A stretch of DNA of 59,546 bases from Girardia tigrina. Lineage: Eukaryota. Location of the stretch: positions 1-59,546 of the forward strand of contig MQRK01248723.1 of assembly GCA_001938485.1 (NCBI GenBank), in the 5' to 3' direction. The translations under genes and the position numbers were made by a program. The notes beneath the pieces are model-generated. The model saw nothing but the letters and a program-made list of their open reading frames with translations, was not told where the DNA came from and did not search any database. The first letter of the stretch is position 1, and every line of letters begins with the position of its first letter. Shown one piece after another: positions 1 through 59,546 of this stretch.

Positions 1-693
1 ACCAAATTGTGATTGAAGATGTTCGAGAAGGACGTTGTCGCCAGAGATATGCAGATATTTTGAAACTCCATAATCAACTGTCCAAGTTGTCAATTCCTGC
101 ATATGATCTCGATGAAGCAAAAGTTGCAGTTGTTGACATGGATGCTCACTCCTTACTAAGTGACAGTTTTCAACAATAACCAAACTTGGCAAATTATCAA
201 CAAATTTAACTTTGGACTTTGGAGCGTAACAATTTAAGAAAACTCTTAACAAATAAAAGCATCCTTTGCCAATGAACTATTTTAATTTTGGACTATTTCA
301 GTTCAGTTGCCATTTGACAATTCTGTCAATATGTAATTTCTTTGAAGTTTTTTCATGTTGATTTAGTTGGAACTTGGACTTCGGATGTGTAAGTAGGCCT
401 ATTGCTTATAATATTCAATATCATAACATGGCCTAATGTTGTTTTAGTAATTATTAAATAAATCAATGTCTTATTGATAACGTTTAACTTTTATTAAGTT
501 TAGTTTATATTATTGATGATTATTCTTTTTAGCATTTTTTTACCGTTAAATTTTATTTAGTTCATTAAATTTGTAAAAATATGCCATCTAGAGTGTAATT
601 TAGCATGATATTAGCATTTACATAATCTGGGTATTTCTGGGTTTTTTTTGAAAGAAAATCTGGGGTTTTTTCAAAAACTTGGGTGGTAACACT
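1..693 (+). mobile_element. 3' end of a probable hAT/P-like DNA transposon
   Basis: Open frame to ~179 (QIVIEDVREG...DSFQQ*), CTGGG/TTTT subterminal repeats at 628-675, terminus GGTGGTAACACTG (reverse complement CAGTGTTACCA). Confidence 0.35.
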
Positions 694-842
694 GATTATT
701 TTGTAAATTTTGTGATTCAGTGCATTCGTGTTTAAAATTATTTACGCCATTATTTTTAATCGTTTAAAAATAAAAATTTGCCGATACTAGATTTTCTTTT
801 TTCTTCGGTCATTATTTTAATTCAAACGAGAGTAATTTTCAA

Positions 843-1028
843 ATGTCGACAAATTTGGAGAAACGTAGTTCGGGTGGTTATGTGTTTGAGGTTGGAATCG
901 AAGATATCGGTTGCAAGTCGCCATCGTCCGGAAAACCGAAACACTTGTTCGAAAGACTCGGTGAATCGTTTGACTTAAATCGTAAAGATATTGAACAAAA
1001 ATTTCGAAAGGTCGAGGAACGACGAAAG
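843..1028 (+). pseudogene. Stathmin-family exon or fragment
   Basis: LEKRSSGGYVFEV...DIEQKFRKVEERRK resembles stathmin LEKRASGQAFEL...EIQKKLEAAEERRK. A GT donor follows EERRK at 1029, where vertebrate STMN1 has an intron. No downstream stathmin exon found. Confidence 0.65.
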
Positions 1029-1914
1029 GTTCAAAAAACGATTGTTCATAGATCGAAGAACGGATCGGAGATGGGTCCTGGTGAAATCATTTTGTTTTTC
1101 CTTCCCCCCTATCTCGGAAACAATTATTCCCTAGCCCTGGGACCCCGCATCTATGCTGCGCCCGCTCTCATACCAACAGTTATTTTTCTTTATTTATTAA
1201 ATTATTTTATTAGAACAAATTAAAAATATTACTCAAGTTTTGTTTACACAAATATTATGGGGACCACCAATTAATATTTTCTTTTAAAAATTACTGTTAG
1301 AAGACAAAAGATCTGCACTAAAATATATTTAATAAAACTAAATCAAAAACAAACATACATCAATTGTTCGCCAAGCGAATGTTGAACCAACCGGGGAGAA
1401 CAAAATTGATGAACTTGGTAGAGATATTGCCGAGTTGAGAGAAAACGATGGAGAAATTGAAAGATGAAAGTAGGAAAACAAGAAACAGAATTTTGTTGGA
1501 TATATTTTTCCATTTCAATTCTCTCGCAGACTCAAACGGCTAATTCAATCGGTTCTCTTTATTCATTAATCATCTCCTTGATTGTTTTTGTTCGGTTTCT
1601 AGAGAAAATTTATTATAATTTTAATTGAAATTTTTTATAAAAGTTTAAAGTAATTGTGAGATAATATAAAATTAAATTTAAATTAATTAAATAAAATATT
1701 ATGCAATCAACAAATTTAGAATAATTATAAATTTGTATTATATAACTAAAACGGAGTCAAGAGCAGAGTTAACCTTTGACTCTCCTTTTATTCTGTATAT
1801 AACTGATGATAGCGGAGTGGGTTTGCAGTGGTTGCGTGGCTGCGACGCTCTGGTGTTAGGGGATGAATTCCGAGTTGAGGGAAGAAAATAATTACTAACA
1901 TTTTTGATGCCCGG

Positions 1915-2195
1915 CCCATTGTTCCTTTATCCGGATCTGACCATAGTAATTCGCAAAGTAAATCTTGATATTGAATATCTGTTGGTCTAATAATGCGCCT
2001 TATTTGCTCCATTGATTGAAAATAAGGTGAAAGACCACCATGGCAGCAGAATATCATTTCGTCAATTATAGCAGCCATTGGGAAACAATTGAAACAGTCA
2101 GTAAATGTTTTCCATAACTTAATATTGTATCGTCTTTTACATTCGTAATAAAATCTATATATCCGATTGATTGAAGTACACTCGTGATTTCCGTG
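1915..2195 (-). pseudogene. PPP1C: Protein phosphatase 1 catalytic subunit fragment
   Basis: [56 protein letters not shown]...LLWSDPDK matches the PP1 core; truncated at both ends, with substitutions at conserved sites. Confidence 0.9.
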
Positions 2196-2254
2196 AAATA
2201 AGTTCATAAGATTTTTAGACACGGATTAATTATTCGGTTAGAGCATTAAAAGTT

Positions 2255-2469
2255 AAAGCATCATAAGTTAAAATTACTTCATCAAATTATTTGAGGAATT
2301 ATAAAGCGGCAGCTTTTCGAGAATATCCTTTGGCCCAACCAGATTTCAATTTAATACACTCTTCCGCATCAGAAAGAGCGAAATCAATCACGAAGAGCGA
2401 ATAACATTGTATAGCTTCATGAATTTGTGTCGACTGTAAAGCCTTGTTGCCTTTCAATATTGTCAGCAT
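2255..2469 (-). pseudogene. STIP1: STIP1/Hop N-terminal TPR1 fragment
   Basis: Manual translation KGNKALQSTQIHEAIQCYS...DAEECIKLKSGWAKGYSRKAAAL*FLK*FDE resembles Hop KGNKAL...ALQCYS...KPDWGKGYSRKAAALEFL; internal deletion and stops. Confidence 0.8.
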
Positions 2470-3304
2470 TCGATAATTTTAAATCACCAAAATATGATGA
2501 ATCTCAATTCAAAATACTAAAATTCCGCGCTAATAAACTTTTATTTAATTCAAAAGAATGGCGACTTTCGATAATAAACAACTGTTTAAAAAATAATCGC
2601 GCAAAAAAATTACTAATTCGAAACAACACTCTATTCACTTTAAGATCACAGAAAATCGAGTTTAAAAATTTATCACAAATCAATTTTTTAATCAAAATTT
2701 TTCCCAACAAAAGCATTTCGTTAATTCATTTTATTCGCCCAAACAAAAACAATTCCAACTCGATCGATTTCACATAAACACTCAATCGATTCAAACATTT
2801 TTTTTTAAATTCTTCCATTCATCTTAACTTTCAATAATTTATTTAAACAGCATGACATTTAAAAACTTCAATCAATGATAATTACAAAAAAAAAATCGGT
2901 TGTAAATTAAATTACGGAACTTTCGTAATAATCGACGAATTTTCGTCTTCGATTCCACATTGATATATTAAAATGTTTTTTCAATTTCATAAAGCGAATT
3001 CTAAGAAAATAATCACAAATTTGACAATTTAATTATTATTTCAATACTTTTATTATTTTTATAAATTCATACCTCAACAAAAATATGAAAATCAATCTTG
3101 AGCGATATCAATTAATAAATGTACTGTAGAGAATTTTTGTAAAGACAATTCTAATTGTAATAATAATCAATGATTTCGAAACCATTTAATGATCTTAATA
3201 ACTATTAAATAAAGAGATCATTGTATCAAAAGATAACAAAATAAACAAATAAATTTATAAAATTAATTTATATCATTTTCTATGTCCATCTATAATGCAA
3301 CTGA

Positions 3305-4036
3305 TTATAAATTACTGATTATTGGACCCTCTAATCCGACATACGTTTTCAACAACTCATCTTCATTTTCAATCACTTCTCTTAATGATGTATTCAATAT
3401 TTGATACTTCTCAAATAATTTTAGCCACTTCTTGAAAATAGGTTTTAGAACTTTTCGAGACTTTTTTTCTTTGATCTCAACATAAAAGCAAGTATTGACA
3501 GTAAACTGCCTGACAATAGTGATGATTTCGTTAACGATGTCAAGAATGGAATTCACTTCACTTATTACTTCGTCATGAGCTTTTGTTAGATAATCTAAAA
3601 ATTTTGGACTTCGGATTAGTTGAGAATGCTGATCTGAATTTCTAGCCAAAATTAAACTGTATTTATACACATAGAGCTTATTATTTTGAATCTTAATCAT
3701 TTTATCAATTTTATTTTGTTTCCATTTGAGTATTTCTTCATATTGTTTTAGATATCTCTGATGTTCATTGGTAAAATCTTTATCGAGACATTTAATTACA
3801 TCTTTCACTTTCATTTGGTCCTTATTAAGTACATGGAGTAAATCACCACAACTGCCATAAATATAGATAAAGGTTTCCTTTCCGTCATCGGGTGGGCAAC
3901 ATCCATCGTCCAGATCGTTTATTCTATAACATTCCCAACAACACTGATGACCACAAGGTTTCAGCTTCAATAATGTTCCAAATATAATATTTCCACATGA
4001 GTGACATAATTCCTTTGGTGTAATTAAAGACGACAT
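3305..4036 (-). CDS. Intronless RING-like + helical/coiled-coil protein, paralog 1 (243 aa)
   Basis: Intact ORF; C-x2-C-x13-C-x-H-x2-C-x2-C...CPPD; full-length similarity to 18250-18987 and 20552-21259. Confidence 0.75.
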   Translation of the reverse strand: MSSLITPKELCHSCGNIIFGTLLKLKPCGHQCCWECYRINDLDDGCCPPDDGKETFIYIYGSCGDLLHVLNKDQMKVKDVIKCLDKDFTNEHQRYLKQYEEILKWKQNKIDKMIKIQNNKLYVYKYSLILARNSDQHSQLIRSPKFLDYLTKAHDEVISEVNSILDIVNEIITIVRQFTVNTCFYVEIKEKKSRKVLKPIFKKWLKLFEKYQILNTSLREVIENEDELLKTYVGLEGPIISNL

Positions 4037-4347
4037 TTAATTTAGAAGTAACTCAAAATAAAATTAAAATAAACAAAATAATATTTTGTTTAATTCCTGC
4101 ACAATAAATTAACAAATATTAAAACTTTTGAAATTGAGTAACGTATAATACGGAAATGTAAAAAGTAGGAAATTCATATTGTGAAAAGATGTAAAATTTT
4201 GAAGAATGATCTGATTTGCAAAGTACGATCTTCCCCTTCAACCTTTAAATTGGCTGATTTATGTTCGTAAGGTGTGACAAAGAAATTCAATAGGAACAGG
4301 AAATCGTTAAACTGATAATTCTAAACTTTGATTTGGAGAATAATTAA

Positions 4348-4562
4348 CCCTTTCAACACGATTTTTTATTTCAGTAATCCATGTTATATTAGACCCCAAA
4401 ATACTTTTTTCCTAGTAATTATTTTGCAATAATCTTTTTTTAATCAAAGTAAATTAGAAAAAAAATATTTTTGGCTATAATATAACATGAATTATTGAAA
4501 TAAAAAAATCGTGTTGAAAAGGGTATACTCTGGGACAATATGTCCCAACAGTGTTGAAAGGA
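4348..4562. mobile_element. piggyBac-like fold-back MITE
   Basis: TTAA|CCCTTTCAACAC ... GTGTTGAAAGGA|TTAA; largely palindromic interior. Confidence 0.7.
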
Positions 4563-5285
4563 TTAAAATTAAAGATGAATTTCGAAGATTGTGTAGAAGA
4601 GTTCAAACTACAGCAAAAAATGTTTTATTCAGATGCATTTAAAAATTCAAACATGGTTTTATTAATAATATTTATGATGATACAGTTCATTTTTAATTTA
4701 TACATTTAAAGTATACTTAAATTTAAAGTATTTTAAAGTATACATTTTAGGTACTGGTCAAAGTGACTATTTTCAATACATTTTGTAAAAGTGAGTTAAC
4801 TGAAGAAAAATAATGCGGTGAACTCACATTTAACAATAAATAAAAATAATTCAACTATTATTACTAAAATTCTATTTAACTACTGAAAACATTAACAGAA
4901 AGACAAAAAGAAGATTAAATGCACATTATGAAAAATTGAATCGTAAGAAGAGTCGATAAATATAAGTAACTTGTAGATGTATAGCGTATTTATTAATTAT
5001 TAAAAAATAACAGTTGTTTTACTGTTCTAAATCTGAAATCCACTTGTGAGTTATTTTCAAATAATAAAAGATTTCACGAAATGCCACTTCATCGATAAGA
5101 TGGTGTTCACCAACTTATCTTTCCAAAGATTGTAACATAAATCAATCGTTTCCTTCAGAGGAACATTGGTGAAAAAATTTAAAATTGAATCAATGTTCCA
5201 ATTTTTGACATTAAATCATGCTAAATTATTTAAAAGTGTGGATTTTGATATTTTAAAACACGTTTTAAATAATAGTTCGAATGTA

Positions 5286-6602
5286 TTGGGTTGTTGCATA
5301 AGTTCCCGCCGTTTTTTTAACAACCAAAATAATGACTCAGTTAATTATATATTTAATGAAATCATAAAATTTTAACAGCAAAAATAATAACATTTCAATC
5401 AATTATGTACTCTCTTTCATTGTTCACTACTGCTTCCCATCTTTCCACCAATTTGTTGATTCCATTTCGCCAGAAATCCTTAGGTCGAGTCTCGAAGAAG
5501 TTGTTGAAACAATTCTCAAGATAATCCTGATTTTCGAAGCTAAGACCCCTCATTTCATTTGAAAGGCAGCGGAAGAGATGGTAATCCGTCGGGGGAGGTC
5601 TTGGGAACAGGGAGGATATTGAAGGACCTCACAATCGAGCTCTTAGAGTGCCATCTTGACAGTTTTTGCGGTGTGTGGTCGAGTATTGTCATGGAGGAGG
5701 ATCACCTGGCCTTGTCGATCCGGTCTTTTTTGTTGATTTGCCTCATTGACTCGATGCAATTGGGTTTTATAGAGATTCTTTTCTACTGTAATGTTCTTTC
5801 CAAGCATTTCCTAGTGGATTAGACCCTCCCAATCCCACCATACGCAAATCATTGTCTTTATCGGGTGCAGGTCTTTTTGGGGCTTAGGCTTCTCTCCAGG
5901 ACTCACCCACCCTTTCCTTTGCTTCATATTCACATAGAGACACCATTTCTCGTCTCCAGTGATGATTCTGTATAAGAAACGTTACCTGTGGCCATGGGTT
6001 TCTGGGTGTCGAGTGAGATTTTGAGCAGCAATGGAAAGCCGCTTATCCTTCTGTTTTTGGATGAGTTCGTGCGGGACCCAAGCTCCAAGCTTTTGAGTGA
6101 AACCTATCGACTGAAGATGGCGTGAAATTGTCGCAAAATCACAATTCATCTTTTCGGCCAATTCTCTGGATGTCTGGCAGCCATCTTCCTTCAAAAGATC
6201 CCCGAGTTGGTCCTCGTCCATCTCGACTGGTCTTCCGGAACGAGGAGCGTCGTTGAGGTCGAAATTATCGTGTTTGAACCTGGCAAACCAATCCCGAGAA
6301 GTTCTCTCAGCTATAGCGTTCTCTACATACATGGCACAAATATCTCTGGTAGCTTCACTCGCTTTTTGACCCCGATTAAAGGCGAAAAGAAGGATGTTTC
6401 GAAAATGCGATTTTTTGTCGACTTGACAATCCATTTGACGGTTCTAAAAAAGGACAAAAATAATATAGGCAAAAACGATTACTTTAATCTTGTAGAGCAT
6501 AGCACGGGCTTTCTAATGGTATATAACACTTTGCCAAACATCAAAAAGTCTTTATAGAACAAATAGTTTTATATAACGGTGGGAACTTATACAACAACCC
6601 AG
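5286..6602 (-). mobile_element. Full-length degenerate mariner (DD34D) transposon
   Basis: ~28-bp TIRs (TTGGGTTGTTGCATAAGTTCCCGCCGTT), TA TSD, 1317 bp; transposase from 6434 with WVPHEL, HDNTRPH and DYHLF motifs; stops and frameshifts. Confidence 0.95.
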
Positions 6603-8411
6603 TATATTTGGGAAAAAAATAAAAACAATGTAATAAAGATTTTTTAATTTAAAAAAAATTATCAAAAAAGAATTTAAAGACATGTAAATTTGATAAAGGG
6701 AATGGACTTGTTGCAATGAATAATTGTGATTATTTTGATAAAATAGAAAAGGTTTTAAATTGTCCGCAATTTAATAAAGTTAGTAAATTTGGGAAAAATG
6801 GAAAATTGTCCCCTTTAAAAGATGATGAATATTTGTCTTCGTTATTATCGAATTTAATTGAAAATAAAAATATTGATAAACATTTAGCTGATAGTTTAAA
6901 AGCAGTTGTTTTTCAACCAGCCAAACTTTATGGACTTCCAAAAGTTCACAAAGATGACATTCCTTTGCGTCCCGTGTTATCTATGGTAAATGCATCTCAA
7001 TATAAAGTATCGAAATATCTTGATGGTAAATTAAAGCCCCTTCTGAAAAAGGGTTTTAATTGTTTAGACAGTTTTGAATTTGTTGATTTTATTTCAAATT
7101 ATAAGATTAGTAACAAAAATGAAATTATGGTTTCTTTTTATGTTGTTAGTCTTTTCACCAATGTTCCTCTGAAGGAAACGATTGATTTATGTTGCAATCT
7201 TGGGAAGATAATGTTGGTGAACACTATCTTATCATGAAGTTGCATTTCGAGAATTGTTGTGTTTTGCCACTTCTAATATTCATTTTCTTTTTAATAATGA
7301 GTGGTATAAACAGGTTGATGTTATAGCAATGGGTTATCCCTTAGCTCCAACGCTGACTTCAATATTTTTGTCAAGTATTGAAGATAAGATCGATTTGTTT
7401 TCGGGTCAAAAACTTCTAGCGTATAAACGCTATGTTGATGATATTTTTCTTATTTTCGATAATCCAATTGATATAGATCCATTTTTAGGATACTTAAATT
7501 CTTTGCATTCAAATATTAAGTTTACAACAGAAACAGAGAATAATGATAAATTATCTTTCCTAGACTTACTGATTGAAAGGAAAATAGATGTTTATGAGAC
7601 TGAGATTCCCAGAAAGAAAACTGATACTGGACTATATACATCGCCAAACAGTTTTTGTGAATCTCGATACAAATATAATATGATTAGAGGACTAATTTTT
7701 CGATCTTGGTCATTACCATCGACTTATACAAAAAGTTGTGATAGTATTAATCAATTAACTAAATTATTGAATAAAAATGGTTACTCAAAATCAATTTTTG
7801 AGAAATTGACCAAAGAAACAATTGATAAATTAATTAATAAACTGATTAAAAATGATAAAGAAGACTCAACAACTTTAAAATACGTTTTAAGCATTCCATA
7901 TTCAGAGGGATTTGGTCAATTTAAACGTTCAATTTTAAAATGTGTAAATAATGCCTTTAATTTAGAAATAATATCACAAATATATAAAATCCAAATTTTA
8001 TTTTGTAATAAATCTCCAACCGCATTTGTATTATGTTCGGATCTCGTATACAAATTTACATGTAATGGGTGTAATGCCACATATATTGGAGAGACGTCCA
8101 GTCATCCTTGTAAGAGAATCATAGAATATGGTCGGAATGTAGGTGGGAGTAATATTGCAGAACACAGAAAGGGTTGTAAGTCGAATGAAAACATAAACAT
8201 AAATGATTTTAAAATTCTGTGTTCTCGTTTTAAAAACTATTGGGAGAGGGTGGGCTGTGAAGCACTTTATATCAGATCTTTAGATTCTAAGAATAATGTG
8301 CAAATGGGTTTCTCGAAAACCCTATTGAACGTGTTTAGATGACATAATAATCCATTGATGACATAACCACTGCTTGCCTATATAGGAATATTTAAAATTC
8401 AATTTTTTCTT

Positions 8412-8456
8412 GAGACCTGACGATGACGGTTATACCATCAAAATTAATTATCTTGA
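8412..8456 (+). ncRNA. Degenerate minimal hammerhead ribozyme in Penelope pLTR
   Basis: GAC-CUGACGA-U-GACGGUUAUACCAUC-AAAA-UUAAUU; G12 mutated relative to the copies at 21.8-22.0 kb. Confidence 0.7.
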
Positions 8457-9104
8457 AAAATAAATGTCTATTTAACAAATGGCGTATTTTTGTTTTTAAA
8501 AAAATTTTGTTAAATTTTTATTATTTTTTTTGTTAATTTATTTTGTTTATCAATTACATTGCAATTAACAAACGATATCATTTTTTCCATTATAAAGATT
8601 ATTTTATAAATTTAATGGGAAATGGGGAATTTTTCCCATTGTTAAGTTTGGAATTGGGTAATTTTCGTCATGGGCAATTTGTAAATGGAGAATTCTTTTT
8701 GGGTAGTTTTCGCATGGGGAACTTTGTTTTTGGGATTTGTCATACCACCGATAACAGTATGAATTTAAAATGAAAACCTGTTATTCTAAATAAATAAAAA
8801 AACCAAATTCAGATAAAAATACAAATCCAGATTTTTGTTCATAAACGATATACTAATTGACATAAATTTAATCTTTTGAATCTGAGCAATGTATATATTT
8901 TTCATATATATATATACTTCTAAAATTCTCTAATTAAATATTCAAAAAGAATCAATATTTAATTTTTTAAAACTGATCTCAAAAATACGTCATTCAAAAA
9001 AATTTCAAATTATAAAAAGAACGAAATTTAATGAATCTTTGTTTTAATATTGAAATGTTAAAATTATCTTTTTGAAAATCTGAAAAACTTGGTAATAATT
9101 ATCG

Positions 9105-10929
9105 ATGCCTTGTAAAAATAAGGGATTTCTATTGAAAGCGGCAGAAAGTGCAATTTATAATTTACAATTTGCGAATTATGATCGATTAATGCAGAATCCG
9201 ATATTTGGAAGAGTCAATCGCAATCGAATTTAAATAGTCAGAGTATTTTGAATTTACCGGAAATATGTCATCGAAGCGAACCAGCGCAATTTAATGTGAT
9301 TTTTTATGACACAATATTTTGTATTTCTCGACGAAGAAAATTTTTTTTCACTTTTATTGGAAAATTAAATTAATTAATAAATAATCTCCAATTAATTTGA
9401 GATTTAATTAATTTAATTTTTAATAATTAAATTATCAATTAATTTGCGATTTAATTAATAAATAATCACAAATTAATTAATAAATATTCACAAATTAATT
9501 CATATATTGAGACACAAATAATTAGAAATTAATAAAGAATATTCATAACTTATTTTACCAAAACAAGTGATCTTGATAAGTGTGAAATGAATGACATGAC
9601 AACAAAATCAAAAACGACATGAAAACCATTAAATGACATGGATTTCATTTATAACTTTGGAAAAAATATTTCCATATTGTCAGCACCAATGAAAATTTGA
9701 TTACCTTATTGATCATTTTTTATGGTTAAGTTTATAAGTATTATTTATTATTTTAGTGCAAATTACAAATTTCGGACTATGACTATAAATTGTAATAATA
9801 AATAGCTAAATAATTAATAGATGCATATTTGGTTATCGTTGCTCACCAGTTTAAGAGTTTAAATATATTGGGTTCGTGATTTAAATCCAAAGTCATTATT
9901 CGCAAACTTTGTTTCTAATCCAACTTTCATTATTGAAACAAATTTATGAGGAACATTATTTCAGTTACATAATCCAGATTTTAAAATTCTAAATATAAAT
10001 AATATTATTGATTGTAAGGTAAAATCTATGTAATAGGGATAAAAACAAGACGACGCGTTTCGAGATAATAAAAATCCCATCATCAGGTCACAAATTACAC
10101 TACGCAAGTACACTATATGGAAACTTTCCGAAAATAAATTTAATTTATCCAATAAATTATTGGATGAAAATAACTTTATTTCACTTTTCCTTAAAATTAA
10201 GAAAAATGCACCAAATGCAATCAATCTCATTCTCGCAAACCAACCANNNNNNNNNNNNNNNNNNNNNNNNNNNNNNNNNNNNNNNNNNNNNNNNNNNNNN
10301 NNNNNNNNNNNNNNNNNNNNNNNNNNNNNNNNNNNNNNNNNNNNNNNNNNNNNNNNNNNNNNNNNNNNNNNNNNNNNNNNNNNNNNNNNNNNNNNNNNNN
10401 NNNNNNNNNTCAAATCCAAAACAATCCGAAATCTCATCGATGCAATTTGACTGAAATGTCTGACCAAATGGAAATCTGAGAGAACGTTGTGTTCTCTCAA
10501 CTGTACCAGGTTTGACACTGGTGACACTTAGTATAATAACACATTTGGCCAATGCAAAACAATCACACACCGATAAAATACATTTTGTTTTGAATTCCTT
10601 CGTTCTTTCCAAGTTGTTCAAAAAATAATTGATTTTAACGTCATAATATACACATTGATACATATCATATGTCTCCGTTACCTTGTAAAGTACGGAACGA
10701 TAGAGAAAACATATCGTTTTCTCAAATGGCAATTGATAGCTGCCAATGGTTGGTTTGCGAGAATGAGATTGATTGCATTTGGTGCATTTTTCTTAATTTT
10801 AAGGAAAAGTGAAATAAAGTTATTTTCATCCAATAATTTATTGGATACATTTTATTTATTTTCGGCAAGTTTCCATATAGTGTACCTGCTTGGTACATTT
10901 TGTGACCTGATGATGGGATTAATAATATC

Positions 10930-10968
<39 letters not shown>

Positions 10969-13900
10969 TATTTTATTCAATTTTGCATAAATCATATTTT
11001 GTTTTTGTTTTATTAATTTTTACAATGTTTATTAATTGAAATATAATTTTATATCTTTAAAATTATTTTAATGAACATGTCCTGTAAAAATTCAATTCCT
11101 AAATAATTTTTTCTTTAACTTTACATCATTCAATTATAATTATTTTTTTTAATAAGACTTTCCGTGCACAATTAACTTCAATAAAACATTATGATTTTTA
11201 TTTTAAATAGTGTTACAAGATATGTCAAAATCTTCTTTACAATATTCTTTAACTCCGAAGCTGTTATTTTAATTGTGATTTTTTAAAACCTAATTTTTAT
11301 AAAAATTTATTTCATTTTAATTAGTCGAACATTATTTTTAATTTATCTCAAATATAAATATGATTTTTAATTTAAAAATATCAAAAATTTACAGTTCACC
11401 AAAAAGAACCCCTAACAAAATATATATAAAAATATTTAAACCGCTTTACATAAACATATTAAGTTGTTAAAATGTTTTTTTTGTTTCGGTTAATTATAAA
11501 TTTGATTCTGCTATCTTTTGAATAATTTAATATATTATTTTAAATCATATCTAAAAAAACTTCTTTAATTTTGATAAAATATCTACTGTTTTTACTAAAT
11601 TCTCAAAATTTGATAAATTATTAAATAATAAATTATATTAATAGAACATTGATTTTCATTTTAGTAAAGCATTTTAAAATTATCAAATATTAACTGAAAA
11701 TAAGTAAATGAAAAATGTCAAAAAAAATAAAACATTTTTTATAAATAAATTAAAAGTTATTTTTGAATTATTATTTTTATCAAATTTTAGGTAAAAAATG
11801 TTAAAATTTTTTTTAAAATTAAATTAAAATAATGTATTAAATATTTTTAGAATTATTAGAAAAAGCTATTAGTATTGTTAAGAGAACTCACACATTTGAC
11901 AGAAAATTTATTACATTCACATTTCTTATAATCTTTATGATGATCAATAGTATTGCTTTCACTATAATCCATCACTCAATTTTCAATATCTCTCATTATA
12001 ATCTGAACTAACTTGATAAGATTATATTATTAAAAAATATTTAATTTAAATTTGATTGGCTAAAATAAAATATTTTTATAGTTATTTTTAAACATTAATT
12101 TGATTTTAATTATTTAAAAATTTACAAAAATAAAATCAATAAAATTATTTAAAAGTTGCAATAATAAAAATTAATATCATATCTTCGATTTTGATGCCTC
12201 TGTTGATTTTGTGGGTTATTTGTTCTTTACCATTCATTTTTCCTGGCATATTGGTCTCTTTCTTTAAATCTATTCTTGTTCATGTAGCATTGCGTCCTGA
12301 TATGGCCATTTTTATTGCAATAAGAACACTTTATATTTGTACAGTTTCTTCTGATGTGTCCTTCTTCGTGGCATGCCCAGCATTTTACAACTTATGAATA
12401 GTTATTTATCGGTACGTTACCGTTTTCCATTCATCATGTTTACCTACCGTATTGTATGCCGCAACTGATTCTTCTTTTTCCATTTTGCGTAGTTCATACA
12501 TATTTGAAACTACATCTTTTATGTCCTTTGTTTCGGTAGCTCCTCTCAATTTCAATTCTCTTTTCACCTCATAATCGTCAACCATATTCATGCAAACAAG
12601 GTTGAGCAGCTTTTTCTTAGAAAGTTTACTTTCTGTTAATATCGTTACTAACTCTTCGGCTTTTTTGAACGTTTCTTCTGGATCTGAAGATCCCNNNNNN
12701 NNNNNNNNNNNNNNNNNNNNNNNNNNNNNNNNNNNNNNNNNNNNNNNNNNNNNNNNNNNNNNNNTTTAAAATATCCTTCATTGTGTCGAGCAAAGATTTT
12801 TCTTTCACAAATGCCGTTTTAAGCTTTTCTTTATACGTATTTCCATCTGCTTCTGAAAATTTTGTGATTGCTGATGGAGTCATGAAGATCGTCACCATAA
12901 CTAATCTTCTATCTTCTGTTATACTCATAATATCCGCATAACGTTCGATTTTTTTTATGAAGTCATCTAATTTCGACTCGGATCCATCAAATTTTTCGTG
13001 TCCCATAATGTTCGTTGTCACATGAGCTGTGGTCGCCATATTAACAACATCAATATGAGTTTTGCAACANNNNNNNNNNNNNNNNNNNNNNNNNNNNNNN
13101 NNNNNNNNNNNNNNNNNNNCATAATGTTCGTTGTCACATGAGCTGTGGTCGCCATATTAACAACATCAATATGAGTTTTGCAACATTTATTATTATCACA
13201 AGCGCATTCACTATTTGACATCTCTCTTGATCAATTTACTTCTGAGTTCAAACTAATTATTTTCAATAAATTAAAATTTGTTAATAAAAATTATTAATTA
13301 TAAAGAATGTAATTGGTTGAAATTAAATCTAAACATTTTTAAAAAAGAACATATTAAATTAATATATTAAAATTTTAAATTACATTAAAAAATAAATAAT
13401 ACATTCAAAAATTATTTTAAATCTTTTTACTTTAAAATTAAATTAAATTATTTTTAATTAGTAAGAATCAAAGAAAATACCAATCATCCATCTGTGTAGG
13501 AGAGGCACAATCCGAATCAACATGCACAATATCAACACACAATTCAAAACATTCCTCACAACAACGACCAGATTACTTGAAATAACTCAAAAAAATGTAA
13601 ATTGCTTGCAACAGATGTAACTTATAAACTTATCAAGGTTATCCGGTTTTTATGGTGGGAACCATGGATAAAGATCGTTCCTATCATCCATTTGGCTTGG
13701 CTGTCTGCCTTAATGAACAATCCGATGATTTCCAATTCATTTTTAAAACATTAAAAAGTGCTGTATTTAAAGTATGTGGACATATATATAAACCATCAAT
13801 TTTACTTGCTGATGCCGCCGAATCTATCACAAATGGATTTGTTAATGCGGATGATCAATATGAAACAATAATAGTGTTCTGGGTTAATGTGATTTGCAAT

Positions 13901-16900
13901 TTAGATACAAAACTAAAATTGATTAAGATTTAAATATATTACTATCTCAAATGAAGCCAAAATTTAGGTGCTTGGAGGTAAAAAAGAGGGCGAACAACTA
14001 AAACGGCAACTGCTTTATTATATCAAAGAAAAAGTTTTAATGAAACAAATGACGATGATTTTCATACTCCAGATCCTTCGGTTAATAATCCTGACAATTT
14101 AAGTAATTAATAAAACGCTTAGTAGCCAATTTGTCTTTTTAAATCTATTTTTCTTATATAATATTAAAATTGTATCATATTATTATTTTTGTCGAATTTT
14201 TTATATAACTTGTCTCTATAATAAAATAAATTTGTTACAGAATTTTATCTATTTTGTTGCTAAAAATTATTTATTTTGTTGTCAATTGATAATTTATGTG
14301 TCGCTAAAAAAACCATAATTAGTTGCAAATTTTATTTTTTTAGTAGTTGAAATAAGTTTTAAGCCTTTTTGTTTACCTAATTACTTTAATTTTAAAATTA
14401 ACAAGAATAAAAAAAAATTCTAAAAAGTCAAAATTGGAAATTGAAAAATAAAAAAAAATTAAATCATTTTTGTCATTAATTAATGAAAAATGTTAGACAA
14501 AAAAACTAAGAATTAAAATATTATATATATATNNNNNNNNNNNNNNNNNNNNNNNNNNNNNNNNNNNNNNNNNNNNNNNNNNATATATATATATATATAT
14601 ATATATATAGAAAATTAATGGGGAAATCAAAGCAATAATACTCATTTGCATGAAAAATTATGATAAAGCTTTGAAAAATAATAGCTAAAAAAGATTTATA
14701 CAAAAGTTATTTTTCTTAGTGAGGTAAATATAGAATGATATCCGTTTTTATTGCTAATATTTTTTTTCATGAAAACGAAAGTTGAAATGTTGAAATAATT
14801 GTTGTTTTCTTGTTAATTTGGAAAAAAGATTTTTTTCTTGGTGTAGAGAAATACGGAAGAATTTACCTATATTATAATTTATTATTTTTGACAATAATTT
14901 CCATCGATTCAGATGCAATCTCAGCGGCCCTCAACGTCATCGGCAATTGATCCTTTAAATTCTCAAGTAAAGTTTATTTAACAATTCTTATCTATTTTAA
15001 AAATTTCAATTGGTTATTTTTCTGTAAGTAGTCCGACAATCAAAAATCTTTTTACAGCTTATTTAAGGAATAGAAGTAAATTCTAATTCCAAATATTTAT
15101 AGATGATAACCGTCTTTTCAACGCTACTTAAGGATTTTATTAAAATATTCATCGATTTTGTACTTTTTGAAGATAGGGGTTCCGAAAAATTTCGCATTTA
15201 TTGATTTTTGAAAATTGATATTGAAAATATTTGAAATGTAAATAAATTGATTGAATTCAAATAAATTTTCATGTTGTGCTCTTCTCATTTTTAGTAACAA
15301 CACGGTCCATGGAGGAACAAATCACTTTTGAAGAAAAGAAGTTTTTCATCGACACTAACAAAGAATGGTTTTTGGGCAACTGACATTCACCGTCTTATCG
15401 AAAACGCGTTAGGAGACATAATTACTGTCAGAAAGGTGCAGTAAATAGTGAAAGAATTTCATGATGGTAAATTTGAAGTATTTGATAAACGAGAAGAATC
15501 TGGAAGACCGCGAATTTCTGAAACACAAGAACATGTCTTATTGAGATTGACAAGTTCTTGAGCCTCACCAGTCTCTCTATGATCACCAAATCTACTATTC
15601 AATGTATTCTCACTCAAGAACTTTAAAAGATCGGTGCCCAAGTCAAATGGGTTACATATGGCTTGAGCGAATCTCAAAAACAAACTCGTGTGTCAGGATG
15701 CGAAGAAATTCGATGTGTTACGATGTCTCGCAACATTAGAAAAATTTTTTTTGTTACAGATGAGTAGTGACTATATGCTCGACATTTACCATCTTTGTCA
15801 TCCTCCAGAACGTGGGTCTATTTTGGGGGCCACAGACCACCGGTTGCCAGAAGAATGATACGTGACAAAAAGTTTCTGTGGCTAATGATCGCAAATTTTT
15901 ATAGTGACACCTACTTTGAGATTTTGAATCATGGAGAAACCGTTAATACAGAAAGGTATTTGGAATTCCTATCACGAATGTTTACAAATTTTCATATTAT
16001 GCGCCCAATCCTCATGTATTATAATGCTTGTCCGCTGTCGTCAGGATAGTACAAAATTTGCTAAAAGAAAAGAATATCAGCCTACACTGACAGCCCATTA
16101 TTCTCCTGATCTGAATTTAATGGATCGTTACATCTTTAGAAACTTTGAGATATTCCGAGGTTTGGATACTTTGTCAACAAAAGATTTAATAAGAGAAAAA
16201 ATCCGTGATTTTATAGAAACGTTTACTCCTGAGGAATTTAGCAAGCAGTTTACTAACTTTGTATCCAATGTTGGCAGAGTAATTGAAAGTGGTGGTACCT
16301 ATTTATAAATAATTATTCCACTTCATTCCACATTTTCTTGTTTTGCTAAATGTTATGTGATTGAATTTGTTAAAAATAAAACTTGACATACATATGATAT
16401 TGATTTTTAACCTTTTGGAATACAAATATATAAAAAATATTTTTGGAACCCCTTATAATTAGGAACGGGTTGAGCATTTTAATAGTTAACAAATAATAGA
16501 TGAACGGCGCAGGTTTTTCCTTCATGTCTCTCGCACCCAGGATGTATCATATATGATGCATAGTGACAAAAAGACTGTAAATGTTCCGAAATATAGAAAG
16601 GAGTGAAACGAGTTTATACATAAAAACGCTTTACTTCTTATGGTATTCTGTGAATCAGTTTCGAGATTAGTCCAATTTCTATTGAGTAAGATCAAAATTT
16701 TAAACGAAAAATCACTTGGTAAAAAATCTACAAAAAACTCTTAACACACATTTATTCCGACGACTCTCTCAACCATGTCTCAACACAAATGCCGTTTGGT
16801 GATTACATAATGATGCATACCATCTATGAAAATATTCGCAAAGCTTTATAGAAATTATATACGGTGAGCATATGAATCAAATTATTCTAACTTTCATACT

Positions 16901-19900
16901 ACAGCATTAAGAACGCGCGTATCACGTAGAATACAAGGTGACTTGCAAGGATTAATATTGATAGCTCATTTTCCTAATAAAACTTTTTGTATTTTATTAT
17001 TTTGGTCAATACTCGATTCATTTCTATTCGATTGAGCGCCTTAAGTTATTCTGGTATATGAGATGACTATTGGTTTCTCAAATGTACAGGGATTCATTCT
17101 TATGACATTTAAATTGATAAACTAGATTAGTTTGAACACGCAAAGGAGTTTGCGATTTTGATTTACAAATATCTTTTAGCAAAACAGTTTTAATAAATTT
17201 GGAATTTTGTAATAACTTTAATGGTTAACGAGTTATAGCAGCATTGATTTGCATTTATTTTTAACAAAAATATTCCATTTTAATTACACAAGAAACATTT
17301 ATTTTCGGCAAACTTATTGAATAAAATCATTTTTTATTTTATCTATTTGTAGAAAAATGAAATCGGAAGTGGCAAAAATCTGAATTTTTCTCTTAATGGA
17401 ACGAATAATGCATCGGATGTTGACATATTAATTAAAGAAGTATCTATTTTTTACAAGCACATATTTTGCTGATACCAAATATATAGAAAGAGACATTGCA
17501 AGAACAGTTGTATATGGCTAAAGGTCAACTGAAAATTGTTGAAGAGAATTTCAAAACCAATTTAAATCAAAGAAATGAAGAAATAAAATCATTGAAGGCC
17601 GATCTTTTTGCATCAAAAAGTGAATATGAAAAGACAATAAAAGTTCTTAAATCCAAATTGGAATTCAAAGAAGCATCTTTACATGGTGCCCAACAAGAAT
17701 TCATGAATTTGAAGTATGCTAATGAATCTTTGAATGAATCAATTCAAGGAGGTTATAAAACCATGATTTTTATTTTAAAATTATTTTTCATATAATATTG
17801 GCAAAATAACATGTATATATATGTATATATGTATATAATAATTGCAATTTTTAAAAATTTAAGGATTTTAAAATTTGAAGACTTCATTTTGTCCATTTCT
17901 TACCGTAATTGCCTTTGTTCTTTTTCAATCTTTGCTCTCCCAGTAAATATTTGCATTTTAGAATGAGTAGATGTGATTAACCTTTTCGCCCTTACCAACG
18001 ACAAACAGAGTGAAGACATTTCCAATTAATTATAAATAAAAAGATATAAAAATCAAAGAAGAGCGATATCAACTTGTAAAAGATACTATAGAAAATTCTT
18101 GTCAAGATAATTCTAATTGTAATAATAAACAGTGTTTTCAAAACCATTTTAATGATCTTATTAATTACATAAATGAAGACATCATCATATAAACAGATTA
18201 CAAAATCGCCAAATAACTTATTAAATTTATTTAAATCCTTTTTCTAAATTTATGTAGTACTGTTTATAGGGTTTTTGTGAAAATTGTTTAATCTAACATA
18301 CTTTTTCCACAACTGATCTTCATTTTCTTTAATTTCTCTTGCTGTGTTATTCAATATTTGATACTTCTTAAGTAATTTTCGCCATTTCTTGGAGATGGGT
18401 TTAAGAGATTTTCTGAGCTTTTTTTCTTTAATCACAACATAACAGCAAGTATATAATGCAAAATGTTTAGCAGCATAAATCATTTCGCTACTGCGGTCAA
18501 GAATGGAAGTCACTTCACTCATTACTTCATCATGAGCCTTTTTTTGATCATCTATAAAATTTTGACTTCCAATTAATTGAGCATGCTTATATGATGTTGA
18601 TGACAAAACTAAGTTGTGATTGTATGTACCATTTTTATTTTTTTGATTCTTATTCATTTGATAAATTTTCATTTGTTTCAATTTGAGTTCTTCTTTATAT
18701 TGTTTTAGATATTCATATTGTTCATTGACATAATCTTTATCGAGAGCTTTAATTAAATCTTTTAATTCTATTTTGTTTCTATTAAATACATTGATTAAAG
18801 CACTACCCCTGTAAACATAAATGAGGTTCTTTCCAACTCCGGGAGGACAACATTCATCGTTTAGATCACTTAATCTAAAGCATTCCCAACAACACTGGTG
18901 ATTGCAAGGTGTCAGTCTCAGTAATGTTCCAATTATAATATGTTCACATAAGCGACATATTTCTTTTGATGTAGTTAAAGATGTCATTTAATTTTGAAAT
19001 AACTTAAAATGCTATTAATATGAAGAACATAAATAAACAAATATTATTTAAACTATTTATTTGATACGGAAATATATAATGAAGAAATTTTATATTGTGA
19101 AGAAATCAACATCTAAATTTCACGCAATGGTTTGATTTACAAGGTGTGGTCTTTATTTTCAATCTATAAATTAGCTTATAAAGGTTTGTAAATTCTGATC
19201 CCAATTATACTGAGCAAGGTGATAGTTGTTCCTTTACTCTCATTACAACGTTGTGACCTGCTGGAAAAAAATGATAGAAAAATCAAAATTTCCAAAAAAT
19301 CGATCATGAGGCGTTGTTTCAGAAACAAATTTCTGTTCTCAAACCTAAAATAAAAGATTCATCAAAAATTGAATTATCTGATTGAATATATTCATCAGCA
19401 TGTGTACCCAATACATCTTCATTTGTATAACTGTTCGTTTCATAATCTTCTAGATCTTCAGACTCACCAGTGGTTATATCTTTCATTCTTTTAAAATTCC
19501 TTTATTGTTACTGTATTAGCTATATATATTTAAAGACAATATGTTTTTCTGAACCCTTTGTTTGAAAGAAAATTTCTTAATTATGATACTGGAAACTTAT
19601 GCTGGTTTATATATTTTGAAATTGATCAATTTGTTTTTTAAAATTATTCAATTATTTTCATCTTATTTCTTAATAGTTTCTGAATTTTCAGAATCTCTCC
19701 GTTTTCGAAACGGTCAAAATACATCCAATAGTATAATAATTATTATCTAATTTGTGATTTTTATTCATGTCAGTATTTGGTGTAAAATTTATTTTTCATT
19801 TGACTTTTAATTATATATTAACAAAGGTTTTTTAAGGTTTTCAACTGGGTGTAACCTAAGAAAATGTAGGTGTACAGTATAATATATTTATTTTTACTAA

Positions 19901-22765
19901 AAAATTGTTACATCACACATGTACACTGGATTTAAAGGGTTAAGAACAAAAAATGTCTTATATTTATTTAACAAGTATACAATTATAAATGACCTGGTGT
20001 AGGAGCGTGTATGTGCGAGAGGGAGAGAGAGTGGGTGGAATAGCACTGTGTGTATGTTTTAATGAACCCATGCTTTACCTATAAATAGCCAAATTTTTGG
20101 GTGTACATCTATAAAAGTTGGGTGTACATTGTACACCACAAATGACCTTAAAAACCCTGATATTAACAGTTACTTGAGTTGTGCCATCATGTAGATGTAA
20201 ATGACTAAAACCTAATTAGAAAATATTTTATCTTTTTATTATTTATTTATTACTTATTTTGTCTGAAGAGGACAATTAATCCTTCGAAATTAATAACACT
20301 GTATTTTTACATTCGTAATTTGTCTTTTTATTGTAATTTTTATATAAAAAATAGTAAGAAAATTTTCTAAAACATATTTCAAAGAAGTAAGTTCACTTTC
20401 TTTATTATATATTTCCGTATTATATATTATTCTATTTAGTAAATAAATTTTAGGAAGTTTTTCTTTATATAAAATGTATTTATTACATAAGAATCACATA
20501 ATATTAAATTTTTGTTTATATTAAAATTATTTAAAATTATATACTTATCAAATGACATCTTTAATCCAACCAACACCTTCATGTCACAGATGTGGTAACA
20601 GTATTTTTGGAACATTCATTAAACTAATGCCCAGTGACCGTCAACTATGTTTTGAATGTTTTATGACCAATTATCTGGAAGGGAAACATTCTCAAATTGA
20701 CGAAAGTGACAGCTCTATCCTTATTTTTGGCGCCCGTGGTGATGTACTTTGTGTTCTTGATAAAGATAAAATGACATTGAAAGATATAGTTAAATCTCTT
20801 CATAAGGAATACATCAATGATCATCATAAATATTTCAAAATGTATAAAGGAGAACTCAAATTAAAACAAAAGAAATTGGATCAAATAATACAGACTCAAA
20901 ATAAAAATTTTGATATATATAAACGCAATTTAAATTTGGCAACAAATTCATTGATACATTTTCACTTAATTCGAGGTCAAGCTTTTATTGAACACGTAAC
21001 GAAGGTCCATGATGTGATAATAAGCGAAGTGAATTCTATTCTTGAAGGTGTTATTGAAATATTTTTTGTTATTAAACAATTTATATACAACAGTTACTTT
21101 TTTATTAATATTAAAGAAAGAAAGTTCCGAAACATCGTAGAAACTATTTTTAAGAAGTGGTTGAAATTAATTGAGAAATATAATATTTTAGAGGTATCAC
21201 TGAAAGAAATTAGTAAAAAAGAAGACCTTTTATTGAGAAAATATACCGTATTGCTGTAATTATGGAAAAACATGACCCCACTGATATGAAATAACAGTTC
21301 AAATAAATTTTTTTATTTAATAACTTTATCAATAAATAAAATTTAGGTTTTCTTTTAAAAAAGTACCTTTAGTTTTTTTAATCATCTTTCAAAAATATAA
21401 AATTTTTCTTCACAATTTTTAAAATTAAAGATTAAATATGTGAGGAATATTTTAAATTGTATGAATGTGGGAATGTACTGATGCTGTATGTTGATTTGAG
21501 TATGTTGAAATTAGAATGGTTAATCTCCCACCCAGATGGAAATTTGTATTGTTTTGTATATTTACAAGATTGACTATTCGAACATACTTAAAATAATAAT
21601 TTGATAAGTTTATATTTTTTGAATTAACAATTAAAATTAAGTTAATATTTTTTAAAAAACAAAAAGAAAAGTATTTAATTAGTTTTAAATTAAATTCATT
21701 TTTAAAAATTTCATTAAATTTTTTTATTATATTGAGTTTTTATAAAGAAATAGTTAAAATTATTATTTTTTAAAAACAAAAACACGCCATTTGTTAAATT
21801 TATTTTTTACGACGGTATTATTAATTTCGACGGTATAACCGTCATCGTCAGGTCTCAAGAAAGAAATGAATTTTAAATCTGCTTATATAGGCAAGCAGTG
21901 ATTGTGTCATCAATGGATTATTATGTCATCTAAACACGCTTAATAGGGTTTTCGAGAGACCCGTCGATGACGATGATGGTTATACCGTCGAAATTAATTG
22001 TCGTAAAAAATAAATTTAACAAATGGCGTGTTTTTGTTTTTAAACATAATTTGCCATTATTTTTTAATTTTTGAATCATTATTATTTTTTATTAATGTTT
22101 TTATAAATTAAATATTTTAAAAGGAATTATAAAAAATCGTTCGAATAATCATGATTAAAAATAAAAATTAAAAAACCAAGTAGAGCGATGTCAAACGGTG
22201 AAAGATCTTGCGAGAGTTGTAATGACCCCAAATGTGATAGTGATAAAGATGCTAATGAAAATTGTCTCAATATTCTTAACAAAATAATTTAAAAATAAGT
22301 AAAAATTAACTGAAATGTTAATTTGTAAATTATCATTTTTATTTATTATTATAATTTTTAAATTACGGTAAGGCAATATTGCTTAATAAAATTACAATCT
22401 TGCAAATCTGCTATCAATGTGAACAAGTAAAGTATCTTTCTGTGCCACATGAAGTTTTAAATCAAGTTTAAAAAATTAAAAAAAATTGACAATAACGTTT
22501 TTAATTATGCTAAATAATTGTTGTTTTAAGTTATATTTTAGTTTGTCAATGTAAGGGGTCTAGATTTAATACGATTTCACAATTCTATCTAATTGGTATT
22601 TTCCAGTGAATATATGAGATACCAGATTGATAAGATTTGTAACTTTATAGTTATTCATTTTAAAATCATACAAATTTTGGAGTATTCCAACCCAAATGAA
22701 TTTAAGAACTAGAATTTGGGCAATCAACTTATTTTATGACGGAAGACTTCACGTCATTTAAACAT

Positions 22766-22817
<52 letters not shown>

Positions 22818-24486
22818 NNNNNNNNNNNNNNNNNNNNNNNNNNNNNNNNNNNNNNNNNNNNNNNNNNNATATATATATATATATATATGGTTGCCTCATA
22901 AGTTTTGTCGCAAAAAACACCAAAATACATTAACGGCACACCGTGGTTTTAGCCTGATCAATTCCCTCTACAATGTTCCTCGTTGTTGCACGCTTGTCTT
23001 CAGTCAGAAACTCGATTATCGTCTCGTCTATGTCAAAAGAGGGCCGCCCTTCGCGGACTTAATCGTCTGTGTTAAAAGTTGGTTTCATGAAAATTGGAAA
23101 TCCACCTTTCATATGTTCTCATTGAGACTGTTCCAACTCCAAGGTCCATGTTAATTTCGTCAGTCAGGTGTGAGGGTGTTAAATCCCTTTTCCAGCAATA
23201 GTAAATTAATATATAAGAGCGAATCAAATCCATTAGGATTATGAAAATGTGCGAAATTTACGAAAATGCTATAATTTTATTAAAACAAAAATTCATTTAG
23301 AACAGAAAATAAAAATTATTGGACATAAGTAGATCGCAAATGCTATTTTATCTAATTCACATTTTATTAGGGTATGCAAATATATAAGAATTATTTATGT
23401 GATGCAAGGATATCTGCAGTTAACATAGATATATGTGTGCGACAAAACTTATGAGCAACCCCATATATATATATATATATATAACTAAATACATATCAAC
23501 ATTACTGTAACTTTTTATAACCACATAATAAACTTTTTTTCAAAAGGATCTTTACGTTTAACTTATCACCTGTTTAAAATTTTAGGTAATTTTCCTAAAT
23601 TTACTACTGTGGTTTCTCCGAATTCTAATCGAGGAAGAAAAAGAATAAACGAAGCCGATGTTATTAAATCTCAAGTTCCTAAAAAGCAAAAAAGCTCATT
23701 TAAAGATTTGGGTAATAAATTGTAACTGAAAATTTATTTCAGTGTTTACTATAGTAAATTCTTTTTTTTCTAAAACGGATGCTGGAAATACGCACTATCC
23801 CGTTACTCACCCAGTTACTGTTTCAGTAATGAAAAATGAAAGTGCTTCAACATCCAAAGACATAATAACTAAACTGACACTTGTCCCACCAATAATGAAA
23901 CCAGATTCAAGTACAAATATAATACATCTAAATGAAAATGTCTGATTTTGAAATATTTATAAAATATTAACTCTTCCTTAGACTACAGACATTGAACAAA
24001 TATCCAAAGAAGTAAATAAACTTGAACATGTCCCGCAAATCATGAAACAAAATTCAAGTACAAATATAGTACGTCCAAATGAAAATGTGTGACTTCGAAC
24101 TGCTTATAAAATCTTTAATAACTGTTCTTTAGACTGCAAAAACTAAACCAACTGATTTAGTTCAATTAATCGAGCCATTTAACTTTACTTTAAATATATC
24201 GGATGAGAACAATTATTTGGATCTATTAAGCGTACCAGGAATAAAATGTCCTCAGGAATGTTGTGTTTCGTGAGTGATAATTATTATTACTTTGTATCTT
24301 TTTTATATAACTTTATTCGGAATATTTAATTGAGCTTTTTATATTCATCATCTTTATCCATTTCTCGAAATATTCCCTCTATTTGCCTGAAAGGCAATTA
24401 TGTTCAAATTAATCATTGGAAAATTTAAATCATTTTTATGTATTCGAATGACAATTTATTAATTTATTTACTGCTTCGTTTTACTA

Positions 24487-24541
<55 letters not shown>

Positions 24542-27500
24542 NNNNNNNNNNNNNNNNNNNNNNNNNNNNNNNNNNNNNNNNNNNNNNNNNNATATATATA
24601 TATATATATATATACATATATATGTATTTAGGGTGTATCATGAATGAAAAAAATCTGTAATTTCCATTTTCGGTAGTCATAAAAAATTGACCCAACATGT
24701 TTTGAAAGTATTCAATAAAAAATTTTTTTAATATTGCCACCCGCCAATGAATCAAAGATTTTGACCCTATAATACCAAATATTCTCTATATATTTTGCAT
24801 GTTAAAGGGGATAAAAACAAAACAAGTAGAAACTGTGAATAATTAAAGTACAGATTGAGATATGTTAATCAAAGTTCCAATCCTGCTTAGAGGAATAGCT
24901 TTTCTAGAAAGAAGTCTAGCTCGGATATAGCCATCTCTTCGCATAGAACCGTGTACAGCACTGGCGGCTTCCTTTACCAGTTTGACATGACGTTCAACAG
25001 TTTGAGAGTGACACGGAATAGATGTTTTTACGGCTGCATCAATATCTTCATCACTAATATTGGCTAGCAATGGAGGCTCTCTTCGTTCACAATCATCCCA
25101 ATTCACCCGATCACAGTAGCTCTCAGCTTGAAAGTTTATTGAGGGAATGCGAAATCTTCTTACACCATGACAAGTCTTCATACCTTGTCTTTCTTCTTTG
25201 ATTCTTCTTAATGCAACTTATCTTCCTTTTTTTCGTCAACTAGCATGGTCAAAATGATATTTTCTGGGGAACAAAATAAGTATTTCTTTGTACGCATGCA
25301 TCCACAACATGACGATTACCATTAGGAAGAAAACGGGAGAATTTAATTAGGCTCCATACGTGCACCTTGATAGGCTCCTTGTTAGCACTGTAGATTCAGT
25401 TTTATACGACACCACATTGGAGCATAAACGAGAAGAATATAATCTGTTAAGGCAAGAAGCTCCTCTGATGGTGACGCAGTTAAGACATAAAGTCGCAGAA
25501 TTCTGTTTGCCTCAGTGAGCCATCGTGAATGTACCAATTTACCTGGCTCTCTCTTTTCAAGAGTGGAGGAAACAGAGCCACACTTTATTGCCTTGCATAT
25601 TTCGTAAAGGTACTCCTGATCTTTACTCAATTCTTTCCGAACATCAGGTTGGATTTGACATTGCAGACAATTTTCCCTTACTCGAAATTAACAATATTCG
25701 TATCATGACAATGAAGCAGTATCTTTTATATTTCCCCGGTGAAAGCGTTTTGACCAGCAGCATATCCATCAAATTGTAATAGAAGGTGTCTCAGAAGCAG
25801 CTCATTGAAATGGAAAAGACATATCACCCTCTGTAACGGACTCCTCAGATGCAATTCTAATAATCTTGTAACACCATTATTGATACCTGTGGTAACGTTT
25901 GTGCCATCTGCACAGATAGCCCTGAGATTTTCCATGCTGATATTATTTTCGTTGAAATAATCCCGTATGGCTACAACAATGTCCCTTTCTGAGCCACTTT
26001 TAGGTGCTACATGACCAAGAAATTTCGAATTTGGTTCTTCAACAAGCACGAAGTGTTCTTCCACAATTGTACCTCGGGAGTCTGTCGAGATTTCGCACAG
26101 CGTCATATCTTTTCTCTCGTCAAAAAATAATGATTGTGGGGAGTTTGCGGATAAAGTCAGTTTTGCTTCTTTAGACAAATTCGCTCGTATCTTTTCTCTC
26201 TGACGTCACAATTTAGCACGGTCAATAGTTAAAGAGCTATTCTCCCCATCGATAACACCATAATCAATTAACGTGGCCGTAGCAATGGCAGCACCAGTAG
26301 TATTGGAAACCACATACTTGCCACATTCCCTAGTAACTGTAGGTAGTTCTATAAAATTTCTCTCTGATGTTTATTCACCTTTAGGGATAAAGCTTTCTTC
26401 TCGAGAACGGTAGTCTTCTAATTCACTTTCATCACCAATGTCTTCTACTCTATCCTCTGCACAATAATTTTCGACTTTGGTTCTTTCATAGTATCATTTT
26501 AGCTTCACTTGTCTTTCAATTTTCATTTGTAATGTTGATGTTGCTTCTTTATCATATCCACCTATTCGCATTTGCCTCGTTGTTCTTTGATCGACCAAGA
26601 ATTTCTGTTCTAATGATGGAATTTTAAATTGTTTTGAGCTATTACATATGAGAAAGTCAACACACTTACATGCTGCAATATCAAACAACTTGTGACTATG
26701 TTTAACTTTTTTCTTCATGACCAATTCATTGTATTCTCCCTTTTTCTTCAGATTATTCTTGTAATCGTTCTGCAATTTTTCTAGGCTGTTTTGGATTCTT
26801 CTTTGTGAAAGAACTGGGATACCATATTTCTGCCATATTTCCACTAGCGCCGTTGTAACACACGAAAGAATTTTCTTGCATTTTGTATTACTTGTTTCTC
26901 TCTCCTTTAGATGAAAATAAAATCTCATCACATATCCATTTGTCGGCAATAGAGTAGGAGGCAAGTCGCTGAGAAATCCATAAATGGGTTTCTTGTGTTT
27001 TGTTCGAGTTGTTATCATAACTGTAAATATAAAACAATATCCATATCATACACTACAGTCAAATTTAAAAATGCGGTATATATAATTCAAAAATAGAGGA
27101 AAAAGCATTTCATGCTAGATTACATGGCAACATATTGGGTATTTTAAATTGTCAATTATAAAAATCTATAACTATAATTTATAACTAACATTTAACTGAA
27201 AATTTAAAATAGTTAAAAACACACGTGTATAGCATGTAAACATGCATGTGTTGTTCTCGGTCTAGGACTCTAGGCACCATTTAAGTGTCGATATTGATTA
27301 TAAGCATATATAAACACATTGAATGAATGCAAATTAGAGCACTTATATAGGTATTATAGCAGCAAACACGCACCTAAAAACAATTTTATCAGATGCGACG
27401 CCACCGAACGTATATGCCAGCAAAAATTGAATTGGTGGGGGTATAAACGCAGTTTAAACAAACTTTTTGTCATATATTGTTGATATCTGTAATGTGGGGA

Positions 27501-30500
27501 AACCAGGAGCGATCGATATCTTGTAAAATTTACCCCGATTGGATGGCGCTCGGAAATTCAATGAACCGCCATCAAACCCGCGCACTGCTGTCGGTTGTTG
27601 AACTTTCAATTTCCGTTTCCGATTATCAGTTGTTCGCTTCGACTCATTTCGCGTTTTCGGAAAATGCGTACCGTCCTTCGGGCCGTACATGATCTAAATA
27701 TTATCCGAGATCGATTGGTGATCGATTTCTTCCACTCTGATCGATTACTGACGACAGTTTTCCGGATTTTTTGCTCTACCGGAGCCGGCGATCAATCGAT
27801 CATCGATTTGATATGGAAACAGATCTTGCAGTCGATATAATTATCTTAATGGAAAAACCAATGGTATTTATCGGCAATGATTCGCCGATATTCTTCGGTC
27901 CAATGAAGCGGTTTGATTCGCAATTCATTGAGAAATGTATCGTTCTTCAATTCCAATTCACCGGTTACAATAATCAATGAATTCAGTCAGTAAATCGAAT
28001 GATTTTCTGTCGTTTAACGACCATTGATCGTCATTTGTAAACAAATAAATTTATATACCAGATTAGCTTGCAAATCACAAACTGTTTTCGATTTGTTTGA
28101 GAGGAAACTTTGAACTTTGGATGTGACAGAGATTACTTTAGAACTACTTATTTCTGTTTGCTTGTTTGTATACATATTGTCCCTATTTGCTTGTTGGGAC
28201 AATATGTATACAAACAAGCAAATAGAACACAACATTAGAGTAACATTAGAGAAATTATGTACAGATGCACGAGTTAAAAAACAATTAAAAGAAGAAAATA
28301 CTGAAGAATACAAACAAATCATTAAAATTCCATATTCTGAAGGATTTAGAGCATTTAAGAAGAGTATTTGTAGAACAATAAGTAGTGCTAAAGTAGTCTC
28401 TGTCACATCCAAAGTTCAAAGTTTCCTCTCAAACAAATCGAAAACAGTTTAAACTGGTCAGCAAACAATCAGTCCAAGTCAATTTTGATACATTCTGTCA
28501 GGTGTTGCTTTTTTTTCCACTCACTTTCTATCCTTTGAATAGTTCACATTGATTTATATTTTTCACGTTTTCCTTACACTCATTCAGTTCCAGTTTTGTA
28601 TGGCATGAAAGTCGTCTTTTTGCTATGATATCCATTGAATGTGGTAAGCCAATATCTAACAGTTCCATATTGATCTTCTCTGTTTTATGTACTTCTAGTG
28701 CTCTTCTGGTACATAAGTTATGGAATGCTGTCAGCTTTTGAACATGATCTATGTTTGTTCTCCAGAATATCAAATGATAACTATTAGTCAGAGCAAATGA
28801 TAATTTTATTACCTATGCCGTATTTGTATGTCAAATACACTATATAATCACTTTTTCTTGACATATAGCTTTTACAAATTCTTACGGGTTTCTTGTACAA
28901 CACGTGTGTAGTATTCACCATTGTCAGTGAAGATAGTGTAAACAACACTACACTAATAACTAAAAGTGGGCATCATCACTTCTTATCGCTGAGAGAATCC
29001 ATTTAATAATTTCCGAGAGCTCTCTTCTCCTGTGATTTTCCTTTCTTTTGATGATCTATTTATCATCTCGGATCCAAAGAGAGAGTGGTGCTTCGTCCTT
29101 TGACCATATTATCGAGGAATTGATCACCAATTCCTTCATGAATGTTGAGGTTGTCTTTGCAGCACCTAAGTCGCTTTTCATACACCTCTGCATTGAGAAT
29201 GTAATGCACGAACTGTGAAAATAATTTCCTTACTCTCAGGGTATGGATTATGTTATGCAATGTGTTATAGCTGTTTTTTCCCACCAATTTCTCATAGTTT
29301 AATGCTCATCTCCTCGACAAGAGTTTTTGTTCTTTTTAATTTTCCTTAGAAGCAAAAACTTAATTACACTGCGGTTTTCTACGTCGAATTTCATGTTAAA
29401 TTGAGTAATTGTGAAATTTATCTGACGAAATAGTCAAACGGTAAAACAAATGCCATAATTTTTACCTATGTAGATGTATTTTTTCGCATAAAAATTACTA
29501 CATTATTAATTAATCTACCAGTCTACTGATTTTTAAACATTCTAAAATAAAAAAATTAAAAAGTTCTATATTAAATTGTACATAGTTGAAAGGAAATATA
29601 TTTTCTTAACGCATTTAAATAATGCAAAAATGTATTCATCTTTTATTTTTTCTAATTTAGCATAAATCAGAAAAAGATGTTTTACTGGAGTATGAAAGCA
29701 ATGGAGAAATTTCTTCCCGTACTACAGTTGTGTATGAACTTCCATGACGACCCTTTGACGCCTCCAGTCTTAAATGTTATTAAAGAAATTATTAATTTAC
29801 TAACTCTTCAATTTCAGGTATTTTCTTTATTACTTAATTTTTATTTCTCTTTTAATTATTTATTGATTCATTTTTTTTCTTTTTATATTTTATTTGTCTT
29901 GCTATCTATAAACATGGAATTGTATTTAATTCTTTGATTCAATTTAGCGATTATTTATATCTTTGAAACGTCGACGAGGAAGTATTGACAGCACCCTTGA
30001 AGAGATATTGTCGAGGAAGGTGTTCAATAAGTCGGACGTCTTACTAAACCCACAATACTCGTGTTTATTTCATTATATTTATCCAATTTCGGAAGTTATT
30101 AAGAAGCTGAGTTTAATAGTAGGATATCACTTTTTCAAATGATATTTTATTTTTCAATTTCTTCGGTTTTAGGCGTCTTATCGTCTTGATCTGATAGTCA
30201 ACATTCTAATTGATTGTATATTACCAAACTTCTTTGATATTGTTAATTATCTTCACATTGGTTTCTGTTGCACCGAGCAAATCGACGAGGAATCTGTGCA
30301 CCGATGTCGCACTTTTACTAGTGACTTTGAAAACGATTTCATTAAAGAAATTATTGAGTTTTCCATTCGAATAATATCACAGTCTTCCGATTCAATCAGA
30401 AGTTGCATTTTCGACAAGTATAATATTATTTATTTATAATTGTTAAATAGTGTTTCTATATTCATATTTTAAATATATTATATCATTGGAGTATAGATAT

Positions 30501-32248
30501 TTTAATAATTTTGATTAAAATTATACATACACATACATAAAAATTTCAGTCCAATTATGAAATTGAGTACACCAAGGCCCCGCTTTGCGTCTCTATTCGG
30601 TTCCGAAAGTTGAGACGCTAAATGAGTTTCGACGCATAACGAATGTGTGGTAATATTGATCAGAAAGACTATTACAATATATCTATCTAAATAAAAATCA
30701 AAATAAAACAATTGTTTATCAAGAAATAGTACGAAAATTGCGCTCTTAATCCATTAAACTAATTAATAATATAAAATCATTAAAAACTAAGTATGCATTA
30801 TAAATTTAATTATCAAAACTTCTTTCAAAATCAAAATTTACTTAAAAAAAATTTTTCCAAAGTGGTTTGTAATGCATTGTCTATTTGTTCCGCATAAATT
30901 TCTTTATAGCAATTTATGCTACCAAGAACTGATCTGTTTACCTTCGAACTTCTTTCGTGATTAGGGTCATCTTGATTAAATATCTGCAGATCTTGATCAA
31001 TTAGTTGAAAAGCTTGAGCTAAACGTTTCGTCGTTAACGTTTGTTCTACGGCAATATCTTCGATTTTTTCATCAGAATCACTACTGTGTGCTGTCTGAAA
31101 TTCAATTTCCATTAATTGAGAAGTTGTTATCTCTTCATTGTGTGAATCCAATAGTTCTTCTATATCTTCGACCTCCATTCCTTCAACTTGCAATGCGGAT
31201 GCTAAGTCAACCATCTCTTTAATTGCAGTTATCCTATCATTATTCGTGTCATTTTTCAATGGGCTATGTACATTTGGCATTGAGGAACTCTCGGGTAGCA
31301 GTCGCGGTATGAGCTGGAGCTCCGTCTTGTTGAAAGTGACAGGAATAAAGCAGGTGTCGTTCTTCTAATGCTGGTAAAAATTCCGTACTCAGCATTTCAA
31401 TGTAAGCATTGGCCGTTACTGAGCCGTTGATGTAGAAGGGTCGAATGATGTGCGTAGCATTCATTGCAACCCATGTCATTGCAGATATAGGATGCTGGGC
31501 AACTTGCTCATAAAAGTAGGGATTTTCTTTGCTCCAGAAGATCGAATTGATGTGTTTACCATCCCCATAAAAGACACATTCATCTATGAAAAACAAATTT
31601 TCACGCTTTCGAGGATTGTTGTATTTATGAAGGATGGTTTTACAACACTGGACTCGGTTTTCTCTGTCAGCCTCTGAGAAATTGCACTTGGTATGGTTTC
31701 CAGGCTCGCAAACACAAATCATCTTTCAATATTCGCCGCAGACTTGTTCGTGGAATAATCGTTTCTTCTGCTCTTTTCCTGGTAGACATTTGAGGATCAT
31801 CATTGACAGATTGTTCGACAACTTGCGCAGAATCTCCACGCTCGGAAGGACGACCTGCTCATGGATTGTCTAACACGGAACCCGTCCCGAACAACTTTTC
31901 CATCCACTGGGTAATGATTCTTCCATCGGGCGGTTCACAATCATAACATTCTCTCAGCTTTGCTTTAACTGCTCGCATAGCCTTGTTCGACTTGTCAGAT
32001 TCGTACAGCCACGCTGCTGCTTGCACTCGAAATGGAATTGAATAGGGGCTGATATCGCTCATGTCTGAAAATTAAATAGAAGGTAAATTTCGTCATTATT
32101 ATTATTAGAATATTAAAACAGTAATAATNNNNNNNNNNNNNNNNNNNNNNNNNNNNNNNNNNNNNNNNNNNNNNNNNNNNNNNNNNNNNNNNNNNNNNNN
32201 NNNNNNNNNNNNNNNNNNNNNNNNNNNNNNNNNNNNNNNNNNNNNNNN

Positions 32249-32289
<41 letters not shown>

Positions 32290-35200
32290 TGATGTTTGCC
32301 AAAAGTCGTAGGAATTTCTGGCCCACCCTGTACACATTCCGGCCATAATTTACGCCAACAACCTTTCATGTTTTTGTTGGACACTCCAAGATCCTGCAAT
32401 ATATTTAATCTCATCTAATATAGTGAATTTTTTCCACAACGTTGTCATTGTAATATTATCAATTCCTTCCGTGGTTGGGAAAAGTTCCCTGAAATTTTAT
32501 ATGGCAAAAAATAAAAAATCCATCGACGCAAAAGCGTATAGACGCATAGCGGGGCTTTAGTGTATTTTTATAAAATTGCATTTATTCAAAAATTTTACCT
32601 AAACAAATCCAACTTTCTAAGAGTACATGCTTCAGAAAATTTACCAATCAATTTCTGAATATGTATTCAAATCCCGGAACTAAAAATCCATCCAAATATC
32701 CCGGGTTTATCCTCGACTTATCCCGGGATTAGTGGTTTGTAAATAGTAACATTCGCACAAATTGTTTACAATATGCATAAATCAAATATGAATAAATCAA
32801 ATATTCGGAAGAACAGTGTGAAATATGAAAAGAGTTTTGCATGAACCCAAAAAACTATTTTATCTAATAGTATTTTTATATTAGATAAAAAAATCATCAA
32901 ATAGAGAAGACTCAAACTTCACAACCGATTCAAAAATATTATTGCGATAACTTGTATGAACGAATCTCATCGATTTAAGTTTGCATTTAAAATTTTCAGC
33001 ATTCTTTGAAGTTTTCATTTAGACTATGATAAAAATCATTGTTGATAAAGCTTATTTTAAGAGGGGTTTGAATATGTTATAAACATTTATAATTTTCTTT
33101 GTACAAAATTGAAAATTACACCTAACCAATATTCAAACTTCCAAAATTTGGTTTCTTAAATACAACCATTCTAAAACAACATTTAAGACACCAAACATCC
33201 ACCATTCGAACAATCCACACAATTCTTTATCTAAGCTTTTTGAAAATAAAGTTAACTAGTAAATCAAAAATTAAATTTTTATATCCATTCTTTATGCAGA
33301 CAGAACTCTACTTTGCCAACAAAGTTTTAATAAAAAATTGTTTTAAAAAAACACAATAAAATAATTATAAACGTGACTGTATCTCTGTCCTTGCTTCCCA
33401 CGTATGATTCGAGGAATACTTGAGTACGCGAGGACGTGTCCACGAGTCCTCCGGAACCGTGATATGGAGGTTGATAGTATTTACGGACGTCGGTACCAGC
33501 TGACAACACCGAGAGTCACGATCGTGAAGATTCTTCCATTTATCATTTCTTGAATCCTGTCGTGAATGACATCACGAACAATCAAAATTAATAATGAACC
33601 TACCAAGGTGAGATGGCTCTCGGTAAAAACGAAAAAGGCGACCATCTTGTCTGTCGAAACTTGGAAAATTCCGAAGCAATGCGATCGAATCGATCAAACA
33701 TAAGAATGCCCATTGGCCCCTATAACGAAGCACAATAGAAACGATAAAACGATTCGTGTTATACTGAAGATAATCAAGTTGAATACATAAAAATTTATTC
33801 ATACGCATATCACCATGTTCTTTTCCAAACATGTTATTACCGACTTTCATCACACTTTCTTTATTTTCATTAATAATAAAAAAATATACAATTTAAATAA
33901 ATTTTTAAATTTTAAATTAATATACACATTTTAATTATTTAACATAATATCAAAATTATAAAGTTTTTTATAAAATTATAAATCATTTTTTGTATTTACC
34001 AATTCGAAAATCGTATCTCGACATTCAATCTACAATTCTTTTTTTGTATTTTTGTTCAATAGCTTCTATCTTATTTTTATTATCAATATTTAAAATATAA
34101 AATCGATTTTAAGATTCACTTCAGTATCGAAATAGTTTTATGGATCTAGCATCGTTTGTTGGCGACTGGTGACACATGGGCCGAATCTGACAATCTAAGA
34201 CTTATGCACATCATCAGCGGATGGGATTTATCCCTAGACTTTGGTACCATAAAGCACAACAAAATCAAGGACGACCTCGCCAAATTTCTCCGAAGAAAGT
34301 ACGGTCACGGCTTTGTTTCCACCGAAAAACGTCACGACTTCTTAGACAAAACCTGGAAAGTTATGGACATATACGTAGAACTAGGTAACAAAGTATGGAT
34401 CTTCGAAGTCAAGAGCTCGTGGTACATAAATAACCAATTCTTCAACGCCTACGTAAGAGCCTGTGATCATTACCTAGACCTAATTGAAAGACACAAAAAG
34501 AGCGAAGTAATGATTTTCCCCTCCGTCGTCGGTAGCCTTGGCCGATGGCACTACGACAACGACTCCATTCTTCACATCAATGGATGGAATGACGTTGAAA
34601 TACAAACCTACGCAACCAAGAGTCGTCAATAGAAATATCTTAATGTGCGCAAAGCACTTCATCAAACACCTACTGTACATTTCAGAAGGAGACATAATCA
34701 AAGATGAAGCTGCCTAACACTAAAGCTGTCAAACCACCTCTAGTTTCACTCTGTAAGAGAGTGCAACTCCTTGCTGATATGCGCATAACAAAAATCGCTA
34801 AAGTATGGAGCCTTCTTTAACTCAGTTGGAGATGTGACTCGTATTTGATTTAAATTCACCTAAGTGGTGCGCATAAATTAAATTAAATTGTATTCTATCA
34901 CTGAGTTGTTTATCCGGCTGGTGAAGGATTATTTATCCATTTCTTTTCATTATTAAAATCTCGAAATTTAATTATTCAGACAAATTAAAATTAGTTATAC
35001 ATAAATCAATCCTAACGGTTATTTATCCGTTTGATGGCCGAATGAAGCTGACCACTTATTATTTTATATAATTTGAGCTTCTTAGAGTAAAATAATTTTA
35101 AATAAATTATTTTTTTTCTGGCTGTAAAGTTTTGAATAGACAAAATTTTAAAACATTTTTTTATTTTAGATAAATATTTATTTATTATATTAAATATTAT

Positions 35201-38200
35201 ATCAAATTTTAGGTTTATATTATATTTCAAAAAGATACTACCACTATTTGCGTCCAAAATGAATTTAAAAGTGGTTTTAATTGAACTTTTTTGTACGGCT
35301 CTCACTTATTCTGAATTCGTAAAGATGATTTCCAACCATTCGAACAGTAAGTGTGGACCTACCTTGGTTCGAGTTGCTTTGATATTGAGTTCTAGACAAT
35401 TGTATAATCTTTATCATCATGGACTTTCTGAACTGTAAATGCATTGCTGAATGTGGTCAGAATGAGTTGATTTGGCTTACGAACCACGTTAGTTTTTGTT
35501 TATTTTAAATTGTTACTTAATTTGTTTTATAAAATATATAATTGAGAAATAAATAACACATTAGAATTTATTATTTTTAATTTCGACGAATTTATTATCA
35601 TCTTCAGACAAAACAAGCAATGATGTATCAGTATGCATATACGAAATAAAATATAATTTCTGGGTTCATTTGACGATGTAAACTTCTTTACAAATATTTC
35701 ATTGTATGAAACTGTTGACTTATGTTACAATTATTGAAAAATAATATAAATTAACATCGTCAAAATTAAGAACGCCAATATGGGTTTTCGAACATTTATT
35801 TTCAATACAATTTGAATTACCTTTTGGACAACTCTGAGCCAAGCTGTCAGAATTTGACATCGTTCTAAATTGATAAATTTTTGTTAATTTTTTTAACAAA
35901 CAATTATTCGAACAAATTTTTCATTATTTTCAGATTTTATTTTTAAAGTTCAAATTTTGTAATTTTGGTAATAATTTTATCTACATATTAATTCTATTCA
36001 AAAAATGATTTTATTTAAAGAAAGAACATTTAATTAATTTAAAACTTAGTTAAAAGTTATAAAACTTTATTTAAAATTTTCATATTAAAATTTGAAACGA
36101 TTTAATATTTTTAAAGTTTTTTTTTAATATCCTATCTTGTAATTTAAAATGCAAATTATGCTCGAATAAATATTCATCGCGAACATCAAAAATATTAATT
36201 TTCCATCTGGGTCGGAGAAACTCATTTCCAAATACTAAACTCAACATACAAAATTCCACATACCAAATTTGAAATATTCCTCACAATTTACTTGATGAAA
36301 TTGTTTTTTGGAAATTTTTATATTCTTTTCCGATGAATATAATCTAATAAATTTATAAATCTGCACTAAATCTATCAATTGGGTCATGTTCTGATTTATT
36401 TTATCAATATTAATGTTATGGGTGTCGAAAACATTCATTTGGAAAGCATACCTCTGTACATTGTGAGGAAGGTGATAAGCAATATTCCACAACACAGTAA
36501 TCACTGATGAAATAGTAAACTTGTTATAATTCATTTAAAATTCACGATTTAATATTTATTTCAGAGAGGGTGATGCGTGAATGAGCATTGATTGTAAAAT
36601 CGTAGGATCCTAAATTTATTTTACAAACACCATCTTCTTCAACTGTATTGGAAGAATTTTTGTGATTACGTGGTTTATGATTAATGGTTTAACTAAAAGA
36701 AATTCATTTGTTGAAACGTATAGCCCATTGCACTTCCCTTTTGAAACAGCAATAGATTACAGCAATCCATTTTAAAGCTTATGATTACTGGTGACGAAAA
36801 ATAGATTGCTTACAACAATGTAGAACACCAAAGATCATTGACGAAATGTAATGAGCCTGTCAAAAAAAGTTAAAAATTTACCAAAATCTTTTCATCTGGC
36901 GAGATTTTTAAAAGAATAGTGGTTTTTGAATTCATTTTTTCGATAATCCATTTTGAGAATCTAAAATTTAATCATGTAAAATTTAATGTGTTGCCAGGAA
37001 AATTCGGGCTAATTTTTAATAAAAATTCAGAAGCAAAATTTTTATATGTAGACATGTATTTAATTAACAAAATGTATAAACCATTTTTTTCCATAAACTC
37101 AAGCCATCTCTCTTGTAATTGAAAATATCCATCCTTTCAAAACTTCAGGTTTCTTGGTCTAAAAATGTTCAAGATGGGATTTCAGGACATCTAAAAGCTC
37201 AAATTTCTTTCTGTTAAGAGAATTTTAAAGCGATTTGAATAGGTGATAGTCGGAAGGACAATGTCGGGGGAATGTTGTGAGTGGAGTGACTCATCCCAGC
37301 AGAGGTTCAATGACTTTTTCTTCGTAATCAAAGAGACACGTGGTCAATCATTTTCATTATGCTACGCAGGACCATTACTGTTCCTGGGTGTTTGGTAGGA
37401 GTTCATAATACATAATTCCTCTGAAATTCAACTATACACAAAGCTTGACTTTCTTCGGATCAAGACCGACCTTTGAAATTACTAATGGTGGTTCATCTGA
37501 CTTATCGAAAGATATTTGTTGTTTCACTTTGTTATTGACTATCATTTTTTCATCACCCATCACTATTTGTTTTAAAAAAATGCACTTTCATTGCGTTTTT
37601 AAAGCGAATCACAAATGGATATGCGATAAATCAGATTTTTTTCTTACAGATTATAAGTAACCCATACATCGTAGCGATTAACGTAATTGTGCTTCAATTA
37701 AAGGTCATGGACGGTGGTTTTCGATATCTTCAGATATCTATTAATTCATCAGTCACTTAGTGAGGATTGGTCTCGAGTTCATTGTTATGTATGTTGGAAG
37801 ATCTGTCAGTGTGCTCTTGGTCTTTGAGGTTGAAATCACCTGGAAAACCACTTGCGAACTGTTTTGTCAGTTAAAGCATGTTCTCTGTAAATATCACACT
37901 CATGTTTCTTGCTTGAGTCAATATATATTTGCCTTTCTTGAAATAAAAAAAGCATCAAGTGTCGAAAATGCTCCTTGCTTTCTTCTATTTTCCAATCGGC
38001 GCCTAGCAGATATAAATCAAATTAGACAAAAATTTTTTGTATAAAGATGCGTCAATAGATTATGATATTTCATCTGTAGTCATAAGTTGTGGGGCACTCT
38101 TTCCAAAGTAATTATTGTTGTGAATTGTAATTAGTAATTAGTATTGTGAATTGTCGAATCGATATTAATTGAATTTGTATATCGTAATAAAGCTCATAAA

Positions 38201-41200
38201 CTGAAGTTTCAGTATTTGTAAGAAAATCATGATTTTATGTTCATTCTAATTTTTTAAACATTTTNNNNNNNNNNNNNNNNNNNNNNNNNNNNNNNNNNNN
38301 NNNNNNNNNNNNNNNNNNNNNNNNNNNNNNNNNNNNNNNNNNNNNNNNNNNNNNNNNNNNNNNNNNNNNNNNNNNNNNNNNNNNNNNNNNNNNNNNNNNN
38401 NNNNNNNNNNNNNNNNNNNNNNNNNNNNNNNNNNNNNNNNNNNNNNNNNNNNNNNNNNNNNNNNNNNNNNNNNNNNNNNNNNNNNNNNNNNNNNNNNNNN
38501 NNNNNNNNNNNNNNNNNNNNNNNNNNNNNNNNNNNNNNNNNNNNNNNNNNNNNNNNNNNNNNNNNNNNNNNNNNNNNNNNNNNNNNNNNNNNNNNNNNNN
38601 NNNNNNNNNNNNNNNNNNNNNNNNNNNNNNNNNNNNNNNNNNNNNNNNNNNNNNNNNNNNNNNNNNNNNNNNNNNNNNNNNNNNNNNNNNNNNNNNNNNN
38701 NNNNNNNNNNNNNNNNNNNNNNNNNNNNNNNNNNNNNNNNNNNNNNNNNNNNNNNNNNNNNNNNNNNNNNNNNNNNNNNNNNNNNNNNNNNNNNNNNNNN
38801 NNNNNNNNNNNNNNNNNNNNNNNNNNNNNNNNNNNNNNNNNNNNNNNNNNNNNNNNNNNNNNNNNNNNNNNNNNNNNNNNNNNNNNNNNNNNNNNNNNNN
38901 NNNNNNNNNNNNNNNNNNNNNNNNNNNNNNNNNNNNNNNNNNNNNNNNNNNNNNNNNNNNNNNNNNNNNNNNNNNNNNNNNNNNNNNNNNNNNNNNNNNN
39001 NNNNNNNNNNNNNNNNNNNNNNNNNNNNNNNNNNNNNNNNNNNNNNNNNNNNNNNNNNNNNNNNNNNNNNNNNNNNNNNNNNNNNNNNNNNNNNNNNNNN
39101 NNNNNNNNNNNNNNNNNNNNNNNNNNNNNNNNNNNNNNNNNNNNNNNNNNNNNNNNNNNNATGTATTGAACATAATGGACTTTATTTCGAATCATAATCT
39201 TTATTGTGCGTTGTTTTATGAACATTTTAATTTTTAATAAAAAGTGCCCCACAACTTATGACTCACCCTAATATAAAATATATAAAATTTTATTTTTTTA
39301 TCTTTTTTATTTATTTTAGATTTCTCAAGTTATTCTGTCATTGTGCTCTGTAGGTTTCACGTGGAAGCCAGATTGTCCTTGTACATCACAGGTTTGTGAT
39401 TCATTTTTATTTTAAAAGTTATTTGTGAATTCGTATTGTTTTTAATAAAAATATTGTATCTATGTTTTGGTAAAACTAAATTTATTTAAAGTATTATTTT
39501 ATCTTAAGTTTCATTTTTAATCAATAACTGTTATAGATCAGAACTTCAATATAATAGTATTTAAATAAGAAATTAATTACTTTTTAACTTAATTAAATTA
39601 TTTTACAAAAAATGATAAAAATTTCTAAATAATTAATATATCGAATATTCTACTAGAAATCTTAAATAAAATTCAAGTAAAATATTTTATGAATAATTTT
39701 ATATGCTCGGTGTTTCAGATTCAAGGACACGATTCTTAATACTAATAAAAATTGTAGTTAGATAATTTTTATGAGACTTTCAATTTTGTTTGTTTAAGAC
39801 TACAGTTTTATTATTTCTTAGGGGATATTGAAAAGGTTACGGTGTAACATCAACGCGAGAAGTTTTTATAATTAAGACATTATTAGAATCATTATCCTTG
39901 GTACAACGCTCCTTCTAAAATAAACTGGACAGTCAGCTACAAAATTAGAAATAACTCGAGATTAATTTTAGTTAAACGACGTAGGGATAATTCTTCCAAT
40001 GGAATATAGAATTACAACACTTTTGGAATGTTTGTGATTCGATTCAATAAAATCAAAATTTGATAAATTAAAATTTCAATCAAAGATTGAAGCAATGTAT
40101 GGCTATTATTTATCTAATATTTCTTATTTTCATAGTTTTGATTTCGGATATTTTAGGCATGTTTTGAATAAAAATACTTCAGATTATGTAAATAAAAATT
40201 TTAAGCAAAATAACAAAGATTTTTTGATTTTAAAAAATCTAAGAAAAATATTAATGTATGTAAATTTGATAAAGGGAATGGTTTAGTCGTTTTAAATAAG
40301 GATGATTATGTGAATAAAATGATTGATGTTTTTTCAAACACATTCAAACAATTTAAAATATTCCTCACCATTGATTTAATATCTTTTAATCTTCGATAAA
40401 TAGATAATCTTCAAATGAATGAGGATTGTGAGGATAATAATGAAAATGAGACAGAGGATTATTGCATTATTTTAAAGAGTGGTAAATGGTCAGAAGTTGA
40501 AATAAGAGAGAAAAAATATATCTGCCTGTGAGGTTTATTCCTACATTATAGTATATTTTTTTATATAGAAAAAATAGAATGACGAATGTATGAATAAAAG
40601 AAATTCTGTGCTTTATAATAAAAAAGAGCATTTGCAGCAATACTTAATTTTCAAAAAAGAAAAAATTTTTATTTTATAATTTTACATATCTTTTTTTGCC
40701 ATTTTTAGATCCTGAATGTGTGAAATATGAGTTACCTGTAATTCAAATTGAATAAAATTATTAATATTTAAACAAATTATTTCTTTTAGATAAAATTCTA
40801 AATTATTATTGTGTATTTTATTAAAATCAAGAATTATATTTAATAGAAGAGATTTACTCGAAATAAAGTTGTAGTATATTTAGTAAATTTTTATTATGGA
40901 AAATTTTTTGAAGATATTTCGAGGGGGGGCTTTGATCCCCTATACCCCCACCCCCTTAGCTACGTCCCTGGTGCCTAACAGGAAAATAAACAGTTAATTT
41001 ATAATTATGATATTGGAAATTTGTCTTATAATTCGAAAACGGTACTTGCATTTTTATTATTATAAAAACGGAAGCCCATAAATATTCAATCCGTAATTTT
41101 AACGGATTGGTAGTTCTAGTGTTGAAAACACGAAAAAGTTCTTCTTGAGCGTAAAAAATTTCCATTCATTTTTTAAAGTAAATTTCCAGTGATTTAATTT

Positions 41201-41618
41201 GGAATTTAATATATTTTACTTGACAATTATTAATTTATAATAAAGAAATTATTAAAGAAATCTTTTTACTTAATTTTTTCCAATAAGAATTATCAATTTA
41301 TCTTAATTTGTAATCTTTCAGATTTTTTCTCTCACAAGTAATTTGTGTTTGAATGTTTCGAGACACGTCTCTGAAAGCGAATGGTCGGGTGCCAATAAAA
41401 AATGTGTACAGAGTATATTATTTGCATTAATCCAAATGAAGAAAAGTTGCGGTCCAGAAACGTTTTATCAATTCAAACAGTTGAAAACTTCTAATGAGTT
41501 CTTTTTGCGATGTGAATACGTGGTGGATCATCAGTTACCGTTGCTATTAGAAGATCTATGGCCTGCCGAATATCAATGGTTTGCTCAGCTCATGGGGGAT
41601 CTTTCACTGTTGAAATAA
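9105..41618 (+). CDS. ATRIP: ATR-interacting protein (ATRIP)-like gene, 15 predicted exons, ~703 aa
   Basis: Phase-consistent GT-AG exons: 9105-9147, 9195-9295, 14913-14966 (first three tentative), 17353-17439, 17487-17751, 23586-23711, 23743-23939, 23982-24086, 24133-24269, 29661-29817, 30173-30417, 35213-35346, 35396-35487, 39320-39391, 41322-41618. QEQLYMAKGQLKIV...LKSKLEFKEASL resembles the ATRIP coiled coil (EEVLIKNGEIKIL...LQSELQFKDAEM). ISNHSNNCIIFII, DCPC, FFLRCEYVVDHQ and LLEDLWPAE resemble LCSHSEGCLLLLL, NCQC, LFMMHCVEVLHQ and ALDDLCAAE, in the same order. Confidence 0.8.
10030..10932. mobile_element. Inverted pLTR pair (Penelope/retrozyme-like non-autonomous element)
   Basis: Arms ~10076-10246 and ~10747-10920 are non-identical inverted repeats, each leading outward into a GACCUGAUGAUGGGAUU hammerhead core; an N-gap lies inside. 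Confidence 0.6.
10049..10089 (-). ncRNA. Intact minimal type I hammerhead ribozyme
   Basis: Minus strand GAC-CUGAUGA-U-GGGAU(UUUUAUU)AUCUC-GAAA-CGCG-UC/GUC: complete core, stem I GAC/GUC, 5-bp stem II, palindromic ACGCGU stem III, GUC cleavage triplet. Confidence 0.85.
12200..13221 (-). mobile_element. LTR retrotransposon (Gypsy-like) gag
   Basis: KFDGSESKLDDFIKKIERYA gag-like start; two CCHC knuckles CWACHEEGHIRRNC and CSYCNKNGHIRTQC at ~12285-12385. Confidence 0.85.
13600..13933 (+). mobile_element. MULE (Mutator-like) transposase fragment
   Basis: TDVTYKL..GYPVFMVGTMDKDRSYHPFGLAVCLNEQSDDFQFIFKTLK...LLADAAESITNGF. Confidence 0.85.
15175..16453 (+). mobile_element. Degenerate mariner-type transposon
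   Basis: AGGGGTTCC...GGAACCCCT TIRs, ~1.28 kb; SGRP, VTDE, ETVNTERYLEFL and HYSPDLNLMD motifs. Confidence 0.85.
16500..16900 (-). mobile_element. Decayed LINE AP-endonuclease fragment
   Basis: ICVETWLRES motif on the minus strand near 16770-16800; many stops. Confidence 0.35.
18250..18987 (-). CDS. Intronless RING-like + helical protein, paralog 2 (245 aa), nested antisense in an ATRIP intron
   Basis: Intact ORF; CRLC...PCNHQCCWEC...CCPP; flanks homologous to paralog 1. Confidence 0.75.
   Translation of the reverse strand: MTSLTTSKEICRLCEHIIIGTLLRLTPCNHQCCWECFRLSDLNDECCPPGVGKNLIYVYRGSALINVFNRNKIELKDLIKALDKDYVNEQYEYLKQYKEELKLKQMKIYQMNKNQKNKNGTYNHNLVLSSTSYKHAQLIGSQNFIDDQKKAHDEVMSEVTSILDRSSEMIYAAKHFALYTCCYVVIKEKKLRKSLKPISKKWRKLLKKYQILNNTAREIKENEDQLWKKYVRLNNFHKNPINSTT
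19823..20159. mobile_element. hAT MITE
   Basis: 8-bp TSD ATATTAAC (19815-19822 and 20160-20167); TIR ...CCTTAAAAACCCTG; GGTGTAC subterminal repeats. Confidence 0.8.
20260..20298 (+). ncRNA. Hammerhead relic (solo pLTR)
   Basis: UGU-CUGAAGA-GGA..UCC-UUC-GAAA-UUAAUA-ACA; stem II imperfect. Confidence 0.5.
20552..21259 (+). CDS. Paralog 3 (235 aa) with degenerate RING, nested in an ATRIP intron
   Basis: Intact ORF collinear with paralogs 1 and 2; PCGH is replaced by PSDR and the distal cysteines are lost. Confidence 0.7.
   Translation: MTSLIQPTPSCHRCGNSIFGTFIKLMPSDRQLCFECFMTNYLEGKHSQIDESDSSILIFGARGDVLCVLDKDKMTLKDIVKSLHKEYINDHHKYFKMYKGELKLKQKKLDQIIQTQNKNFDIYKRNLNLATNSLIHFHLIRGQAFIEHVTKVHDVIISEVNSILEGVIEIFFVIKQFIYNSYFFINIKERKFRNIVETIFKKWLKLIEKYNILEVSLKEISKKEDLLLRKYTVLL
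21770..22045. mobile_element. Penelope 3' end/pLTR pair in inverted orientation with two hammerhead motifs
   Basis: 21770-21962 is the reverse complement of ~8306-8500; 21967-22045 is a forward partial pLTR; shared core UGACGA-U-GA(C/U)GGUUAUACCGUC-GAAA-UUAAU. Confidence 0.9.
22888..23463 (-). mobile_element. Internally deleted mariner
   Basis: TIRs GGTTGCCTCATAAGTTTTGTCGCA / TGCGACAAAACTTATGAGCAACC within TA repeats; HTH remnant GTVSMRTYERW...REGRP. Confidence 0.8.
24629..27470 (-). mobile_element. hAT-superfamily (hATm-like) transposon, frameshifted
   Basis: ORFs 27018-24843 carry ADGTNVTTG, ICLFH (CxxH), SRWL and PCHSQTVER; TAGGGTG terminus at 24629; the other TIR was not found. Confidence 0.75.
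28040..28450. mobile_element. Penelope fragment folded into nested inverted repeats
   Basis: IPYSEGF...NKSKT..NLVYKFIC linker matches the element at 7890-8060; inverted arms 28079-28148/28381-28450; inner hairpin 28158-28222. Confidence 0.75.
28500..29350 (-). mobile_element. Decayed non-LTR (RTE/CR1-like) RT C-terminus
   Basis: KLTAFHNLCTRRAL...DIIAKRRL resembles the LINE post-RT region. Confidence 0.5.
30570..32562 (-). mobile_element. Tigger/pogo element, internally deleted, with a nested Tc1-like insertion
   Basis: TA-flanked TIRs CACCAAGGCCCCGCTTTGCGTCT / AGACGCATAGCGGGGCTTTAGTG; MKGCWRKLWPECV and DIEELLDSH...DPNHERS..CYKEIY match the Tigger C-terminus. Confidence 0.85.
31271..32330 (-). 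mobile_element. Tc1/maT-like transposon, 3'-truncated
   Basis: TA|CAGGGTGGGCC terminus at 32330; WMEKLFGTGSVLD, FIDECVF and HFQQDGAPAH motifs. Confidence 0.85.
34150..34930 (+). mobile_element. 5'-truncated RLE-type (R2/NeSL/R5-like) non-LTR retrotransposon 3' end
   Basis: LMHIISG..KHNKIKDDLA..MDIYV..IFEVK..PSVVGSLGRW..ND..L restriction-like endonuclease signature, followed by a GC-richer 3' UTR. Confidence 0.8.
35576..35612 (-). ncRNA. Hammerhead relic (solo pLTR)
   Basis: UUUUGU-CUGAAGA-U-GAUAAUAAAUUCGUC-GAAA-UUAA; same 5' context as the 20260 relic. Confidence 0.45.
36241..36900 (-). pseudogene. Unidentified antisense gene fragment with candidate 21-27 nt introns
   Basis: Coding-like stretches separated by GT-AG intervals; ORF 36241-36534 contains TVLWNIAY; frame not fully resolved. 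Confidence 0.35.
37060..38050 (-). mobile_element. Highly decayed mariner
   Basis: FLKQIVMGDEK and PSDYHLFKSL*NSL on the minus strand. Confidence 0.75.
38078..39270. mobile_element. Mariner-like element with interior in an N-gap
   Basis: Inverted AGTCATAAGTTGTGGGGCACT / AGTGCCCCACAACTTATGACT flank the gap. Confidence 0.65.
39900..40350 (+). mobile_element. Penelope N-terminal fragment
   Basis: FDFGYFRHVLN..., CKFDKGNGLVVLNKDDYVNKM; homologous to 5178-6750. Confidence 0.75.
40400..40970 (+). mobile_element. 3' end of a hAT-like element
   Basis: Terminus CCCCCTTAGCTACGTCCCTG. Confidence 0.45.
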
Positions 41619-42030
41619 ATGTGAAATATTTACAGAGATCTTATCAAATGTTACTACGTTATTTTTATTGTTTGAAATTTACGGGTGAAATTTTGCGAAT
41701 ATGAATTGATTTTGTACTCTCATTATTATTTTGAATTGATAATTATTTTAAGTGATATCGATTATTTACAATGAAAATACTGCGGTATTGTCCCGTGTAT
41801 TACGCATGTTCCATGTGTCAAAAAAGATTTTTTTTAAAAATACTGATTCGTGTAAAATATGTGCAAAATAAAATTAATAGATTTAAAAAAGGAAATCTTG
41901 AAATATATTTGAAGTTTAAAGATCAATTTGCTTGACTCTGATTGATTCTCTGCTAATGGAAGGTGATTTTGGCTTTAGAAGAGAAGATTGAAAGAGTTAT
42001 TTTAATAATTTTAGGAGTTCACTATTTATA

Positions 42031-43454
42031 CAGGGTTTTTCAATCAGTTGTGACATTTGTTCAATATGTTTCGACAATTTTTCAAAGGGTTTTGACAATT
42101 TTTCAATTGGTTTTGACAATTTATCAGATGATTTTGACAATTTTCCTAATGGTTTTGACAATTTTTCAAATGGTTTTGACAATTTATCAGATGATTTTGA
42201 CAATTTTTCAATTGGTTTTGACAATTTATCAGATGATTTTGACAATTTTACAAATGGTTTTGACAATTTTTCAAATGGTTTTGACAATTTATCAGATGAT
42301 TTTGACAATTTTTCAATTGGTTTTGACAATTTATCAGATGATTTTGACAATTTTACAAATGGTTTTGACAATTTTTGCAAATGGTTTTGACAATTTTTCA
42401 ATTGGTTTTGACAATTTTTCCAAATGGTTTTGACAATTTTTCAATTGGTTTTGACAATTTTTCAAATGGTTTTGACAATTTATCAGATGATTTTGACAAT
42501 TTTTCAAATGGTTTTGACAATTTATCAGATGATTTTGACAATTTTCCTAATGGTTTTGACAATTTTTCAAATGGTTTTGACAATTTATCACATGGTTTTG
42601 ACAATTTATCAGATGATTTTGACAATTTTCCTAATGGTTTTGATAATTTTTCAAATGGTTTTGACAAGTTATCACATGGTTTTGACAATTTTTCAAATGG
42701 TTTTGACAATTTTTCAATTGGTTTTGACAATTTATCAGATGATTTTGACAATTTTACAAATGGTTTTGACAATTTTTCAATTGGTTTTGACAATTTATCA
42801 GATGATTTTGACAATTTTACAAATGGTTTTGACAATTTTTCAAATGGTTTTGACAATTTTTCAATTGGTTTTGACAATTTTTCCAAATAGTTTTGACAAT
42901 TTTTCAATTGGTTTTGACAATTTTTCAAATGGTTTTGACAATTTATCAGATGATTTTGACAATTTTTCAAATGGTTTTGACAATTTTTCAAATGATTTTG
43001 ACAATTTTCCAAATGATTTTGACAATTTTTCAAATGGTTTTGACAATTTATCAAATGATTTTGACAATTTTACAAATGGTTTTGACAATTTTTCAAATGG
43101 TTTTGACAATTTATCACATGGTTTTGACATTTGTCAATAGCTTTCGACAATTTTCCAAAAGGTTTTGACAATTTATAGAATAATTTTATATGAAAAATCA
43201 ATTCAAAAAACCCAAGCATGAATAATTTTTATTAGTTTTGTTTCTTGAGACCAAGATTCTTAGTCCTACCTTTAGAATATAATGTTGATTTGACTATATT
43301 ATTCAGTAAAAAAATAAAATTTATTTTCATACAAAAACATGTTCAATATAATTTGACTAACAAAGTTTTAAAAATCTTTTATATTTCATTAAAAAGCCAA
43401 CTTAAAATTTTTTTAAATATTTTATAAATTGTCAAAACTGAATGAAAAACCCTG
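42031..43454. mobile_element. Tc1/mariner-type MITE containing a 21-bp minisatellite
   Basis: TA|CAGGGTTTTTCAATCAGTTGTGACA ... TGTCAAAACTGAATGAAAAACCCTG|TA. Confidence 0.9.
42070..43173. repeat. 21-bp tandem array (~52 units; TTTTGACAATTTTTCAAATGG)
   Basis: Direct inspection; near-invariant TTTTGACAATTT plus a few recurring 9-nt variants. Confidence 0.97.
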
Positions 43455-43921
43455 TAATTTACTGAAGATAGTGAAAATTATAAAATATATTTCTCTTCAA
43501 TTTTCTCTTTTCATAGATTAACGAAATTGATTCATTCTTTCATACATCAAAGAATTTTAAAATGTGTAATTATTTAAGTATATTTATGACTTGATGAACG
43601 TAGAAAAAAATGGAGCCGAGTCAAATAAAAATGTCAACTCGAATCGGATTGATTCAACTCGTGTGCTGAATGAATTTTAAATTAAAATTAGTTAAATTCT
43701 TATTACAAACAAAAAGGATCAATATTTTGCAAACTTTTTAAACAATTTTTCAAATAGCCAAGATATGTAACAATCAAACAAAACTACTGATTAACAAATT
43801 ATAATTATTTGAATTTATTGTAATCACGCCTACAAATGTCATACTGGACAACCTAATAGATGAATTGGAATGGAAGACCCTAGACCGAAGACAATAAATG
43901 AGATAAGAATTTTGATGTATA

Positions 43922-45020
43922 CGAGGGTGGGTCAATAAGTCCGTGACTTTTTGAATTTCTGACCTCGTTACTGAAAAGCAACACTGCTCCTGTCAACAGG
44001 CATGAGTCAGTTGACTCCTCTCAAAAATTTTANNNNNNNNNNNNNNNNNNNNNNNNNNNNNNNNNNNNNNNNNNNNNNNNNNNNNNNNNNNNNNNNNNNN
44101 NNNNNNNNNNNNNNNNNNNNNNNNNNNNNNNNNNNNNNNNNNNNNNNNNNNNNNNNNNNNNNNNNNNNNNNNNNNNNNNNNNNNNNNNNNNNNNNNNNNN
44201 NNNNNNNNNNNNNNNNNNNNNNNNNNNNNNNNNNNNNNNNNNNNNNNNNNNNNNNNNNNNNNNNNNNNNNNNNNNNNNNNNNNNNNNNNNNNNNNNNNNN
44301 NNNNNNNNNNNNNNNNNNNNNNNNNNNNNNNNNNNNNNNNNNNNNNNNNNNNNNNNNNNNNNNNNNNNNNNNNNNNNNNNNNNNNNNNNNNNNNNNNNNN
44401 NNNNNNNNNNNNNNNNNNNNNNNNNNNNNNNNNNNNNNNNNNNNNNNNNNNNNNNNNNNNNNNNNNNNNNNNNNNNNNNNNNNNNNNNNNNNNNNNNNNN
44501 NNNNNNNNNNNNNNNNNNNNNNNNNNNNNNNNNNNNNNNNNNNNNNNNNNNNNNNNNNNNNNNNNNNNNNNNNNNNNNNNNNNNNNNNNNNNNNNNNNNN
44601 NNNNNNNNNNNNNNNNNNNNNNNNNNNNNNNNNNNNNNNNNNNNNNNNNNNNNNNNNNNNNNNNNNNNNNNNNNNNNNNNNNNNNNNNNNNNNNNNNNNN
44701 NNNNNNNNNNNNNNNNNNNNNNNNNNNNNNNNNNNNNNNNNNNNNNNNNNNNNNNNNNNNNNNNNNNNNNNNNNNNNNNNNNNNNNNNNNNNNNNNNNNN
44801 NNNNNNNNNNNNNNNNNNNNNNNNNNNNNNNNNNNNNNNNNNNNNNNNNNNNNNNNNNNNNNNNNNNNNNNNNNNNNNNNNNNNNNNNNNNNNNNNNNNN
44901 NNNNNNNNNTGGACAAAGTGTATAGAGCTCAAGGGAGACTACGTTGAAAAATAAAATGATTTATTTATCAAAAAATCTGTGTTTTATTCCAAAAGTCACG
45001 GACTTATTGACCCGCCCTCG
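43922..45020 (+). mobile_element. Mariner (irritans/Himar-like), interior in an N-gap
   Basis: Near-perfect TIRs CGAGGGTGGGTCAATAAGTCCGTGACTTTT, TA TSD; C-terminus WTKCIELKGDYVEK*. Confidence 0.92.
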
Positions 45021-46559
45021 TATTTAACATACTGAACAGTTTACTCTTTATCAGGTCCATTTTACTACATTATTTTTTTCTAAATATTATGTGTACTAAT
45101 ATATATTAAACTAAATATTAGGTAAAGGTTCGTTTCACTTTGTCTAATATTATTTCAATTATAAACTTTTTTCTATAACATTTTTTTTGTATCTATAATG
45201 TAGAGTGTTTTAAGCGATATCTATTTGAATTAATAAACTATTTGAATTTTTAAAAGAAATAGCATTTCAAATTTTATTGTAATTTTACAGATGACCACTG
45301 AAACTCCAACTAAAAAAATTTCAATTTTTAAAGTCTCGTTTTTAATAAATAGCTTATCATTATTTATAATTCCATATTTTTATTTATAAGAAATCTGGTC
45401 TGAGAAATCTGAAAACGAAAGTTCATCAAGAAAAATTGTTTAAATAATTGTTATTTGTGTTATTAATAAATTTTTGGTGTTAATGAATCTTAATCAAGAA
45501 CCCAACAATTATTAATTCAGATTATTAAAAGAAACATATATGAAAGACGAGATAATTAAAAAATACATATATTCTAATTATAAAAGCATTGAAAATTTAC
45601 ATTTTGAATAACTTCTCCACTACAAAAGAACTGGATCCGGAGGAATGAATAGTGTCGGTCACTCGGAATTTCGTGAGTCATTCGAAAGAATAAATATTAT
45701 CCGGCAATGACGTTCCTAAAACTCCGTGCAGATTTGAATTTTCGTCTCTCAAATTCGGTCGCAGTAACCTCGTTCAAAGTGTTTCCTCTAGTTATCTTGT
45801 CGTTAAAATGCCGTTAGAATGTGTGTTAAAATTTTTCAAAACGTGTCTCAAAATATTGTCAAATTGTGTGCGCTCTTTTCTGGAAATGTCTATGGTATTT
45901 ATACCGGAGATTGTAATTCTATAATTCCGTCTGAACCAATCATTGGCTGCCAACGACATATTTGTCAATTCTAATATTCATTATTGGTCAGATGGAGTCT
46001 CGAAGATGTGTGCCTGTTCGTGTGTCTTTGGTAATTTTGATTTTCGTATCGACTTTTGTAATTATGTTTTTCAGGTTAGAATCGTCATGTGCCTTGTGAA
46101 TCACGGATTATTCACTATGAATAATCGCGTGATGCTTATTCTGGAATTGTCGCTGAATCATTTAGTTTCCTAATTAATGTTGGTAATTTTAATTAATTTG
46201 CCGTAACTATCTAGGATGAATAACTTCGCTCGGGAGGGTCACGTCTGAAAACGGACTAGATTCACGGTTACTTCTCACGGAGAGTCGTCGGGAGAGAGGT
46301 GGCTGAGGATTCTCAAACATAGGATGAGTTCTTACGTGATTTTTACTATTTTGACTTATTTATGTGCTTTTTAGGACCTGATCGTGTCTAAATGATCTTC
46401 CTGGGCGACGGAAGGGCACTGGGGACTGTCAGAGACTTATACCATTATGTTCTTGCTTTCAATACATGTATTGCTTACGTCTGTCTCATTTGTTTTATAA
46501 TGTTCTTTTGATAATGTATCGACCACAATGTCACTTTTGGTAATGTATCGACAGCAACA

Positions 46560-47415
46560 CAGCCTTACTTGATGAAGATGATTCCCAAACGCAACAAAAT
46601 TAGCTGACGACTTAGGTATGACTTAGAAAACTATTTCAAATTGCTTCTATGACATGGACAAGATTCAAAAAGAAAAAAGATGGGTGCCGAATGAATTGAC
46701 TGAACGTAAGCAAGAAAATCGAAGAACGTGCAAACTTTTGCTTGATCGGCAGCAACGCAAGTCATTCATGCATCGAATTATCACTGATGATGAAAAGTAA
46801 ATTTATTATGATAATCCAAAATGAAAGAGATCATGGACAGACCCATGAAAGGCGCCAAAGATGAATCCCAAGCATAAAATCCATCGATAAAAGGTTCTGC
46901 TCTGCATGTGGTGGGAAGGGTATGTTGTATTATGAACTTCTGAAACCTGACGAAACTGTTATGGCGGCTCTTTGAGGAAAGCAATTAATCAATCTGAACA
47001 AAGAAGTTACCAAAAACGACAGGAATGAACCACAAGGCACGAGTGCCCGATATTGCTTCACGACAATGCGAGACCTCATGTTGCAAAACCGGTCATAAAT
47101 ACAATGAAAGAACTGAACTGGGAAATGTTACCCCACCCACCTTACTCTCCTGACATTGTTCCATCACTTATTTCGATCAATGGCTCACGGATTAGCAGAC
47201 CAGAAGTTCACAAAACACGAAGAAGTGCGAAAATAACTCGATAAATGGATTGCGTCGAAACAACCGAAATTATTTTTTGATGGAATCCATAAATTGGAAT
47301 AATGTTAATGTTAATAATGGTTGTTATTGTTAATAAAATATTTAATTAAAATTTTTTTGGCATTTTAATTTTTTAAATCGTAAAAAAAAACGAATTGTCA
47401 TATTTTTCCAGCTAA
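46560..47415 (+). mobile_element. Mos1-like mariner remnant
   Basis: [37 protein letters not shown]. Confidence 0.9.
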
Positions 47416-47722
47416 TATTAAATATTATAACTAAAAAAAATATTTTAACATATGTTAATTAAATTATTTTAGAAAAACTTGTTTTAAAAATCCGAACCAC
47501 ACATTTTGAATTGAATTCCTTGATGCCTGAAAATAAATTAAATTCTATCTATCTTAAGAATATGATTACAGATCTGTGATATCAAATTAAAGAAAATTAT
47601 TAAAAATTAAATTATTATTCATGTTGTCCTTAGTCGATACATAGGTGTTGATTGGATCTTCGGCAGCTGACGTCTACAGACGATTTACATATCAACAAAA
47701 TTCAAATAAAAAAGAGTAAATA

Positions 47723-49435
47723 CAGGGTGTGTAAAAAGTAACGGTCGTATTTTAAAGTCCTGCTAAACAAATATAAATAAATATAATTTAATCGGTTTTA
47801 TTTTACACGAAAATATATTTCCTTAAATTACATTTATGTGTGTATTTGTTTTATTTAAGTAATGCAAATTGTGATTATCCTCTCCCATAATGGAATCGTA
47901 GAAATTGTGTTGTTGATATCGAAGTCGGAATAAATAACTTTGGTTTGAGGGCATTTACAAAAGTTAGAATGGGAAAATATACCAACTGAGAAGACTATGA
48001 GAAGCATTTGTCAATGTTGCAAGAAAATGGTAGTGTTTATAATTTTTTCAATGCATCAAGGAAAAATCTTAAACTTTATCTATACAAGATTCAAATGCTC
48101 GATCAGAAATCAGGAAAGTCATCATTCGATGAAGAAAACATTGAAACACTTTGTGAAATTTATGAAAACAATCCTCAACATCGGTAAGAAAAGAAGCTGA
48201 GGAAGTTGAGTTGCAGTTTGTTGTGTCGCGCTTTTTTATTGATTTTTATTAATTATTATAATTTTTTATTATTAAATTTTTATTGTATAATTCAATTTTA
48301 TTAATAATTCGTTTTTTGTTTTAATTTGTACAATTAGTGTTTTTCATCTTTTAAAGCAAAATTGTACATTGGAAGAATTTTATTAAAAATATATTTTTCT
48401 GAAAGAATCGAATTGATATTTTTTAATAACCAAAAACCCACCGTTGTGATTTTACAAAAATTTGAATGACCAATTGCTTCAATTTGAATTGCGGGATAAT
48501 CTATCCAATCGCTCTCGAGATGTTCAACAACCAAATCGCCCTCGATACTCTCGTTAACAAAACGATCGAGTAGACCCAATCAATCAAACAGACGAAGACA
48601 GTATACACGGAATACTGTTATAAACTGTGTACAATGTTTCAAGGAAAAATCTTAAACTTTATCTATACAAGATTCAAATGCACCATCATCTGCATGAAGA
48701 GGATTTTGCTGAAAGAATCGCAATTTGCGAGAAGTTAATTAATCAGATTGACAACGATCCATCCTTTCTTGGAAACCTCATTTGCTCTAAACGGTTTTGT
48801 TAATCGACACAACTGTAGACATTGAGGCACCGAATCTCCTGATGAAATTATTCCTCAATCTCACTCTCAGTCAAAAAGTGAATATTTGGATGGGTGTTTC
48901 CATATCTGGTGTTTATGGTCCATTCCTTTTTCATGAAAACGTCAATAGCGAAAATTATTTACATATGCCTACGTTTGTTTCATACTGCAAATTGATCGCA
49001 GAATGATGTCACAAATAAATTTTCGACAAGATGGAGCTGTCGCTTGTTATGTGCGTCAAGTTAGCGAATTTTAAGCAACAAATTTCTTGGAAGATGTGTT
49101 GGAAGATCTGGACAATTTATTTGGACTGCCAGGTCATCTGAATTGTTACCACTGGATTTTTATGGGTACATCTGAAGAGAAAAGTATACGGAAGAAAACC
49201 AAGTATCTCCAAGACTTGAAATATTTCATTGAAGCTGAATCATCTGAAATAGCACCAGAAATGTGGGAGAATGTCATGAATTCTTGACATAATCGATGGA
49301 ATAGTATCAGTGTTAATGAACATTCTGTAGAAAAATATTTAATAAATATTACTGCGTCAGAATTTATAGGCTTACTGTTGATATTTTTAAGGATATTAAA
49401 TTTCAAATACCGCAGCTACCTTTTTACACACCCTG
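47723..49435 (+). mobile_element. Tc1/maT-like element with an internal insertion
   Basis: TA|CAGGGTGTGTAAAAAG...CTTTTTACACACCCTG|TA; KVNIWMGVS..GPFLF, FRQDGA and WTARS motifs; foreign ~430-bp insert at ~48200-48630. Confidence 0.85.
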
Positions 49436-50384
49436 TATATAGTAATAACAATTATTAAAACTTTATTCAATGTATTTGAAACCAGTTTCCAAAACAAAAT
49501 GGCAATTTCCACAGAATTTGGTTCAACTAAAACAAAAAATGCAGTCAATGTCGGATAGAAAAAGTGATGTAAGAAAGTTTCAGTGGAAAATAATTTTCAA
49601 ATAACTTCATGATGAAAAGATAGAAATTTCTATCGATCAGAAAATCTAAATTTCACAACAGTTGACGAAAGTTAATTTCCTCAATTAAAACAAAGAATTT
49701 ATTACGGTAATTAAAGAAAAGAAAGTTAATAATGACGAGAAATAATGCGGATATACACATCAGAAAACAAACAGAACATTAAACGGCAAAATTAGACTTT
49801 AATGCGAGAGAAACTGTTACCAAGAGACGAATTTGAAAAAGGCCAGATATAAACTAGGTTTTAACTTCCTTTAAAAATTCTATGGATAAAATATCAATTA
49901 GAATCTGCCTAAATTAAACAAATTTACACATAATACGTTATATATTTTGTGAACGCTAATTTAATATTTTTGAAAAATAATTTTGTTAAAGTTTTTTTAA
50001 GAAATCGATTATTGTATGTGCCGGAAATTCATTTTCCATCATCAGCAATTATATGTGTTACTTATAATGTTAATTATTTATCAAATTTAAAAGGGAAAAT
50101 TTATTTATATATCTTAATTTAGATATTAATGGATAATAATGGCAAAAGGTTTTAAAAATTTAAATTAAAGATTTTAAGATTTGAAATGGCTTTACCTTGT
50201 CCATTCTGAATCAGTGTCCTGCTCAGTGACTTCAAACTTTCTCCAAATTTAAATCTATAGAATTGATAGAAGAGCGAGTGCAGCGCGGTCGCGGCATCCT
50301 GTAGTCTTGGGACGATCTCGGAGTCCGGGGGAATAATTTAATTTTAGCTCTCGAGTGGTCAACTACCACGACACTCGATATTCG

Positions 50385-50703
50385 TCGGCGCCCTCGGTGT
50401 AAAGACCCTTCGCCTAATTGCTTAGTCCAAGAATGAAATTGTCTGGTCAAAATATATGTGCGAATGATTCCGTACGAATGGAATTCATCGACCCTGGATC
50501 TAAATCCGCTGATACCGCTCGCGGAACATACCTTCCCCCAGTGGTCTCATTGCCGTAAAAATGATCTGCTCTAATTGCCGATCGGAATCTCCGTGGTACG
50601 TGCCAATCGGATCGACTCCACGTTTGTCCGATATCACTTCACATATTTTTGATTCAGTTTGATTTCCACATTGACCAGTTTGAAAGAGAATAATTTCCAT
50701 CAT
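50385..50703 (-). pseudogene. TUBB: Beta-tubulin 5' fragment
   Basis: [14 protein letters not shown]...[38 protein letters not shown]; frameshifts and stops. Confidence 0.92.
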
Positions 50704-51779
50704 GTCTTACATATTTTGATTTGTTATTTCAGTTCAATTTCAATTTTTTTTGCAAATCACACTTCTTCACAACTTTCTTTTCATTCAAACAAAAACCAAT
50801 AAACCTTTTTTTAAAACTTTTACAACTATAATTAATAATTAATTTTTCCTTTTCACATAATAATAATTTCTTGTGACGATAAGACTGAATATAACACGAA
50901 TCACAGTAAAATTTATTATGAACACACTCTTCTGTCTAATCGTCCTGCTCAGTGACTTTTCAAACTTTCTCCAAATTTAAATCGATTTCAAATAAACAGG
51001 ATTCTGTAGAAAATTCCACTTTCTTTTTGAATTTCTTAATTTGTTTGTCAATTTAAACAATATGAAAATATTCAAAAAAATAAATTAACTCTATACAACA
51101 TAATTTTTCAAGAAAAACATTTTTTACTTTTTACTTCACATAAATAACTTTTTATTCTCTTTTTTTCTAATTAAATATACAATTACTGTTTAAATAAATC
51201 AAATACAAATATAACTCAGTTAAAATCAAATTAATGACCAGAAAAAAGTTATAAAAAAGTTTAACTGATTTGCATCTTCAGTTTCCACATTTCCGATCCA
51301 GACAATCACAGATTCTCTGACACCCACTGGCAGCTGATTAGGATGTCTCTCTCTCCAACAAGTATCATATATTCTTAAAGTTCAGCGAACATTTATTAAT
51401 GGGTTGAATCATTAGTATAGTAATAACATCATATATCACTTAGCCAGCAATCAAAGTTACATTAAAAAATTCGAGTACTAACTCCAGAAATCGGAAGAAA
51501 TCTGTGTAGAATTCCTATTTGATTTTAATATTAAATATATCAAAATTAATTATATCCAAATATAAAATTACCATAACACAAGTGTTTCACAGATCAAACA
51601 TGGACAATATGCTGAACGTTAGGAACTCAAGAACCAGTTGGAAAAATTTTGAATATCCAGATTATTTTAAATAATTATTTTTTTATATTCGGAAATTAAA
51701 GTTCATTTGAAATTTATTAATCTAAGTTATTATTAACATTAGTAATGATTCACAAAACTGCCGCTCATAGTGTGACTCG

Positions 51780-52683
51780 AAGGCCTTCTGTGTCGCAATT
51801 CCCTCTTGTATAGTACTCATTTTCTGTATTCTATTTCAATATCTAGATTACTTAAGTAGTTCATCCAAGTTTGGAATATGGATGTAAGTGGTTTCTTTGT
51901 ATGAACATAAATGTTATTGCTTTGTGGTCTGTTCTCATTTTGATTTTGTTTCCCGTAAAGATAGTGTTTGAAATGTTGACAAAAGTAAAAAATCGCTAAT
52001 AGTTCCTTTCTTGTTACGCAATAACCTATTTAGTGTGCTGAAATCATGTGTGAGATCCGTATGCTCTTTACCGGATTCACCTATCTGTAATAGTACAGCC
52101 TCTATGCTGTTAAAAGTAGCGTCTGTTTCTAGAATAAACTGTTTTTTGAAATCATGAAAACTCAATATTGGTGCCGTTATCAATGTTTTCTTCATATTCT
52201 GAAAAGCTATTTCACATGTATCTGTCAAATTTAGTTTTTCTTTATTCGAGCTACACATTCCATCCAATAGTTTAGCTTTATTCGCGTATCCATTTATAGA
52301 CCTTCTGTAGTTATTGCAAATTCCTAAAAAACTTCTTAAATTTTTGATACATTTGGGTGTTTGAAAATTCTTTATTGATGCTATTTTCTCTGGGTTTGTC
52401 TGAATTCCTTTTTCATTTATAATGCGTCCAAAGAATTTTACTTCTTGACATAGTATTTTGTATTTTGATGGTTTGATTCTTAATCCTGTTTCTCTTTTCC
52501 TTCAAATACTTCTCTAACAACATTATAGTGTTCATCCTTTGTGATTGTTGCTATTTATGTCGTCTAAATAGACTGATGCTCCATTCTTTATCGGTTTTAA
52601 TACTGTGGTCAATAGTTCTTGAAATGTTCCTGGTGCGGCTGCTATTCCAAAAGGCATCCGTTTAAAACAGTATTGACCTGATT
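51780..52683 (-). mobile_element. Gypsy pol (RT-RNase H) fragment
   Basis: GQYCFKRMPFGIAAAPGTFQ, VYLDDI, LRSFLGICN, FILETDA. Confidence 0.92.
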
Positions 52684-54603
52684 AGTAGGGGGAAATGAGG
52701 CTTCTCCCTCACTCCCGGGGTAGGGTTACCCATTGTCATGGCAACGGTCGCGGTTACCATAGAAACGGTTCCGATCAACTTAGCAACGGTTCGAACACCC
52801 TAGCAACGGTTCCGATCCCCGTAGTCTAGGCAACAACGGTAACCAAGGTCTTAGTTACCATAGCAACTGTAACCAAGGGACGCTTTTCATTAGCAACGGA
52901 TACATTGATTCAAGGCGGTTGTAACCATGGTAACAGTTACCGTATCCATAGCAACCGTAGAAAAAAGTGCTAATCGATTGCTGCACATTGTGCCACACAT
53001 TTTTAATGTCATAGCAAAGTGTGTTTTACGTTGCACATGTGAAAAAGTGTAAAAATCAATACAAAATTTTTTTTAAATGTGCTATTGTCAAAAATCGATA
53101 TCATGTTCTTGATTCACATTTTGATTCTCTAACTAAATATGAAATTAGAATTTTCATATATTGATTAATTTTTCTTATAGTTAACATAATGTGCAAATTT
53201 ACATAAAATGCACATCGATTTCCACCCTTCAACACAGAAGCGCTACAATCACGTTAGTCCTGCGCCAACTCTGTCACCATCGTTATATAATCGATTTTGC
53301 TTTTTCTTCGATTGAATATTTCGCATTGCTCGCGTCAAAGATTGGAATAAATATTCATTGAAAACATTGCATGATTATTTTATTAACATCTCCGTGATTC
53401 ATTGTATTTTGTATCTACTAATTGTGAAAATTTGAATTTCATCTTCACTTTTTTTGAATTTTAAGACACCGCTCTGAACGAAGCCATCATCACCTTATTC
53501 TCATCAATTTGTCATTCGCTCGGCAAACATGATGTATTTACAAAAGTTCAATTTTCCGTAATTTTTACAGATAATATTACAGATAATTTTTAGCAGATTA
53601 AATAGATGTTTTGTAAAATGTCTATGCATGTTTTAAGTATAATAGGAGTTTTTACATGTTGTTTTTACATATAATATTAAAGGTTATGTATCTTGGTTAC
53701 GGTAACCATGGTACTTGTGATTGATCACTAGGTACATTAGACTATTCATGAGGTGTTGTTTGATGGTAAACAACATACATATATCACAGGGGTTTCATAT
53801 ACATATACGAAAAAATCGATTTTTGAGCACTTTTATGAGAATTTCAGAAATGTTCGAAAAAACCACTAGACCGCGATTTATCAGCACCTTTTTGAAAATG
53901 TTGATATTGAATCTGAATACACGTATACTGGTTACTATTCAAGCGTATCAGCACTTATTTGATATTCTGCCTCCTTATGCTTCTAAATTCGATGTGCATT
54001 TTGTGTAAATTTGCACATTATGTTAAATATCGGGAAAAGTAATCAATATATTAAAATTCTAATTACACATTCAGATAGAAAATCAAAATGTGCATCAAAC
54101 ACATGATATAGATTTTTGACACTAGCACTTTAAAAAAATTTTATGTAATGATTTTTGCACTTTTGCACATGTGCAGCTTGAAAAGCACTGTGCTAGCACA
54201 TTAGAAATGTGCGGCACAATGTCCAATATCGATAAGCTTTTTAAAAACTTTTAATTAGTTTTTTAATTAGCTTTTTAACCGTTACCATGGTTACAACCAC
54301 CTTGAATTACTGTATCCGTTGCTAATGAAAAATGTCATTGGTTACCGTTGCTATGATAACGGTAACCGTTGCTAAGGAACTGGGAACCAATGAGAAACGT
54401 TTCTAGGGTATCAGGTACCGACCGCGACCGTTGCTAGGGTACTAAGGACCAATCAGAAGCGTTGCTTCCTAGGCCAAGTGAGCTGGAACCGTTGCTATGG
54501 TAACAGGAACCGTTGCTAAGGTAACCGCGACCGTTTCCATGGCAACGGGCTACCCCACCCCCCGGGGGAGGTTGTGAGGCCGAACATACATTTTCCACCT
54601 ACT
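52684..54603. mobile_element. Long-TIR (~540-610 bp arms) element with AGT...ACT termini, possibly Polinton/Maverick-derived
   Basis: 52684-53219 is an imperfect inverted repeat of 53989-54603; ends AGTAGG.../...CCTACT; no TSD and no transposase seen. Confidence 0.65.
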
Positions 54604-56169
54604 CTTTGAATCTCAAATTTCGTTCTGCAGTCTTTGATAAAGATTGAACTACTGTTACGAATTGATCATATATATGATTATATACAAAGTAAAAAAAAAT
54701 CTTTATATATTTATAAAATTTATTATAATTTTTTTGTTAAAAAGTTTTAAATTGTAATTAATGTTGGTATCTGGAAAATTCGATAAACGTGATTTGTTTA
54801 AATAATATGATTGTAAATTAGTAAAAGTTTGAATGTCGATTAAAAATAAACAGTTGTGTTTGAATTTCGATTTTTCAATCTTTGAATATAATTAGTAATT
54901 AAAATAAGCATTTTCTGATGGCATTATTTTCTCCGACAAATCAAAAGCGATTGACAAATATTTCTGATGTGAAACTAATCGTAAAAACCGATAGATTTGA
55001 AATAGCGTATTTTCCGAATAAAGTAATCGCTTGGCGTCAAAAATTTTAATTTCAAATTCAAACTCTGCAAAATGAGCTGATTTACACAAATGTGTCGAAA
55101 GCGGAAATTGCGAGCAAAGACAATTCGAAAGAAGCTTTTCAAACGACGAATATTTTGAAGATTTGTAAAATTATATTAGAAAAATGAGAGCTCCAATTGA
55201 CGGAGAAAAAGAGTCAATTTGTGATGGATAATTTAATTAAAGATGACGCAAAAATTCTTACTAATAAAACGTTGAATCCGAGTACAAAACTATGCTTTCC
55301 ACTGGGTGTGATAAAAAATGATTCACGATTGCCACATCAATTTGAATCCGAAAAAAATCTGCAAAACAACAATCTCTCGACGTTATTCTGTTGATAAAGA
55401 AATTGAATGTTCCGATTGATGTCGCTCATTTATCTGTCAACATTATTGCGACACAAAAACAAATTAAATCAATCAAACGAGAATTATTGAGTTATTGTGA
55501 AAGTATTTTCTCAGATGTGCCACAAGAGCACGATTTAAAGATGGAGGCGATTTTCGAACCGGAAAATTATGATTTATTCAAAGAAAATTTCAAAACAAAA
55601 TGAATAATCGAATTACACAAAAAATGCAACAACAACTACTGTCAAATTTTGGCATCTCTGCTAACAATGTTCTGATACACATGTGCACTGATGGCTTTTA
55701 GCATCGGAATAACAAAAATGGAAAACTAACTAATATTTATTTTTCTAGATTCGAGTTTTTACAATAAGCGCCATTTTTTTGAGTATTAAAATTACAATTT
55801 ATATTTGGATAAACACTATTTTATAAGATGTTCATTCTTTATTTCAATTTTTTTCTTAAGTTAAATTTTTTATATGAAGATAATATGTTAAAAACAATTT
55901 TAAACTAAAAAAATTAAATAAAAATATACTGAAAATTTATTAGTGTCAGACAAAATGCTAAAAATAGGACGTCTAGCTGTCCTACGATAAAGAATTTAAA
56001 TAAATATTTAGTTTTCTTCATTTGATGTCAATAATTATCTTTTAAAATTTGTTGACTTTAAAGGCAATGTTGGATTTGACTTTCTTCAATTAAAATTACA
56101 ATTTTTAAACATGATGCGATTAATAAATGCCATTATTTGCACGCATATATATATATATATATATAATAA

Positions 56170-56616
56170 AAAGAAAGGCCATTTTTTAATATTAAATTTA
56201 TTCCCAATACAAACGCGTTTCACCATTTCAGCATCTTCAGTGCAATGAAATAAAGTGATTAATTGCTATTTATATAGTTGAAAAACTATTACATCATACG
56301 TCTCAAAACATGCTTTTTTTTCTTTTCTTTAAAAAAAGAAAAGTATTTTTAATGATATTTTAAGAAACTTTAATATGATTAGATGAATCACCTTACACGT
56401 TTAAGCATGGTTTAGGATGCTTTATTAACAATGCTTCGGCAATAATCCTTTCATAATTTGTGTCAAAATTATTTAAAATCTTTATTGTAATCCATAAACC
56501 TTTACATCTTTTAATATGGCTCAATATCGAACTATTTCTACTCGATTGAGTATGTTCAGCAATTCTAGTGCGGAGATGACGACTTGTCTCTCCAATGTAC
56601 AAGGCTTCGCACTTGT
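56170..56616 (-). mobile_element. Penelope GIY-YIG 3' end + pLTR
   Basis: YIGETSRHLRTRIAEH...ERIIAEALLIKHPKPCLNV; upstream part lies in a gap. Confidence 0.9.
56208..56244 (-). ncRNA. Minimal hammerhead ribozyme in Penelope pLTR
   Basis: UGCA-CUGAAGA-U-GCUGAAAUGGU-GAAA-CGCG-UU-UGUA, ~150 nt downstream of the GIY-YIG ORF; stem II weak. Confidence 0.7.
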
Positions 56617-58649
56617 NNNNNNNNNNNNNNNNNNNNNNNNNNNNNNNNNNNNNNNNNNNNNNNNNNNNNNNNNNNNNNNNNNNNNNNNNNNNNNNNNNNN
56701 NNNNNNNNNNNNNNNNNNNNNNNNNNNNNNNNNNNNNNNNNNNNNNNNNNNNNNNNNNNNNNNNNNNNNNNNNNNNNNNNNNNNNNNNNNNNNNNNNNNN
56801 NNNNNNNNNNNNNNNNNNNNNNNNNNNNNNNNNNNNNNNNNNNNNNNNNNNNNNNNNNNNNNNNNNNNNNNNNNNNNNNNNNNNNNNNNNNNNNNNNNNN
56901 NNNNNNNNNNNNNNNNNNNNNNNNNNNNNNNNNNNNNNNNNNNNNNNNNNNNNNNNNNNNNNNNNNNNNNNNNNNNNNNNNNNNNNNNNNNNNNNNNNNN
57001 NNNNNNNNNNNNNNNNNNNNNNNNNNNNNNNNNNNNNNNNNNNNNNNNNNNNNNNNNNNNNNNNNNNNNNNNNNNNNNNNNNNNNNNNNNNNNNNNNNNN
57101 NNNNNNNNNNNNNNNNNNNNNNNNNNNNNNNNNNNNNNNNNNNNNNNNNNNNNNNNNNNNNNNNNNNNNNNNNNNNNNNNNNNNNNNNNNNNNNNNNNNN
57201 NNNNNNNNNNNNNNNNNNNNNNNNNNNNNNNNNNNNNNNNNNNNNNNNNNNNNNNNNNNNNNNNNNNNNNNNNNNNNNNNNNNNNNNNNNNNNNNNNNNN
57301 NNNNNNNNNNNNNNNNNNNNNNNNNNNNNNNNNNNNNNNNNNNNNNNNNNNNNNNNNNNNNNNNNNNNNNNNNNNNNNNNNNNNNNNNNNNNNNNNNNNN
57401 NNNNNNNNNNNNNNNNNNNNNNNNNNNNNNNNNNNNNNNNNNNNNNNNNNNNNNNNNNNNNNNNNNNNNNNNNNNNNNNNNNNNNNNNNNNNNNNNNNNN
57501 NNNNNNNNNNNNNNNNNNNNNNNNNNNNNNNNNNNNNNNNNNNNNNNNNNNNNNNNNNNNNNNNNNNNNNNNNTGATATTTTTTCACATTTATTTTTCAA
57601 CAAATAATACTATTATTACGTCAACAATTATTACGTCAGCGTTAGTGAAGCAGGCAGTGAGTGACTTGGGCTTTTATAATATAGATATTTATTAGTTTTA
57701 ATATTTTGAAGTGTTCGTTAATTTTTTCCACTGACAACTTTTAATAATTTAAAAATGATGACAAATTTAAAACATAATTTAAACGTTTTTAATATTTTAA
57801 ATGAAATTTTGATTACGTTTTCGTAAAATAATTAAAATTAATAATATTTTAAGATACATTATTTTTCTGAAACAATTAATGAGAACTATAATTAATTTTC
57901 AATATGGTAGAATAAAATGTTTTCCTAAATTTTCAAATGAATAATATTTTAGACTAAATTTTATTAATCTAAAATAAAAATGGTTTTAATATTTTGAAAA
58001 AAATGATTTTTTTAAATTTGTAAAATGTGTATTATTTTTAAAATATATTTTATTTGAATAGAATATTATTTTTAAGTTTAAATTTTTAAAAACAGTTAAT
58101 CAGAATTTGAAAATTTATATAAATGTCAGCGAATTGATTACTAAAAAGTTGAAAATTTATTTGAATTTGTTTGTAATAAAAATAATTAATTTATGTGAAT
58201 AAAATTTTTTGATAAATTCTAATTCGAATATCGAACACAATAACATGGTGACTTACGTCACGAATATCGTATATTGTGACCATAGAAAAACTATTTGAAA
58301 TCATATTAGAAAATGGTCGAATTTCTAAATCATGGGGTGAACTATATTATAAAAGCGAATATCTAAATAACAACAGTGTATTTGAATTACAGTTTATAAT
58401 TCTGATTATTTTACATAATTATTCCACATGTGCCCTGTTTGACAACTGTATCTTTTAGGCTTTTGTCGGTCTCGAACTGAATTGCATCTCACTCTTGTTT
58501 CATTGATCTTCAGTCACTCTTCCTCTGTGTGAAGATATTATGATGAATTTGCGACAATATTATAAAAATAATTTATTGCATATTTGTTTTAATATTCAGA
58601 TATTATTTGTATTTGAAGTTAATAAAGCATATTCTTGTTTCTGTTTTAT

Positions 58650-59190
58650 TTACCTTTATATAACACTCTGGTCCTCTTCGTGTATATCTTGATGGTCATT
58701 TTTGATACTTTTTCACACTATTGTTGTACCCTCTTCTGATTTTCTCGTGTCCTTCTGTAGCGTTCTCCATCTTTTGATATCCACCGCATTTCTTTCAATA
58801 TTTTTTTTCATCACTAATCCTTTTTAATCTATACGCATGCTCCTTTAGTTTATCGATCACCTTATATGGCCCTTCGTATTTTGGCATATTGATTCCTTTG
58901 ATTCGAGGTAGTATCCTGACATAAGTAGATCACTGATTGCCAGACTGCCCCCTGAACCTATTGTAGCTGGCTTTTAACTTCTTGTTTTGTCTTGATCTGT
59001 TGGCTCACTGCTTGTAGCACTTCTTGAAGCTCTGTGATGTATTTACTATAGTTTCCCACCTTCGCTGGATTCCATTGCTTTTTTGAGTAGAACGATCTCA
59101 TTTTCCAACCAAAAATCACATGGAATGTTAAGAATCCAGTGCTTCTGCAAATTGTATTTCTAAAGTAGTATGAAAATGGGCATTCTGGCG
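58650..59190 (-). mobile_element. Gypsy integrase C-terminal fragment
   Basis: NTICRSTGFLTFHVIFG and PKYEGPYKVIDKL (GPY/F motif). Confidence 0.8.
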
Positions 59191-59546
59191 ACCACCCCCC
59201 CATAGCCGTAACCATAGCAACGATATGGGTTATCGTGGTTACCATGGCAACGGTCGCGAATACCATAGCAACGTTCGTGGTTACCATGGCAACGGTCGCG
59301 AATACCATAGCAACGGTCGTGGTTACCATGGCAACGGTCGCGGTTACCATAGCAACGGTCGCGATTACCTTAGTTACGGTCGCGGTTACCATAGCAACGG
59401 TCGCGAACACCTTAGTTACAGTCCCCATGTCCCACGGGGGGTTTACCGTTACCAGGGCAACGGTCGCGATCGCCTTAGTGACGGTTGCTAAGGACCGTTG
59501 CTAAGGGCCAGTAACCTGTTCTCGGTTGCTAGGTGACCGTTACCAT
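59191..59546. repeat. 21-bp tandem array (GGTTACCATRGCAACGGTCGC), related to the arms of the 52684-54603 element
   Basis: ~8 tandem units at 59238-59410, sharing CATGGCAACGGTCGCGGTTACCAT with 52737-52760. Confidence 0.9.

Follow-up and report, generated by a model that had tools for sequence, protein, structure and literature searches.

Four degenerate RING-helical genes of Girardia tigrina, a likely offshoot of a large flatworm C3HC3D RING family

Degenerate RING domains and lineage-specific expansions of RING genes are known kinds of thing, and the expansion of TRAF genes in planarians is well known. The C3HC3D type of RING is defined in the accessible part of PMC3166285, which also places a tryptophan in the contact with the E2, with exceptions such as the histidine of Rad18. 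The linchpin residue is described in the accessible part of PMC13061254, as are pseudo-E3s, BARD1 and TRAF2 among them. For the planarian Schmidtea, 393 RING/U-box transcripts are reported in PMC8807557, the accessible text of which comments on the expansion of TRAF only. In its Table S1, 18 transcripts have human PHRF1 as the best match, 17 of which score 35–61 bits and the remaining one 98.6 bits; this fits an expanded family of this type of RING in planarians, the likeness being that of a best-match listing. The TRAF/MATH expansion of planarians is itself defined by the MATH domain, as far as the accessible parts of PMC6109357 and PMC7586133 go.

Here we describe P1–P4, a set of RING-helical genes of Girardia tigrina (Table 1). 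Three of them lie in the window, by which we mean the whole 59,546-nt stretch analysed (contig MQRK01248723.1 of assembly GCA_001938485.1), and P4 lies outside it. Like the TRIM (RBCC) proteins, P1–P4 have an N-terminal RING followed by long helices, and both sets are lineage-specific and fast-evolving. However, P1–P4 possess neither B-box nor SPRY, and in the model a hairpin of two strands is followed directly by the first helix of a three-helix bundle. TRAF proteins carry MATH and TRAF zinc fingers, whereas the C-terminus of P1–P4 is all helical in the model and has no Pfam match. The absence of B-box, SPRY and MATH had been predicted from the sequence, and no Pfam domain scores above its cut-off in any copy. 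The C3HC3D RING-HC E3s (TRAF6-type pattern) share with P1 and its parent family an Asp as ligand 8 after Cys-Pro; P1–P4 differ in having a degenerate RING and a helical bundle instead of PHD, TRAF zinc fingers or MATH. The planarian TRAF/MATH expansion, to judge from the accessible parts of the two papers on it, resembles the present case as a large lineage-specific expansion tied to flatworm ubiquitin signalling, but MATH is absent in P1–P4 and was not found in the six parent-family members scanned. With BARD1 and TRAF2 the likeness is functional rather than one of sequence, namely a RING that is kept but unsuited to E2 binding, as the accessible part of PMC13061254 has it. In literature that covers subscription journals thinly, no account was found of an expanded family of tandem RING-helical genes, nor of degenerate single-module genes such as P1–P4.

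Table 1. Positions of the genes and associated elements; coordinates refer to the window unless another contig is given.
Feature	Position	Strand	Remarks
P1	3305..4036	(-)	243-aa uninterrupted ORF: RING-like + beta-hairpin + three-helix bundle
P2	18250..18987	(-)	245-aa paralog ORF; Gly at ligand 8
P3	20552..21259	(+)	235-aa paralog ORF; first zinc site only: C11 C14 C33 C36
P4	contig C206056, 4938-5684	(-)	248-aa intact fourth copy, outside the window
Upstream element ATTTCCGTAT of P1	4148..4157	(-)	about 120 nt before ATG
Upstream element ATTTCCGTAT of P2	19064..19073	(-)	about 85 nt before ATG
Upstream element ATTTCCGTAT of P3	20411..20420	(+)	about 140 nt before ATG
Dispersed repeat, ~130 bp	18024..18166		directly 3' of P2; second site 3' of P1, near 3079-3200
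Host gene	14913..41618	(+)	10-exon chain as far as 35434; past a gap in the assembly, 39320 and 41322 are probable sites of the last exons
Coiled-coil exon of host gene	17487-17751	(+)	
Host-gene intron with P2 and P3	17752..23585	(+)	third intron, GT-AG, 5,834 nt; flanking exons join in phase 1

P1–P3 had originally been predicted as three paralogs of about 240 aa, and their ORFs (235–245 codons) are indeed alignable over the full length, with pairwise amino acid identities of 56, 49 and 37%. They had also been called intronless, which is true of the coding part and is limited here to that part. P2 and P3 form the head-to-head pair that had been claimed, diverging from ATGs 1,564 nt apart within an intron of a spliced plus-strand gene. 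A sequence search of the assembly (1.43 Gb in 255,254 contigs, so fragmented that copy counts are lower bounds) returned four significant copies, P1–P4, and the helical part as the sole query returned the same four. Over all pairs, the identity is 37–58% for amino acids and 63–76% for nucleotides. Among the weak matches of the helical domain, 4 of 22 sub-threshold rows and one further locus were inspected, and all were unrelated. The set of P1–P3 stands as predicted, but not as a self-standing three-gene system: together with P4, the three likely branch off a RING family of this genome that has far more members. The best reading of these sequences is that P1–P4 are a real, selected, lineage-specific subfamily of degenerate RING-helical genes.

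A variant RING with D or G as the last ligand had been predicted, and this describes P1 and P2 correctly. Eight ligands with the spacing of a C3HC3D RING are found in P1 only (C11 C14 C28 H30 C33 C36 C47 D50). The eighth ligand is G in P2 and R in P4, or H one position earlier; in the latter reading, C46-x-x-H49 of P4 is followed by Arg50 as a possible linchpin. In P3, PSDR takes the place of PCGH and the distal cysteines are gone, as had been noticed at the outset, so that four ligands and one zinc site are left. The first zinc site is the sole one invariant across P1–P4. As to the residues that contact the E2, the helix Trp is absent in all four copies (N, K, S and N at its site), the linchpin Arg is missing in P1–P3, and the residue after ligand 8 is D, N and V in P1, P4 and P2, respectively; the hydrophobic residue before Cys2 is kept in P4 and P2. 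No Pfam RING model reaches the cut-off of 27, the best score being 11.4 bits (P4), and P1–P3 give no match. A screen for RINGs that relies on domain annotation would consequently miss P1–P4.

The parent family was found through P4, whose six sub-threshold matches in the genome (E 0.05–0.8) are all uninterrupted CPxD RING ORFs. Genome searches with two of these ORFs gave at least 150 matches each (539 and 602 candidates); the two lists share entries, contain haplotype copies that are nearly identical, and were inspected in part. The combination of a CPxD RING and a hairpin is presumably of the PHRF1/SCAF11 type; orthologues of PHRF1 and SCAF11 carry a PHD finger beside the RING, whereas neither P1–P4 nor the six family members scanned have a PHD match. 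The ORFs occur on many contigs in several forms, including two-module proteins of 480–550 aa, proteins with one RING and an acidic tail, and proteins with one RING and one helical module. Up to 71 RING ORFs were extracted, and 45 passed the filters (at least 440 aa, no gaps, non-repetitive, a second zinc finger at 230–330). These 45 have the two-module layout [RING1 + helical][RING2-like + helical], with a median module-1 identity of 19%. All six family members scanned pass the Pfam RING cut-offs. This large parent family is a more interesting discovery than P1–P4 themselves.

When the RING profile of P1–P4, with the beta-strand or hairpin behind the RING, was aligned with that of 12 single-RING members (HHalign), the alignment was gapless over 53 columns, with a probability of 87.8 and an E value of 3.3e-6. 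Shuffled sequences with Cys/His fixed scored as high as the real one in 0 of 300 cases for P4, 4 of 300 for P1, 19 of 300 for P3 and 28 of 300 for P2. Against the profile of the second module (RING2), the RING parts score 12–15 bits, and none of 200 shuffles reached this for P1, P2 or P4. The helical region resembles the family modules weakly: all shuffles are beaten only by P1 on module 2 and only by P4 on module 1, and by P2 and P3 on neither. In a tree of 30 of the 45 two-module proteins, built with no outside RINGs, P1–P4 fall among the RING1 sequences; their branch is very long (3.74) and the support unstarred. Taken together, the profile, shuffle and tree results make a good case for placing the RING of P1 and P4 in the CPxD family, and a weaker one for P2 and P3 on their own.

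RING1 of the two-module proteins is nearly uniform where P1–P4 are not. It has Ile/Val before Cys2 in 43 of 44 sequences, Trp, Pro and Asp each in all 44, and Arg in 43 of 44, as counted in 45 proteins, one of which could not be parsed. Judged by these residues, RING1 has the appearance of an active ligase. Most of the E2-contact residues are missing from RING2, as they are from P1–P4.

The genes had been called E3-like, and P3 had been singled out for its lost cysteines, as a decoy or dimer partner might look. The RING ancestry is likely; since all four copies lack E2-contact residues that the parent RING1 keeps, pseudo-E3 or adaptor is the better term. We propose, with a probability of roughly 0.5, that P1–P4 derive from the large flatworm C3HC3D RING family and act as pseudo-E3 partners or adaptors and not as strong stand-alone ligases; the contrast between RING1 and P1–P4 favours free-standing modules that would partner, tune or compete with the ligases of the family. 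The zinc finger would still fold, P1 and perhaps P4 binding zinc at two sites and P3 at one. By analogy with BARD1 and TRAF2, the degenerate RING may pair with an active RING of the family or compete for its partners, and the basic helical bundle may bind the target or the partner.

Alternatively, P1–P4 could be active but atypical RING E3 ligases, in which the helical bundle recruits the substrate or dimerises and P3 alone is inactive. This is possible, though we doubt it. P1 does keep a complete C3HC3D ligand set, P2 and P4 still have a hydrophobic residue ahead of Cys2, Arg50 of P4 may serve as a linchpin, and active RINGs without the Trp exist, Rad18 with its His being the example in the accessible part of PMC3166285. 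Set against this, the Trp is missing throughout, ligand 8 is different in each copy, the E2-contact positions are nearly invariant in the parent RING1, and the Pfam RING models stay below their cut-off.

A long helical region had been predicted, and AlphaFold2 with the four-sequence alignment gives three long helices (77–133, 144–187 and 191–233) behind a zinc-finger-like domain (8–52) and a beta-hairpin (56–71). In the best model the pLDDT of the helices is mostly 70–90. One of the five full-length models is confident (pLDDT 76, compared with 41–51 for the other four), and the isolated N-terminal model has a low confidence (pLDDT 60). The full-length model matches CorA (Z 12.9, rmsd 2.1, 120 aligned), gp41 mimics, STAT and spectrin; these hits are generic helical ones within the helical-bundle background and were discarded. 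For the N-terminal model, the top structural matches are ZZ fingers, with Mind bomb at Z 6.5 (rmsd 3.0, 71 aligned) and RINGs at Z 3–4, while the top Foldseek row is the RING of TRAF6 (E 0.093). The PDB sequence search listed LIM domains (E 0.14–1.9).

These ZZ matches raise another alternative, that the zinc finger no longer serves the ubiquitin pathway and has become a treble-clef or ZZ-like module on a basic helical scaffold binding nucleic acid, membrane or protein. The invariance of just the first zinc site in all four copies is in keeping with it, as are the pI of 8.2–9.3 and the third helix, which is better conserved than the RING (37% vs 24% invariant columns). We nevertheless regard it as distinctly unlikely, given the alignment, free of gaps, with genuine RINGs from this genome and the background of the fold search (Z below 8), which includes the ZZ matches.

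Selection on the frames had been inferred in the original prediction, with dN/dS proposed as the check. Across four codon models, the omega of P1–P4 (M0) is 0.55–0.71, and omega = 1 is rejected with a 2dlnL of 6.8 under MGK, which fits best and for which kappa was set on a grid, and of 15.9 under GY. Pairwise dN/dS by NG86 is 0.42–0.75 at kappa 1 and 0.59–0.99 at kappa 2, where five of six intervals include 1. In 20,000 runs of neutral evolution along the same tree, all four frames stayed open in none, and the mean number of stops was 33. All three indels in the coding part are in frame (3 nt each), compared with 5 of 18 in the flanks, the other 13 being frame-breaking. Purifying selection on P1–P4 is thus real but weak. 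The genes evolve fast, as had been claimed, and four sequences cannot tell positive selection from relaxed constraint. For the pseudo-E3 partners or adaptors proposed here, the high substitution rate would come either from targets that change, as in an immune or germline conflict, or from a relaxation of constraint. A look-up of expression listed no RNA set for 18000–21400 and found no cover on P1 in three small contig sets; having no positive control, it is uninformative.

The homology among the copies stops about 200 nt upstream and about 250 nt downstream, and neither shared terminal repeats nor TE genes were found around them. The copies would stem from duplication, at the DNA level, of a roughly 1.2-kb unit that takes in the upstream element, P2 and P3 by an inverted duplication inside the host intron. 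That a transposon or an endogenous virus carries P1–P4 as cargo, or that the copies died recently, has in its favour the TE-rich surroundings, the high omega and the viral RING proteins that are their Atlas neighbours (0.85–0.89, below the lead threshold of 0.9), but is most improbable in view of these homology limits, the mere four significant copies and the rejection of neutral decay; a clear match to a TE accessory ORF, TRIM or TRAF, which had been named as a refutation of the original prediction, was likewise not found.

Should P1–P4 be partners of a large E3 repertoire that evolves fast, they would give RNAi a way into flatworm immunity or germline control, and P1 to P3 form a natural series of stepwise RING loss. 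A wider scheme, speculative and rather unlikely as it stands, is a hitherto undescribed ubiquitin-based system of defence or germline conflict in freshwater flatworms, in which at least 100 uninterrupted genes would pair an active with a degenerate RING on one chain, and free degenerate modules would tune or block them, the whole diversifying against changing targets.

All four ATGs are preceded by the 10-nt element ATTTCCGTAT, at a distance of 84–139 nt. Its 9-nt core has just three sites in the window, those before P1, P2 and P3, and is also present before P4. The element may be a promoter site or a 5' UTR splice donor. It is not general in the parent family, as TTCCG or CGGAA occurs in 7 of 68 upstream regions against a background of 27%. 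There, a WWCCAAT box stands on the sense strand in 29 of 54 upstream regions, mostly 80–111 nt before the ATG; shuffled controls contain it in 4 on average and 11 at most, and the related paralogs are not independent. We take NF-Y to be the putative factor binding this box. On the 3' side, the similarity between P1 and P2 was considered as a conserved UTR and rejected: it belongs to a dispersed repeat of about 130 bp, which has 40 copies at 72–84% identity with unrelated flanks among the matches listed, and among 27 repeat-bearing loci a family match was found on the P4 contig only. The repeat could be an old MITE, SINE or small RNA family.

The exon chain of the host gene from 14913 to 35434 was assembled by hand from splice signals; it has 531 codons with no stops, and all nine introns are GT-AG. 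The gene had been called ATRIP, and its exons encode a coiled coil and, at the N-terminus, a stretch with SQ, an architecture like that of ATRIP. Single exons gave no ATRIP match in Pfam, PDB sequence searches or the Atlas, so the putative name is taken solely from that architecture.

Outside the genome, homologues of P1–P4 were not found at E ≤ 0.01 in a search of 5.8 billion sequences (three query sequences, 129–429 aa only), at E ≤ 0.001 among 1.84 billion representatives, or in viral or metagenome contigs. These blanks are weak, because a control stretch of COX1 from this genome had a best match of only 78%, with no named flatworm among the 120 matches listed (a length-limited search), and flatworm coverage of the databases is thin. 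The parent-family profile retrieved one outside match, a plant protein alike in the RING only.

Mitochondrial COX1 has 31 matches in the assembly, nuclear copies that are broken by stops and shifts of frame. They have TGA at Trp, ATA at Ile and AGG at Ser columns and one AAA at an Asn column (Asn in 53 of 59 homologues), which corresponds to NCBI table 9. With the AT-rich genome and the short introns of 31–47 nt, this code points to a free-living flatworm, probably a triclad. Elsewhere in the window, an ORF at 843–1223 (+) has weak similarity to Stathmin (Pfam E 0.042), and 1788–2460 (-) is a broken, apparently intronless copy of a PP1-like phosphatase (Metallophos E 1e-14). An RT plus nuclease-like element of two ORFs at 6716–8451, which we assume to be Penelope-like, has a 146-nt end that recurs inverted at 21817–21962, inside the host intron. 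A hammerhead-like motif was seen in it by eye, with no Rfam match; the Rfam search of window positions 1–30000 gave four matches, all below the gathering score. A long tandem array of short units with several spurious open frames occupies 42050–43170.

Follow-up and report, generated by a model that had tools for sequence, protein, structure and literature searches.

To our knowledge, almost nothing is known about the host factors that control Polintons (Mavericks), whose cis-elements have been described mainly in terms of an end motif and the length of the terminal inverted repeat (TIR). The commonest Maverick end motif is reported to be (AGT)2, with (AG)3 also in use, alongside TIRs of 46-1,447 bp, target-site duplications (TSDs) of 6 bp and, in vertebrates, usually low copy numbers (mean 22, median 8) (PMC8097293). 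In C. elegans, gene-less TIR pieces (Polinton_CE_TIR) are described as having been left behind and as being involved in rearrangements (bioRxiv 10.1101/2024.01.15.575659). Planarian Polintons are listed as piRNA targets that rise in differentiation (PMC8532177), and Mavericks are reported to have expanded in Dugesia (bioRxiv 10.64898/2025.12.11.693146); the two reports bear on the present DNA only if it comes from a planarian, which is a guess based on GC and repeat content. A second group of described systems concerns the RFX proteins, of which RFX1 and RFX3 are reported to bind the D sequence of the AAV terminal repeat and the enhancers of HBV and polyomavirus (PMC5760533).

Here we describe a locus at 52684-54603 of the window, by which we mean the whole stretch of 59,546 nucleotides that was analysed. 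What remains at this locus is the debris of decayed repeats. Our composite reading is that it consists of two facing, incomplete ends of a high-copy non-coding repeat, that this repeat is derived from Polintons, and that its X-box arrays recruit host RFX; taken together, we regard this as evenly balanced between right and wrong. In the literature outside Repbase and most subscription journals we found no account of Polinton termini that carry X-box arrays. An earlier reading of this DNA from its letters alone (the sequence-only reading) had likewise known of none, a statement that our searches bear out for Polintons but not for viruses, since RFX on a viral inverted terminal repeat has been published (PMC5760533).

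Arms, flanks and copy number

The window as a whole is AT-rich, gapped and populated by many decayed transposons, and resembles a draft animal genome. A terminus starting with AGTAGG lies at 52684, and the reverse complement of this motif terminates at 54603, which gives the AGT...ACT ends that the sequence-only reading had pointed out. The arms of more than 500 bp that it described are also present: 52684-53228 (545 bp) aligns in inverted orientation with 54603-53986 (618 bp) at an identity of 77% of ungapped columns (416 matches, 127 mismatches and 84 gap columns). Identity is 65% across the terminal 52 bp and 82% across the inner 247 bp, and the likeness between the arms breaks off abruptly at 53228. 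GC content is 49-50% in the outermost 300 bp of either arm, compared with 29% for the window beyond the element. We refer to the left end fragment (52684-53228, forward strand, terminal motif at 52684-52697) as A and to the right end fragment (53590-54603, reverse strand, terminal motif at 54590-54603) as B. The terminus of each faces outward, and the AGTAGG of both agrees with the Maverick (AGT)2 at five of six bases. No coding capacity was detected in 52684-54603, where there is no ORF of at least 100 aa and no integrase, ATPase, protease or capsid gene, and tblastn with three pPolB queries gave zero matches in the window. An Rfam scan of 50000-59546 returned one chance match only (E 0.4).

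The abundance of the arms was examined with Logan contigs from four of 21 runs, mapped on 52200-55100, bearing in mind that contig depth is not the same as a copy count. For the left arm the summed contig depth is 0.35-14 million, and for ~53590-54600 it is 0.5-25 million, compared with about 70 for single-copy DNA; the majority of the contigs are 90-95% alike. Two of the runs that cover the repeat, X3 and X7, are of presumed kind. On the right, the high-copy repeat extends beyond the aligned arm to about 53590, giving a unit of about 1.0 kb, and the left unit is truncated at 545 bp; the inner boundary of B may mark a break or may be where the unit naturally ends. Between the two fragments lies a near-single-copy spacer of ~360 bp (53229-53589, no strand assigned), with a depth of 70-1,700 over 53267-53557, which the depth of both arms exceeds by 3.5 to 5.5 orders of magnitude. 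The spacer is represented in X1 by a contig covering 53251-53643 with 0 differences (depth 69) and in X2 by one covering 53251-53529 (depth 112), the right junction is crossed unchanged by one X2 contig, and no intact ORF and no second match in the window were found for it. Division of the arm/spacer depth ratio by 31, for unitig overlap, gives a rough figure of about 1,400-6,400 copies. The arms belong to a major interspersed family whose copies number about a thousand or more.

No TSD was found at 52684/54603, for lengths of 2-12 and with the ends also shifted by up to 4 bp; the best 6-bp candidate agrees at two of six bases, with a P of 0.006-0.03 under mere decay at the rate of the arms. 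On the left flank, the terminus at 52684 truncates a broken Gypsy-type RT/RNase H remnant (51808-52681, reverse strand), whose similarity to its closest relative, the metagenome protein P0001, begins with residue 401 at 52681 and runs leftward only. Residues 1-400 in the numbering of P0001 are absent from the whole window, including the right flank. Because a TSD is absent, the Gypsy gene is not resumed on the right and near-single-copy DNA lies between the arms, we consider it likely that A and B are separate insertions and not one deleted element, which agrees with the two facing half-elements proposed in the sequence-only reading. The 35% difference across the terminal 52 bp, together with large indels in the arrays, fits different subfamilies. 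Alternatively, 52684-54603 could be one internally deleted, non-autonomous element with filler DNA, next to which a later deletion took one TSD and the remaining Gypsy gene. Such an element would explain why both termini face outward and bound the stretch exactly, and a drift of 7-8% per copy would give 15-18% divergence between the inner arms if it were old. However, the poor likeness of its outermost bases and the large array indels do not sit well with a single origin, the nearly single-copy spacer means that the A-spacer-B arrangement did not amplify, and the flanks require an additional deletion, so that we hold a single element to be decidedly unlikely.

Comparison of the window ends with Polintons gives a mixed picture. 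The end length of ~1 kb falls inside the TIR range of Mavericks, and the C. elegans Polinton TIR pieces, as described in the preprint cited above, resemble A and B in being gene-less, long non-coding ends. In contrast to Polintons, the window element is without pPolB, integrase and capsid genes and without a 6-bp TSD, its arms are just 77% alike and probably come from two insertions, and its family exists in thousands of copies, far above what is typical of Mavericks. The missing TSD carries no information about Polinton class if the two ends are two elements.

X-box arrays at the three ends

A scan of 52684-54603 for the strict RFX consensus GTNRCC-N0-3-RGYAAC gave five sites (52854, 52921, 54281, 54491 and 54512), whereas 1000 dinucleotide shuffles averaged 0.018 and never exceeded 2. 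Allowing up to two mismatches to the 14-bp palindrome gave nine sites (shuffle mean 0.026, maximum 1), and half-sites numbered 28 (shuffle mean 3.5, maximum 10). Since the sites lie in a tandem array, the shuffle test establishes that the array is non-random, not that each site was gained independently. The window's first 52.7 kb contain no strict or near-full X-box. The sequence-only reading had reported many matches to this consensus in the outer part of each arm, and the shuffled controls bear it out as regards excess, although the strict sites number only two on the left and three on the right. Of the examples that it quoted, 52921 and 54491 are strict and "~52855" corresponds to 52854, but 54533 misses the strict consensus.

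The subterminal array of A (52732-52955, forward strand) is built of 20-31-bp units with an RFX half-site in each, and has near-full X-boxes at 52732, 52753, 52854 and 52921; that of B (54281-54546, reverse strand) has near-full X-boxes at 54281, 54347, 54491, 54512 and 54533. Near-full X-boxes are thus present in only nine of the ~21 units of the two arrays, and most units retain the right half of the X-box, followed by GG. The inner part of B contains a degenerate lone X-box with three mismatches (53702-53715, no strand assigned), within a short palindrome. A long head-to-tail array of the satellite type was not seen at the ends, where the arrays reach eight units at most. The X-box at 52753, GTTACCATAGAAAC, is identical in every base to the validated dyf-5 X-box as listed in Table 1 of PMC3245922, and further X-boxes of the window are one base off the osm-6, xbx-1 and bbs-2 boxes given in the same source. 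As sequence matches only, by consensus fit and by identity with the dyf-5 box, the RFX sites named in the sequence-only reading are supported. The likeness to the DAF-19/RFX X-boxes of C. elegans ciliary genes is nevertheless one of the box and not of its setting: those X-boxes are mostly single and lie ~60-290 bp upstream of a gene, whereas those of the window are clustered in a gene-less repeat.

A third end, C, belonging to a related subfamily, lies at 59164-59546 (forward strand) and continues past the window edge; like the extension of the repeat to about 53590, it had escaped the sequence-only reading. Its terminus is an exact (AGT)2, and its array is cleaner, with a 21/42-bp period, eight strict X-boxes and three perfect palindromes. 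End C looks younger than A and B, and has the most perfect palindromes of the three. For tests of binding it would be preferable to the A/B stretch. The three ends are flanked by GATT, AAAG and CTAA, without TTAA and without a common fixed word. By eye, the flank of C resembles a Gypsy integrase remnant, with no Pfam match and no match to P0001. Helitrons, solo LTRs and Academ elements were considered by their end motifs and set aside, there being no CTRR, TG..CA or common TAG end across the three termini.

Similar termini in other animal DNA

A scan for three spaced X-boxes led to two short contigs in a bacterial MAG of GTDB (G001), in which seven pPolB matches and 30 integrase-domain (rve) matches indicate contamination by animal mobile DNA. 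Numerous contigs in this MAG come from animal Polintons and from other transposons, and G002, G003 and G012 are likewise contaminated bins that contain animal-like repeats. With one mismatch allowed, G001 has 11 X-boxes, compared with one match to a control pattern, and nine of these 11 lie within 170 bp of a AGTAGTAT-type terminus; the termini are distributed over six contigs, and one of them is degraded. These six ends in another animal combine a AGTAGTATG-type terminus, as in the window, with X-boxes, and in four of them (C62, C422, C433 and C143) the X-boxes are spaced by 21 bp. Of the 14 terminal bases of end C, 13 are shared by C62 and C422, whose flanks are different. The words beside the X-boxes in these four contigs are, we presume, E-box-, CRE- and YY1-like. 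In the G001 ends generally, the E-box- and CRE-like words precede the X-box array in a dense cluster of general-promoter motifs, and at two ends (L050 2041-2094 and L009 2250-2310) three to four tandem YY1-like words come after it.

One of the ends is linked to a Polinton gene. On C44, an X-box lies at +38 from the terminus and an ORF begins 1.1 kb inward, which is 45% identical over 420 aa to a Pfam-confirmed pPolB (E 1e-98). The leader of C44 is partly repeated upstream of pPolB and an A32-like ATPase on C258, a piece of it is also found on C192, which encodes an rve integrase, and a terminus of the C44 type is present on C203 together with ORFs of RING and PC4-like type. The case of C44 shows that at least one Polinton-type element has an AGT-type terminus with what its sequence marks as an X-box. 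When the outermost 330 bp of the window ends were aligned with C44, the scores of 28-30 were no better than those of shuffles (maxima of 28-32). Scores with C62, C422, C433 and C143 were 38-55, on contigs that show no genes, and may come entirely from the X-boxes. No contig was found that joins the window's own family to Polinton genes, and the full right unit had no real match in five animal-contaminated assemblies. On balance we favour descent of the repeat family from Polinton ends, a probable origin that the G001 ends support by analogy and not by proven homology. The Polinton likeness put forward in the sequence-only reading is in this way only partly sustained: the (AGT)2 of end C and the X-box-bearing ends of G001, one of them upstream of pPolB, speak for it, but the window's family has neither a Polinton gene nor a TSD and its copy number lies far above that of typical Mavericks.

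The distribution of X-boxes in other repeats bears on how specific this link is. Among 50 pPolB loci (five of them from G001), none has an X-box cluster and two have a single weak site; most of these loci are short, and the 12 longer ones that were checked showed no recognisable terminus, so that the result is a weak one. Across ten further assemblies, X-boxes far outnumbered the control in G003, an assembly of 12 Mb (151 vs 3), and in G012 (43 vs 12), numbered 5 vs 0 in G006, and were near the control in the remaining seven. pPolB had no match in 14 contigs from G003 and G012, two of which contain TTAA-flanked inverted repeats bearing X-boxes. The TTAA-flanked element at L176 10484-11951 (G003) is 1.5 kb long, with 579-bp TIRs and X-boxes in both arms, and those at L172 3119-3946 and 17482-18307 are MITE-like and also have X-boxes in their arms. 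We take the G003 MITEs to be Kolobok-like. They share with the window X-box palindromes in the long terminal repeats of abundant non-coding elements, but differ from it in termini and target sites, and in G003 there is mostly one X-box per arm instead of a 21-bp array. A candidate 15-kb TIR element in G003 (C10) proved to be two inverted copies of a TTAA-flanked MITE, with no pPolB. In three repeats of G012 (L183 5924-6787, L184 705-1198 and L185 1035-1769), X-boxes are regularly spaced, at 150-360 bp. The presence of X-boxes in TTAA-flanked MITEs means that they are not specific to Polintons. Candidate X-boxes are common in several unrelated invertebrate repeats, which makes the Polinton link less specific and a host protein a likelier reader than the transposase of one family.

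The window's own array, searched for by exact patterns, had no match in the viral, metagenome and prokaryote collections; two single matches to an 18-20-mer were due to chance and had no X-boxes. Patterns of two X-boxes gave five loci in the viral collection, 0 with an array, and eight in genomes (two G001 ends, two animal-like repeats and four bacterial loci), and a pattern of terminus plus half-site gave six loci. A tandem YY1-like pattern matched two viral loci, both unrelated.

Candidate factors and the proposed role of RFX

From the match to the consensus, we lean slightly towards the view that RFX dimers bind the X-box array, in which case they would sit on palindromes spaced two helical turns apart. 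A different way to account for the array is that the family is a long-TIR cut-and-paste DNA transposon, such as a foldback, Kolobok or MULE element, with the array bound by its own transposase and the likeness to RFX sites incidental or secondary. Head-to-tail subterminal arrays are typical transposase-binding arrays, and those of A and B fit this description; MITE-like families typically have thousands of gene-less copies, and both arms of the TTAA-flanked L176 element carry X-boxes. However, TTAA is missing from the flanks of all three window ends, which have no fixed flanking word in common, the window's type of terminus is found beside a pPolB gene on C44, and the occurrence of the 14-bp palindrome across unrelated families and hosts argues for a host factor and not for one transposase. 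We therefore regard a cut-and-paste origin as unlikely.

The host factor could also be one other than RFX, most plausibly MYB, for which the array would be maintained with the X-box as a by-product. What we take to be the MYB consensus, YAACKG, overlaps the right half of most array units of the window and occurs 7, 9 and 10 times in the ~300-380 bp of A, B and C, compared with 1.4/kb elsewhere, and conservation of the GG that follows the half-site equals that of the left half of the X-box. The related G001 ends, however, retain full palindromic X-boxes, mostly without GG behind them, and perfect palindromes are most numerous in C, the youngest-looking copy. Maintenance of the array for MYB is in our estimation highly improbable.

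If RFX is indeed the factor that reads the array, bound RFX would serve as a general enhancer for the genes of the parent element. It is possible, if somewhat doubtful, that bound RFX activates the transcription of genes in the parent element or organises a terminal replication origin, as has been proposed for AAV. AAV, HBV and polyomavirus would have in common with the window that a DNA virus-like element carries host RFX sites in its terminal repeat or enhancer, but theirs are single imperfect sites at which binding has been shown, whereas the window has four to eight near-perfect candidate sites in tandem, in an integrated repeat. Gene-less remnants such as A and B would have no job of their own except scattering RFX-type sites. 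The sequence-only reading had suggested that clustered RFX sites tie such an element to ciliated or sperm-forming cells. This tie is not supported: several human RFX genes (RFX1-3, 5 and 7) are reported to be broadly expressed (PMC5838959), and the words that accompany the X-boxes are of the general-promoter type.

A more general proposal, which we offer tentatively and as rather unlikely, is that invertebrate Polintons carry terminal X-box arrays as a conserved cis-element through which host RFX switches them on or replicates them, and that in the host of the window a non-autonomous derivative has spread thousands of clusters. The X-box terminus, seen in two animals and once upstream of a polymerase gene, would name a testable host factor for these elements and would parallel the use of RFX by AAV, HBV and polyomavirus. 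If the proposal is true, the thousands of spread X-box clusters could act as RFX sinks or as mobile enhancers, and recruitment of RFX may be a general transposon strategy, with other families of DNA transposons using the X-box too. In a host whose repeats supply X-box clusters by the thousand, analyses of RFX motif enrichment and predictions of RFX targets would be distorted as well.

Elsewhere in the window, three single-exon ORFs (3305-4036, 18250-18987 and 20525-21259), each ~243 aa long and Cys-rich at the N-terminus, are paralogues and form an orphan gene family, with 48-55% identity to the first; the one that was scanned had no Pfam match, and no homologue was found in two large protein searches. 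Broken DNA transposase fragments with a CxxH-like word were recognised by eye at 24843-27045, three pieces of which had no Pfam match. The regions 774-2225, 5982-8342, 13628-13933 and 31264-31725 include a stathmin-like ORF, assigned by eye and with no homologue found, a PP1-like phosphatase remnant with a Metallophos match, mariner-like and Penelope-like remnants, also seen by eye, and weak MULE and DDE_3 matches. A satellite array at 42036-43174 (21-bp unit, 54 copies, 85% matches) is unrelated to the X-box array, and short direct repeats at 50204-50261 and 50930-50989, ~728 bp apart, surround a possible decayed element.
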